From a virus (lineage: Duplodnaviria > Heunggongvirae > Uroviricota > Caudoviricetes), in IMG/VR virus record IMGVR_UViG_2529292828_000009: a stretch of DNA of 64,000 bases, one strand, 5' to 3'. Below are positions 1-64,000 of the stretch, in pieces. The notes beneath the pieces were generated by a model, which was not told where the DNA came from, did not search any database, and worked only from the letters and a program-made list of their open reading frames with translations. Both the position numbers and the translations under genes were made by a program. Positions within the stretch are counted from its first letter, which is position 1. Every line of letters starts with the position of its first letter.

Positions 1-11975: not shown

Positions 11976-12893
11976 TTACAGGTAGTCAGCGACAACCAGT
12001 TGCAGCTTGCCCTTCATCTCGTTGGAGACGGTGGTATTGCCATCCGCGAACAGCTCACGGTTAAGCAGTTGCTCTGCGGCTTTTTCCAGCCCGACCGGTA
12101 CAACGATATGCGTCGGCTTCAGGCCCAGCTTCTTACCGCCATCACCTTCAAAAGATCGCATCAGTTGCCAGCCCTTCCAGAGGTTATCCAGCGTCAGATC
12201 GCCTTTTACCGCGACAGCCATCTGCCAGAAGCCGTAACCGGCAGCACGGCGGGCGCTGGCACCAAACAGGAACTCGTTATCCATAAAAACGTGGTCGTCA
12301 TCGATACGGGTACGTGCGACCAGTTCCGGTTTGCGGCGCTCCTGGAAAATCAGCGGTTTGACTGCGCGGGAGCAGTCCAGCAGATAGAACGGCAGACCGC
12401 TGAAGCTGTCCTGCTCAACGATGTTGGAGGTATTAACCGCGCTGCCCGTGCCGTCCACATTCGGATATACCGGATGCTCCTTGTCGAAGAAGTTCTGACC
12501 GTCATAGCACGGCTGGGTAAAGCCATCTTTCAGAAGTTTAAAAATCAGCTCATCCGGCTGAACTGCCGCAGAACGGCCCATCTCCTGAAAAATCGGCGCA
12601 TAAATACCCAGATTGTCATCCTCGAAGTCATCACGGGAAATACCCACGGTGCCTTCAAACGTTTTATTGGCGATGGAGTAGCCATGCGCTTCCATTTGCT
12701 GAATGGTTCGCTTACCCACCCATTCTTTCAGGGTCGGGAATTTACCCAGCCAGCCATAGGTATTACTGCGGGTGGAAGAGTTCACCACCATTGCAATTTT
12801 GCTGTACTGCGACGGGGCGTCTTCAAGACCGCCCTGAAAATCCTTACGCCAGGAGGTCATCAGGGCTTTAATGGATGCCGGGGGGACAATCAT
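11976..12893 (-). CDS. T: Major head subunit (Mu T/gp34-like)
   Basis: 305 aa ORF downstream of protease/scaffold gene. Confidence 0.85.
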   Translation of the reverse strand: MIVPPASIKALMTSWRKDFQGGLEDAPSQYSKIAMVVNSSTRSNTYGWLGKFPTLKEWVGKRTIQQMEAHGYSIANKTFEGTVGISRDDFEDDNLGIYAPIFQEMGRSAAVQPDELIFKLLKDGFTQPCYDGQNFFDKEHPVYPNVDGTGSAVNTSNIVEQDSFSGLPFYLLDCSRAVKPLIFQERRKPELVARTRIDDDHVFMDNEFLFGASARRAAGYGFWQMAVAVKGDLTLDNLWKGWQLMRSFEGDGGKKLGLKPTHIVVPVGLEKAAEQLLNRELFADGNTTVSNEMKGKLQLVVADYL

Positions 12894-13975
12894 TTTTCTT
12901 GTTCCTGTTTCATTTTCAGATACTCAGCCTCTGTAATGCCGAGCGCCTTCACTGCTGCCTGTTCATCAGCAGACAGCACCGCCACCGCCGTTTTTTCCTG
13001 CGACGGGATTTTCGCTGTGGTGGTCTGCATGGCAGATAACGCAGCGATAGGCTGTTTTTTCTCAAGCTGTGCCGACAGTGCCGCCACGCCAATCTGACCG
13101 CCAAGCTGTTCCAGATAGGTACGTTCGCTTTTGAAAATGCGGCCTTCCTGTTCCGCCTTGTCCAGAACGGCGCTCAGGCTGGCTGTGGCGCTTTGTGCAG
13201 TCGCCTGTGCCAGTTCATCACGCAGGGCGTTGTAGCTTTCCACCGGGACGTATTTCGTCAGGTCAACGGCGGCTTTCTGTGCCTTTTCCAGTTCGGCAGA
13301 CAACGCCGCCACTTTTCCGGCATCTGTTTCGAGCGCATCAAGCGCACTCAGGGCCGCGCTGGCCTGTTCATCGGTGATGTCTGCATTTTCGGGGACCGTC
13401 ACCCCAAGACGCGCAAGCAGCTTGCGCAGCGTTTCATTCATGGGTTTGTTCTCCTGTTGAAGGATGTCGGGAAGGTCTGCCGCCAGTGCGGTCAGCTTTT
13501 TCATGCCGGTGGCACCGGGGTCATTGGTCAGCGCAGCAAGGCGGATTTGCAGCACCGCACCGGTGGCGGTGTCATACGGAAAAACCGCAGAGAGATAACC
13601 AAATTCGCCGTCATCGATGCGCTGCTGTGCCGCCGCCGTCCAGCGTGGGTGGATAAATAATCCTTCACCTTCACGCCACTGCATTTCATCGGCGTTAAAC
13701 CAGCCAGCCGCGACGAGTTGTTCCGGGGGTAATCCTTTGTCCTTACGTAGCTGGTTATGCTCGTAATCAATCAGCACGTCCTGGTTGAGCGCGCGAACGC
13801 CTTCAACCAGACGCCCGGCAATCTCACCGTCGATGAACCACCCCTGACCACCTGTCACATCAAACGGACGACCATCACGGGCGCTGAAATGACCGGCAGG
13901 CAATAGCTGGCACCAGCCGTCATCGTCAATGGACAGCGCACTCAGTGCGGCAATGCCAATCGCGTGTTTTTTCAT
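12890..13975 (-). CDS. I: Head maturation protease/scaffold (Mu I/gp32-like)
   Basis: 361 aa ORF with Ala/Glu/Leu-rich coiled-coil C-terminal half. Confidence 0.8.
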   Translation of the reverse strand: MKKHAIGIAALSALSIDDDGWCQLLPAGHFSARDGRPFDVTGGQGWFIDGEIAGRLVEGVRALNQDVLIDYEHNQLRKDKGLPPEQLVAAGWFNADEMQWREGEGLFIHPRWTAAAQQRIDDGEFGYLSAVFPYDTATGAVLQIRLAALTNDPGATGMKKLTALAADLPDILQQENKPMNETLRKLLARLGVTVPENADITDEQASAALSALDALETDAGKVAALSAELEKAQKAAVDLTKYVPVESYNALRDELAQATAQSATASLSAVLDKAEQEGRIFKSERTYLEQLGGQIGVAALSAQLEKKQPIAALSAMQTTTAKIPSQEKTAVAVLSADEQAAVKALGITEAEYLKMKQEQEK

Positions 13976-14171
13976 GTCCTGCTGCTCATCATGGTTTGTG
14001 AGCAGTCAGTTTGCGGGAGGTGCGGGAAAATCTGGGGTTATGCTATTTGAGTACTGGAGAAAGAAAGTGGAAGGAAGATAAAACGGGATTCATACACCGT
14101 TAAATACCGGTTTAAAAATCCCGTGGCGCGTTTTAAAAAATCTGTGCGGCTGATTTTATGTCTGATTCCGT
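13976..14171. promoter_or_regulatory. G-I intergenic region; candidate location of the Mu central strong gyrase site
   Basis: Unusually long non-coding gap in an otherwise tightly packed late operon, near the middle of the Mu genome; assignment from literature position only. Confidence 0.35.
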
Positions 14172-14642
14172 TTATTTCCTCAGAGCGGCGCTGACGCGTT
14201 TTCTGATGGCATCAAAAATTTCCTGTTCCCCGGTCTTATCCAGCCCCATATAAGGACGCGCAGGAACGCCTGCCGGGCGGGGTGCCATATCGGGTGTACC
14301 GCCCCACTGATGAATGGCAGCATAAATTTTTGGCGAACCAATCAGGGCATAATCCTGTCCATAATCAGTGGTAATGCTGCGTGCCAGATCGCCATGCAGG
14401 GTAAGGATACTGCCCGGAACAAAACCATGATCCTGACGCCATGCCTGCCACGAATCGCTCCACGCTTCCCAGCCTTTCCCTGTATCCGGGTCTGCCTGCC
14501 GTTCAAATGCCTGTTCCGTGGATGACAGCAGCGCCGCAGCCATCACACGGGGAATGACGCGGTCACGTGTGACGGTTCCCAGTTCATCCAGCGCAAGCTG
14601 AATACGTCGCACATCCACGGCAACGTTCATATCAAGACTCAC
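14172..14642 (-). CDS. G: Virion morphogenesis protein (Mu G/gp31-like)
   Basis: 156 aa ORF downstream of F. Confidence 0.75.
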   Translation of the reverse strand: MSLDMNVAVDVRRIQLALDELGTVTRDRVIPRVMAAALLSSTEQAFERQADPDTGKGWEAWSDSWQAWRQDHGFVPGSILTLHGDLARSITTDYGQDYALIGSPKIYAAIHQWGGTPDMAPRPAGVPARPYMGLDKTGEQEIFDAIRKRVSAALRK

Positions 14643-15994
14643 TTATTCACCTCCACATGCCCCTCCAGTATGTCAATCATCCCGTCAGCAATCGCGGCTT
14701 CAAGCGACTGTGCAGATACGCGGCTGATACTGACCAGCACATCCGCCCGGTCATTCTGTTTGCTGACAGCCTGCGATGTTCTGACCACAACTTTTGCCGT
14801 GCCGTCGCGGGTTGCCACAACATACAGCAACTGGTGGTTCTCCCTGTCCCACAATACCGCCTGTGGTTTTGCCATCAGCGACGGCAGACGCTGTAAATCC
14901 TCCGGTTTCAGGGCGGCATCAGCAGTGGTCGCCAGACTTTTCCCGTTCATCACAAGCAGACGGGCTGGCATATTCCCGGTGCGCTGATATACGGCCTCCG
15001 CCACGGATCCCGTCATAAAACCCAGCGCACGGACCTCATGTCCGGCCCGGCGTGATTTCGCCAGACGTTTAAGCCAGAGGGAAAAAGCAAGCTGACGCTC
15101 CCGGCTGTTATTCAGCGTCTGAACAACCTGCTCACGCAGCTGCGCGTCACGAACTTCCACCAGTTTTCGAATCAGTGCCTGATCCGTACCAAATGCCGCC
15201 GAACCGGGGTTATATGACCAGCCCACATCTGGCGTCATTTTTACCCGACCGTTGTCAAACGTGGTTGACGATGTGCGGAAAATCTCTCCGGTGCTTTCAT
15301 CCGTACCGGCATCCACTTCGCGGGTATTCATGAATGACGCACCATAACTGATCTGTAGCCCCAGTTCTTTCATGCGGGCCGCAGACACCGCCCGGACGCG
15401 ACAGCGGCAGTTCCAGCCATTGGGCGGGGAATGCGTCTGCCAGAAAATGTCATCATACCGGAAAACCATATTGTGCAGCCGCGCATGTTCCGGGCGTGTT
15501 CTGCCATCCATAACGGCAACGTACTGCCAGTACGGGTACAAATCGGCGGTATTCATCATCTGCGCATAACGTCCTGCCCCATACGCCGTACGGGTATTGA
15601 CGTTATAAATGGTTGCCAGACGACGCGGACTGCCCAGCTCGATTACCTTTGCGTTTCCGTCTGCATCCACGATGATTTGTTTTCCCCACCATCCGAGTTT
15701 TTGCAGCCGGGGGGCCAGTGTGCGGGTAAATTCCTCACGGGTGATGCCTTCACTGACAGCCCGCTCCACTTCCTCACGGATTGTGGTCAGGACATCCATC
15801 CGGGTGGCTTTGGCAACGGTAAAGGCGCGGGCGTGCGCGTCTGCCAGTTGTTCGTACCAGTTCCAGGTGATGTTGTAGCCTTTGGCGCGGAAATACGCGA
15901 CAGCCTCCTTTGGCGGGAGGCGTGCGGCATACGCCAGATCAATGGTCTGCTGCGGCATCCAGACGCCCCCATATATCGGCAACAAAAATGGCAC
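14639..15994 (-). CDS. F: Head morphogenesis protein (Mu F/gp30-like)
   Basis: 451 aa ORF downstream of portal; true start probably internal. Confidence 0.8.
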   Translation of the reverse strand: MPFLLPIYGGVWMPQQTIDLAYAARLPPKEAVAYFRAKGYNITWNWYEQLADAHARAFTVAKATRMDVLTTIREEVERAVSEGITREEFTRTLAPRLQKLGWWGKQIIVDADGNAKVIELGSPRRLATIYNVNTRTAYGAGRYAQMMNTADLYPYWQYVAVMDGRTRPEHARLHNMVFRYDDIFWQTHSPPNGWNCRCRVRAVSAARMKELGLQISYGASFMNTREVDAGTDESTGEIFRTSSTTFDNGRVKMTPDVGWSYNPGSAAFGTDQALIRKLVEVRDAQLREQVVQTLNNSRERQLAFSLWLKRLAKSRRAGHEVRALGFMTGSVAEAVYQRTGNMPARLLVMNGKSLATTADAALKPEDLQRLPSLMAKPQAVLWDRENHQLLYVVATRDGTAKVVVRTSQAVSKQNDRADVLVSISRVSAQSLEAAIADGMIDILEGHVEVNK

Positions 15995-17477
15995 GGGTCA
16001 GCATGTCGATAAGTTCTGCATCATCCATCTGCGGATATAATGAAGCGGCTTTGTTCATGGCGGCTTCCGGGCCATCTTTCAGCACAGAAAAAATGACGGG
16101 TTTCAGCAGGGGATCAACCGAACGCTGCCAGTCTTCCGGTGAAACGCCCATCCGGTCGATATCATCCTCCTGCGGGATATCATCAGCGGATAATGCGGCT
16201 TCTTTCTGCGGACCGTTATCCATGACGACCGGTTGAGCAGTAAACACGGCTTCATCACCGACCGGCTGTGGAATATGGAGTTTTTCCTGTATCCATGAGA
16301 CCGGAATACGCATTCCCGCCGCCAGTTTCGGAATGGCGTCAGACAGTGCCGTAATATCACCCGCTTCACTGGTATCAAATACAATGCCCGGCAGGCGGTT
16401 AATATCAATGGTGCTGCCACTGTTCAGTGCCAGCAGGGGATAAATCAGATCACGGTTAATACTGCGGGCAAGCTGGCCCACATCCGCGTTACGGATTTCC
16501 CGGCGAACCTCATCATGCACTTCACCCAGCGACCGCGCGCCTTTATCGCCAGCCTCTGTGGTCAGGGTGCCGCCCAGAATAGCTTTTGAAATCGCTTTTT
16601 CTGCCCAGCCAATCATCGCCATAAAAGGGTCTGACTGACCATCTGCGGCGCTCTGAAAATCCAGCGTCATCCCCATCGGAATAATGCCACCGGCACGTCG
16701 CCCGATATCCATCACGGCCTGCATCAGCGTGGCTTTCTCGCGGTTCGTTGAGCCGGTCGGATATTTACCGACGCGCATGGGGAGTCCGTAAATTTCCAGG
16801 AACTCTGCAAAATCACGCACGGAATAGTTTTTAAAAATAAAAGGCCAGATAAGCGTGCGCACAAGACCATTGGTGCCGACATACCCGGTGCGGGATTTGG
16901 CCCGGTGCATAAACCAGCCGAACGGTTGCAGCTCCAGCCCGTGATAAGACGCATCACGCAGGCGTAATTCGTTCAGATTGTCGGGGTTCGCGCAGAACAG
17001 CGCCGGATCGCGATGATGCAGCGCCACCGGCACGCGCATTTTCCCAAGCCACCCCCATTCAATCTCCTGCATGGAATAGCCCTTGAGAATGGCATCACCG
17101 GCATCAAACAGGGCATCTTCAAACCACGCCGCATCATGCAGATATTCATTCAGTATGTCAGCGTCTTTTTTCTCCTGTGTGCTGGCATCACGTGCCGGAG
17201 CGATGCGCCATTCCAGCGCCTGAATGGCAAGGCGGCGTTTGCTCAGTTCGGAAAAAAGGTGGGTGTCCTTTTCTTCCATATCAAAGGCCAGGTCAGCCTG
17301 TGCTGTCAGATCACCGCGTTCGGCATCACGCAGCATCTGCGCGGCCCGGTTCGGCGTCACACCACTGGAAGGATGCTCCTGCGTACGCTTCATGACCATT
17401 GCCAGCTCATCGCTGCGGGTCTGCATTTCATCGTCAAAATCAAACGGCTGCCCGGAAATATCCAGAATACGGCCCAT
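15939..17477 (-). CDS. Portal protein (Mu gp29/H-like)
   Basis: 512 aa ORF immediately downstream of large terminase. Confidence 0.85.
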   Translation of the reverse strand: MGRILDISGQPFDFDDEMQTRSDELAMVMKRTQEHPSSGVTPNRAAQMLRDAERGDLTAQADLAFDMEEKDTHLFSELSKRRLAIQALEWRIAPARDASTQEKKDADILNEYLHDAAWFEDALFDAGDAILKGYSMQEIEWGWLGKMRVPVALHHRDPALFCANPDNLNELRLRDASYHGLELQPFGWFMHRAKSRTGYVGTNGLVRTLIWPFIFKNYSVRDFAEFLEIYGLPMRVGKYPTGSTNREKATLMQAVMDIGRRAGGIIPMGMTLDFQSAADGQSDPFMAMIGWAEKAISKAILGGTLTTEAGDKGARSLGEVHDEVRREIRNADVGQLARSINRDLIYPLLALNSGSTIDINRLPGIVFDTSEAGDITALSDAIPKLAAGMRIPVSWIQEKLHIPQPVGDEAVFTAQPVVMDNGPQKEAALSADDIPQEDDIDRMGVSPEDWQRSVDPLLKPVIFSVLKDGPEAAMNKAASLYPQMDDAELIDMLTRAIFVADIWGRLDAAADH

Positions 17478-19219
17478 TACCAGCCCCCTCGTTCAAACTG
17501 GTGATAATCATCAAAATCATCGTTATCAACACCATCACCACGGTGGCGTGGTGGCAGCGCCTGTATGCTGTCCTCGTCGATAACAAAACCATTCATATAA
17601 GACGCCCTGACAGCCATACAGAGCGCCACGGCAAAGTCGCCATGTCGTCGGCCTTTACCGCCTTCGTCTTTTGTGCGCCCCTTATCAATCTGCGGAATAC
17701 CTTTGTCCACCTTGATGTGGAGCAGGTCATCAAGTGTGGTCTGGTGCCGGGCAATCGTGATGTTCTGCGCTTCAAACTCGCCTTTCAGTTTGGGCATCCA
17801 CTCCTGATACCAGGATGCGGTCAGATTCACACAGTCGATCATCTCCGGGCCATAAATCAGACGGGCGGCTTCTGCCAGATAACCGCCGTTACCGGTGGCA
17901 TCAAATGCAGCGCCGGTAAAACGGGGCAAACGGGACAGAATGAATAAAAGGATTTGTCGCTGCTGGTCATAGGTCACATTACGCAGCTCCACGCGGAAAC
18001 ATTCGCGTTTGCGTAAGTCAGGCGTGATGGCAAGCGGCACAAACACCGTCAGGTCGCCACGGCGTGCAAAGTCTTCGCCCAGTACGTGTTTATTGAGCGG
18101 CGACAGCGCATCGAGCAACGGGAGCAGCTCCTGTTCACACCAGTCCTGAACGATGCCGTGGCGCATTTGTGGTGTCAGCGATTCAAAATCGTCCGGGGCT
18201 TCAAAACGCAGAATCGGGATATCCCGCGCTGGCGTCATGGCGGCTTCAATCAACACGCGTGACAGATAAGCGCCCCCGGATTTTTTGGGAATGCAGCCGT
18301 ATTCCTCGTCGGCACTCTCTTTATTCGGCGCATTCCGGTACAGGCCATCACGCCAGGCTTTTTCCGCTTCCGGCGACCACGGCTGATTCGTGACGTAACA
18401 GATACGTCGGTATAACCCGTCAGCGATGGCATCATCCAGCGTGATGCGGTGAACGCTGTAATCCTTGCGCCCCTCGCGCGCATCCTGAATGTACTGATTA
18501 AACAGATTATCGACGCCGTTATGTGTCGATATGATGCGCACGCTGGCACCCCACATGTTTAGTGCAAAGGCCGCTTTCAGCAGTTCGTCCAGGGCTTCAT
18601 GGAATGCCGCCTCATCAATCACCACGTCCCCCTGCAATCCACGCAGGTTAGACGGGCGGCTTGACAGAGCCTGTATCTTAAATCCGCTGTTCGGAAAGCG
18701 GATCATGTAGGTGAGGATTTCTTCTTTTTTGTCGCTGTCCCAGAAGGTCTGCTCCCAGACGTCAGCCTTTGCCAGTTGGTTAAAGGCACGGGCAAACAGG
18801 GCACAGGCGGCGATGTATTCCAGCGCCATTTCCTGACGGGAACCCACATAAAAGACGTTGCGACCACCGCGACGCTTCGGCTTTGCGGCCGTCATGACAT
18901 TGCGGCCCGCTTCAGCCCATGTCAGACCGGTACGACGGGATTTTTCAGCGATGCAAATCTGGCTTTCATCCTCAAACCAGCGCCGCTGATAGCCCAGAAA
19001 AACCGGTTCATTGCGGGGCTGTGCTTCCCCGATATCGGTCACGATATTCACGCCGAGCAGTCCGGCTTCCTCACGCAGGTTGATTTTGCGGGGGGCATGA
19101 AGGGCTTTAAGGTTGTTTTCTCTGGTGTTCATAACCCTCTCATGCCTTACCCAGCAGTACATCACGGATACGCTGCTCCAGCTCTTCGCTGATGCCATCC
19201 TGCCCGCGCAGTTCTTCAC
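17477..19219 (-). CDS. Terminase large subunit (Mu gp28-like); true start probably at internal Met30
   Basis: 580 aa ORF preceding portal; N-terminus overlaps small terminase gene in another frame. Confidence 0.85.
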   Translation of the reverse strand: MKNCAGRMASAKSWSSVSVMYCWVRHERVMNTRENNLKALHAPRKINLREEAGLLGVNIVTDIGEAQPRNEPVFLGYQRRWFEDESQICIAEKSRRTGLTWAEAGRNVMTAAKPKRRGGRNVFYVGSRQEMALEYIAACALFARAFNQLAKADVWEQTFWDSDKKEEILTYMIRFPNSGFKIQALSSRPSNLRGLQGDVVIDEAAFHEALDELLKAAFALNMWGASVRIISTHNGVDNLFNQYIQDAREGRKDYSVHRITLDDAIADGLYRRICYVTNQPWSPEAEKAWRDGLYRNAPNKESADEEYGCIPKKSGGAYLSRVLIEAAMTPARDIPILRFEAPDDFESLTPQMRHGIVQDWCEQELLPLLDALSPLNKHVLGEDFARRGDLTVFVPLAITPDLRKRECFRVELRNVTYDQQRQILLFILSRLPRFTGAAFDATGNGGYLAEAARLIYGPEMIDCVNLTASWYQEWMPKLKGEFEAQNITIARHQTTLDDLLHIKVDKGIPQIDKGRTKDEGGKGRRHGDFAVALCMAVRASYMNGFVIDEDSIQALPPRHRGDGVDNDDFDDYHQFERGGW

Positions 19220-19730
19220 TCACGGCGTTTGCCGCTTCTTCTGCGAATGCCTGGCGGATTTCTTTCTCGCGCCGGTGGCTGGACATTGCCGTGGATTCCA
19301 GACGCTGTGCCGCCAGCATGGCATTTTTCAGCAGGTCAATATCCACGTCAGATTCCGGGGTTTCGATTTGCCGCATCATGGCCTTAAAAAGCTGGCTGCG
19401 GGCCATTTCCAGAATCAGCTTTGTGGTTTCTCCCATTGGCTTGTCGCCAAGTTCTGCGGTCAGTGCTGACGTCATTTCACGCATCTGTCGCAGGTTATGG
19501 CCTACCTGCTCGACGTTCGTCGCGTAACGGTTCAGACCGGAACGGGAGAGTTTCATCTCATCCGGCAGGCCAGCGTCTTCAATCAGTACGTTAATTTCTT
19601 CCAGAATGCGGGCCTGTGGGATCGCTTTATCACGCAGCATTTCATGCAGCGTTTTACGTACGTTTTCCGGCAGTAAATCCACTTTTGAAGCCCGGCCCCG
19701 TGTTTTCCTGTCCATCACGCCTCCTGTCAT
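19140..19730 (-). CDS. Terminase small subunit (Mu gp27-like)
   Basis: 196 aa ORF directly upstream of large terminase. Confidence 0.7.
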   Translation of the reverse strand: MTGGVMDRKTRGRASKVDLLPENVRKTLHEMLRDKAIPQARILEEINVLIEDAGLPDEMKLSRSGLNRYATNVEQVGHNLRQMREMTSALTAELGDKPMGETTKLILEMARSQLFKAMMRQIETPESDVDIDLLKNAMLAAQRLESTAMSSHRREKEIRQAFAEEAANAVSEELRGQDGISEELEQRIRDVLLGKA

Positions 19731-20017
19731 GCACGGGGACGAGGACGCTTGACACCGGCAACGCGGGCACGACCTTCTGCCACATCCTGACCTCGGGAGG
19801 TCAGCGTTACGACATAAAAGCCGCGCAGGTTTTCCACGGTGACCAGTTGCTGCTCTGCCAGCCAGTCAATCTGGCCGCGAACCACATCGCGGGAAACGTT
19901 GTGTCCGTATGCATCCAGACAGTCCTGAAGGATGGATTCGTTTGCTTCGTTATTGCAGTCCATCAGGGAACGCAGGATGACCAGACGACGGTCTTCGGTC
20001 AGAATATCGTTAATCAT
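19727..20017 (-). CDS. Mu gp26-like hypothetical protein
   Basis: 96 aa ORF with 4-nt overlaps to neighbours. Confidence 0.45.
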   Translation of the reverse strand: MINDILTEDRRLVILRSLMDCNNEANESILQDCLDAYGHNVSRDVVRGQIDWLAEQQLVTVENLRGFYVVTLTSRGQDVAEGRARVAGVKRPRPRA

Positions 20018-20331
20018 GAATTACTCCGGTTTACTGCGTTTTCAAGCAGCAGCTCCAGTTGATGGGAAAATGACTGCACCCGCTGGGACAGCACCCGGAT
20101 ATCGCCGGACAGCTCTGCAATTCGCAGGCGCATTTCGTGTACATCTTCTGTGCCAGGGATGCTGGCGTAGCGGGTTTCCATTTCGGTCATCCGGTTTTCA
20201 AGACGCTCCACACGCTCAGTGCTGGCAAAACTACGACGCATTGCCCAGACGGCCCCACCGGCCACAACAGGCAACAGGTAAGGCCATAACGCTAAAACTG
20301 AAATCAAATCCATTATTCTGCTCCACGGCAC
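20014..20331 (-). CDS. Mu gp25-like small membrane protein (possible lysis-associated)
   Basis: 105 aa ORF, N-terminal hydrophobic segment then coiled-coil-like region. Confidence 0.45.
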   Translation of the reverse strand: MPWSRIMDLISVLALWPYLLPVVAGGAVWAMRRSFASTERVERLENRMTEMETRYASIPGTEDVHEMRLRIAELSGDIRVLSQRVQSFSHQLELLLENAVNRSNS

Positions 20332-20507
20332 CAGTGGCAGTAGTTCGCCATCGGCTGCTGTCTCAGCACATCAGGCCGCAGCTCACGACCGCAACCGGCA
20401 CACAATACAGGCGGGTCATACGCCGCCGGGCGGGGAATATCACGGGTATCCCCCTGCCAGAGTTCAGCGAGCAGCAGCGCCACCGCCCGGTTCTGGTCTT
20501 CGTTCAT
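20313..20507 (-). CDS. Small Cys-rich (zinc-ribbon-like) protein
   Basis: 64 aa ORF with CxxC...CxxC pattern. Confidence 0.4.
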   Translation of the reverse strand: MNEDQNRAVALLLAELWQGDTRDIPRPAAYDPPVLCAGCGRELRPDVLRQQPMANYCHWCRGAE

Positions 20508-20805
20508 AAATTTCTTTCCTTCGGGTCTCCTGTTCCCGGACTGATGCCTTGTCGCGGTTGCACTGCCCGAGCGCCATCAACAGGTCAGCATTCCAGAGAA
20601 GGGATGCTCCCCACGTCAGGGGCTGTGGCATGGGCGGAACGGGCGTTGCTTCCGTCAGTTCTGCATCAGTTTCGGGCAGGATCACCACCGATGGCACGGG
20701 TGCGTTTTTCGAGTTCCCGCAACCTGTCAGCAGCAACGGCAGGCACAGGACGAGTGCTGCAATTGTCACCGGTAATGGCGGGTGTAATTTTTTGTTTTGC
20801 ATCAT
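20464..20805 (-). CDS. Putative o-spanin lipoprotein (start at internal Met of ORF 20464..21012)
   Basis: Lipoprotein signal with lipobox LLTGC, Pro-rich body; overlaps i-spanin gene in a different frame. Confidence 0.5.
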   Translation of the reverse strand: MMQNKKLHPPLPVTIAALVLCLPLLLTGCGNSKNAPVPSVVILPETDAELTEATPVPPMPQPLTWGASLLWNADLLMALGQCNRDKASVREQETRRKEIYERRPEPGGGAAAR

Positions 20806-21052
20806 GATGTTCTGTCTCATCTGCCAGCCGCGCGGCACGATTTGCGGCACGGATAGCGGAAAATACCTGCATCGTCTGTTCCTGACCGTGTAACAACCAT
20901 TCAGCCGTGTTGCGGGCCTGTTGCTCCGTCTGTAATTCACGGCGCAGCGTCTGGTTATCGTGGCGGGTGCTGTCCAGCCTGTGCCACAACACCCCGGACA
21001 GAACGGCGGCAAACACGGCTGCCAGCAGTAAACTTTTACTGGCGAAGGTCAT
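20666..21052 (-). CDS. Putative i-spanin (Rz-like)
   Basis: 128 aa, N-terminal TM helix then coiled-coil-like region, directly downstream of endolysin. Confidence 0.55.
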   Translation of the reverse strand: MTFASKSLLLAAVFAAVLSGVLWHRLDSTRHDNQTLRRELQTEQQARNTAEWLLHGQEQTMQVFSAIRAANRAARLADETEHHDAKQKITPAITGDNCSTRPVPAVAADRLRELEKRTRAIGGDPARN

Positions 21053-21554
21053 CCGCCCCCCTGATATTCCAGATAGCCATTTCCACTTCGCGACGGTTCA
21101 TCAGTCCTTTCCATTTATGGCCTGCGGCAAACACCCAGCGGGCCATCTGGTCACGCGCTCCGGCGTAATCACCGGCATTGAGTTTTTTCAGCAGCGTTGA
21201 TTTACTGAATGCGGTAACACCGGTGTTGAAAATAAACGTTGCCAGCGCCGTTTTCTGATATGGCGTCAGCGGCACCCTGACAAGACGATCGATTGCCGCA
21301 TAAACCGGTTTTAAATCACTGTCGAGGAGAGCCATACACTCCGCATGGCTGTAACGGCGCATTTCGATATCCGGCCCGGTATGCCCCACACAGACCGAAA
21401 GCACACCGCCAATATCGCGGTAAGGCATATAAGCGATATTTTCCAGGTGGATCAGAGACTGACGGGTCATTTCCTGATAACCACCCACACCGCCACCGGC
21501 AATCGTTACAGCCAGCAGTGTGGCTTTCAGTTTTTTTGGTATCCCCGCCATCAT
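21036..21554 (-). CDS. lys: SAR-type endolysin (T4-lysozyme-like)
   Basis: N-terminal weakly hydrophobic Gly/Ala-rich anchor followed by E...D...T catalytic triad pattern; Mu lys position. Confidence 0.8.
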   Translation of the reverse strand: MMAGIPKKLKATLLAVTIAGGGVGGYQEMTRQSLIHLENIAYMPYRDIGGVLSVCVGHTGPDIEMRRYSHAECMALLDSDLKPVYAAIDRLVRVPLTPYQKTALATFIFNTGVTAFSKSTLLKKLNAGDYAGARDQMARWVFAAGHKWKGLMNRREVEMAIWNIRGADDLRQ

Positions 21555-21645
21555 GCTTCCCTGAAAAAATGCTCTGATGGCAGTCTAAAAAATCAGGTGG
21601 CAGGTGCGGGATTATGGTGACAGGAAATAACCGGCAGGATGCCGG

Positions 21646-22068
21646 TTATTTTGGGCTTTCAGGTGAGAACAGATCAGGCTGATGACGTCGTGTATGCAGC
21701 TTTCTCTGGCGGGCAATAATCTGGTAGATCTGCGGCTGGGACAGGCGGGACTGGCGACGCAGTTCTTCCATGTTACGACCATTAAACTGGCAGTAAAGCA
21801 AATCGTCGCGTAACGCGGTCAGGATCGTATCGCCGCAGGGGATGTAAAACTGCCGTCCACCCAGAAAACAGGACAGGGCAACGGCCTGTTTACGGGCAAG
21901 TTCACGGGGATTGCTGACGTTCTGGCGTTTCAGTTCGTTTTCCAGAACATCAATCAGATCAACCACCGAACGGGGCCAGCGTGATTCCAGTTCCGGGGCC
22001 GGGATGTTATCAATATGTCCGATTAACTGGCGAATTGCCGGATCGTGTTCAAATAAATCATGCTGCAT
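21646..22068 (-). CDS. C: Late transcription activator (Mu C, Mor/C family)
   Basis: 140 aa ORF paralogous to the Mor-like ORF at 23047..23436; lies just upstream of the lysis/late genes. Confidence 0.75.
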   Translation of the reverse strand: MQHDLFEHDPAIRQLIGHIDNIPAPELESRWPRSVVDLIDVLENELKRQNVSNPRELARKQAVALSCFLGGRQFYIPCGDTILTALRDDLLYCQFNGRNMEELRRQSRLSQPQIYQIIARQRKLHTRRHQPDLFSPESPK

Positions 22069-22180
22069 ATTTTCCCCCGGTTAACAGACAGAAAGATACA
22101 CCACGGCACTGATGGTTATCAGAACCACAAGGGCAATCACTTTTATCGCACTCATCAGCGTGGACGGCCCGAAACATTCA

Positions 22181-31591: not shown

Positions 31592-34228
31592 TTAACGACA
31601 TTCAGCTGATAGCTGGGTTAATAACTGCTGCTGACTCTCTGGTGGCAGTTGATAATTGGCGACACAGTGAGCATTTTCCTCTTCTCCCCATTTCACCTGA
31701 ACTTTTCCCGCTAAAGGCATTCCGCTGAGGTAAACCTGACCATTATCCGCAACAATGCCGCTACTCTGGCTACTCTCTGATGTCACCATCGCCCCAAACG
31801 GCAGCGGCTTATTATTGTGGGTTAGCGTCATGAGCAGTTTTATCCCAACGCGCGCTTTAAACTCTGCTCGCACGATCGCCCCACGAGTGGGAACAACGTT
31901 AGCGACCGCGTTATCTAAATCGACGTTATCAGCCAGGGTATTGGTATCCAGCGCCACTCTATTTTCCCGATATTCAGTGGCATAAGGCAGCACGGCATAA
32001 CCACGCCAGTCGGTACGCACCCCCGTCTGGTTTTCGACTTTTGCATCTTTTGCGCCAGGCGCTTTAACAAGCACCACTGTTTCGTTTAACGGCTGCCCCA
32101 GCGTTACGCCATTGGCATGAGCCAATACCCCACCGCTGACTCCGTAATAGAGCTGCTTAATATCATCGCTATGGCTGTAACCGATATTGGCATTGCCGTA
32201 ACCACCGCGATAATTCAGCGTGGCGTAGCCTGTACTTCCGCTATTACCATCACCTCCCCCGGCATAGCCGGTTTGCACGCTATAGCTGAGGTTGTTGTCT
32301 TCCAGCAACGTACCGTATACACCAGCCAGATTGGTCATCCGACCGTTGAGATCGTGTGACATGCTGTAGCTGGCACTGGCATGTCGCCACTGAGATTTAC
32401 TGTCAGAACGCAGCCAGTGGCTGAAAGGAATATTGACGTTAAGCGCTAACATCTGATCCCGTCCTTTTTGCCAGGCGTTTTTCGTCAGGCTATAGCTGAG
32501 CGTCCAGTTGATATCTTCGAATGCAGTATTTAAACCAGCCTGGAATTGCTCATCGACATTACTCGTTCCCCAATAAGTTTGATGGCTACCACTCAAATAC
32601 AGTGTTGATGTGCGCCCGAGTTGCTGAGTAACGGTGAGCTGTAATTTCCCGCGTTTGTTATAAGCGAGGTTGTAATAGTCGGTGAATTTCGGCTTAACCT
32701 GAATAACTCCGTCCTGTGTTTCGATGTTGTAGCCATTCATTCGACTGTATGTTGTATCAGCGAAATTAAAATATCCGCTGGTCGAATAACGGTAACCCAC
32801 TAACTGAATATTCGTGCCTGACTCATTGAGCGATTTGTTATAGAGAAAACGCACCGATTGTCCGTCATGCTGACTGTCATCGGGAAGTGTGGAATTAGCC
32901 TGCGTCATATCCACAGACAGAGCGCCCAATGCCCCCATGTTTTTCCCGATACCGAAATTAAAAGCACGATAACGATCCGCCAGTTGCGTTCCACCATATA
33001 TTGTCCAGCCAGCCGGAAGGCCGTGGAGTAATGTACTCTGGAAAAAGCGGGGTTTTTCCTGCTGCGCATTTCCACTACGGTATTCTCCTGCCGTAATGGA
33101 ATAACGAGTATGCCCTTCACGTTGCAAAAGCGGGACTGACGAATAGGGTACGGTAAAAATCTGCGTGCTGCCGTCAGCCTCTTTGATCGTTACCTGCAAG
33201 TCACCACTATTACCTGCGGCATAGATATCGTTGATGGTAAAAGGCCCCGGTGGCACCGTACTATTATAAATGTCATACCCATTTTGTTTAATAGTGACCT
33301 GTGCAGTACCACGAGCAATACCGTGGATCACCGGGGCAAATCCTCTTTGGCTATCGGGTAACATATTGTCATCTGAGGCCAATTGTGCGCCGCGAAAGTT
33401 AATACCATCGAAAATATCGCCCTGAGTATAACCATCACCCAGCGTCAGCCGGGAACGTAACGGTATTATGTCTCGCTCAAGCCAGGTATTGATATGCTGC
33501 CATTTATTTTTGCTACCTGATGATCTGTCGCTACTGTTATAACTCCAGCTGGTATTGTCGCGTAAACGCCACGCACCAATATTTAACCCACTCTGTAGGT
33601 TTAAATATGCATAATGGTTGTTACCCCCAATCCGATTCTGTACACTATTTCCGCTGAAATTATAATTGAGCAATCCGGCATTAATACCGGGATCCCATAA
33701 CTCAGGAGGAATATAACCACGCGCGCGATTACTCATAAATGCCTGAGGGATCGTCAGGTTGAGTCGCTGCTGACCAACATCTAAATGCGCAGTAGCGTCA
33801 TGGATCATGGAGGTTAATGGCACGCAGGCATCATCCGCCAGCAGATTCATACCGGAGACAGAAGCCGTATTCAGCCCCATACTGGCAAGTTGCGCGCGTG
33901 TCAGGCAGGGAACAATCCCTTGTTCGCTGTCGCCCGTATTAAATGTGACATCACGCGTTGCCATATAACCATTATTCAAATAGATATCGACACGATACGT
34001 CCCTGGCGGTAATTCTTGCCCATTTTCAAAACGCGATAAATCAGCCACAGCCTGGGGATCATCCGCTAAAAAGCGCGGATTAAAATAGAGTTCGGCAGAT
34101 GACAAAGGTGTCTGTGCGGCAAAAGCACAGGCGACAAAGAGCCGGACAAAAAAACCAGCCAAACGATGCTTACGAATATGCAAGCATTGTGTGTTTCGCT
34201 GGTAAAGTCTTAAATTCAGATATGACAT
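31592..34228 (-). CDS. fimD: Type 1 fimbrial outer-membrane usher FimD
   Basis: 878 aa ORF, fim operon order. Confidence 0.95.
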   Translation of the reverse strand: MSYLNLRLYQRNTQCLHIRKHRLAGFFVRLFVACAFAAQTPLSSAELYFNPRFLADDPQAVADLSRFENGQELPPGTYRVDIYLNNGYMATRDVTFNTGDSEQGIVPCLTRAQLASMGLNTASVSGMNLLADDACVPLTSMIHDATAHLDVGQQRLNLTIPQAFMSNRARGYIPPELWDPGINAGLLNYNFSGNSVQNRIGGNNHYAYLNLQSGLNIGAWRLRDNTSWSYNSSDRSSGSKNKWQHINTWLERDIIPLRSRLTLGDGYTQGDIFDGINFRGAQLASDDNMLPDSQRGFAPVIHGIARGTAQVTIKQNGYDIYNSTVPPGPFTINDIYAAGNSGDLQVTIKEADGSTQIFTVPYSSVPLLQREGHTRYSITAGEYRSGNAQQEKPRFFQSTLLHGLPAGWTIYGGTQLADRYRAFNFGIGKNMGALGALSVDMTQANSTLPDDSQHDGQSVRFLYNKSLNESGTNIQLVGYRYSTSGYFNFADTTYSRMNGYNIETQDGVIQVKPKFTDYYNLAYNKRGKLQLTVTQQLGRTSTLYLSGSHQTYWGTSNVDEQFQAGLNTAFEDINWTLSYSLTKNAWQKGRDQMLALNVNIPFSHWLRSDSKSQWRHASASYSMSHDLNGRMTNLAGVYGTLLEDNNLSYSVQTGYAGGGDGNSGSTGYATLNYRGGYGNANIGYSHSDDIKQLYYGVSGGVLAHANGVTLGQPLNETVVLVKAPGAKDAKVENQTGVRTDWRGYAVLPYATEYRENRVALDTNTLADNVDLDNAVANVVPTRGAIVRAEFKARVGIKLLMTLTHNNKPLPFGAMVTSESSQSSGIVADNGQVYLSGMPLAGKVQVKWGEEENAHCVANYQLPPESQQQLLTQLSAECR

Positions 34229-34294
34229 TATTCCTCCGGTTTAAAATCACCCGGCAGTCAATTCTTTTTATTCAGGCGAAAAATTCCCCCTGCG

Positions 34295-35020
34295 TTATTC
34301 CATTACGCCCGTCATTTTGGGGGTAAGTGCGCCATAATCATTTATTGTTCGGTAAGTAATATTGCTTCCCGCATCAGAAGGCAATTTAACCGTGCTTTCG
34401 CCCATTGGAGGCACCAAGGCATTTTCAAGAACCCGGGCTCCGGCATTCAACTCTGTTACCGTCAGGTAATAGGGTGTCGGGTTAATCAGCGTCAGAGAAT
34501 TCGCGCTACGACGAAATCTTAATTTTTCTGCGGCCTGATCGGGTGGCAACGCTAATTTAGCCGGACGATAGTACAGTTTAATGCGGCTGATAATTGCGAG
34601 CTGTAGCGTATTCTCAGTCAATTTTGATTTATCCATTGACGGAATCGCTTTAACGTTCATCCAGAATAAACTTTCCCGGTCCTGTGGCAATTGGTTATTT
34701 GTTGCATCAAGAATACGCAAGGTATTCTCTTTTTTTCCCTTCATCGCAAACAGAGGAGGCGTCACGATAAAACGACCATCCTTTACACCATCGGCATTTT
34801 CCACCCATGATTGAATTAAATAGGTACTATTTTCATCATTATTTGTCACGGCAAGTTGCACTTGTTTTTGCCCTGCCGGATAAATTACGCGAGTCGCACC
34901 TAAGGCCACTCCCGCTTCAGCGCGTCCGGCAACCATCATTGCCATGAACATCAGGATACCTGCCAGCAAGCAGAATGTTATTTCCTGCGATTTCCTTACA
35001 TTGACGTTTTTATTACTCAC
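34295..35020 (-). CDS. fimC: Type 1 fimbrial periplasmic chaperone FimC
   Basis: 241 aa ORF with signal peptide. Confidence 0.95.
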   Translation of the reverse strand: MSNKNVNVRKSQEITFCLLAGILMFMAMMVAGRAEAGVALGATRVIYPAGQKQVQLAVTNNDENSTYLIQSWVENADGVKDGRFIVTPPLFAMKGKKENTLRILDATNNQLPQDRESLFWMNVKAIPSMDKSKLTENTLQLAIISRIKLYYRPAKLALPPDQAAEKLRFRRSANSLTLINPTPYYLTVTELNAGARVLENALVPPMGESTVKLPSDAGSNITYRTINDYGALTPKMTGVME

Positions 35021-35056
35021 TGTCCTGTTCCTGTTATCACATTATCTGCTGAACAA

Positions 35057-35596
35057 TTACTGATAGGTTAAAGAGAACCAGGCCTGGGCATTGGCGATGC
35101 CGCCAGTAACCCGACGCCCGGTAGCACGATATTTGGCGATGAAATGTAGCGAAGTAGAGCCTGAGTAAAGCCGTTTCCAGTTTGCTGGAGGACGATTAAT
35201 CGGTACGAGGTTTCCTTCATCATCAAACAACGCTACGCCAATATTGGTGGCTATCCCTGGCCCCTCTCCCACGGAAAGCACATCCGGATTTTTACCATCC
35301 GCGACACCGTGAAACGCCACACCCACACGTTCACTCACCACCGTGCTACATTCCCGTAAATGAATAACAAAAGGCACCGGTGCGCTATCTTCCCCTACCG
35401 CATGAAACCGGTTACTGCTGATTTGCCCCATATTGACCGTCATTTGTTTATCACCGGCTTCAATCCGGCAAGTTTCCGCAATAATGACGCCCTGAAATTG
35501 CATATTTCCGCCGGGCAGCGTGGTATTCCATTTATTTCCGGCCAGAGCAAACATTGGCAGCAACGACGCTAATAGAAATAATCTCTTCCTTTTCAT
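35057..35596 (-). CDS. fimI: Fimbrin-like protein FimI (start at internal Met MKRKRLFLL)
   Basis: Signal peptide then pilin-like domain; position between fimA and fimC. Confidence 0.85.
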
Positions 35597-35660
35597 CGTT
35601 ATTTTTATCGCACAAGGGTGGGCATCCCTGCCCGTAATGACGTCCCTGAACCTGGGTAGG

Positions 35661-36209
35661 TTATTGATACTGAACCTTGAAGGTCGCATCCGCATTAGCA
35701 GCACCCGGGGTTGCGGCACCGGTTGCAAAATAACGCGCCTGGAACGGAATGGTGTTGGTTCCGTTATTCAGGGTTGTTTCTGAACTAAATGTCGCACCGT
35801 CCAGCGCCAGCGCAGCACCCGTTCTGTCCAGGATCTGCACACCAACGTTTGTTGCGCTACCCGCAGCTGAACTCTGCAGAGCCAGAACGTTGGTATGACC
35901 CGCATCAATCGCCGTACCTAAAAAGGCAACAGCGGCTTTAGATGCAACATTGGTATCGCAATCATTCAGCTGAATGTTAAAACCGACAGCAGAACTGGTC
36001 GCTCCTTCCTGTGCCAGCGATGCGGTACGAACCTGTCCTAACTGAACGGTTTGATCAACAGAGCCTGCATCAACTGCGCAAGCGGCGTTAACAACTTCCC
36101 CTTTAAAGTGAACGGTCCCACCATTTACCGTCGTGGCAGCGGCCAGAGCCGCTGTAGAACTGAGGGACAGAGCCGACAGAACAACGATTGCCAGAGTTTT
36201 AATTTTCAT
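35661..36209 (-). CDS. fimA: Type 1 fimbrial major subunit FimA
   Basis: 182 aa ORF, signal peptide, Ala/Gly/Thr-rich pilin. Confidence 0.95.
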
Positions 36210-36328
36210 GCTGCTTTCCTTTCAAAAAACTATTTCTAAATCGACATGGGCAGTCGTTCTGTACACTTTGTTTTGTCAACGAGTTTGACTGCCAACACTG
36301 CACAGTTTTCCCCCAAAAGATGAAACAT

Positions 36329-36642
36329 TTGGGGCCATTTTGACTCATAGAGGAAAGCATCGCGGACAAACTTTTTCAGTTTATTTGTTGGCTTAATATT
36401 CTATTGTTATCTTTATTTATAGATGTTTATATTGCATGAGGTGGTTTTTGGAGAGAAGAATGAGGAAGATGCGTCGAGCCACAGAAACGTTAGCTTTACA
36501 TATAGCGGAGGTGATGTGAAATTAATTTATAAGAGAAATAATTTACATATCAAACATTTAGATGCTTTTTGTCGTTTTTTAATATTTTTATGCTTGAGAA
36601 AAAATACGTAACTTATTTATGATATGGACAGTTTGGCCCCAA
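36329..36642. promoter_or_regulatory. fimS: fimS invertible switch (314 bp between 9-bp inverted repeats TTGGGGCCA/TGGCCCCAA)
   Basis: Inverted repeats at ~36329-36337 and ~36634-36642; sigma70-like TTGAGA-N17-TATGAT at ~36595-36623 reads on plus strand, away from fimA. Confidence 0.85.
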
Positions 36643-36689
36643 TTGTCTTGTATTTATTTGTTTTTTAACTTTATTATCAATAAGTTAAA

Positions 36690-37286
36690 TCAAACCTCTT
36701 CTCTTTTTAATTTTTCGTTTATGAGATTATTTCTTTCCCATAATCCGGCAAAACGAGCAGCATTACTGGCGGTATAACGCACAGTATGGCGAATATTTCG
36801 ATGCCCGAGATAATCCTGAATTAAACGAGTATCTGCACCACGCTCCGCCAGTTCATAACCGCAAGCATGCCTTAACATATGAGGATGAGTCTGCGTTACG
36901 GTTCCAGCTTCAATACCGGCATCGCGAATAATGCGATAGGCCTGCTGGCGAGAAAGCCGACTCCCGCGGCGAGAAATAAATATAGCGTCAGTCCGGTCAG
37001 CGCCTTTCCAGTTAGCACGTTCCTGGGTCCATCGTTCCACGGCTTCACGCTCATCAAAACGTAACGGGTGAACGGTAGAAAATCCGTTCTTCAGTCGGCG
37101 AATATTTATTCTACCTTCATTAAGGTCAAGGTCCTGATAATGCAGATCAAGCAGTTCACTAATACGCATCCCATGCCGATATGCCAACAGAATAAGACAA
37201 TAATCTCTGGCTCCCGTTGCCCCGTAACAAACCGCCTGCATCATGGCCTGAACTTCTTTACCGGTAAGATAACGACGTTTACTCAC
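36690..37286 (-). CDS. fimE: Tyrosine recombinase FimE
   Basis: 198 aa ORF ending next to the switch. Confidence 0.95.
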   Translation of the reverse strand: MSKRRYLTGKEVQAMMQAVCYGATGARDYCLILLAYRHGMRISELLDLHYQDLDLNEGRINIRRLKNGFSTVHPLRFDEREAVERWTQERANWKGADRTDAIFISRRGSRLSRQQAYRIIRDAGIEAGTVTQTHPHMLRHACGYELAERGADTRLIQDYLGHRNIRHTVRYTASNAARFAGLWERNNLINEKLKREEV

Positions 37287-37763
37287 AATAGTAGTACTCC
37301 TAACTGAGATATATTTGAATGAATACCTATAGGAAACCTCAATCGGTCAAAATTAGCCCAATAGATAAAAAGATAACCACACACGGAGTGATGTGGCTAT
37401 CAGTCAATTACATTAAATATCATACAAAAATAAAATATCACTGATGTGACAACATCTATTTTCATTGATTTGATTCAATATAACAATAGATTGCAGTGGA
37501 TTAACTTCCAGTTGCTTAAAAAATAAAGAAAAAAGTGCGGAAACAGGAGAATTTAAGTGATGTGTAAATTTATGAATGATTTTGTTTATTTATTTTGAAG
37601 AACATAAACCATTGTATTTTGTATGGATATGGTTAACTTAATGTTTATTATGAAAATTAATAATCACACTTACAATAACATCAATTAATAAATGGTTAAT
37701 CATTTTTGATATATCGTAAGAATAATGTAGTTTTTAACACCATCCCTGGTATCTCAACTATCT

Positions 37764-38366
37764 CTATAAAACAGCGTGACGCTGTCGTCCTCTGGCTCTA
37801 TCCCAGATGCCGTAAAAACGCCCTGCATTGCTGGCGGTATACCAGACAGTATGACGAATATTGCGATGCCCAAGATAATCCTGGATAAGTCGCGTATCTA
37901 TTCCCATATTCGCCAAAGCAAAACCACACGAATGGCGTAACATGTGCGGATGAATCTCCAGTGACAACCCGGCATTACCACCGGAAGTCGAGATAATATG
38001 GTAAAACTGTTGCCGAGAAAGCGGATTTCCCTTACGAGATAAAAATACCCACTCGCTCTCAGCATGCGGGTACGAAGTACGGATACTCAACCAGTTTTTT
38101 AAAGCCTGAACTTCTTTGTTCAATAGCGGATGCGTTGTTGAAAAGCCTTTTTTTAATCGATGGATATATATACACTTTGCCTTAAGATCAATATCCGAAA
38201 TCCTCAATCGACAAATTTCACTCGCCCGGAAACCATGAATAAAACAAAGCAAAGTCAGACAATAATTACGTGCTGCATGAGGCCCGGTATTTGCTGCTTT
38301 AAGGAGTGATTCGATTTCACTATGGGTCAGGAAGTTCCTTTTTTTGTTATCAGCCTTATTCTTCAT
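37764..38366 (-). CDS. fimB: Tyrosine recombinase FimB (start at internal Met MKNKADNKKRNF)
   Basis: Paralog of FimE upstream of fimE. Confidence 0.9.
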   Translation of the reverse strand: MKNKADNKKRNFLTHSEIESLLKAANTGPHAARNYCLTLLCFIHGFRASEICRLRISDIDLKAKCIYIHRLKKGFSTTHPLLNKEVQALKNWLSIRTSYPHAESEWVFLSRKGNPLSRQQFYHIISTSGGNAGLSLEIHPHMLRHSCGFALANMGIDTRLIQDYLGHRNIRHTVWYTASNAGRFYGIWDRARGRQRHAVL

Positions 38367-39380
38367 CGTTTTTCCCTTATAATTACAGACGCGCACTAGC
38401 TGTGCTGGGTTAGCAATAATCCAACATTTTTATCCTGATTATGTTTATAAAAGCGAACGTTTGCTTAATAACTAACGTAAGTGGACCAGTTCTTCTGAGT
38501 GAACTTAAATGGAGTAGCAACAGTTAATTATAATAACGTTGCCATACAAACGCCATGCTCTTGCATGCTATGTACCTTTATATATTTATCAATCGGATAC
38601 GAATCTAATAATAACCCTCATCATTAATGCAACTAATCTTATCTATATATCATGTGATATGTTCTGTAACAAGTAAAATCAACATAAAAAATTCAGCAAA
38701 ATTTAATATTCGTTCAACTAGCCGTCTCACATATGACATTATTAGTCAACTCCATTTGCCACAAAATGGCTATTTCATGGAGCGCAGTAATTTCTTAGTG
38801 GCTATTATCATGCTAATTCTTAGGTCCCTAGCGATTATTCCTGGCTGATTCGTCAGCTTACGCCATGAGATTGTTACATTCCTTTTTATCCTGGAGATAT
38901 GGGGAACGCAGGAGATGATTTTTTCATCTACATTCGTTGGTAAATATAGCTTTGGTCACTACGACTTAAACCTTCCTCAATCACAGCCATTCGCCGGGCG
39001 ATACGGCAAACAAACTAAGTGAAACATCATCCTGAAAACACCAACATCAACAAGCCTCTCCAGATCGACTTCAGAAGTGACCAGTTACAAGCCACAAACC
39101 AGGAAACATATTTCATGATGAGAATTATGCTCAGCCTGATGGCGGGTAAACACTGATTTTCACCACGCTCACTGAGTTAGCTTGCAAATCTTTCCTTGTT
39201 TATACTTTAAATAAATTACTTATAAAACAGATAATTAAACAACAATCTTTGGTTTGTGAAGGCCTCCGCAAGTGTTCGTCTGGCTTCACATGGCATCTTC
39301 TTCTTAGAAAAATATCGACATATTTTGTGACACGAATTGCAAATCTGGTTTTGTTGTATGGATTGCGTGATTTTTGATCT

Positions 39381-39400
39381 GGTATAACAGGTATAAAGGT
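39381..39400. promoter_or_regulatory. Candidate NanR operator (GGTATA repeats) in fimB-nanC intergenic region
   Basis: GGTATAACAGGTATAAAGGT seen directly; NanR sites are GGTATA repeats. Confidence 0.55.
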
Positions 39401-39812
39401 GCGCCAAGATAGTCAATGAGACAGGGCATCTCGCAATCTATGGCAAACATCACTTCAGTTCTTTCTCATCGGGTGATGAAAACGCACTTCAGTCTGAAAG
39501 GAATATGAAAATGAGATCAACAGACATTCTATTTTATGACTCTGGGTAAAATGGATTGAGTAAGTGATATAGCTTACGAACATTCAAATCAATTAAACAT
39601 CAGAAGAGATTTTATACTCAGGTATTTAATCTGGATCTCTGTTTATTTAAATAATGTGAAAAGAGATTTTTCACAGGAGACCTTATACAAAAAAATATAA
39701 AATACAGCTACCGGTTGCCAAAGACACTATAAGCCTGGCAAAAAAATATTACACAACATAAATGCTAATTGTTTATGCGGGCTTTGTATTGCTTTCTGTA
39801 TCCTACAAATGA

Positions 39813-40538
39813 GTGAAATTTATGAAAAAGGCTAAAATACTTTCTGGCGTATTATTACTGTGCTTTTCGTCACCATTAATTTCTCAGGCTGCAACACTGG
39901 ACGTACGTGGTGGATATCGTAGTGGAAGCCACGCCTATGAGACTCGACTCAAAGTCAGTGAGGGATGGCAAAATGGATGGTGGGCAAGCATGGAAAGTAA
40001 TACCTGGAATACCATTCATGATAATAAAAAGGAAAATGCCGCACTCAATGATGTTCAGGTTGAAGTTAATTACGCAATTAAACTTGATGATCAATGGACG
40101 GTGCGCCCGGGAATGTTAACGCATTTTAGCAGCAACGGCACACGCTACGGACCCTACGTAAAACTGTCCTGGGACGCGACAAAAGATCTTAATTTTGGCA
40201 TTCGCTATCGTTACGACTGGAAAGCTTACCGACAACAAGACTTATCCGGTGATATGTCTCGTGATAACGTTCATCGTTGGGATGGATATGTCACTTACCA
40301 TATTAATAGTGATTTCACCTTCGCATGGCAAACGACGCTATACAGCAAACAGAACGATTATCGCTATGCAAACCATAAGAAATGGGCGACGGAAAATGCA
40401 TTTGTTCTACAATACCATATGACGCCCGATATTACGCCATACATAGAATATGACTACCTTGACCGTCAGGGTGTTTACAACGGCAGAGATAATTTATCGG
40501 AAAACAGTTATCGCATTGGTGTGTCATTTAAACTGTAG
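39813..40538 (+). CDS. nanC: N-acetylneuraminic acid outer-membrane channel NanC
   Basis: 241 aa ORF with signal peptide, divergent from fimB. Confidence 0.9.
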   Translation: MKFMKKAKILSGVLLLCFSSPLISQAATLDVRGGYRSGSHAYETRLKVSEGWQNGWWASMESNTWNTIHDNKKENAALNDVQVEVNYAIKLDDQWTVRPGMLTHFSSNGTRYGPYVKLSWDATKDLNFGIRYRYDWKAYRQQDLSGDMSRDNVHRWDGYVTYHINSDFTFAWQTTLYSKQNDYRYANHKKWATENAFVLQYHMTPDITPYIEYDYLDRQGVYNGRDNLSENSYRIGVSFKL

Positions 40539-40557
40539 TAGACAGGAGACAGTCACA

Positions 40558-41664
40558 ATGAATAAAACAATAACGGCGCTTGCTATCATGATGGCTTCAT
40601 TTGCCGCAAACGCGTCTGTATTACCGGAAACTCCTGTGCCATTTAAAAGTGGTACCGGAGCAATTGATAACGACACTGTCTACATTGGTTTAGGTAGCGC
40701 AGGTACGGCATGGTACAAGCTGGATACACAGGCCAAAGATAAAAAATGGACAGCGTTAGCTGCATTCCCTGGTGGACCAAGAGATCAAGCAACCTCGGCA
40801 TTTATTGATGGCAATCTGTATGTGTTTGGCGGCATTGGCAAAAATAGCAAGGGCTTGACTCAGGTATTTAATGACGTACACAAATACAACCCCAAAACCA
40901 ATAGTTGGGTTAAATTGATGTCGCATGCACCGATGGGCATGGCGGGTCATGTGACTTTTGTACACAACGGCAAGGCTTATGTTACTGGCGGTGTTAACCA
41001 GAATATCTTCAATGGCTATTTTGAAGATCTCAACGAGGCTGGAAAAGATTCAGCAACTATAGACAAGATCAATGCCCATTATTTTGACAAAAAAGCAGAA
41101 GATTATTTCTTCAATAAGTTTCTGTTGTCTTTTGATCCCTCAACACAGCAATGGAGTTACGCTGGCGAATCTCCCTGGTACGGAACGGCTGGTGCGGCGC
41201 TTGTGAATAAAGGTGATAAAACCTGGCTTATTAATGGCGAAGCCAAACCAGGATTGCGAACGGATGCCGTATTTGAACTTGATTTCACCGGTAATAATTT
41301 AAAATGGAATAAGCTTGCTCCCGTCTCATCACCAGATGGCGTCGCTGGCGGTTTTGCGGGGATAAGCAATGATTCTCTTATATTTGCCGGAGGGGCCGGA
41401 TTCAAAGGTTCACGAGAAAATTACCAGAACGGTAAGAACTATGCGCATGAAGGCCTAAAAAAATCATATAGCACTGATATTCATCTTTGGCATAACGGGA
41501 AATGGGATAAATCGGGTGAATTATCGCAAGGTCGGGCCTACGGAGTATCATTGCCCTGGAATAATAGTCTATTGATTATTGGCGGTGAAACTGCAGGCGG
41601 CAAAGCGGTGACGGATTCAGTTTTGATCTCTGTGAAGGATAATAAAGTCACAGTACAAAATTAA
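40558..41664 (+). CDS. nanM: N-acetylneuraminate epimerase (mutarotase) NanM
   Basis: Start at internal Met MNKTITALA with signal peptide, Kelch-like repeats; operon order. Confidence 0.9.
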   Translation: MNKTITALAIMMASFAANASVLPETPVPFKSGTGAIDNDTVYIGLGSAGTAWYKLDTQAKDKKWTALAAFPGGPRDQATSAFIDGNLYVFGGIGKNSKGLTQVFNDVHKYNPKTNSWVKLMSHAPMGMAGHVTFVHNGKAYVTGGVNQNIFNGYFEDLNEAGKDSATIDKINAHYFDKKAEDYFFNKFLLSFDPSTQQWSYAGESPWYGTAGAALVNKGDKTWLINGEAKPGLRTDAVFELDFTGNNLKWNKLAPVSSPDGVAGGFAGISNDSLIFAGGAGFKGSRENYQNGKNYAHEGLKKSYSTDIHLWHNGKWDKSGELSQGRAYGVSLPWNNSLLIIGGETAGGKAVTDSVLISVKDNKVTVQN

Positions 41665-41728
41665 CGCTTCAGGGCCCCGGTAAAGGGGCCTTGCTATCAA
41701 TTTGTCATTTCAATTACGCGAAATTTAT

Positions 41729-42709
41729 ATGAACGCAATAATATCGCCCGATTATTACTATGTTCTTACCGTTGCTGGTCAGTCTAATGCCATGGCGTAT
41801 GGCGAAGGACTGCCATTACCGGACAGGGAAGATGCGCCTCATCCCAGAATTAAACAATTAGCGAGATTTGCGCATACGCATCCCGGAGGCCCGTCATGTC
41901 ACTTTAACGACATTATTCCACTGACTCACTGCCCACACGATGTTCAGGATATGCAGGGTTATCACCATCCTCTGGCAACGAATCATCAAACACAGTACGG
42001 CACCGTTGGCCAGGCACTGCATATTGCACGGAAATTACTACCCTTTATTCCTGATAATGCAGGGGTTCTCATCGTTCCATGTTGCCGTGGCGGATCGGCT
42101 TTTACCGCGGGCAGCGAAGGGACATATTCAGAACGGCACGGAGCCAGCCATGATGCTTGTCGTTGGGGAACGGATACTCCGCTGTACCAGGATTTAGTCA
42201 GCAGAACGCGAGCCGCACTGGCAAAAAATCCGCAGAACAAATTCCTCGGCGTATGCTGGATGCAAGGCGAATTTGACTTAATGACCAGTGACTACGCGTC
42301 ACACCCTCAACACTTTAATCATATGGTTGAAGCCTTTCGTAGGGATCTAAAACAATACCATTCTCAGCTTAATAATATTACTGACGCGCCGTGGTTTTGC
42401 GGCGATACCACCTGGTACTGGAAAGAAAATTTCCCGCATTCGTATGAAGCTATTTATGGCAATTATCAAAATAATGTTTTAGCCAATATTATTTTCGTCG
42501 ACTTCCAGCAACAAGGTGAAAGAGGACTGACGAACGCGCCTGATGAAGACCCGGACGATTTAAGCACGGGATATTACGGTTCAGCGTACCGGTCACCGGA
42601 GAACTGGACGACGGCACTGCGAAGCAGTCATTTCAGCACGGCAGCCCGTCGGGGGGTTATTTCTGACAGGTTTGTAGAAGCAATTTTGCAGTTTTGGCGT
42701 GAAAAGTGA
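41729..42709 (+). CDS. nanS: 9-O-acetyl-N-acetylneuraminate esterase NanS
   Basis: Start at internal Met MNAIISPDYYY; SGNH-like GQSNA motif; operon order. Confidence 0.9.
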   Translation: MNAIISPDYYYVLTVAGQSNAMAYGEGLPLPDREDAPHPRIKQLARFAHTHPGGPSCHFNDIIPLTHCPHDVQDMQGYHHPLATNHQTQYGTVGQALHIARKLLPFIPDNAGVLIVPCCRGGSAFTAGSEGTYSERHGASHDACRWGTDTPLYQDLVSRTRAALAKNPQNKFLGVCWMQGEFDLMTSDYASHPQHFNHMVEAFRRDLKQYHSQLNNITDAPWFCGDTTWYWKENFPHSYEAIYGNYQNNVLANIIFVDFQQQGERGLTNAPDEDPDDLSTGYYGSAYRSPENWTTALRSSHFSTAARRGVISDRFVEAILQFWREK

Positions 42710-42716
42710 GCGTTCA

Positions 42717-43367
42717 TTAATTTGATTTATTCGCATCCATCAACGCTTTTAACTCCTCCGGCGTAAAAGGTGGTTTGCGTCGGTGCAACATCGCATGGCA
42801 ATTAGGACACACAGGAAGCAAATCATTAACTGGATCCAGCAGGTAATCCTCTTTAACGGCTGAAAGCGGCACCAGGTGATGCATATGGATAAAGCCCTCA
42901 GCGATATCGCCATAGATCTTCACCAGATCAACGCCGCATACGTTGCACTGGCATCCGTGATATTCGACTGCTTTCTCGCGAGCTTTTTTATCGCGTTCAT
43001 AGCGGTTTACCGTCACCTTTATCGCCGCACCTTCAACGTAGGTCCCCTGCGACGGCAACTCATCCGGGAACAGAACATCGGCTATGGGAGCCGCAGCGGC
43101 TTTATCCTGATGAATATGAAATCCCTGATCTATAAGTAGTTTGACGCATTTAGATTTTATTCCGCCGGTGAAATCCGCAGGGGTAAATTGCGTCCCCGTC
43201 ATCAATGTCGCTGCGATGCCAGCAATCGCCTTCGAGGGGTAACGTCGGCCATGATATTCAATTTCATACAACCGTGCAGGCTGGAACTGATGAGTTTCTC
43301 CCGCATCCCATAAATGAATAGCTTCGATGATATACCGCCGCGGAAGATGATCGGGGAGTTTATTCAT
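42717..43367 (-). CDS. HNH endonuclease family protein with uncharacterised N-terminal domain (possible restriction/defence nuclease)
   Basis: C-terminal CQCNVCG...HMHHLVP...CPNCHAMLH zinc-finger HNH motif. Confidence 0.6.
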   Translation of the reverse strand: MNKLPDHLPRRYIIEAIHLWDAGETHQFQPARLYEIEYHGRRYPSKAIAGIAATLMTGTQFTPADFTGGIKSKCVKLLIDQGFHIHQDKAAAAPIADVLFPDELPSQGTYVEGAAIKVTVNRYERDKKAREKAVEYHGCQCNVCGVDLVKIYGDIAEGFIHMHHLVPLSAVKEDYLLDPVNDLLPVCPNCHAMLHRRKPPFTPEELKALMDANKSN

Positions 43368-43446
43368 AGAGAATGTCCTTATACGTTCTCAGAACAAGCA
43401 GCAAAAAAACAAATGAGATCAAAGTAATATATCTTCACTTGCAGGC

Positions 43447-43689
43447 TTGAACAGCAGAAAATTTGCGAGCATGATCGCAATTATTTCACTGCCAGGGATA
43501 TCAATGGCTTCCAGTAAATCGCTACAGCAGGCAATTGCCAATATAAAAATCTGGCATAAGGGTGAACAGCGCGCACCGCATAAACCATTGTTATTGCTAT
43601 ACGTATTAGCGGGATACCTGAATGGACATCCACGCCTTTTCGATTATTGTAGTGGAACAGTCTACGAGGATGCAGTTCGAAGTGAGTAA
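43447..43689 (+). CDS. Hypothetical small protein, possibly a gene fragment
   Basis: 80 aa ORF, no strong motif. Confidence 0.25.
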   Translation: MNSRKFASMIAIISLPGISMASSKSLQQAIANIKIWHKGEQRAPHKPLLLLYVLAGYLNGHPRLFDYCSGTVYEDAVRSE

Positions 43690-43745
43690 GTAAAGGTTGC
43701 TGGAAACGATCAATGCCGCCATACAATGATATTTGAGGATCAACA

Positions 43746-43931
43746 ATGAGTAATAAAAACTACGAAAGTCACCGCAAAGCGATTGTTAGTAAAGGTATAC
43801 CACCCGCTCTATTAAATAGGCTCACCAATTCGGATGTTCAGGTGATCAATACCTTCTTAACACGAGTGAGCAAACTGGAACTATCTCAACAAGAGAAAGA
43901 CTGGATCATAAAAATCATCTCTATGGTTTAG
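43746..43931 (+). CDS. Hypothetical small protein, possibly a gene fragment
   Basis: 61 aa ORF. Confidence 0.25.
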   Translation: MSNKNYESHRKAIVSKGIPPALLNRLTNSDVQVINTFLTRVSKLELSQQEKDWIIKIISMV

Positions 43932-44131
43932 AGAATTTCAGCCTTGTAGCCTTTCAAGGGTTTTGTGTGGGTACAAACATTATCGAATCGGGATATAGCC
44001 GCAGCTGTAGCTGTATCCACATCAGTAAGTTGATGTAGGTTGACTTAGGTTGAGCGAAAAATAGCGAAAAGCCTTGTGTGGCGCGGATTTCAGTCATAAA
44101 AAAACGTCCGTTGACGTCTATTGATGTTCCG

Positions 44132-44167
44132 ATGGTGCGAAGGTGCGAAGGTGCGAAGGCCGGACTC
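44132..44167 (-). repeat. Degenerate att-type direct repeat (tRNA 3'-end-like) with three tandem GGTGCGAA octamers
   Basis: TGGTGCGAAGGTGCGAAGGTGCGAAGGCCGGACTCG; last part matches the repeat at 55785..55808. Confidence 0.5.
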
Positions 44168-44519
44168 GCATATTCATTTAAATTGTTGTAAAAAATGGAT
44201 TTTATTAATAATTAATTCAATTATGCCCCCTTTTGTGCCCCCTCCATTCGCTGTTCACATTTTGATTTTTGTTGATTATTTATCCAAAAATTATCGAAGA
44301 AATAGTCAATCCAGTTAGGTTCCGTTAAACGGATCCAAACCGGGACTTGACTCAACAAAAAATACTTTTTTTTCGCAAAACCATGCACACTATTCACTCT
44401 GCAACTTTTAATTTATATATCAATTGGTTATGTATTAACAGTTAGGTGAAGAGTGAACTGCTATCTCTACATTCGTACGTTTCCAATAAGAAACCCGGCA
44501 TCAGCCGGGTTAGTTGTAA

Positions 44520-46844
44520 TTATTTGATTGTTAGCTCATCACACTTGGGAAGCCAGTCTGCATTACTTTCCTCTTTTAAAGTGAGGTTAGTCTGCATTCC
44601 CTGATTAGTTCGCCGCTTCTCATAATTTAGCCCGTATTCCTTCAGCATAACTGGTAGCCCTTTGCCAAACATTGTCAGGCTAAGGGTATTTTTAAAGCCA
44701 TTAGCCTCCATGTATACGAGATAGGCATGGTAAAGGTACGTACGTGGCTGGCGCGGGACAATATTGGCGTTCCCCATAAACATGCCGTTGGTGTCAGGTA
44801 ATGCCTCAAGGTAGCCACAAAAATCAAATGCTGGATCAGCATCACGCTTGATGGTGAGAGCCTCATCAGAATTCTGCTGCGACTGAAGCAATGTTCTGGC
44901 GCTCATCGGATCGCTGAAACGCTGCATGAGCTGACGAACAATCACAGCCAGTTCTCGTGCAATTTTATCTTTCAACTGCGGATCGCGTTCTTCCGGTGCT
45001 ATCTGCTCAGGAAAATGCAGAATAACTCTCCTGCGGGACACACCACCACTGCGATCAGTGAAGCGCATAGGATTATTATTTACGGCCAAGATAACCGCCG
45101 GAATATGTGTTGAATAAGCATTCTGATATTTGGGGTCCACAGATACTGCATCGCCACCAGTTATAGCCTTAAGCCCGGCGCCGTCGCCGCTCCACTTCTC
45201 CTGATCAGGCAGGCGAATAAGAGAAAAACCTATCAGAGCCGCACGTTCTCGCGGGGACTCCAGCGTTTCAATGGTCGCAGAGGTGGCGTTATCCTCTCCA
45301 GCAAGCATGGTCGCAATTTCAGCCAGAATACTTTTGCCACTTCCACCAGGGCCAGTCACTTCCAGAAAGAGCTGCCAGTCATAACGGTTCGCCAGCACCA
45401 TAAATAACGCTGCAAGAATAATGTCGCGTTTTGCTGGCTTGTGTCCGGCGGCCCGGTCCAACCAACGCCAGAATGCCGGGGCATGAGTTTCAAGCGTTTC
45501 CCCCTTTACCGGTGGCGTGAAATCGACTTCACACAGGGTACGCAGCCAGTTCTCTTTACAGTGCGGACTAAAAAGCCCTGTTCGCGTATCGAGAACGCCA
45601 TTACGAAAACCAATCAGATGACGTGACGGATTTTGCTGCTGCGGAACAATTAACTTTAATGTTTCCACCAGTGAGGCAATTTTTCCTGAGGAAAACGGTG
45701 CCCCGAGGCGCTGGAAAAGGGCTGCGACATCTCGGGCAAAATCTGACTGAGAAATAACTTTCCACGCTCCAGACTCGTAGCGGGATAAAAGCTGCCCGTT
45801 CGGATCAACCGCCAGTGCATCCCTGTAATGCTCCCGAACCCTCTGAGCTTTTTCGCTGACACTCATCGCTGTGAATTCTGCTTCACTCATTGTGTCGAAA
45901 GGACTGGCGTTATGTGGCTTCAAAGCCTCAAGAATTGCCTTCCGGGTGGATTCCTCTCCGTATTGGGTAAGCGCATCATTCCAGTCACCAAAAACCGGTG
46001 GCAGCACAATGTCACACTGACTCGCTTTTGCAGCAGTTTCAGCCCTGTTCTGGCCTGAACCATTCAGATCGCGGTCCGCTGCAATAATTAACTGATATCC
46101 AGGATACTTATTATGGGCAACGCTGCTCAGAGAAAGAAAGTTGACCGACGAAAATGCCACCATGACGGCTTCTCCTGTCAAATAATGAATGGTAAGCGCC
46201 GTGGCGTAACCTTCCGTAATCCAAATCCTTCTTACAGAACTCCCGCCCCCTTCTATCAGATGATAGGCCTCCTTAACCTGACCTCCTTTAAGAAAACACT
46301 TGCTACCATTGCTACTGATAAGCTGAATATTCACCAGCTCCCCGTCAGCGTTATAGAGTGGGACGATCAAATCACCGGGGCGGAACATCACACCACCGGC
46401 CTTATGAGCTGAAGTCAGCTCATGGCAAATATGCTCCGGGAAACCTTTATGTGTAAGATAAGTGTTTCCGGCAGATTCACGCGAGGCTTGCAGCAGTCGC
46501 GCGGCAAGTGCTGCCGCTGCATCTTTCCCGCTATCGGTATCGGCGGTTAACGTCCTGACCTCGGAATTAACTATAGACAGATCATGTGTCAGTCCATGTA
46601 TCCTGTCAGCTGCTTCACTGATATCCACATTCAGTGCCCTGGTGACAAGCGCTAAACCATCCCCGGCTCCGCACTGATTGCAGAACCATGTTCCGCGTCC
46701 TTCCTGATCGTCGAAGCGAAAACGATCTTTACCGCCACAGACCGGGCAAGGCTGATGGCGATTTTTCAATATATTCACGCCCAGCGCTGGCAGAATCTGA
46801 GCCCAGTGACCGCGGGCAGCCTTCACGGCCTGACTGACTTTCAT
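44520..46844 (-). CDS. P4 alpha-like primase-helicase (start at internal Met)
   Basis: Zinc-binding CPVCGGKD...CNQCG N-terminus, central primase region, C-terminal Walker A GPGGSGKS. Confidence 0.85.
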   Translation of the reverse strand: MKVSQAVKAARGHWAQILPALGVNILKNRHQPCPVCGGKDRFRFDDQEGRGTWFCNQCGAGDGLALVTRALNVDISEAADRIHGLTHDLSIVNSEVRTLTADTDSGKDAAAALAARLLQASRESAGNTYLTHKGFPEHICHELTSAHKAGGVMFRPGDLIVPLYNADGELVNIQLISSNGSKCFLKGGQVKEAYHLIEGGGSSVRRIWITEGYATALTIHYLTGEAVMVAFSSVNFLSLSSVAHNKYPGYQLIIAADRDLNGSGQNRAETAAKASQCDIVLPPVFGDWNDALTQYGEESTRKAILEALKPHNASPFDTMSEAEFTAMSVSEKAQRVREHYRDALAVDPNGQLLSRYESGAWKVISQSDFARDVAALFQRLGAPFSSGKIASLVETLKLIVPQQQNPSRHLIGFRNGVLDTRTGLFSPHCKENWLRTLCEVDFTPPVKGETLETHAPAFWRWLDRAAGHKPAKRDIILAALFMVLANRYDWQLFLEVTGPGGSGKSILAEIATMLAGEDNATSATIETLESPRERAALIGFSLIRLPDQEKWSGDGAGLKAITGGDAVSVDPKYQNAYSTHIPAVILAVNNNPMRFTDRSGGVSRRRVILHFPEQIAPEERDPQLKDKIARELAVIVRQLMQRFSDPMSARTLLQSQQNSDEALTIKRDADPAFDFCGYLEALPDTNGMFMGNANIVPRQPRTYLYHAYLVYMEANGFKNTLSLTMFGKGLPVMLKEYGLNYEKRRTNQGMQTNLTLKEESNADWLPKCDELTIK

Positions 46845-46867
46845 TCCTGACATGACGCAGTTCTCCC

Positions 46868-47191
46868 TCAGTGTAAAACCGGCTTTTTGATGTGACGGAC
46901 GCATAACTCATCCATTACGGCTATTCCGAGCTGGGAGAGTGCGGGACAGGACATTAGAGGGCCGTATTCCATCAGGTCTGAAAGCAGGGCGCAGGCGATT
47001 TCCATGCCTTTTGTTTGCCCGTGCTGTCGCAGATAAAATCCTTCAAGCTCACGGGCAATAGCGGTTTCAATTTCATCCAGAGTGAGCTGCAGATGGCGGT
47101 TTTGCTGATAGCAGGCACTCAACCAGGCGCAGGCTACCGCGCGGCGATACAACGCTACCCGAAGTGAAAGGGAAAGAGTGCGTGATTTCAT
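46868..47191 (-). CDS. Hypothetical protein of the P4-like left operon
   Basis: 107 aa ORF directly upstream of alpha. Confidence 0.4.
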
Positions 47192-47412
47192 TGCACCACC
47201 TCCATGTTCATGAGGTCATCCTGGCAACGCTGTACCACGCCATCAAGCTGCTCTGTCATCAGATAAATCAGGGAAACCAGTTGTTCACATTGAGCACTGG
47301 CAGGTTTTTCGTAGCAATCCTGAAGAACAGCCATTCCAGTGACAAACTCTCCCACGTTACGAAGATGCTTCAGGCGGAGAATATCGTCATAAGAGATTGC
47401 GGCGTGATTCAT
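47188..47412 (-). CDS. Hypothetical small protein (position equivalent to P4 epsilon; start at internal Met)
   Basis: ORF between immunity region and alpha operon. Confidence 0.35.
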
Positions 47413-47599
47413 TAGATCACCTCCCGGACAGGCAGGCGAGCAGCAAGACAAAGCACATACTCATGGACCAGTGAAAGACGTGCATGATGCTCATTGCTGG
47501 CGATGATACGCAGCATACTGATACGTGGTTTACGTTCTGCACGACGAACGGCGGCAAAAACAAATATAAATTGAGGATGTGACGGGGCGAGGATCGTAG

Positions 47600-47870
47600 C
47601 CATAAGGGCAACCTCCAATAAGTAGCGGTAAATGCCACCACCGGAGTTCCTACGCTCATGGGTGGTGACCCGAACGGGGGTAGGAATACCGGCCTTATTG
47701 GAAACCGGCCAGCCCGAAGGCTGCCCCGCCCGGACCACCATTATCTGAAAGGGGCTAAGGTATAAGCACCGCAGCCCGAAAAATGGGTGTGCCTGAGCAA
47801 CGACGTAAAAAAAGACGCACGGCGCGTCTGGTGTCGCCAATAAGTAACTCGGGTTCCTACGCCCGGCAGC
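47600..47870 (-). ncRNA. Candidate P4-type CI-like immunity RNA region
   Basis: Two direct copies of CCAATAAGTA...GGNGTTCCTACGC (~47615-47655, ~47837-47862) flank a complementary segment GGGGGTAGGAATACCGGCCTTATTGG (~47676-47702); hairpin + T-run on minus strand at ~47796-47828. Confidence 0.4.
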
Positions 47871-47956
47871 CGATTTTGCGGCAGCGGGAAAACTATACCT
47901 GGAAAAGATATCAGGACGCAAGCCAGAAAAAAGGAGATGAGACTGCAAAGCAAGTT

Positions 47957-48217
47957 TCACGCATGGCCTCCTTGCTCGCGGGCAGCAATTCGCGCCGCCA
48001 TCCATGCACTGACCTCCGACTGTACCCAGGCCACATTTTTTCCACCCAGGGATATCTGCTGCGGGAAGGCATCGCGGCTGATAAGGTCGTAGATGGTTGA
48101 ACGGGATAGCCCGCAAAGGTGCATCACTTCAGGTAATCGTATGAAGCGCTCCTGCTGAGCCGGAACCGGGAGCACCGGAGCAGCTGGTGCCGGGGTGGAA
48201 ACGGAAATACTATTCAT
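47957..48217 (-). CDS. AlpA-family transcriptional regulator
   Basis: 86 aa; [23 protein letters not shown] typical of AlpA. Confidence 0.8.
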
Positions 48218-48860
48218 CTGGCTACCTCTCTAATATGTTTACAACAGTCCGGGCAATTCCATGCGGATTCAGGTAGCTCCTTATTATGTTTATATAAGCG
48301 GCTCGCGCATGCTTTATTTATTTTGTGTGAAATGTTGATTTCTCAAAAAATAAAACAGCTAAAAACCGTATGAAACGAACAAAAACAAACAATTCCTTTA
48401 TGGAATATAATAAGGAGCATCAATAATAAAAAAGTCTATTACACTAGGCAGGATCACAGCTCAAATCTGAACCAGCCCATATCATTCAGGGCTTTACATC
48501 ATAAGCACTAAGACAACACCTGATTAATAAAAGAGCCAAAAACGGCCAAAAATAAACAGCTCACCATATGTATCAATAAATCCGATGATTAAAGAAATTA
48601 AATTACCATCTTACTTCCGCATGTATCCGAATGTGTTTAATGAACATCAGACAAATTCATTTTTATGAATATTTTCCTGAAATGCAACTGAGTGCAGGGA
48701 GGTTGAATGTTCAATTATTAAACAGATATAAGACATCTTTTATTCTTTACATAGAATATGTATTGAATACTGGTGAATATTGGTGAGGAGAAAAGATCCA
48801 GTAATAAACTGAAATAAATATCGCGACTTATATGAAAAAGAAATATATGTTTAATTTTAT

Positions 48861-48970
48861 CTCTGTGAACAGTCATGAACAGTAGATGATCACTTTAATT
48901 AAAACACTACACCACTTAACCACATGTATTTACTATATTTTTATTGAAGTGAACAGTAGTGAATAGTATG
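48861..48970. repeat. Cluster of GTGAACAG-like octamer repeats (candidate alpha-binding iterons)
   Basis: gtgaacag / atgaacag / gtgaacag / gtgaatag within ~110 bp of AT-rich intergenic DNA. Confidence 0.35.
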
Positions 48971-49122
48971 TATTAAAGGAAGCGTGTAGATCAGACATGA
49001 CACCTTTCTCTGGCTAGCCAGAACAAGGTCATTGTTCAGTCACTGACACAATCCTCCTCGGTAGTGCGCTTGTATGGACCCCGGCACAATTGACACAACA
49101 ACAAAACACTACCGGAGCAGCC

Positions 49123-49875
49123 ATGACAACTGTTAACCAGATCTCTGATGCAAACATTACCCCCACCCTCCCGCCGAAAATTCGCGAAGCGGTGGAAAAA
49201 GTTAAGGCAGCAAAAGCTGTCTGGCAGGAAGAACGGCGAAAACAAACCGAAGCTGCTGCAATGACTGAAACTATCCGTAAACGTCAGGAAGATACAAAAA
49301 CGGAGACGCAGGCGCTTAATGATGAATGGCGAAACCTGTTTCGTGAGAATCAGGGGAATATGACGCCACGAATGAAAAAACTGCGGGCAGAAATCGCCCT
49401 CGGACGCGAAACACTAGATGAGTTCGAAGATTTGCTGGCTGCTCAGGCTGCAGAAAATGAATTCCTGCCATGGAAAACTGCGGATGCTGCAAACCGCTAC
49501 ATCAGCGAACATAATCACCTGATTGAAACTCATGCAGTGTGGCTCTGGAATGAGTTTATGAAGGAACACGGCCAGAAACTTATTCAGATCCTTGGACTGC
49601 TGAAAATGACTCTGGGCCGAAGCGCATCTTCTGTTATCGGTGTAGTTCATACCGTAAACGACCCCGAAAGTGTGCTGAAGCAATTTATCAGCGAGCAACT
49701 CACCACTCCGGCACTGTTCTGTAACGTATCTTCAACGGATGATATTGCCCTGCCGGGGATCAGCATTTATGCGGACGATAAAGCCATACAGGATGCCAGA
49801 CAATCACCCAGCCCTGCAGCACGTTCCCGGATGCTTAAACAGCGTGACATGGCTAAAGGGGGCGAGAAGGAATGA
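49123..49875 (+). CDS. Sid-like capsid size-determination protein (putative)
   Basis: Coiled-coil-rich ORF directly upstream of psu; GGAG RBS before internal ATG. Confidence 0.5.
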   Translation: MTTVNQISDANITPTLPPKIREAVEKVKAAKAVWQEERRKQTEAAAMTETIRKRQEDTKTETQALNDEWRNLFRENQGNMTPRMKKLRAEIALGRETLDEFEDLLAAQAAENEFLPWKTADAANRYISEHNHLIETHAVWLWNEFMKEHGQKLIQILGLLKMTLGRSASSVIGVVHTVNDPESVLKQFISEQLTTPALFCNVSSTDDIALPGISIYADDKAIQDARQSPSPAARSRMLKQRDMAKGGEKE

Positions 49876-50426
49876 ATACCGGAACCATTACTCAGGAAGC
49901 TCTCAACGATTACCGCGCGGCAATAAAAAGCTGGCTGACACTACGTAATGTGCAAAGTACCAGCCAGCTTCGTCTGGCTGCTTTGCTGGATACTGAAGAA
50001 AAACCCGCAGCATATGCCAGCCAACTTGAGGATCTTCGTGAGCGTCTTGCACTCCTCGAATGGCAGATTAACTGTGCCGCCCGGGATGGTCTTTATGCTC
50101 ACCAGATTGTGCTGGAAAGCTGTGTTACAAGCGCAACTGAAAACTTCATGAGCGAGCATGGTGATGCACTCACTGACGCTCTGGCTCCTTTTCTTTGTGC
50201 ACCATACGGGCTTGAGGCGGCAATGAAAATATTACGAACCGCTGTAGCCCGACAAACGGAAGTCCGTACTCCGGTAATTTCAGCAGCATATAAGAGCATT
50301 ATCGACGAAACCGGATTAACGGTGGATGCATCAATGCGCGCTGATGCTTCAGCCAGTTTCACCCCGGCACAACATAAAGTTTTCCTGGCCCGCCTTAACC
50401 GACTTAATGAAAAAGGAGTGTGCTGA
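49872..50426 (+). CDS. psu: Polarity suppression protein Psu
   Basis: 184 aa; segments resemble P4 Psu as recalled (FTPAQ..., HGxAL..ALAP). Confidence 0.75.
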   Translation: MNTGTITQEALNDYRAAIKSWLTLRNVQSTSQLRLAALLDTEEKPAAYASQLEDLRERLALLEWQINCAARDGLYAHQIVLESCVTSATENFMSEHGDALTDALAPFLCAPYGLEAAMKILRTAVARQTEVRTPVISAAYKSIIDETGLTVDASMRADASASFTPAQHKVFLARLNRLNEKGVC

Positions 50427-50427
50427 T

Positions 50428-50700
50428 ATGGCCCTGAAGTGTCCTGAATGTGGCGCGGTCGCTCACGCCAGAACCAGCGCCTATGAAGCTCCGTCGGTTA
50501 AACGCTCATGGTATCAGTGCCAGAATCTGGAATGTTCCTGCACATTTACCGCACTGGAAAGCGTGGATACGATAATTATGAAGCCTCGGTGCAATGAACA
50601 GGAATCAGACAAAGCAAAAATACCGGAAAAACAACAGCAAACTCTCAATCGCTATGGCTCCGCGTCAAAGCTGTCAAACCGTCAGCAAATTCCTGTCTGA
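50428..50700 (+). CDS. Ogr/Delta-family zinc-finger late transcription activator
   Basis: CPECGAVAHARTS...YQCQNLECSCTF pattern as in P2 Ogr. Confidence 0.8.
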   Translation: MALKCPECGAVAHARTSAYEAPSVKRSWYQCQNLECSCTFTALESVDTIIMKPRCNEQESDKAKIPEKQQQTLNRYGSASKLSNRQQIPV

Positions 50701-50723
50701 TTAGCAAAATACGACCACGAAGT

Positions 50724-50747
50724 CCCGGTCCAGTACCGGGATTTTTT
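50724..50747 (+). terminator. Rho-independent terminator after delta
   Basis: CCCGGT-loop-ACCGGG hairpin followed by T-run. Confidence 0.5.
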
Positions 50748-50791
50748 ACGCCTTTTCCCTGGCTGGCCTGAGAGCGTATGAGTGCATATCT

Positions 50792-50830
50792 ATGGCGCAT
50801 GAAAACGCATGAGTCTCATGCGCCATTTTT
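50792..50830 (+). terminator. Second hairpin + T-run
   Basis: 11-bp stem ATGGCGCATGA/TCATGCGCCAT followed by TTTTT. Confidence 0.4.
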
Positions 50831-51306
50831 GACGCGAAAGCCCTTGTGTGGTGGCTTCTGAGACGATTTACGGGGTGCATGAAAACCAGTCTGTTAAGCG
50901 AAGCTGGCAGGCGGGCGGGGCTGCTCGCGCTAAGGGAGAAAATAGCAAACTCAGCCGCGCAGGCGGTGACAATGATTGACGAGATACTGGCTGGCAGTTG
51001 CTGAAATCTCCGCAATGATTCAAGAACTGCAGTGTATCGATGCAGCACACGTAAACTGAGCGGCGCTACGGGTAATATTTATAGATTTGTCATCCTTAGT
51101 GAGCATGGTTCTCACTCTTGTAACCTCTACCTGTACAAGATATCGTAAGACCTCAGATCAAACATGCACGTGTATTAAAGGTGGGCAAGCGTGGCGGGAA
51201 GATAATTGTGCGCACTGTAGTCAAAGATAGGGATTGTGATTACTTTTTCTTCCAGCCGTGGTGTAGTAAATTATTGGGAACAAACTCTTAATGACATCAA
51301 TGGATA

Positions 51307-52605
51307 ATGATTATGACTACAAATCCGGACGGATACATCTCATTTTTAAAACCCGGTAGTAACGACTGGAAAGCATTAGATAGTAAATCGTTTATTTATT
51401 GGCGAGACTACATAACGAATGAAAGTTTAGAAGAGTCAGGAGATTCTATTTCTCCAGCACAATCTCTTACTGATGGTGAAAAGAAGGAGTTGAAAGACAA
51501 TCAGGCATATATAAACGAACTATTACTAAAATCATTACAATTCCCAAATCTTGCATTCTTCGCTGGGAGTGGTACTTCGCTTGGGGACGTTGGAGGACCA
51601 AGCATGTGGGATCTCTGGAAGTGTGCAATGTGGAGTGAATCTTCTATAAACGAGGATGGTCAATTAAAACCTGATGCTCAAATTGTTTGTGATAAAGTAA
51701 AATATAAAGAGCGAGAGTATCCTAACATAGAACACTTTCTTTCTAATTGTGAAGCATATTTAGCATTTCATGATGATGAAGAAGTGTTGAATTTTTTAAA
51801 TAAAGTTAAAACAATTATTTTAGACAAATGTCGCTCATTTATTGATGATGGCAACTGTGATCTTTCAGCTTACATCAATTTATTACAAAAAATGGGGAGG
51901 AGGAGAGTCAGAGATCCTAGACTAAAAGTTTTCACAACTAACTATGATTTAGCCTTTGAAACAGCTGCTTCTGAATTAGGAATGATGGTAGTTGATGGTC
52001 TTTCATATACAGGAGTTCGCAGATTCGATGGTAAATATTTTAACTACGATGTTGTTAAAAGAGATGAAAACGAGCATGAGTTTGTAGAGGGCGTATTCCA
52101 GTTATTTAAACTCCACGGTTCTGTAAGTTGGATAAGAAAGGATGGGCAAATATATGAATCCAGCCAACCAACAGCAACAAACGCATGTCTAATATATCCA
52201 GCGAAAGGTAAATATCAGCAAGCCTTTATTCAACCTCACTTAGAATTACTTTCAAGATTGTTAGATTTCTTGAGAAAAAGAAATAACTGTTTAGTTATAT
52301 CTGGATTTGGTTTCAATGATGACCATCTTTCTGAACCAATTTACTCAGCAATAAAATCCAATCCAAGCATGAGGTTGATTATAGTAGATTTCAAATGTGC
52401 AACTCATATTCGGAATAAAGGGGGGGACGGTTCTAGTAAATATTGGGATTTACTAAAACAACTCTCACTATCAGGTTATGACATTCACTTCATAAATGCA
52501 TCTTTCAGTGATTTTGTTAAATTAGTTCCCAATCTTAAAGCATTAACCCCAGCAGAACAGTTGGCTAAGGTAATAAAACAAGTAGGAGTTAACAATCAAT
52601 TATGA
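51307..52605 (+). CDS. SIR2-like NADase domain protein (candidate anti-phage effector)
   Basis: Motifs FFAGSGTS...GPSMW, TTNYD and KLHGS resemble SIR2-family NAD-binding/catalytic motifs. Confidence 0.75.
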   Translation: MIMTTNPDGYISFLKPGSNDWKALDSKSFIYWRDYITNESLEESGDSISPAQSLTDGEKKELKDNQAYINELLLKSLQFPNLAFFAGSGTSLGDVGGPSMWDLWKCAMWSESSINEDGQLKPDAQIVCDKVKYKEREYPNIEHFLSNCEAYLAFHDDEEVLNFLNKVKTIILDKCRSFIDDGNCDLSAYINLLQKMGRRRVRDPRLKVFTTNYDLAFETAASELGMMVVDGLSYTGVRRFDGKYFNYDVVKRDENEHEFVEGVFQLFKLHGSVSWIRKDGQIYESSQPTATNACLIYPAKGKYQQAFIQPHLELLSRLLDFLRKRNNCLVISGFGFNDDHLSEPIYSAIKSNPSMRLIIVDFKCATHIRNKGGDGSSKYWDLLKQLSLSGYDIHFINASFSDFVKLVPNLKALTPAEQLAKVIKQVGVNNQL

Positions 52606-54323
52606 TTAATACAACACTACAGCTTGGTATTTTGAGGGGCGACCTTAAGGTTGGAGTAGTCTCATCAATTTTTGCTCAAACAGTTAGAGCAAATTTAATC
52701 TATGCAGGGGAACTCAGCGGAACATATATAGAAGGTTGTAGATATGGAAAAGGAGAAGTTGGTGAAATATTATTAATAGAAGGACAACAATCTATTGTTC
52801 TTGGCCGTTTAATAGAGGTTAAATTACCAGAGCGAGATAGAGGTGAAATATCTGTCGGGTCTCAAGGAAACTTCAAAGTTGATGCTATCGGCATTATACA
52901 ACTTCTTGGAACTATTGATCCTTCAAATTTTAGAATTGATTCAGGAATCAAATCATATCCTCGATTAGGAGATCGAGTTTATTCTGCTCCCTTAGATTTT
53001 ATTTCTTTAATACCAGAATTAATTAATAAAGGAATTAAAGATAACGAGGAAGAAAGAATAGGTATTGTATTAGGCATTATATCTGGAGGGGCAACAAGTA
53101 TAGTAACTGTTGAACCTGATAAACTCTTCGGTCGTCATTGTGCTATCTTAGGAGCTACAGGCGGTGGAAAAAGTTGGACAACTTCCAAGTTAATTGAAGA
53201 GTGTTCGAATTACGAAAACTCTAAAACTATAATAATTGATGCAACCAGTGAGTATAGATCGTTTAAATCTGATTATTGTTTACATTACCATTTAGGTGCC
53301 CCAATAAATAAAAACATAAATTCTTTAGAATTTAGAATTCCACCTACCGACTTTGTTGAGTCAGACTTTATTGCCATGTTCGATCCTTCTGGAAAAGTAC
53401 AGGGTCCTAAGCTAAAAGAAGCGATAAAAAGCCTTAGATTAGTAGCTTTAGAACCTAGAATAGCAACCGATGGTATTTTAAAAAAAATCAATCAACCTAA
53501 AACAGATTATCGACGCGCAATGAATACTGGAGACAACTCTAAACTTGTTGATAATCCATCACAACCATTTGATATAACAAAACTTATAAAACAGATTGTA
53601 CAAGAATGTTGTTACGATAATGGAGATAATACTTGGGGAAACGCTGCAACTCAAGACTTAAGCTATTGCTCATCTTTGTTAACCAGAATTCAAGCAGTAA
53701 CGTATGCCAACTCGTTAAGGTCTGTTTTTAATAGTAACGAGGATATATCCACACTAGGTGAAATATTAGAAACTTTTTTACAATCTGATAAACGAGTCCT
53801 AAGGTTATGCCTAAGTGATGTTAGCTATGAGTTTTATGCTAGAGAAATTTTAGCCAATGTAATCGGCAGAAAACTTTTAACTTTAGCTAGGCTTGAAAAA
53901 TTCAGAACAAGACCGCTGTTAGTTATTGTTGATGAAGCCCATAACTTCCTTGGCAAACGGGTTGGTTCTGAAGATCATGCAATTAAACTTGACGCTTTTG
54001 AGATGATTGCAAAAGAAGGCAGGAAATATGGCCTTAATATATGCTTAACAACTCAAAGACCCAGAGATATCACTGAAGGTGTGCTTAGTCAAATTGGAAC
54101 CTTATTGGTTCATCGCTTAACAAACGACCGAGATCGAGAAGTCGTTGAGCGTGCATGCGGTGAAATTGATAAATCTGCAGCATCTTTTCTACCAAGTCTC
54201 AAACAAGGTGAAGTTGCTCTTGTAGGGGTTGACTTCCCTATTCCTATGACCATCCAGATAGATAAGCCAATATATCCACCAGAATCTGATTCTCCAGGCT
54301 ATTGCAATATATGGAAAAAATAA
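52602..54323 (+). CDS. HerA/FtsK-like ATPase (partner of SIR2-like protein)
   Basis: Walker A GATGGGKS, Walker B LLVIVDEAHNF; start overlaps upstream stop (ATGA). Confidence 0.75.
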   Translation: MINTTLQLGILRGDLKVGVVSSIFAQTVRANLIYAGELSGTYIEGCRYGKGEVGEILLIEGQQSIVLGRLIEVKLPERDRGEISVGSQGNFKVDAIGIIQLLGTIDPSNFRIDSGIKSYPRLGDRVYSAPLDFISLIPELINKGIKDNEEERIGIVLGIISGGATSIVTVEPDKLFGRHCAILGATGGGKSWTTSKLIEECSNYENSKTIIIDATSEYRSFKSDYCLHYHLGAPINKNINSLEFRIPPTDFVESDFIAMFDPSGKVQGPKLKEAIKSLRLVALEPRIATDGILKKINQPKTDYRRAMNTGDNSKLVDNPSQPFDITKLIKQIVQECCYDNGDNTWGNAATQDLSYCSSLLTRIQAVTYANSLRSVFNSNEDISTLGEILETFLQSDKRVLRLCLSDVSYEFYAREILANVIGRKLLTLARLEKFRTRPLLVIVDEAHNFLGKRVGSEDHAIKLDAFEMIAKEGRKYGLNICLTTQRPRDITEGVLSQIGTLLVHRLTNDRDREVVERACGEIDKSAASFLPSLKQGEVALVGVDFPIPMTIQIDKPIYPPESDSPGYCNIWKK

Positions 54324-54326
54324 TTA

Positions 54327-54346
54327 GTAGGGTCTTTGACCCTACT
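54327..54346. terminator. Bidirectional hairpin terminator between convergent HerA-like gene and int
   Basis: GTAGGGTC-TTTG-GACCCTAC with T-rich flanks on both strands. Confidence 0.45.
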
Positions 54347-54361
54347 TTAAAATTTTTAAAG

Positions 54362-55633
54362 CTAGATAGTTTTTTTTGCAAAGTCGTAGGGGGTTATATA
54401 TTCCTGAGTGTTAGCATCAAGATAATCGGCCCACCACTGAACCATTAAACGACGCTCATCCAAATGCTCTGAAGTATGAATATAAGCAGCCCTAACGCTA
54501 TTACGCTCAGAGTGGCTTAGCTGACGTTCTATCGCGTCATCACTCCACAACCCTGATTCGCCCAAAGCACCGCGCGCCATAGTTCTGAATCCATGCCCGC
54601 AAACTTCGGTTTTTGTGTCATACCCCATTGTGCGCAAAGCACTGTTAACCGTGTTTTCACTCATAACTTTAGTTGCGTCATGATCTCCCGGAAACAGTAG
54701 CTCTTTATCACCACTAATCTGCTTAAGCTGCTCTAACAAAATCATCGCCTGCCGACTAAGCGGAACGATATGCTCCTCTTTCATCTTCATCCCACGGTAC
54801 GAGTAACGGACACCTTTAATTTCTTCTCGTTTTGCCGGTATACGCCAAAGAGATTTATCGAAGTCGAATTCATCCCAGCGAGCGAAACGCAACTCACTGG
54901 AACGCACAAAAGTTAGTAAGGAAAGCTCGACTGCAATCCGTGTCATTAAACGGCCACGATATGCAGCAAGACGTGCAAGAAACTCAGGGAAACGGTTAGA
55001 GGGTAAAGCTGGATAGTGTCGTGCTTTGGTTGTCGATAAAGCACCAGCCATATCACTGGCTGGGTTTGAGTCGATATAATCGTTCTGTACGGCATAACGC
55101 ATAATAGCTGTAACACGCTGCTGAAGACGCTGCGCGACGTCATGCTTACCACTGGCATCAACTTTTTTAATCGGGGCTAACAGGTGGCTTGTTTTAAGCT
55201 GGCGGATATCGGACGATCCGATATGAGGGAAGATATAAAGCTCAAGATAGCGAAGAACGCGCGCTCTATGGTCTTCACTCCAGCGCTTGTTACTGGCATG
55301 CCATTCACGAGCGATCGTTTCGAAAGTATATGCCCCCGATTTCTCGGCCTGAGCCGCTTTCTGCTCGGCTTTTGGATCAATACCCTGCACTAATAATCTT
55401 TTAGCTTCATCACGTTTTGCCCTTGCCTGGGCAAGTGTCACAGTAGGCCAAACGCCAAAAGCGAGGCGATCCTCTTTTTTGTCTGAAGGGCGTCTGTATT
55501 TCATACGCCAGTATTTAGATCCCTTGGCCGAAACCTCAAGATACAAACCGCCACCATCGGCCATTTTGTAGGTTTTGTCTTTTGGCTTTGCGGTCTCGAC
55601 CAGTCTGGCGTTGAGCTTCATTTGGGGGCACAT
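54362..55633 (-). CDS. P4-type tyrosine integrase
   Basis: 423 aa; C-terminal R...H..R...Y catalytic pattern; adjacent to att repeat. Confidence 0.9.
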   Translation of the reverse strand: MCPQMKLNARLVETAKPKDKTYKMADGGGLYLEVSAKGSKYWRMKYRRPSDKKEDRLAFGVWPTVTLAQARAKRDEAKRLLVQGIDPKAEQKAAQAEKSGAYTFETIAREWHASNKRWSEDHRARVLRYLELYIFPHIGSSDIRQLKTSHLLAPIKKVDASGKHDVAQRLQQRVTAIMRYAVQNDYIDSNPASDMAGALSTTKARHYPALPSNRFPEFLARLAAYRGRLMTRIAVELSLLTFVRSSELRFARWDEFDFDKSLWRIPAKREEIKGVRYSYRGMKMKEEHIVPLSRQAMILLEQLKQISGDKELLFPGDHDATKVMSENTVNSALRTMGYDTKTEVCGHGFRTMARGALGESGLWSDDAIERQLSHSERNSVRAAYIHTSEHLDERRLMVQWWADYLDANTQEYITPYDFAKKTI

Positions 55634-55784
55634 TTCTAATCGAAGTCAAGATGCCCCTAATTATGCCCCCAATGGCATCCGGATTTCAACGGACAATCTC
55701 GGACGACTCCGGACATAAGAATCACTGTACTCATTGAATTATAAGGAACAATTGGACTTTCTCGGATGATCTTGGAAGTGCTAA

Positions 55785-55808
55785 TGGTGCCGAAGGCCGG
55801 ACTCGAAC
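55785..55808 (-). repeat. att repeat: 24-nt copy of a tRNA 3' end (tRNA-Leu-like), not an intact tRNA
   Basis: TGGTGCCGAAGGCCGGACTCGAAC is the reverse complement of ...GTTCGAGTCCGGCCTTCGGCACCA; sequence beyond it does not continue as a tRNA. Confidence 0.7.
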
Positions 55809-56155
55809 ATCGCAACTATCCTTATGATCTTTAGTAATTAAAGCAATCTACATTGTCGATGATACCATCATTGATACCATCAGACCCGATTGATGATAAT
55901 CGAACAGTAATAAAATATGACTAAACAATTTATGCTTCAACATAAGATTGAATGCTTTGATCTACCATTTTAATGCAGTGGAAAAATTTTTAACACAATA
56001 CTTAAGAAAAATAATTTCATATAAAAACTACATTTCATTTCATATAGTTAACACACCAAAAACAACTGTATATAAACCCAGTAAAAAATGGTAGAATCAC
56101 TATTGTGTTCAATTGTTGAACATTTATAATACATTTGTCGGATAGGGGGGTGTTT

Positions 56156-56743
56156 ATGCAAAGGAACACATACAACAAAGTAGGTCTATACATCCTATCT
56201 TTAGCTATGCTTTTTGTTTTTATTATTATCCTGACTGCCAAAATCCCCTTTTGCTTCACTTCGGATTGTAGCTTCATAGGTTTGAAGAGACTTGTATTAA
56301 CAAATATTGTTCCTATTGTTTGCTTTGTATTTTTTCTATTTAGTATTTATTTTTATAATAGATTAAAAAACATAACAAAATACAATGGACAAGATAGCGT
56401 TAAAATAACATCATGTCAAAGCGAAAGCTATGAAAGTTTAACATTCTTAGCAACATACATTGTACCTTTTATGGGGTTTAGTTTTGAAGACATGCAAAAG
56501 AATATAGCATATCTTTTGCTTGTAGTAGTAATAGGCATTATTTTTATTAAAACAGACAAGTATTATGCGAATCCAACTTTAGCTCTGTTTGGCTTTAAAC
56601 TATACAGGGTAAATATACTACACCCAGGAAGTGGAGAAACAAAAAATCTGATAGCTATTTCAAATGATGTATTAAAAGTGGACGATAATGTTTATTATAG
56701 TTTCTTTGATGAATTTGTTTTTATAGCAAGGAAAAAAATATGA
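56156..56743 (+). CDS. Four-TM membrane protein, KwaA-like (putative Kiwa component)
   Basis: Four hydrophobic helices; GGGGGG RBS before ATG; ATGA overlap with downstream gene. Confidence 0.45.
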   Translation: MQRNTYNKVGLYILSLAMLFVFIIILTAKIPFCFTSDCSFIGLKRLVLTNIVPIVCFVFFLFSIYFYNRLKNITKYNGQDSVKITSCQSESYESLTFLATYIVPFMGFSFEDMQKNIAYLLLVVVIGIIFIKTDKYYANPTLALFGFKLYRVNILHPGSGETKNLIAISNDVLKVDDNVYYSFFDEFVFIARKKI

Positions 56744-57687
56744 CTACTCAGCAGTTAAAAGAAAAAATTTCAAAAATAATTGATAACTTTAGCGGAATCA
56801 GGGTTGTATTTACTACTACTGCTAATGAACTAAAGCTTTCCAGAATTGAAGGGAGTGCATTAAATAGCATAGCTGAAGGGTTTATTGACAAAATCAAAGA
56901 AGACATTATAAATAATGAAGATCTCACCTCACCATTGCTGTCCAATTTTGATGATAGAAAAAATGCCTTGTTTAAATTTGATTACGAACAATATCCTGAA
57001 GAATTTAACAAAATCACTCAGGCCATCGCTATCCCTCCTAACTCACAAGATTATTATAACCCTTTAAATAAATTCACAGATGTGAAAGGAATTATAATTT
57101 TAATAAGTGGAGATAACAAATGCCTGGCTCTTTATAAAAACAAAACTAACCTTGCAGTATTGAGAAATAGCAGAAAAATGTTTAATTTAGTCCCTGACCC
57201 TGATGGATACTTGAAACAACTCCCTAATGAGATATTACGGTTAGATTTCAATTATGATCTATTATCAATTGGTGAGGATTTTTACATTAAAAATCACAAG
57301 ACTCTTGAAACTCAAATGAAATTTCATCAAGTGATTGAAGCCCAGGCAGTTATTGCTTTAAATTCTTTACGGGATTCACTACTAATTGAAGACATATCAG
57401 GTTTAGAAAAGAGTTCGAGAGAAATTTCATTCGCTAGAAAGTTGGCAAAAATCTCCAAACATTCTCCTGTTTTGGGGAAAATAGATACTAAAACAATTAT
57501 CGATTATGTATCCCAACATAAATATTTATCTGCAATACTTCAGATTAATGAAGCAGGAAATAAGTTATTAATTAAAACCAAGACATCACAGAAGCATTTC
57601 ATTAAACTCATGAGCGATGATTATTTACAATCAGATCTAACTAAAATAATATACATGAGCATAGCAAAAGACAGATTAGATGAATAG
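56740..57687 (+). CDS. Soluble ~315 aa protein, KwaB-like (putative Kiwa component)
   Basis: Size and operon architecture match Kiwa; no motif verified. Confidence 0.4.
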   Translation: MTTQQLKEKISKIIDNFSGIRVVFTTTANELKLSRIEGSALNSIAEGFIDKIKEDIINNEDLTSPLLSNFDDRKNALFKFDYEQYPEEFNKITQAIAIPPNSQDYYNPLNKFTDVKGIIILISGDNKCLALYKNKTNLAVLRNSRKMFNLVPDPDGYLKQLPNEILRLDFNYDLLSIGEDFYIKNHKTLETQMKFHQVIEAQAVIALNSLRDSLLIEDISGLEKSSREISFARKLAKISKHSPVLGKIDTKTIIDYVSQHKYLSAILQINEAGNKLLIKTKTSQKHFIKLMSDDYLQSDLTKIIYMSIAKDRLDE

Positions 57688-57700
57688 AATTTTAAGTAGA

Positions 57701-57745
57701 AGTGACAAATATTATAAACCATTCTTGAAATATATTTGTCACTAT
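57701..57745. terminator. Inverted repeat between convergent genes (bidirectional terminator candidate)
   Basis: GTGACAAATAT ... ATATTTGTCAC. Confidence 0.35.
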
Positions 57746-57751
57746 TACTAA

Positions 57752-58423
57752 TCATTCGCGTGCTTGATTATTTATGCTGGATGTTCTAATTGTTGCCGAA
57801 TGCCAATACCCACCACTATATGTTCTTGCTATAGTAATAAATCCAGTACAGGTAATTACTGTCATTAAAATCAGGAAAATATAATAGAAATTAAGCGGAG
57901 CTTTCAAATCAAAAGGAGGTAACGAATACACCAGCAACCCTATCCATACAATAGTTATAAATAAACTAATAATTTGGTTTATCTTAGATACTGATATTGG
58001 AGATGGACCAGTAAGTAAATGAACCGAAAACTCTTTTATTCCTTTCGGTTTTGCACGAGATAACACCACTTTATATAGTGGACCATTAATATTATCTTCT
58101 AACATATCGACATGTTTTTCCCAGTTTCCCTGCCAATATTTACTACCACGGTTAACACAGAGCCAACCGAATGAAAATACAATTCCCAGTGAACACAGTA
58201 ATACGGATAAATCTGTCTTAGCTGTAGAAGAGGAAGTCTGTATAGCAACAAAACCAGCTAAAGTTGCCGCTATAAAAGTCCAGAAATAAGTTGCTCTTTT
58301 CCAGTAATGGTCTATCTCATATTTCCGTATATCTAAAGCCTGTAGCAGAGCATTCTTATTACAGTCTCTATCATTAAGAAAACGGCTACGATATTCCTCA
58401 TCTGAAAATGGAGTAATTGGCAT
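57752..58423 (-). CDS. Four-TM membrane protein co-oriented downstream of the RM fusion gene
   Basis: 223 aa; four hydrophobic helices. Confidence 0.55.
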   Translation of the reverse strand: MPITPFSDEEYRSRFLNDRDCNKNALLQALDIRKYEIDHYWKRATYFWTFIAATLAGFVAIQTSSSTAKTDLSVLLCSLGIVFSFGWLCVNRGSKYWQGNWEKHVDMLEDNINGPLYKVVLSRAKPKGIKEFSVHLLTGPSPISVSKINQIISLFITIVWIGLLVYSLPPFDLKAPLNFYYIFLILMTVITCTGFITIARTYSGGYWHSATIRTSSINNQARE

Positions 58424-58475
58424 ATTGATTTACCTCTATTTATAATAGTAAAAGAGGGGTCCCCCCCCCTCTTTT

Positions 58476-61400
58476 TTAGTTATTTTTAAACAAAACCTTT
58501 ACTATTCCATCTATATCCCTTAGGAAACTCTCGAAAGAGGATCTATTAGCCTTAGCTTCATGAGCCTTTTTTGAAAGTTCAGACAGCTCACGATGCTTTT
58601 TATTACCTTCATCATAAAGAGGAACATTAATTGGAGGTCTGATTTTAAAAGTTCTGCTATCACTGGACTTCAGAATGTACTCCCCAGTGATTGATGAGTT
58701 AAAAATAGCACAAATGTAATGTGCCTCATCCAGGGTAATAAATTTACCATCTTGCCTCTGAGATATACTCACAGCATGGTTCTGAAATAAAGGTCTCTTT
58801 TTGTCACCCCATGGAGTATCCATTTGACTCACAACTGCTGCTGCCCATTTAGTGTTATCACGAAAACAAACAAAATGATCACCATAAGTATATTCACCTA
58901 CACGAGCCAATGCGTAAAATGCAGTAATATTGCTTTTACCTATGATTTTGTCATTGTATCGAGTCTGCGACTCTAATAACTGTTTATTATTAATGAAATA
59001 GTCAGCCAACATAGGGCTTTCTTTAACAAGCTCATCTACAGGTATCGGTTTACGACTCAATTCTCTATATGGAAAGGGTACGAAGAACTCAACATCTTTT
59101 ACCCCAAAAGGTTCAATATTTGTTCCTTTAATCAGGGGGTATATATGCTTGGTTTCAGCAAAAATCATTTGTTTTGCCACTTTATACTTAGACTTGCCAC
59201 CCTGATAATTTTCAAAAATTGCAGTGTTGTTAGCTTTTTTTGTCTTAAATTTCCATAAGAATAATTCTTGAGGGAAAAATTCAATCCCTTCCCTGCCATG
59301 ATATTCGCAATATCCACTGATATTTCTGTAATCATTGAGTTTTTCGGAATCTGAAGCATATGTAAAGGCTGTATTGCTTACACTAACAGTGCCAGCGATC
59401 TCTTTACGGATAGAGAACTCATGCGAAATAGCATTAAAATGCGTATGCTGTGAGTAGCTATCAAGGCTTCTTCCGGTTTTATTTTTCGTCAAAAATGTTA
59501 AAGGTATCCCTTTTAAATAATCGACATTTTTTGACGAGAATAAATAAGTCGCAAACTTGATTGTAACAGGCTTGAATGGATGCCCGGATTCACTCCAGTC
59601 GTATACCTCTTGGAGATATAGTTTTTGGTTATCCCCAAAGTTAAACTCTCGAAATCCTTCATATGTTTGCTGGAAAAGGATATTTTGAGGCATAAGGAAT
59701 GCCAATATGCCATCTTTCTCTAACCAGTTTTCAGCAGATACATTAGAAATTAATGCACAAATGTTAAGGTTTATACCACCAGTAAGCCTATCACCAGAAA
59801 ATAGGCTCCTACTTAAGCATAAGCCTTTAATTCGTTCTCGATATCCTGCAGGTAAATTTTTCCAGTCAATCCATGGTGGATTACCAACAACCATATTAAA
59901 TTTGCCTAAGTTTGCAGTGGTCAAAAAATTAGTGACTATTCTAGCCCAAATTCCATTCCAGTCTCTTTCTTCTAGTTCGACAAACTTATCTGATAAAGTT
60001 TTTAATTTTTCATAAATGCTAGGAGAACTACTAATATCCCCACTTACTTCGATTAATTTTGCAAAAACACTATCACGATCTCGAAGTTTAATATATCGTT
60101 CAATATCAACAATTGCTTTTGAGAACTTATGAGAATCACTCAAAGCTTGAGTAGGCATCTCGATATAAATCGAGCCTTGCAAAGTATTTATTTCGTATCG
60201 CAAACAGTCAATGCCATCAATTATGACCTTTTCTGGAACATACGATGCGTCACCAAGATAAATTGGAATTTCAACTTCGCTACCTTCATCAAGCAAATGT
60301 GATATATTGATGAAATAGTTGATTCTTGCAGTTAAAGCTGCAAGAGGATTTAAATCAATACCTTTGACAGATGTTATGACATCTTTTAATTTAGCTTTGC
60401 TATCAGTATGAGTACGACTCAGAACTTTACCTATTAATGTAATTATAAAGGTTCCGCTACCACAACATGGATCAATTGCAGTCCAGTTGTTCTTATTTAC
60501 AACATGCTCTTCAGCAGAGGATATCAAATGCTCTGCAAGCCATTCAGGAGTGTAAAATTCTCCAAGAGAATGTCTTACTTTATCAGGAATAATGTTCATG
60601 TATAGATCTTTGAAAAGATCGTATACTTTTTCACCCTCTTTGAAAAGGTTTCCTTCCTCATATTCACTTAGTAATGAAAATATATTTTTAATACTAATGA
60701 ATATATCATCTCCCCATTGTTCCTTAGTACAATACCAAGAGAAAAAGTCACCTTCCAGCAGGTTCAAAATCCCATACTTCCTGAAAATAGCACCTTCTTC
60801 TAATGTGTATAAATAGTTTCTCATTGATTCAGAGTTACTATTGATCATATCTGAAAAATTATAATCATTTTCAAATACAAGTCCAGATAATGTTTTATAA
60901 GCTATTATTTTTACAATAATCGCATATGCAGTCTGGAGAGCATAAAGAACTTTATATTCATCATCGTTAGTAAGTAACCTATGACCAGCAATATCTTCAA
61001 GTGATAACTTTCGTTCTAAAATTGCTGTTTGCTGAGATTTATCATCATGTGCAAGTCTAAATAGCTCCTTCCATTCGTTGAAGAGCATTTGAGAGCGGCC
61101 CGTCATGTTATTTTCAAGAGCCGAAAGAAGATTACCTATTAATTGAGTTGTTAAAGATGGAGATCCATAGCAAAAATCATCAACGATGTTTTTTGGATGC
61201 AATGCCTTCTTATTCAAAAGAACTAAAAGCCCGCAAATTTTTTTAATTGCATTCTTATCAAGCGGTTGCAACTTTGATGTTAAAATGCCATCAGTATCAC
61301 GAATAAGGTAATTAATACCGTCTGTTAGCACTCCAACATAGCGTTGATTCCCTTCTAACTTTAAAGAATCAAGGTAAGCCTGGATTTGAAGCACAGCCTT

Positions 61401-61754
61401 ATTAATATCATTATCTTTTTTTAATTTCTCTCTATGCTTAAACTCTATTACTAAAGATCCAATACGACTATCGATACGCCCCTTACTGTTGCTTCTGCCG
61501 GTCGTGTTGTATTTAATACCATCAATAAAAATTTCTTTTTCGGGACGGTAATCAATACCAATGAAATCTTTAATGAAAGGAATAAAAGCAAGGTCGAAAC
61601 CAGAAACAACTTCTGCTTCATTTTTGGCTAAATATGAGGACTCATTAATTTTTTTAGATATAATATCAGCAGCTAAAAGAAAATCTGAGTCAGTAACAAT
61701 CTTTTCTTGAGCTTTGAACTTAATTTTTTTTTGAATTTCTTCTAACACAGCCAT
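58476..61754 (-). CDS. Type IIG-like restriction-modification fusion enzyme (N-terminal PD-(D/E)xK-like nuclease + N6-adenine methyltransferase)
   Basis: EFYTPEWLAEHL, motif I DPCCGSGTFI, motif IV GNPPWIDW; N-terminal D...EFK; ~470 aa C-terminal region as target-recognition domain. Confidence 0.7.
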   Translation of the reverse strand: MAVLEEIQKKIKFKAQEKIVTDSDFLLAADIISKKINESSYLAKNEAEVVSGFDLAFIPFIKDFIGIDYRPEKEIFIDGIKYNTTGRSNSKGRIDSRIGSLVIEFKHREKLKKDNDINKAVLQIQAYLDSLKLEGNQRYVGVLTDGINYLIRDTDGILTSKLQPLDKNAIKKICGLLVLLNKKALHPKNIVDDFCYGSPSLTTQLIGNLLSALENNMTGRSQMLFNEWKELFRLAHDDKSQQTAILERKLSLEDIAGHRLLTNDDEYKVLYALQTAYAIIVKIIAYKTLSGLVFENDYNFSDMINSNSESMRNYLYTLEEGAIFRKYGILNLLEGDFFSWYCTKEQWGDDIFISIKNIFSLLSEYEEGNLFKEGEKVYDLFKDLYMNIIPDKVRHSLGEFYTPEWLAEHLISSAEEHVVNKNNWTAIDPCCGSGTFIITLIGKVLSRTHTDSKAKLKDVITSVKGIDLNPLAALTARINYFINISHLLDEGSEVEIPIYLGDASYVPEKVIIDGIDCLRYEINTLQGSIYIEMPTQALSDSHKFSKAIVDIERYIKLRDRDSVFAKLIEVSGDISSSPSIYEKLKTLSDKFVELEERDWNGIWARIVTNFLTTANLGKFNMVVGNPPWIDWKNLPAGYRERIKGLCLSRSLFSGDRLTGGINLNICALISNVSAENWLEKDGILAFLMPQNILFQQTYEGFREFNFGDNQKLYLQEVYDWSESGHPFKPVTIKFATYLFSSKNVDYLKGIPLTFLTKNKTGRSLDSYSQHTHFNAISHEFSIRKEIAGTVSVSNTAFTYASDSEKLNDYRNISGYCEYHGREGIEFFPQELFLWKFKTKKANNTAIFENYQGGKSKYKVAKQMIFAETKHIYPLIKGTNIEPFGVKDVEFFVPFPYRELSRKPIPVDELVKESPMLADYFINNKQLLESQTRYNDKIIGKSNITAFYALARVGEYTYGDHFVCFRDNTKWAAAVVSQMDTPWGDKKRPLFQNHAVSISQRQDGKFITLDEAHYICAIFNSSITGEYILKSSDSRTFKIRPPINVPLYDEGNKKHRELSELSKKAHEAKANRSSFESFLRDIDGIVKVLFKNN

Positions 61755-62363
61755 CGTTACATCTCTATGTTACATAGCAAATTTCTTATAATTTTACCAC
61801 ATTTCAATAAATATTTCATCATGTTTGTTTGGTATTATCCATACACTTGAGAAAAGTTAATTTCACAATTAAGCAAGGGCTAACTCTCCGAAGCTCCGCT
61901 TCTTATAGTTCCCCTTGATTTTCTTTCTTTCAGTCAGAAAATACAGACATTTCATCATGAAAATTGATAATTTATTTTTAGTATTAAAGTATTATCTCAC
62001 CTTATCGCCGAACCGATTTGAGATTTAGTGCAACTATAAGTATAGTTCCCCTGACAAATAGCTTTCTTATTTAAGTAACGGTTAAACGATAGGGCCTCAC
62101 TACTGGTGCCAATCATGCCATACTCTCAAATGCTACCCCTGCAGACAGGGCTCTACTACCGTAAAGCTGGCATAAAGTATTATAGTTACCTCTCTTAAAA
62201 GGAATTTCTAACTCATGTACCAGATCTACATGAGTTCTACATCCCCCTGATGAACTTAGCAGTGATAGCTAACCGATACTGAAGTGTACTGCTGAGTGAT
62301 TTGACAAATAGAAAATATTAAGCTATAACAGTTGTATCCTACAGGATACAACATGAGAGCATT

Positions 62364-64000: not shown

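Follow-up and report, generated by a model that had tools for sequence, protein, structure and literature searches.

Kiwa is a well-studied bacterial anti-phage system whose protective unit consists of two genes, and defence is lost when either of them is deleted (PMC11785009). KwaA has four transmembrane (TM) helices and a cytoplasmic beta-barrel, and its tetramers are bridged by KwaB dimers to form a fence-like supercomplex in the membrane (PMC11785009). KwaB foci appear at the sites of phage attachment before DNA ejection, and the mutations by which phages escape Kiwa map to tail fibres, suggesting that a perturbation of the membrane is sensed (PMC11785009). Via the channel of its DUF4868 domain, KwaB binds both single- and double-stranded DNA non-specifically, without cutting it (PMC11785009). 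Under Kiwa, phages replicate less DNA and under-express their late genes, and the cells survive, making the defence non-abortive (PMC11785009). The lambda protein Gam binds and inhibits KwaB, and RecBCD competes for Gam, so that Kiwa and RecBCD shield each other (PMC11785009). The exact membrane signal and the stalling of replication forks are themselves inferred in the literature, and the reported drop in phage DNA is only about 25%.

The reference Kiwa locus is that of E. coli O55:H7 strain RM12579 (KwaA, WP_001189512.1; KwaB, WP_000211629.1 / KWAB_ECORM), for whose proteins cryo-EM and crystal structures are available (PDB 9MRG, 9MRR, 9MRX, 9MTN, 9NYU and 9O0I). As cited in PMC11785009, Doron et al. 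2018 found the RM12579 system to be protective against lambda and SECphi18, and resistance has been shown for five other Kiwa operons (PMC11785009). Here we describe a gene pair that almost certainly represents an intact two-gene Kiwa operon, a near-identical allele of that of RM12579, on a predicted mobile island at a tRNA-Leu gene.

Layout and family membership of kwaA and kwaB

The window, a 64,000-nucleotide stretch of a Caudoviricetes record in IMG/VR (IMGVR_UViG_2529292828_000009), carries two co-oriented overlapping genes at 56156-57687. kwaA (56156..56743, + strand) codes for a 195-residue four-TM membrane protein, the Kiwa sensor and scaffold subunit, and lies directly 5' of kwaB (56740..57687, + strand), which codes for a 315-residue soluble DNA-binding effector composed of a Rossmann-like N-domain and DUF4868. 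The TGA stop codon of kwaA occupies 56741-56743 and the ATG of kwaB begins at 56740, yielding an ATGA overlap; the coordinates in the preliminary description were right to the base. In the mechanical list of open reading frames kwaA begins at a TTG at 56135, whereas the 195-residue form begins at the ATG at 56156 and is the one used in the PDB chains and in the NCBI annotation of close homologues. A Shine-Dalgarno-like G-run, GGGGGG (56145..56150, + strand), read from the sequence five bases 5' of this ATG, may support a start at 56156. The two reading frames run their full length, uninterrupted by a frameshift or a premature stop.

The AT-rich intergenic region upstream of kwaA (55809..56155, + strand) is conserved with the Kiwa loci of RM12579 and BA22372 and presumably holds the predicted native promoter. 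A promoter-like scan of 55800-58500 gave 11 sites versus 15.1 expected from shuffles, none of them above chance. The GC content is 0.29-0.32 over 56000-58000 versus about 0.50 in core-like DNA at 45000-50500, in agreement with the AT-rich block noted earlier. Downstream, the gap between kwaB and a convergent membrane-protein gene, termed 8xMP after its Pfam family, contains an inverted repeat (57687..57757, no strand assigned) with 26-nt arms at 57687-57712 and 57732-57757 that are 81% complementary in a repeat search. Its predicted RNA fold has an energy of -16.9 kcal/mol (z = -5.4), a value that none of 200 shuffles reached. Within the kwaA-kwaB operon, a terminator-like hairpin is found only after kwaB, and it is likely a bidirectional terminator, closing the two-gene operon at its 3' end. 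Given the ATGA coupling and this hairpin after kwaB, we consider the operon intact.

The Kiwa assignment had been made from architecture alone, and profile searches agree with it. KwaA matches the PADLOC model PDLC00219 over its full length (9.4e-77) and the NCBIfam equivalog NF041622 with 188.3 bits against a cut-off of 100; it has no match in Pfam. KwaB matches PADLOC PDLC00233 (1.7e-115, profile positions 1-315 of 320), the NCBIfam equivalog NF041623 (248.1 bits; cut-off, 200) and Pfam PF16162, KwaB/DUF4868 (105.5 bits; cut-off, 26.3). The HMM comparison proposed as a check, of the second protein with KwaB/DUF4868 and of the first with KwaA, thus returned full-length matches above the curated cut-offs. 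Chance can be excluded because the family matches have E-values of 1e-55 to 1e-115. Only Kiwa models were returned by PADLOC for the two proteins, and in PHROGs both match only families of unknown function.

Comparison with solved proteins revealed that KwaA is identical to the PDB entry 'Kiwa protein KwaA' at 194 of 195 residues (99.5%; 9mrg_A, also 9MRR and 9MRX) and KwaB to 'Kiwa protein KwaB' at 313 of 315 (99.4%; 9mrx_K, also 9MTN and 9NYU). In a Kyte-Doolittle plot with a 19-residue window, KwaA displays three strong hydrophobic segments (9-27, 46-64 and 113-131) and a fourth, weaker one that lies around 92-113 and peaks at about 1.1. Hydropathy alone is weak for TM3, and four TM helices are present in the structure solved for the protein identical at 194 of 195 residues (PMC11785009), consistent with the four hydrophobic helices first reported. 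The same plot gave no hydrophobic segment for KwaB, which bears out the description of a soluble protein of 315 residues. The public collection contains the exact sequences of KwaA, KwaB and the 8xMP protein. That of KwaB is WP_001725332.1 / EMW44926.1 of E. coli 2780750, named 'anti-phage protein KwaB', and homologous loci are labelled 'anti-phage protein KwaA/KwaB' in genome annotations.

Conservation of the allele and its putative mode of action

At the nucleotide level, kwaA differs from that of RM12579 at 2 of 588 positions and kwaB at 7 of 948. Translation of the RM12579 locus revealed exactly three substitutions: K45R in KwaA, and F175L and D274N in KwaB. We compared the residues listed in PMC11785009, mutation of which abolishes defence or DNA binding (PMC11785009). 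In KwaA, Lys75, Asn77, Tyr181, Phe183 and Lys194 at the interface and the contact residues Gln79, Asp80, His156 and Thr162 are kept, as are the interface residues Arg21, Arg35, Asn42, Pro100, Asn101, Gln103 and Tyr157 and the DNA-contact residues Asn134, Arg142, Arg167, Asp169, Lys187 and Arg233 of KwaB. The 'V76' of that paper is Tyr76 in both the reference KwaA and the window, and so marks no difference between the two. The F175L substitution falls where the DE loop of KwaB (residues 134-174) ends, and this loop contacts TM2 of KwaA. Positions 175 and 274 are Ala and Thr, respectively, in the 66%-identical E. coli KwaB of JSWP006, and are therefore taken to tolerate change, since both vary in this distant KwaB of functional type. 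From the identity of about 99%, the window allele, when expressed, would be expected to confer phage resistance and to reduce conjugation.

The mechanism has been established experimentally for the reference system and for other E. coli Kiwa systems, and is carried over to the present allele on the strength of the same identity. In this putative model, KwaB dimers would link inner-membrane tetramers of the four-TM KwaA into a fence-like supercomplex. The membrane would be perturbed when a phage attaches or ejects its DNA, and likewise during conjugation, and the KwaA array would sense this perturbation. KwaB, held at the entry site, would then bind the incoming DNA via the positively charged channel that its DUF4868 dimer forms. 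The DNA-bound KwaB would stall phage replication forks, resulting in a block of late transcription and virion morphogenesis, and the cell would be defended without being killed. The phage DNA mimic Gam could block KwaB, and co-resident RecBCD would titrate Gam, such that the two defences protect each other.

Alternative readings and the 8xMP neighbour

Two alternatives concern the gene pair itself. That it might be a different 4TM-plus-partner defence system resembling Kiwa only in architecture was a caveat of the preliminary description, and before the searches the assignment had indeed no other basis; we found nothing further in favour of this reading. Full-length, above-cut-off matches to KwaA and KwaB, the return of Kiwa models only by PADLOC and the 99.5% and 99.4% identity to PDB chains named as Kiwa proteins exclude it in practice, and we regard it as vanishingly improbable. 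A decaying or inactive copy, in which the family signature is kept and defence is lost, could be suspected from the rarity of the KwaB allele with F175L and D274N, found on one contig only in a collection of 15 billion proteins, and from the truncated Kiwa that does occur in E. coli ST2350. However, both frames of the window copy are full length, the few nucleotide changes relative to RM12579 lead to only one amino-acid change in KwaA and two in KwaB, none of the residues defined by mutation is altered, and natural variation occurs at the changed positions, which makes such decay highly improbable. The ST2350 locus (NZ_CP031321.1, 5590-6626), about 90% identical in nucleotides to the window copy, is itself an example of Kiwa decay: its kwaA is cut to 372 nt (123 residues) and its KwaB-like gene to 669 nt (222 residues), and it adjoins a P4-type integrase and an N-6 DNA methylase.

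A third alternative extends the system to a neighbouring gene. The 8xMP gene (57752-58423, - strand) codes for a 223-residue membrane protein of Pfam family PF24838 ('8xMP', 1.3e-39), which RefSeq names 'RipA family octameric membrane protein'. Consecutive accession numbers show the kwaA-kwaB-8xMP block to be retained in E. coli, Salmonella, Klebsiella, Enterobacter and Cronobacter, while the adjoining restriction-modification (RM) module is swapped from one strain to another. Conservation as a unit across several genera of Enterobacteriaceae, beside a swapped RM module, would fit a three-gene variant in which the convergent 8xMP/'RipA' gene serves this Kiwa clade as a functional accessory. 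Against this, the gene lies on the opposite strand and is separated from kwaB by the terminator-like hairpin, more distant E. coli Kiwa loci are without it, and the two kwa genes alone have been described as sufficient for protection, both being required (PMC11785009). Furthermore, at 80 loci of 8xMP homologues (35%-73% identity) from GTDB species genomes, phmmer (E<=0.01) detected neither KwaA nor KwaB, and these 80 loci share no conserved neighbour gene. Neither the 80 GTDB loci nor the distant E. coli Kiwa loci revealed co-occurrence of 8xMP with Kiwa outside a single island lineage of recent spread. We therefore judge the three-gene variant very unlikely, and a role of 8xMP as a Kiwa subunit was rejected given its absence from the distant Kiwa loci and the lack of Kiwa at the 80 homologous loci. 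Taken more broadly, the proposal that 8xMP is either functionally tied to this clade, as a second membrane layer or back-up effector, or a stand-alone defence gene hitch-hiking with Kiwa, seems to us unlikely. The gene is apparently a stand-alone membrane gene that is associated with Kiwa within a single island lineage.

Searches with the 8xMP protein beyond its own family gave few leads. In the PDB, neither the sequence nor a profile of 31 sequences detected a credible relative, the best hit being a geranylgeranyl pyrophosphate synthase at E = 0.021 that we judged to be a chance match; PHROGs had no match. In the literature, 'RipA' and 8xMP, sought in the sense of an octameric membrane protein, led only to RIPA buffer, Ralstonia Rip effectors and the like, and no source of the NCBI name 'RipA' turned up.

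Island borders, flanking defence genes and related loci

The Kiwa operon is preceded directly on its left by a P4-like satellite, with an alpha primase-helicase (44520-46904), Psu (49872-50426), Ogr/Delta (50326-50700) and an integrase (54362-55633). Between Delta and the integrase, the satellite carries a SIR2-HerA pair (51307-54323, + strand; PADLOC SIR2, 7e-82; HerA, 1.7e-166). The window is E. coli DNA, and several complete E. coli genomes match its positions 40000-55800 with 100% identity. In E. coli D6 the P4-like satellite abuts a complete tRNA-Leu gene, of which the window has only a 3'-end fragment of about 24 nt (55784..55808, - strand), an att-type repeat at the left border of the Kiwa island; as far as this fragment the window and D6 are identical. 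After 55808 the sequence switches to DNA common to the Kiwa islands of BA22372 and RM12579, and megablast homology to Kiwa-bearing genomes starts at 55775-55785. The tRNA-Leu at this border is probably leuX, from its fim/nan neighbourhood. The tRNA-Leu signal in the megablast annotations corresponds to the 24-nt 3' fragment alone, and ARAGORN detected no complete tRNA anywhere in the window. Since a tRNA-Leu 3' fragment lies at the satellite/Kiwa junction and no complete tRNA is found in the window, the two mobile elements have probably inserted in tandem at a shared att site, and the intact tRNA presumably lies past position 64000.

To the right of 8xMP, a single-polypeptide Type IIG RM enzyme of 1092 residues is encoded at 58476-61754 (- strand; PADLOC REase_MTase_IIG, 2.3e-156; Pfam Eco57I and N6_Mtase). 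An RM enzyme had been placed beside the pair; such an enzyme is indeed nearby, but the 223-residue membrane-protein gene intervenes. A strong G+C hairpin (58450-58475) separates the Type IIG gene from 8xMP. Strain 602354 and RM12579 hold an HsdM-like methylase and a hypothetical protein at this position. Farther right, the overlapping genes of a DhiT/DhiA toxin-antitoxin pair (62364-63135, + strand) were assigned by NCBIfam: DhiT (DUF4160) matches NF048015 with 107.7 bits, above the cut-off of 100, whereas DhiA matches NF048016 with 132.9 bits, below the cut-off of 200. The pair is located where the BA22372 island ceases to be homologous to the window, at about 61922.

Defence genes are densely stacked around the tRNA-Leu att site, namely SIR2-HerA on the P4-like satellite, Kiwa, 8xMP, the Type IIG RM enzyme and DhiT/DhiA. 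The locus illustrates tandem island integration and module swapping beside a fixed Kiwa block. Beyond correct annotation the window Kiwa is of little importance, its value being contextual.

Among named loci, the other E. coli Kiwa clades (JSWP006, and ECOR49, the mutagenesis strain of PMC11785009) share the same two genes and family models with the window, and their interface and DNA-binding residues are mostly conserved; the KwaB proteins of JSWP006 and the window are identical at 208 of 315 residues (66%). They differ from the window in genomic context and are without the 8xMP neighbour. BA22372 (NZ_CP040397.1) has the same kwaA-kwaB-8xMP-Type IIG RM order, with 97.7% identity over 6.1 kb and five substitutions each in KwaA and KwaB relative to the window. 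Its island is without a P4-like satellite at the left, and its homology stops before the DhiT/DhiA module; the BA22372 and RM12579 islands run on with a relaxase and three tyrosine recombinases.

RM12579 and the window have in common the gene order, the lengths of 195 and 315 residues, the 4-nt overlap, the upstream region and the downstream 8xMP gene, with 98.4% nucleotide identity over the block, and in both a mobilisable island bears an att-type tRNA-Leu fragment at its border. They differ in the RM module, a Type IIG single polypeptide in the window versus the methylase and hypothetical protein in RM12579, and in the left flank, where the window has the P4-like satellite with SIR2-HerA and RM12579 has Zorya II and other genes. 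The window Kiwa belongs to a system that is already known, having been discovered, tested, structurally solved and modelled in PADLOC, Pfam and NCBIfam, and is one more copy of it.

What the first reader, a model, noticed from the sequence alone, without database searches (positions are those of the whole stretch)
57752..58423. Four-TM membrane protein co-transcribed downstream of the RM fusion
A 223 aa protein with four predicted TM helices and no enzymatic motif lies 52 bp downstream of, and co-oriented with, the RM gene. The pairing of an RM enzyme with a small membrane protein is unusual and could be an accessory abortive-infection component, or an unrelated neighbour.
Basis: inference. 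Interest (0 to 1): 0.55.

Follow-up and report, generated by a model that had tools for sequence, protein, structure and literature searches.

The report
RipA-family membrane gene beside restriction enzyme
The small four-helix membrane protein is a real gene of a widespread, strongly conserved but functionally unstudied family (RipA/8xMP) that travels through defence islands and integron cassettes as a self-contained gene, so it is probably not a dedicated subunit of the restriction enzyme next to it.

Summary
The ORF at 57752..58423 (-) is real: 223 aa, 52 bp downstream of and co-oriented with an intact type IIG restriction-modification gene. It has four hydrophobic helices, N- and C-termini predicted inside. 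It is not an orphan. It matches Pfam PF24838 "8xMP, octameric membrane protein family" (E 1e-39), and RefSeq calls near-identical E. coli genes "RipA family octameric membrane protein". The family has about 2,770 clusters and a near-invariant cytoplasmic face across phyla. It has no solved structure, no defence-database model and no paper that I could find.

The link to restriction enzymes is real but local. In enterobacterial relatives, ripA always follows a type IIG-like cassette, either fused or split into methylase plus specificity subunit, with or without Kiwa. However, a crossover lies inside ripA, and a perfect 10-bp terminator-like hairpin fills the gap. Across about 70 diverse genomes only about 5 have a methyltransferase upstream, and no partner family recurs on either side. 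In Vibrio parahaemolyticus, ripA is a single-gene integron cassette.

Best reading: an autonomous island cargo gene, possibly a membrane-acting defence or abortive-infection protein. The function is inferred, not shown. Interest is moderate.

The parts
57752..58423 (-). ripA: 223-aa RipA/8xMP-family inner-membrane protein with 4 TM helices and a conserved cytoplasmic N-terminal helix and cytoplasmic loop
   Evidence: ORF. Pfam PF24838, E 1.3e-39. PGAP name on 98%-identical E. coli genes. Alignments. AF2 model. Hydropathy.
58433..58437 (-). Shine-Dalgarno-like AGAGG, 9 nt before the ripA ATG
   Evidence: Read directly from the sequence.
58450..58475 (-). Perfect 10-bp inverted repeat AAAAGAGGGG/CCCCTCTTTT with a 6-nt loop. 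It starts 1 nt after the RM stop codon and looks like an intrinsic terminator in both directions.
   Evidence: Terminator scan. RNA fold -17.4 kcal/mol, z -2.4. Inverted-repeat search. A hairpin plus T-run is kept with a different sequence in L095 and with a changed loop in BA22372.
58476..61754 (-). Type IIG restriction-modification fusion enzyme (1092 aa), the upstream co-oriented neighbour
   Evidence: PADLOC REase_MTase_IIG, E 2e-156. Pfam Eco57I and N6_Mtase. Nuclease and MTase motifs.
57687..57757 (.). 26-nt imperfect inverted repeat (81% complementary, 19-nt spacer) spanning the convergent stop codons of kwaB and ripA. It could be a shared bidirectional terminator.
56135..57687 (+). kwaA-kwaB (Kiwa defence system), convergent with ripA. 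This is context only, not a partner.
   Evidence: NCBIfam KwaA E 1e-55 and KwaB E 1e-73. PADLOC. Kiwa is absent from L095, L103-106 and all diverse RipA loci.

Best explanation
The gene encodes a member of the RipA/8xMP family. This is a small inner-membrane protein with four transmembrane helices. Its most conserved parts are an N-terminal cytoplasmic helix and a roughly 55-residue cytoplasmic loop, both lying at the membrane surface. The family name says it assembles into a homo-octamer.

In this genome it is an autonomous cargo gene of a mobilisable defence island. It sits between Kiwa and a type IIG restriction enzyme. It is separated from the restriction gene by a terminator-like hairpin and is exchanged by recombination independently of either neighbour.

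Proposed function (inferred, not shown): it acts at the membrane as a self-contained phage-exclusion or abortive-infection module. The conserved cytoplasmic face would sense a signal of infection, and the oligomeric ring would alter membrane permeability or block genome entry. It would add to, rather than form part of, the DNA-cutting systems it so often sits behind.
For: SHOWN:
- Family membership (PGAP name).
- Topology and conserved cytoplasmic residues R33 E36 Y40 W41 R43 S94 W97 Q98 N100 W101 E102 H104 E109 K118 S144 N149 across phyla.
- No obligate partner. No neighbour family recurs in about 70 diverse genome loci, and no IIG or Kiwa homologue lies beside distant RipA genes.
- The V. 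parahaemolyticus copy is a single-gene integron cassette bounded by attC-like repeats.
- A crossover lies inside ripA between the two enterobacterial cassette types.
- A hairpin lies in the RM-ripA gap.

SUPPORT FOR A DEFENCE OR MOBILE-ELEMENT ROLE:
- Every E. coli copy (6 of 5,426 complete genomes) lies on an integrase-bearing island.
- The local neighbours are SIR2-HerA, Kiwa and a IIG RM.
- Elsewhere, neighbours include a C5-MTase RM, type I RM, AAA_15/21 ATPases (with HNH in B. thuringiensis), SIR2-STAND, Mrr, and HEPN plus M78/DUF4411. This is far more defence-like genes than the rough 1% I would expect for random genes (my estimate; no control set was run).
- One cluster fuses 8xMP to TPR repeats, a typical sensor module.
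Against: - No experiment or publication on this family's role in phage defence was found. It has no PADLOC, NCBIfam or PHROGs model.
- Most family members lie among housekeeping genes, for example directly after thiC in three Acidobacteriota.
- Sequence conservation is unusually high for a defence protein.
- No sigma-70-like promoter for ripA was detected in the gap or in the 3' end of the RM gene, so ripA may depend on read-through from the RM gene.
- All close enterobacterial relatives do keep a IIG-type cassette upstream.
- The octamer and any pore activity are taken from the family name, not tested here.
Confidence: 0.45

Rival explanations
1. RM-coupled accessory. RipA is co-expressed with the type IIG enzyme by read-through of a leaky hairpin. 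It acts as a membrane effector or guard that kills or depolarises the cell when restriction is overwhelmed or inhibited. Alternatively it holds the enzyme at the site of DNA entry. This would resemble PrrC embedded in the EcoprrI locus.
For: - The genes are co-oriented with a 52-bp gap, and no separate promoter was detected.
- All four enterobacterial arrangements keep a IIG-type cassette directly upstream, with or without Kiwa and down to 69% RipA identity.
- Distant homologues sit co-oriented behind a C5-MTase RM (L017), a type I hsdM-hsdR (L092, overlapping by 50 nt), AAA_15/21 ATPases and a SIR2-STAND protein.
- Defence-like genes are commoner upstream (about 9 loci) than downstream (about 3-4).
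Against: - The partners are unrelated to each other. About 85% of diverse loci have no defence gene upstream.
- The single-gene integron cassette shows the gene is kept on its own.
- RipA and RM phylogenies disagree. Window RipA residues 29-223 are 98% identical to the copy linked to the other RM, but only 87% identical to the copy linked to the same RM.
- A hairpin with a U-run follows the RM stop codon and is conserved in L095.
- The upstream/downstream asymmetry is weak: my rough binomial estimate for 9 versus 4 loci is p of about 0.1-0.3 depending on tails, computed by hand and not by a tool.
Confidence: 0.2
2. Non-defence envelope function. Like Francisella RipA, the protein would modulate membrane or lipid A homeostasis (LpxA interaction) or pH and ion balance, and it merely hitch-hikes on mobile elements.
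For: - The PGAP family name is RipA.
- Francisella RipA is described as a homo-oligomeric cytoplasmic-membrane protein with two essential cytoplasmic domains that interacts with LpxA (PMC4322802, PMC4688374, PMC12444477). This matches the topology found here.
- The very high conservation and the many loci among housekeeping genes suit a general cellular role.
- No phage copies were found, and only 21 of 2.9 million viral contigs carry a homologue.
Against:
- The family is patchy: 6 of 5,426 E. coli genomes, and always on islands there.
- An integron cassette and defence-island positions are not expected for a core envelope factor.
- E. coli grows normally without it.
Confidence: 0.2
3. Third component of the adjacent Kiwa system.
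For: ripA is convergent with kwaB at a 64-bp distance, with a shared inverted repeat. Every Kiwa copy of this type seen here has ripA next to it: the window, L001-L003, L093, L094 and L110.
Against: - RipA occurs without Kiwa in L095, L103-106, MB06233 and all of the roughly 75 diverse loci.
- The genes are convergent, so they are not one operon.
- RipA matches no KwaA model.
- From my own knowledge, Kiwa was originally cloned from E. coli O55:H7 RM12579 (locus L003) as kwaA-kwaB alone and was active.
Confidence: 0.03

Closest known systems
Pfam PF24838 '8xMP, octameric membrane protein family' / RefSeq-PGAP 'RipA family octameric membrane protein'
   Same: The protein is a direct member (135.6 bits against a cut-off of 30, covering residues 27-168). 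Near-identical E. coli genes already carry the PGAP name.
   Different: The sequence does not differ from the family. However, the family itself has no solved structure in the PDB copy, no defence annotation and no paper in the held library. Membership therefore gives a name, not a function.
Francisella tularensis RipA (FTL_1914/FTT_0181c)
   Same: It is a small homo-oligomeric cytoplasmic-membrane protein with two functionally essential cytoplasmic domains (PMC4322802). Here the N-terminal helix and the loop at residues 91-147 are the conserved cytoplasmic parts.
   Different: In Francisella it is a core gene needed for intracellular growth and linked to LpxA. Here the gene is rare island cargo. 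It is about 18 kDa in Francisella against 25 kDa here. Sequence homology was not tested, so this link is a lead based on the shared name and not a result.
PrrC anticodon nuclease within the EcoprrI type Ic restriction locus (an RM-guarded abortive-infection effector)
   Same: An extra non-RM gene lies inside or next to a restriction cassette and could act as a back-up when restriction fails.
   Different: PrrC is a soluble ATPase-nuclease physically held by EcoprrI and sits between hsd genes. RipA is a membrane protein after a hairpin, has many unrelated neighbours, and also occurs alone.
Small oligomeric membrane effectors of defence systems: RexB (lambda RexAB), KwaA (Kiwa), SLATT-domain proteins, Csx28 (octameric pore of type VI CRISPR)
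   Same: These are short multi-TM or TM-anchored proteins in defence loci, thought to act by changing membrane permeability as oligomers.
   Different: No detectable sequence relationship: there was no PADLOC hit, including the KwaA models, and SLATT_5 matched only 1 of 46 members at E 0.039. Each of those effectors has a dedicated sensor partner, whereas RipA has none that is conserved.

Membership tests
RipA / 8xMP (Pfam PF24838) | Match to the family HMM above the curated gathering score | tested here: met
   135.6 bits against a cut-off of 30, E 1.3e-39, residues 27-168 against profile positions 5-135 of 136. All 46 diverse homologues also match.
RipA / 8xMP (Pfam PF24838) | Conserved core: N-terminal amphipathic helix (ALDIRKFEIxxYWKRAxYFW), TM1, TM2, the cytoplasmic motif NRGSKxWQxNWExHVDxLE, GPLYK, and SVSKINQ before TM3 | tested here: met
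   All motifs are present, and 24 columns are invariant over 46 sequences from several phyla.
RipA / 8xMP (Pfam PF24838) | Homo-octameric assembly in the membrane | not testable with these tools
   Only a monomer model could be made. No solved relative was found.
Francisella RipA orthologue group | Sequence homology to FTL_1914 | not tested
   The Francisella sequence was not obtainable. The AlphaFold database libraries were unavailable, and the papers held give no sequence.
Dedicated restriction-modification accessory subunit | Co-occurrence with the RM partner across the family | tested here: not met
   Among 121 upstream (-1/-2) genes from about 70 diverse genome loci, N6_Mtase matched 3, C5 methylase 2 and Methylase_S 2. 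The window's IIG homologue lies beside RipA only in L001, L095, L110 and L112. Co-occurrence is met only within the enterobacterial clade.
Dedicated restriction-modification accessory subunit | Single transcription unit with the RM gene | tested here: inconclusive
   There is a perfect 10-bp hairpin followed by UUUU in the 52-bp gap, but no sigma-70-like promoter for ripA was found. RNA data are needed.
Dedicated restriction-modification accessory subunit | Congruent evolution with the RM partner | tested here: not met
   Window RipA residues 29-223 are 98% identical to the copy behind the unrelated split cassette, and 87% identical to the copy behind the same IIG enzyme. The crossover lies at about codon 28.
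Kiwa (KwaA/KwaB) | Homology to KwaA or KwaB, or constant co-occurrence with them | tested here: not met
   No KwaA or KwaB model is matched. Kiwa is absent from L095, L103-106, L211 and all diverse loci.
SLATT (2TM effector) superfamily | Match to a SLATT/DUF4231 profile | tested here: not met
   Only 1 of 46 members touches SLATT_5, at E 0.039. One UniRef entry names a homologue DUF4231, which remains a weak lead.
Known anti-phage systems (PADLOC-DB 2.0) and phage protein families (PHROGs) | Match to any model | tested here: not met
   There were 0 families at E <= 0.01 in PADLOC and 0 at E <= 0.1 in PHROGs. tblastn found no match in 50,697 phage records.
Integron gene cassette (for the family, not this copy) | A single ORF bounded by attC-type repeats inside a cassette array | tested here: met
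   In V. parahaemolyticus locus L004, ripA lies at 8001-8660 between repeat copies at 7829-7964 and 8654-8779, within an array of at least 8 copies. The window copy is not in an integron.

The most novel reading that the evidence does not exclude
RipA/8xMP is an unrecognised, widespread single-gene membrane immunity module. It would be an oligomeric ring whose conserved cytoplasmic face detects infection, or the failure of a nucleic-acid-targeting system. It is repeatedly placed at the 3' end of unrelated defence operons (type IIG, type I and type II RM, OLD-family ATPases, SIR2-STAND) as a generic second-line abortive-infection add-on.
Probability: 0.25. Interest if true: 0.7.

Novelty: new member of a known kind. 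Interest (0 to 1): 0.38.

Why it matters
If RipA proteins do act in phage defence, they would be a new single-gene membrane system. The family is found from Proteobacteria to Bacillota and Acidobacteriota, is carried by integron cassettes and mobilisable islands, and sits beside the canonical Kiwa locus of E. coli O55:H7, where it has gone unnoticed.

It would also be a test case for how membrane effectors are layered behind restriction enzymes. If the family instead has an envelope-homeostasis role like Francisella RipA, the finding is ordinary. It then mainly warns against reading operon-like adjacency in defence islands as functional coupling.

Tried and rejected
1. Literature. Searches for '8xMP', 'octameric membrane protein', 'PF24838', and RipA combined with anti-phage, restriction, octamer, phage, Francisella, cryo-EM or RipB returned only RIPA buffer, mycobacterial and Ralstonia RipA, and the pneumococcal RipAB toxin-antitoxin system. 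The pneumococcal paper describes a DnaN-targeting toxin and never mentions a membrane. No source for the family name was found.

3. Conserved partner. All-against-all clustering of the genes within five positions on either side of ripA in 86 of the 92 loci held then, Pfam and PADLOC scans of the two upstream genes and a Pfam scan of the two downstream genes gave no recurrent partner. The largest cluster was ThiC in Acidobacteriota, which reflects lineage synteny.

4. Kiwa third component: rejected (see the rival explanations).

5. Phage or plasmid origin: no match in 50,697 phage records, 7 of 72,556 plasmids, and 21 of 2.9 million viral contigs.

6. SLATT relationship: not supported.

7. Fusion partners. 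Of the 10 longest family representatives, only one has a recognisable extra domain, TPR. The others are probably unannotated extensions or wrong start codons.

8. Co-segregation of the N-terminal 28 residues with the RM type as an adaptor region: rejected. The two copies behind the split cassette share only 50% identity there.

Full report
OBSERVATION. An AGAGG ribosome-binding site lies 9 nt upstream. The upstream gene 58476..61754 (-) is co-oriented, and the gap is 52 bp. That gene is an intact type IIG restriction-modification fusion. It matches PADLOC REase_MTase_IIG at E 2e-156 and Pfam Eco57I and N6_Mtase. It has a PD..ExK-type motif at residues 92-106, motif I DPCCGSGTF and motif IV NPPW.

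The small protein has four hydrophobic segments at 44-62, 71-90, 149-167 and 179-198. These coincide with helices in an AlphaFold2 monomer model (mean pLDDT 76). Basic residues are concentrated in the N-terminus, the 91-147 loop and the C-terminus. This fits a topology with both ends and the large loop in the cytoplasm.

WHAT IT IS. It is not an orphan. It matches Pfam PF24838, '8xMP, octameric membrane protein family', at 135.6 bits against a cut-off of 30. RefSeq names the 98%-identical gene of E. coli BA22372 and the 95%-identical gene of strain 602354 'RipA family octameric membrane protein'. It has no NCBIfam, PADLOC or PHROGs model.

The family is large. One search found at least 1,449 homologues. 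An exhaustive profile search of 1.84 billion representatives found 2,770 clusters at 50% identity (670 at E <= 1e-30), nearly all 200-260 aa stand-alone proteins. Members occur in Proteobacteria, Desulfobacterota, Acidobacteriota, Planctomycetota, Bacteroidota and Bacillota.

Conservation is striking. Across 46 diverse sequences, 24 columns are invariant. They lie almost entirely on the predicted cytoplasmic face: R33 E36 Y40 W41 R43 before TM1; S94 W97 Q98 N100 W101 E102 H104 E109 after TM2; K118; and S144 N149 before TM3. The first 25 residues, TM4 and the tail vary.

SURROUNDINGS. The window is E. coli chromosome (fim operon, nanC, nanM). From 44.5 to 55.6 kb lies a P4-like satellite. It carries the alpha primase-helicase, Ash, Sid/Psu, Delta and a P4-type integrase. 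Its psu-int hotspot holds a SIR2-HerA defence pair.

To the right follow kwaA-kwaB (Kiwa), ripA, the IIG gene and toxin-antitoxin-like genes. In E. coli BA22372 and 602354 the same right-hand block sits directly after the nan genes, without the satellite. There it continues into a relaxase and three tyrosine recombinases, which makes it a mobilisable island.

ripA is convergent with kwaB across a 64-bp gap. A 26-nt imperfect inverted repeat spans both stop codons.

IS IT COUPLED TO THE RESTRICTION ENZYME? Evidence for coupling comes from the four arrangements found among close relatives. All have a type IIG-like cassette directly upstream:
- (a) window, BA22372 and L110: IIG - ripA - Kiwa.
- (b) L095: IIG (92% identical) - ripA (86%), without Kiwa.
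- (c) E. coli 602354, three O55:H7 strains and Salmonella: a 686-aa methylase-containing protein plus a 370-aa protein resembling type IIG C-terminal regions and type I specificity subunits, then ripA (93%) - Kiwa.
- (d) L103-106: the same split cassette (methylase 90%, specificity subunit 62%) - ripA (69%) - integrase, without Kiwa.

Further away, RipA homologues lie co-oriented just after several other modules:
- a C5-methylase type II pair (L017);
- type I hsdM-hsdR (L092);
- AAA_15/21 ATPases (L047, L052, L077, and with an HNH nuclease on B. thuringiensis pMC429);
- a SIR2-STAND protein (L091).

Evidence against coupling is stronger:
- The RipA and RM histories disagree. Window RipA residues 29-223 are 98% identical to the copy in arrangement (c) but only 87% identical to the copy in (b). 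Residues 1-28 show the reverse (57% against 82%). A crossover therefore lies inside ripA, and the nucleotide homology with (c) breaks at about 58361.
- The 52-bp gap is almost filled by a perfect 10-bp hairpin, AAAAGAGGGG-N6-CCCCTCTTTT (58450..58475), at -17.4 kcal/mol. A hairpin plus T-run is kept, with a different sequence, in L095.
- Among 121 upstream genes (positions -1 and -2) from about 70 diverse genome loci, only 3 carry N6_Mtase, 2 carry a C5 methylase and 4-5 carry AAA_15/21. The rest are housekeeping genes.
- The 126 downstream genes show no family in more than two loci, and all-against-all clustering finds no recurrent partner.
- None of the diverse loci has the window's IIG enzyme or Kiwa.
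- In V. parahaemolyticus, ripA is a single-gene cassette of the chromosomal integron, bounded by attC-like repeats. Several marine metagenome loci look the same.
- The sixth E. coli genome with a family member (MB06233) has it in a mutS-adjacent integrase island with no RM.

One point cuts the other way. The consensus scan finds no sigma-70-like promoter for ripA between 58424 and 58700. Read-through from the RM gene therefore cannot be excluded, and co-transcription stays undecided.

HOW IT PROBABLY WORKS. Shown: the protein is a membrane protein of a conserved family, it moves and recombines as its own unit, and it tends to sit in integrase-bearing islands and cassette arrays. It often, but not usually, lies behind DNA-targeting defence genes.

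Inferred: it is an autonomous module acting at the inner membrane. The invariant cytoplasmic face would be the functional or sensing surface, and the oligomeric ring would be the effector. It would give phage exclusion or abortive infection on its own. The single TPR fusion fits a sensor-plus-effector logic. I give this 0.45.

The rivals are:
- The RM-coupled guard model, 0.2. It is attractive because of the consistent 3' position, but the partners are unrelated and most loci have none.
- A non-defence envelope role like Francisella RipA, 0.2. It is supported by the high conservation and the many housekeeping contexts.
- A Kiwa third component, 0.03.
The remainder is for something not considered.

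COMPARISON AND NOVELTY. The gene is a clear member of PF24838/RipA and is already annotated as such in RefSeq. I file it as a new member of a known kind, but of a family whose function is unknown. It works, at most by analogy, like RexB, KwaA, SLATT proteins or Csx28. It is not a member of any of those families.

VERDICT. Interest is 0.38. The most novel reading not excluded is a widespread, unrecognised membrane immunity gene that is repeatedly appended to nucleic-acid-targeting systems. I give that a probability of about 0.25, and an interest of about 0.7 if true.

Noticed in passing
window 44520..55633: A P4-like satellite: alpha primase-helicase 44520..46904(-), Ash 47412..48116(-), Sid/Psu-like 49090..49875(+), Psu 49872..50426(+), Delta/Ogr 50326..50700(+) and a P4-type integrase 54362..55633(-). 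Its psu-int hotspot carries a SIR2 (51307..52605) plus HerA (52602..54323) defence pair. The satellite is absent from the otherwise syntenic E. coli BA22372 and 602354 loci. No tRNA gene is present in the window.
   Followed up: partly
window 56135..57687: A complete Kiwa system (kwaA, kwaB), 99% identical to that of E. coli O55:H7 RM12579. From my own knowledge, that is the strain from which Kiwa was first described. Its unannotated neighbour there ('hypothetical protein' WP_001122580.1) is the RipA homologue.
   Followed up: partly
window 58340..58423 (ripA codons 1-28): A recombination breakpoint inside ripA. The 5' end travels with the IIG cassette (82% identical to L095). The rest travels with the Kiwa side (98% identical to E. 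coli 602354). ripA therefore acts as a homology anchor for swapping RM cassettes in this island.
   Followed up: yes
L002 12874..16039; L103 1418..4586: The alternative cassette upstream of ripA is a two-gene unit. It has a 686-689-aa protein with a long N-terminal region plus an N6-MTase domain, and a 370-aa protein that matches the C-terminal region of type IIG enzymes and type I specificity subunits. It looks like a split type IIG/IIB-like system. The specificity subunit diverges fast (62% identity) while the methylase is 90% identical.
   Followed up: partly
L004 5500..10500 (V. parahaemolyticus chromosome 1): A chromosomal integron array with at least 8 attC-like repeats of about 126-136 nt. 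ripA is one cassette. Neighbouring cassettes include a HEPN_RiboL-PSP-like protein, GNAT acetyltransferases, NUDIX, and Tai4/Imm33-like immunity proteins.
   Followed up: partly
window 62364..63135: A DUF4160 protein (62364..62621) overlaps a 179-aa protein with a weak match to an addiction-module antidote domain (62596..63135). This is a likely toxin-antitoxin-like pair just beyond the RM gene. The 134-aa ORF at 63478..63882 has no family match.
   Followed up: no
window 58417..58446 (+ strand): A near-consensus sigma-70-like site (TTGGCA-18-TATAAT, 11 of 12) lies on the strand opposite to ripA. It overlaps the ripA start and points into the hairpin. This may be chance in AT-rich DNA, or an antisense promoter.
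   Followed up: no
L054, L057, L058 (Acidobacteriota): The RipA homologue follows thiC, with the two genes overlapping by one base (gap of -1 in my ORF calls), in three genomes. This housekeeping-type synteny contrasts with the island contexts elsewhere.
   Followed up: no
P0218 (566 aa, metagenomic representative): The only domain fusion found among the 10 longest family representatives scanned: N-terminal 8xMP followed by TPR_10/TPR_12 repeats.
   Followed up: partly

What the first reader, a model, noticed from the sequence alone, without database searches (positions are those of the whole stretch)
58476..61754. Large single-polypeptide restriction-modification candidate (Type IIG-like)
A 1092 aa protein combines an N-terminal PD-(D/E)xK-like signature (D...EFK) with a gamma-class N6-adenine methyltransferase (EFYTP, DPCCGSGTFI, NPPW) and a long C-terminal region likely to be the target-recognition domain. 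No separate methylase or specificity gene is adjacent, so it would need to be self-contained.
Basis: partly seen in the sequence, partly recalled or inferred. Interest (0 to 1): 0.6.

Follow-up and report, generated by a model that had tools for sequence, protein, structure and literature searches.

The report
Self-contained Type IIG restriction-modification enzyme
This E. coli gene encodes one large protein that very probably both methylates and cuts DNA at a specific site, an ordinary anti-phage restriction enzyme related to the Thermus enzyme TspDTI, whose target sequence is not yet known.

Summary
The interpretation also holds.

- **Family assignment.** The protein matches a REBASE-derived Type IIG profile almost end to end (E 2e-156). 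It aligns end to end with the biochemically characterised enzyme TspDTI (27-28% identity, E 2e-92).
- **Structure.** Its predicted N-terminal part is closest to the nuclease-plus-helical parts of the Type IIG/IIL enzymes DrdV and BpuSI. Its MTase and C-terminal part are closest to CamA and M.BseCI.
- **Conservation.** The nuclease triad D95/E104/K106 and the MTase motifs are invariant in 32 homologues.
- **Autonomy.** In six unrelated genomic contexts the gene stands alone, with no methylase or specificity gene beside it. A copy at 82% DNA identity shares only the gene, its promoter and its terminator.
- **Difference from the Thermus enzymes.** It has a canonical D-ExK nuclease motif, where they have D-ExE.
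- **Setting.** It sits with Kiwa and a RipA/8xMP gene in a low-GC mobile cassette, next to a P4-like satellite, near the fim locus.
- **Frequency.** It occurs in 1 of 5426 complete E. coli genomes.

The recognition sequence, the cut distance and the activity itself are all untested. This is a new member of a known kind, of modest interest.

The parts
58476..61754 (-). Type IIG restriction-modification gene, 1092 aa, 124.9 kDa
   Evidence: ORF. PADLOC REase_MTase_IIG E 2.3e-156. Pfam Eco57I and N6_Mtase domains above their gathering scores. End-to-end BLASTP match to TspDTI, E 2e-92.
61260..61754 (-). N-terminal PD-(D/E)xK nuclease domain (about aa 1-165); predicted catalytic residues E46, D95, E104, K106
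60600..61259 (-). Helical connector domain (about aa 166-385)
   Evidence: All-helical in both models. It corresponds to the helical linker described for TspDTI and BpuSI (PMC3384240).
59550..60599 (-). Gamma-class N6-adenine methyltransferase domain (about aa 386-735): EFYTP 399-403, motif I DPCCGSGTF 428-436, D467, D502, motif IV NPPW 625-628, F727. It carries an insert of about 100 aa (about 503-600) between motifs III and IV.
   Evidence: Pfam hits. Motif positions. Invariance across homologues. Equivalence to TspDTI D422/D464/D500/NPPW626/F732. Foldseek hits to CamA, M.BseCI, PglX and DrdV.
58479..59549 (-). C-terminal target-recognition domain plus terminal helices (about aa 736-1092). 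Candidate specificity loops: FRDNTKW 964-970, FQNHAVSI 990-997, SSDSRTFKIRPP 1030-1041.
   Evidence: Superposes on the TRDs of CamA and M.BseCI. The loops align with the three loops proposed for TspDTI in PMC3384240. The second and third loops stay constant within the window's clade but differ in other clades and between TspDTI and TsoI.
58450..58475 (-). Intrinsic-terminator-like hairpin directly after the stop codon (stem AAAAGAGGGG/CCCCTCTTTT, G-rich loop)
   Evidence: Terminator scan and sequence. The hairpin is kept in the copy at 82% DNA identity (L008). The loop G-run varies between copies: G9, G8, G5CG.
61791..61819 (-). Promoter-like site (ATGAAA, 17 nt, TAAAAT, with TG before the -10), 37-65 nt upstream of the ATG
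   Evidence: Consensus scan, which is weak evidence on its own. The TGnTAAAAT element is kept in L001, L009 and the diverged L008. The L008 similarity block ends at 61830.

Best explanation
The gene encodes an autonomous single-chain Type IIG restriction-modification enzyme. (These enzymes are also labelled IIC/IIS, and behave like the 'lone' Type IIL enzymes.) It belongs to the same protein family as TspDTI, Tth111II/TthHB27I, TsoI and CchII.

Domain order: an N-terminal PD-(D/E)xK nuclease (E46, D95, E104, K106), a helical connector, a gamma-class N6-adenine methyltransferase (DPCCGSG, NPPW), and a C-terminal M.TaqI/CamA-like target-recognition domain.

Inferred mechanism, by homology to TspDTI and Tth111II:
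- The TRD and MTase domains read a short asymmetric site.
- With SAM bound, the enzyme either methylates one adenine on one strand, which marks host DNA as self, or cuts unmodified DNA.
- Cutting is done by the tethered nuclease at a fixed distance to one side. That distance is 11/9 nt in the characterised relatives.
- Efficient double-strand cutting needs a second site or a second enzyme molecule.

The gene carries its own promoter and terminator and travels as cargo of integrative or mobilisable islands. Here it lies in a 6.15-kb low-GC cassette with Kiwa and a RipA/8xMP gene.

Shown here: the ORF, the motifs, the homology, the predicted folds, motif conservation and gene autonomy. Inferred: catalytic activity, one-strand methylation, cut distance, the two-site requirement and the anti-phage role.
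For: - **Profiles.** PADLOC REase_MTase_IIG E 2.3e-156 over 90-1070. Pfam Eco57I (36.9 bits against a 25.3 cut-off) and N6_Mtase.
- **Homology to a characterised enzyme.** BLASTP against TspDTI, whose sequence was rebuilt from Additional file 2 of PMC3384240, gives 28% identity over 1111 columns, E 2e-92, co-linear from nuclease to TRD. A MAFFT alignment agrees.
- **Published biochemistry of relatives.** TspDTI has both activities, and the gene was stably cloned in E. coli without a separate methylase. Tth111II methylates one strand (CAARCmA), needs two sites and is stimulated by SAM.
- **Conservation.** The catalytic residues of both domains are invariant in 32 homologues of 47-88% identity. 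D..ExK is kept in 72 of 73 species-level relatives; L083 has E in place of the D.
- **Autonomy.** The gene is solitary in six other contexts. The L008 similarity block covers only 58442-61830. Terminator and extended -10 are conserved.
Against: - No experiment supports activity, and no methylome is available for this strain.
- Identity to any biochemically characterised enzyme is only 27-28%.
- The nuclease loop at residues about 74-98, which ends at D95, is modelled with low confidence: pLDDT below 50 in the full model, and 79-90 below 50 in the N-terminal model.
- The nuclease catalytic motif of the TspDTI subfamily was itself assigned by bioinformatics, not by mutagenesis.
- The closest REBASE entry could not be consulted.
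- A distant separate methylase elsewhere in the genome cannot be excluded.
Confidence: 0.88

Rival explanations
1. The protein is only a DNA methyltransferase. It would be an orphan or epigenetic enzyme whose N-terminal nuclease-like domain is inactive or serves as a DNA-binding or regulatory module.
For: The strongest structural matches are to pure methyltransferases, CamA and M.BseCI. NCBI names homologues only 'N-6 DNA methylase' or 'Eco57I restriction-modification methylase domain-containing protein'. The loop leading into D95 is poorly modelled.
Against: E46, D95, E104 and K106 are invariant across 32 homologues, and the D..ExK motif is kept in 72 of 73 relatives down to 35% identity. That is the pattern expected under selection for catalysis. 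The N-terminal fold matches the nuclease halves of DrdV and BpuSI. The characterised homologues TspDTI, Tth111II and TsoI cleave DNA. The gene lies in defence islands beside integrases.
Confidence: 0.07
2. The protein is one component of a multi-gene defence system. It might work together with the downstream RipA/8xMP membrane protein and/or Kiwa, or be a BREX PglX-like methylase needing partner proteins.
For: IIG, RipA, KwaB and KwaA form one 6.15-kb block shared at about 98% identity by three E. coli-type islands. RipA is co-directional, 52 bp downstream. There are weak local hits to PglX models, and whole-chain Foldseek hits to PglX/BrxX.
Against: A terminator hairpin separates IIG from RipA. 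The 88%-identical homologue and five more distant ones have no 8xMP or Kiwa neighbour. No PglZ, BrxC or BrxL genes lie nearby. The PglX hits cover only the SAM-binding motif region (residues 382-483), with NCBIfam scoring 36 bits against a cut-off of 400. PglX lacks the nuclease domain that is present here.
Confidence: 0.04
3. The protein is a Type IIB or Type I-like enzyme that needs a separate specificity (S) subunit, as BcgI does, or a Type ISP enzyme that translocates on DNA.
For: It has a large fused R-M polypeptide with Type I-like domain order. There are weak hits to Type I MTase profiles and to the StySJI M protein.
Against: No S gene lies next to it in any of seven contexts. The protein has its own C-terminal TRD of the M.TaqI/CamA type. 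It has no helicase or ATPase domain.
Confidence: 0.01

Closest known systems
TspDTI subfamily of the 'Thermus family' Type IIS/IIC/IIG enzymes: TspDTI (ATGAA N11/9), Tth111II/TthHB27I (CAARCA N11/9), TsoI (TARCCA N11/9), CchII (GGARGA N11/9)
   Same: Co-linear homology over the whole chain: 27-28% identity, E 2e-92. Same size: 1092 aa against 1112-1116. Same domain order. Cys/Ser-containing motif I (DPCCGSG against DPACGSG). NPPW motif IV at nearly the same position (625-628 against 623-626). Equivalent motif II, III and VIII residues. No companion methylase gene.
   Different: It has the canonical D-ExK nuclease motif (D95...E104-F-K106), not the atypical D-ExE that PMC3751577 uses to define the subfamily. 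The host is a mesophile and the gene is AT-rich. The proposed specificity loops are different, so the recognition sequence is probably different and is unknown. Cleavage distance is untested.
DrdV and MmeI (Type IIL) and BpuSI (Type IIG), the single-chain RM enzymes with solved structures
   Different: Sequence similarity is essentially undetectable. phmmer finds none of them, and a family profile finds only DrdV around motif I, at E 5.5e-05. There is an extra insert of about 100 aa between MTase motifs III and IV.
Eco57I / AcuI-type Type IIG systems (Pfam PF07669)
   Same: The MTase core matches the Eco57I domain above Pfam's gathering score. NCBI names homologues after this domain.
   Different: From established knowledge of the system, Eco57I is accompanied by a separate M.Eco57I methylase. 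None is adjacent here. The match covers only residues 463-711.
CamA, M.BseCI and M.TaqI (stand-alone gamma-class N6-adenine methyltransferases with a C-terminal TRD)
   Same: These are the best Foldseek matches for the MTase+TRD part: E about 1e-16, TM 0.6-0.68 normalised to the target. PMC3384240 reports the same relation for TspDTI and M.TaqI.
   Different: They lack the nuclease and helical domains and do not restrict DNA.
BREX PglX/BrxX
   Same: Large gamma-class MTase with an N-terminal extension. Whole-chain Foldseek hits at E about 1e-13.
   Different: PglX has no PD-(D/E)xK catalytic motif and works with PglZ, BrxC and BrxL, none of which is nearby. NCBIfam scores 36 bits against a cut-off of 400.

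Membership tests
Type IIG restriction-modification enzymes (single-chain R+M) | Endonuclease and methyltransferase domains in one polypeptide | tested here: met
   PD-(D/E)xK fold and invariant D95/E104/K106. Gamma-class MTase motifs and Pfam domains. PADLOC IIG profile E 2.3e-156.
Type IIG restriction-modification enzymes (single-chain R+M) | Own target-recognition domain; no separate S or M gene needed | tested here: met
   The C-terminal domain superposes on the CamA and M.BseCI TRDs. No M or S gene is adjacent in the window or in six other contexts. Only adjacency was tested; a distant methylase is not excluded.
Type IIG restriction-modification enzymes (single-chain R+M) | SAM-stimulated or SAM-dependent cleavage at a fixed distance outside an asymmetric site | not testable with these tools
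   This needs purified enzyme. It is known for the homologues TspDTI and Tth111II.
TspDTI subfamily (Thermus-family IIS/IIC/IIG) | Whole-length sequence homology to TspDTI, Tth111II or TsoI | tested here: met
   BLASTP E 2e-92, 28% identity over 1111 columns. 27% to both TspDTI and TsoI in a MAFFT alignment.
TspDTI subfamily (Thermus-family IIS/IIC/IIG) | [quoted passage not shown] | tested here: inconclusive
   The window has DPCCGSG, and relatives have DPC[ACSG]GSG. The Cys-Gly-Ser-Gly core is kept, but the literal motif differs at one position.
TspDTI subfamily (Thermus-family IIS/IIC/IIG) | Methylation motif IV is NPPW (NPPY in the TspGWI subfamily) | tested here: met
   NPPW at 625-628, against NPPW626 in TspDTI.
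TspDTI subfamily (Thermus-family IIS/IIC/IIG) | Atypical D-ExE nuclease motif (criterion used in PMC3751577) | tested here: not met
   The window has D95...E104-F-K106, the typical D-ExK. PMC3384240 notes that uncharacterised TspDTI homologues have D-ExK. The protein is therefore a homologue lying outside the D-ExE group, in a sister clade.
TspDTI subfamily (Thermus-family IIS/IIC/IIG) | About 120 kDa monomer cutting at N11/N9 | tested here: inconclusive
   The calculated mass of 124.9 kDa fits. Oligomeric state and cut position cannot be tested here.
MmeI / Type IIL family | Sequence homology to MmeI-family enzymes | tested here: not met
   No MmeI hit by phmmer or by family profile against PDB sequences. 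Similarity is at fold level only.
BREX PglX | PglX equivalog score and co-located BREX genes (PglZ, BrxC, BrxL) | tested here: not met
   NF033451 scores 36.3 bits against a cut-off of 400. No BREX genes are among the neighbours scanned.

The most novel reading that the evidence does not exclude
The window protein belongs to a large, cross-phylum mesophilic sister clade of the Thermus TspDTI enzymes. Within this clade the two distal candidate DNA-reading loops are nearly constant, apart from a few members with variant loop residues. The clade could therefore be a single widespread 'isospecific' Type IIG enzyme with a recognition sequence not yet assigned. It would be a mesophilic distant-cutting enzyme with a canonical D-ExK site. 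A further possibility is that its recurrent linkage with RipA/8xMP and Kiwa in E. coli reflects functional cooperation.
Probability: 0.2. Interest if true: 0.4.

Novelty: new member of a known kind. Interest (0 to 1): 0.27.

Why it matters
The practical value is modest.

- It identifies a rare, horizontally acquired restriction barrier in E. coli, found in 1 of 5426 complete genomes. It will shape plasmid and phage uptake and add an m6A motif to the methylome of strains that carry it.
- It links a very widespread but unnamed group of proteins annotated 'Eco57I-domain' to the biochemically studied TspDTI/Tth111II enzymes. The group has 949 clusters at 50% identity with E<=1e-30, and relatives in at least 301 species representatives, including archaea.
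- That link gives testable predictions for catalytic residues, specificity loops and mode of action.
- A mesophilic relative with a new specificity could be a useful reagent.

It does not challenge current understanding of restriction-modification.

Tried and rejected
- **Plus-strand reading.** Translating the given coordinates on the plus strand gives only stop-rich sequence. The gene is on the minus strand.
- **PDB by sequence.** The search found only weak Type I M-subunit hits. A family profile found only DrdV, marginally. The family therefore has no solved structure, and fold comparison had to rest on AF2 models.
- **RipA operon idea.** A terminator hairpin separates the two genes, and RipA is absent beside all diverged homologues.
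- **Phase variation.** The A9 run at codons 8-10 is in frame and the same length in all four copies. The variable G-run lies in the terminator loop, not in coding sequence.
- **Upstream repeats as a regulatory element.** GGKAACTATA occurs three times upstream of the gene but is absent from the other two near-identical cassettes. Two of the three copies lie in the variable segment beyond 61928. TRF finds no tandem array and the 137-nt units do not align.
- **RNA genes.** Rfam finds nothing in 55500-64000, and there are no tRNAs in the window.
- **Literature.** Searches for 8xMP/RipA as a defence protein found nothing usable. The Flavobacterium psychrophilum RM paper did not identify a related enzyme with a known site.
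- Alignment A1 used window:58476-61751, which drops Met1 rather than the stop codon. A1 and the full-length model are numbered one lower than the true residue numbers. A2 and this report use the true numbers.
Full report
**1. Observation**

The ORF listing reports an ATG-initiated ORF of 1092 aa at 58476..61754 on the minus strand. The plus-strand translation of the same coordinates is full of stops; the minus-strand translation is open. In 200 shuffles of the 8.4 kb around it, the longest stop-free run was 164 codons, so the ORF is not a chance product.

- GRIDSRIGSLVIEFKH at 92-107, giving D95, E104 and K106
- EFYTP at 399-403
- DPCCGSGTFI at 428-437
- NPPW at 625-628

The gene has 34% G+C, against 50.5% in the first 44 kb of the window.

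**2. What it is: sequence evidence**

- Pfam finds the Eco57I domain (PF07669, 36.9 bits, cut-off 25.3) and N6_Mtase (PF02384), both above their gathering scores.
- PADLOC's REBASE-derived profile REase_MTase_IIG (PDLC03630) matches residues 90-1070 against positions 56-1054 of 1100, at E 2.3e-156. Two further full-length RM profiles also match.
- NCBIfam gives only weak local hits, including PglX at 36 bits against a cut-off of 400.
- A search of PDB sequences finds nothing but a weak Type I M subunit. A family profile reaches only DrdV, around motif I, at E 5.5e-05. No member of this family has a solved structure.

**3. Link to characterised enzymes**

A paper on the Thermus enzymes TspDTI, Tth111II/TthHB27I and TsoI (PMC3384240) lists DPACGSG, NPPW626, D422/D464/D500 and F732 as their motifs. 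These positions nearly coincide with those in the window protein.

I rebuilt the 1112-aa TspDTI sequence from Additional file 2 of that paper, and the 1116-aa TsoI sequence from Additional file 3.
- BLASTP of the window protein against TspDTI gives a single co-linear alignment from residue 28 to 1081: 28% identity over 1111 columns, E 2e-92.
- A MAFFT alignment gives 27% identity to both TspDTI and TsoI.
- Equivalent residues are D428, D467, D502, NPPW 625-628 and F727.

What is known about these relatives:
- TspDTI is a purified monomeric enzyme with both restriction and methylation activities. It is stimulated by SAM and sinefungin, and the gene was stably cloned in E. coli without any separate methylase.
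- Tth111II methylates only one strand (CAARCmA), nicks the top strand as a monomer, and needs two sites for efficient double-strand cleavage.
- All characterised members cut at N11/N9.

One feature differs. PMC3751577 distinguishes the TspDTI subfamily by an atypical D-ExE nuclease motif, whereas the window protein has the canonical D-ExK. PMC3384240 had already noted that uncharacterised TspDTI homologues carry D-ExK. The window protein is therefore best placed in a sister clade of the characterised D-ExE enzymes, within the same protein family.

**4. Structure predictions**

*Full length.* With a 32-sequence alignment the AF2 model has mean pLDDT 82 and pTM 0.74. Against the PDB, Foldseek finds:
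- CamA and M.BseCI first, covering MTase plus TRD (E about 1e-16, TM 0.6-0.68 normalised to the target)
- then whole-chain matches to BREX PglX/BrxX and to the single-chain RM enzyme DrdV

*Caveat.* The loop leading into D95 is poorly modelled. pLDDT is below 50 over about 74-98 in the full model (its numbering runs one lower than the true numbers), and over 79-90 in the N-terminal model.

**5. Conservation and family size**

- The word-indexed search found 1945 relatives. The best 120 are nearly all 1080-1110 aa and 47-59% identical over 95-100% of the query.
- In 32 of them, E46, K73, E74, D95, E104, K106 and all MTase motifs are invariant.
- The exhaustive HMMER search found 949 50%-identity clusters at E<=1e-30.
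- A scan of one genome per species found 301 relatives. They span Bacteroidota, Bacillota, Pseudomonadota, Verrucomicrobiota, Patescibacteria, Campylobacterota, Elusimicrobiota and archaea such as Methanobacterium.
- Across 73 full-length species-level relatives, D..ExK is kept in all but one; L083 has E in place of the D.
- By domain, the MTase core is the most conserved part. TRD residues 961-1040 are almost as conserved.

*Candidate specificity loops.* PMC3384240 proposed three specificity loops for TspDTI: WTRLAK, PQET and KSMGS.
- They align with FRDNTKW (964-970), FQNHAVSI (990-997) and SSDSRTFKIRPP (1030-1041) in the window protein.
- The second and third loops are nearly constant in the clade that contains the window protein, down to about 39% overall identity. 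A few members (L014, L016, L029, L058) carry variant loop residues.
- The first loop stays similar (FRDNTK) in the next clade as well, so it does not discriminate between the two.
- Other clades have different second and third loops: CAKHAPYIS with RSYSID, and CVKHTIIIS with NGYSLKK. TspDTI and TsoI, which have different specificities, also differ from each other here.

I infer that these loops read DNA, and that the window's clade shares one recognition sequence or closely related ones. What that sequence is cannot be derived with the tools available.

**6. Autonomy and context**

No methylase or specificity gene is adjacent. Homologues stand alone, usually beside a P4-type integrase or a relaxase and with unrelated neighbours, in:
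- Vibrio fluvialis
- Flavobacterium piscis
- Lentibacillus salinarum
- a metagenomic contig with a 57%-identical homologue
- a contig with an 88%-identical homologue

*Gene boundaries.* A hairpin with a T-run (58450-58475) follows the stop codon directly. An extended -10 (TGGTAAAAT) lies about 40 nt upstream of the ATG. Both are kept in the copy at 82% DNA identity, L008. L008's similarity to the window covers only 58442-61830, that is gene, terminator and promoter.

*Host and island.*
- The window is E. coli: the fim genes match at 100%.
- The gene occurs in only 1 of 5426 complete E. coli genomes, strain BA22372, at 98.6% identity. There the same IIG-RipA-KwaB-KwaA block lies next to nanS/nanM/nanC/fimB.
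- The shared block is 55778-61928, at about 98% identity.
- Between it and nanS/HNH, this window also carries a P4-like satellite at 44520-55633, with SIR2-HerA in its hotspot.

**7. Rivals**

- *Methylase only.* This is disfavoured by strict conservation of the nuclease triad and by the fold match, but only experiment can exclude it.
- *Part of a multi-gene system with RipA, Kiwa or BREX.* This is disfavoured by the terminator, by the absence of these neighbours beside diverged homologues, and by the absence of BREX genes.
- *Type IIB, Type I or Type ISP.* These are excluded by the built-in M.TaqI-like TRD, the lack of an S gene and the lack of an ATPase domain.

**8. Verdict**

The gene is a self-contained Type IIG restriction-modification enzyme. 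It is a mesophilic relative of the TspDTI/Tth111II group with a D-ExK nuclease motif, carried on a mobile defence cassette. It is a new member of a known kind. Its specificity, cut position and activity remain to be measured.

Noticed in passing
window 44520-55633: A P4-like satellite prophage. It has a primase-helicase (44520-46904), DUF5375, Ash, two Psu-like genes (49090-50426), Ogr/Delta (50326-50700) and a P4-type integrase (54362-55633). A SIR2 (51307-52605) plus HerA (52602-54323) defence pair sits in the low-GC slot between Delta and the integrase.
   Followed up: partly
window 56135-57687: A complete Kiwa system: KwaA at 56135-56743 and KwaB at 56740-57687. Both score above the NCBIfam equivalog cut-offs. 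The pair is convergent with the RipA and IIG genes.
   Followed up: partly
window 57752-58423 (-): A 223-aa membrane protein of the Pfam 8xMP family (PF24838, E 1e-39), which NCBI annotates as 'RipA family octameric membrane protein'. It lies 52 bp downstream of the IIG gene, beyond a terminator hairpin. It accompanies the IIG gene only in near-identical E. coli islands, and it has no PADLOC hit. I found no usable literature, so its role in the cassette is unexplained.
   Followed up: partly
window 62364-63135: Overlapping DUF4160 (62364-62621, 85 aa) and DhiA-like antitoxin (62596-63135, 179 aa; NF048016 at 133 bits, below its cut-off of 200) genes. This is probably a DhiT/DhiA-type toxin-antitoxin pair. 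It lies in a segment (61929-63895) that differs between otherwise similar islands.
   Followed up: partly
window 61904-61913, 62041-62050, 62181-62190 (- strand): GGKAACTATA occurs three times, on the same strand and spaced 137 and 140 nt apart, and nowhere else in the 64-kb window (0.11 expected). A second 11-mer, ATTTCATCATG, repeats at 136-nt spacing. The motif is absent from the two other near-identical cassettes, so it is not part of the IIG gene unit. It may be a set of protein-binding sites belonging to the variable segment or to the mobilisation region.
   Followed up: partly
window 63478-63882: A 134-aa ORF with weak ribbon-helix-helix and NikA-like hits (E about 0.1). DNA similarity to the relaxase-proximal region of related islands resumes at 63896. 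The cassette therefore probably belongs to an integrative mobilisable element whose relaxase lies beyond the end of the window.
   Followed up: no
window 61725-61733 and 58459-58467: An A9 run at codons 8-10 of the IIG gene is in frame and the same length in all four copies examined. A G-run in the terminator loop varies between copies: G9 here, G8 in L009, G5CG in BA22372.
   Followed up: yes
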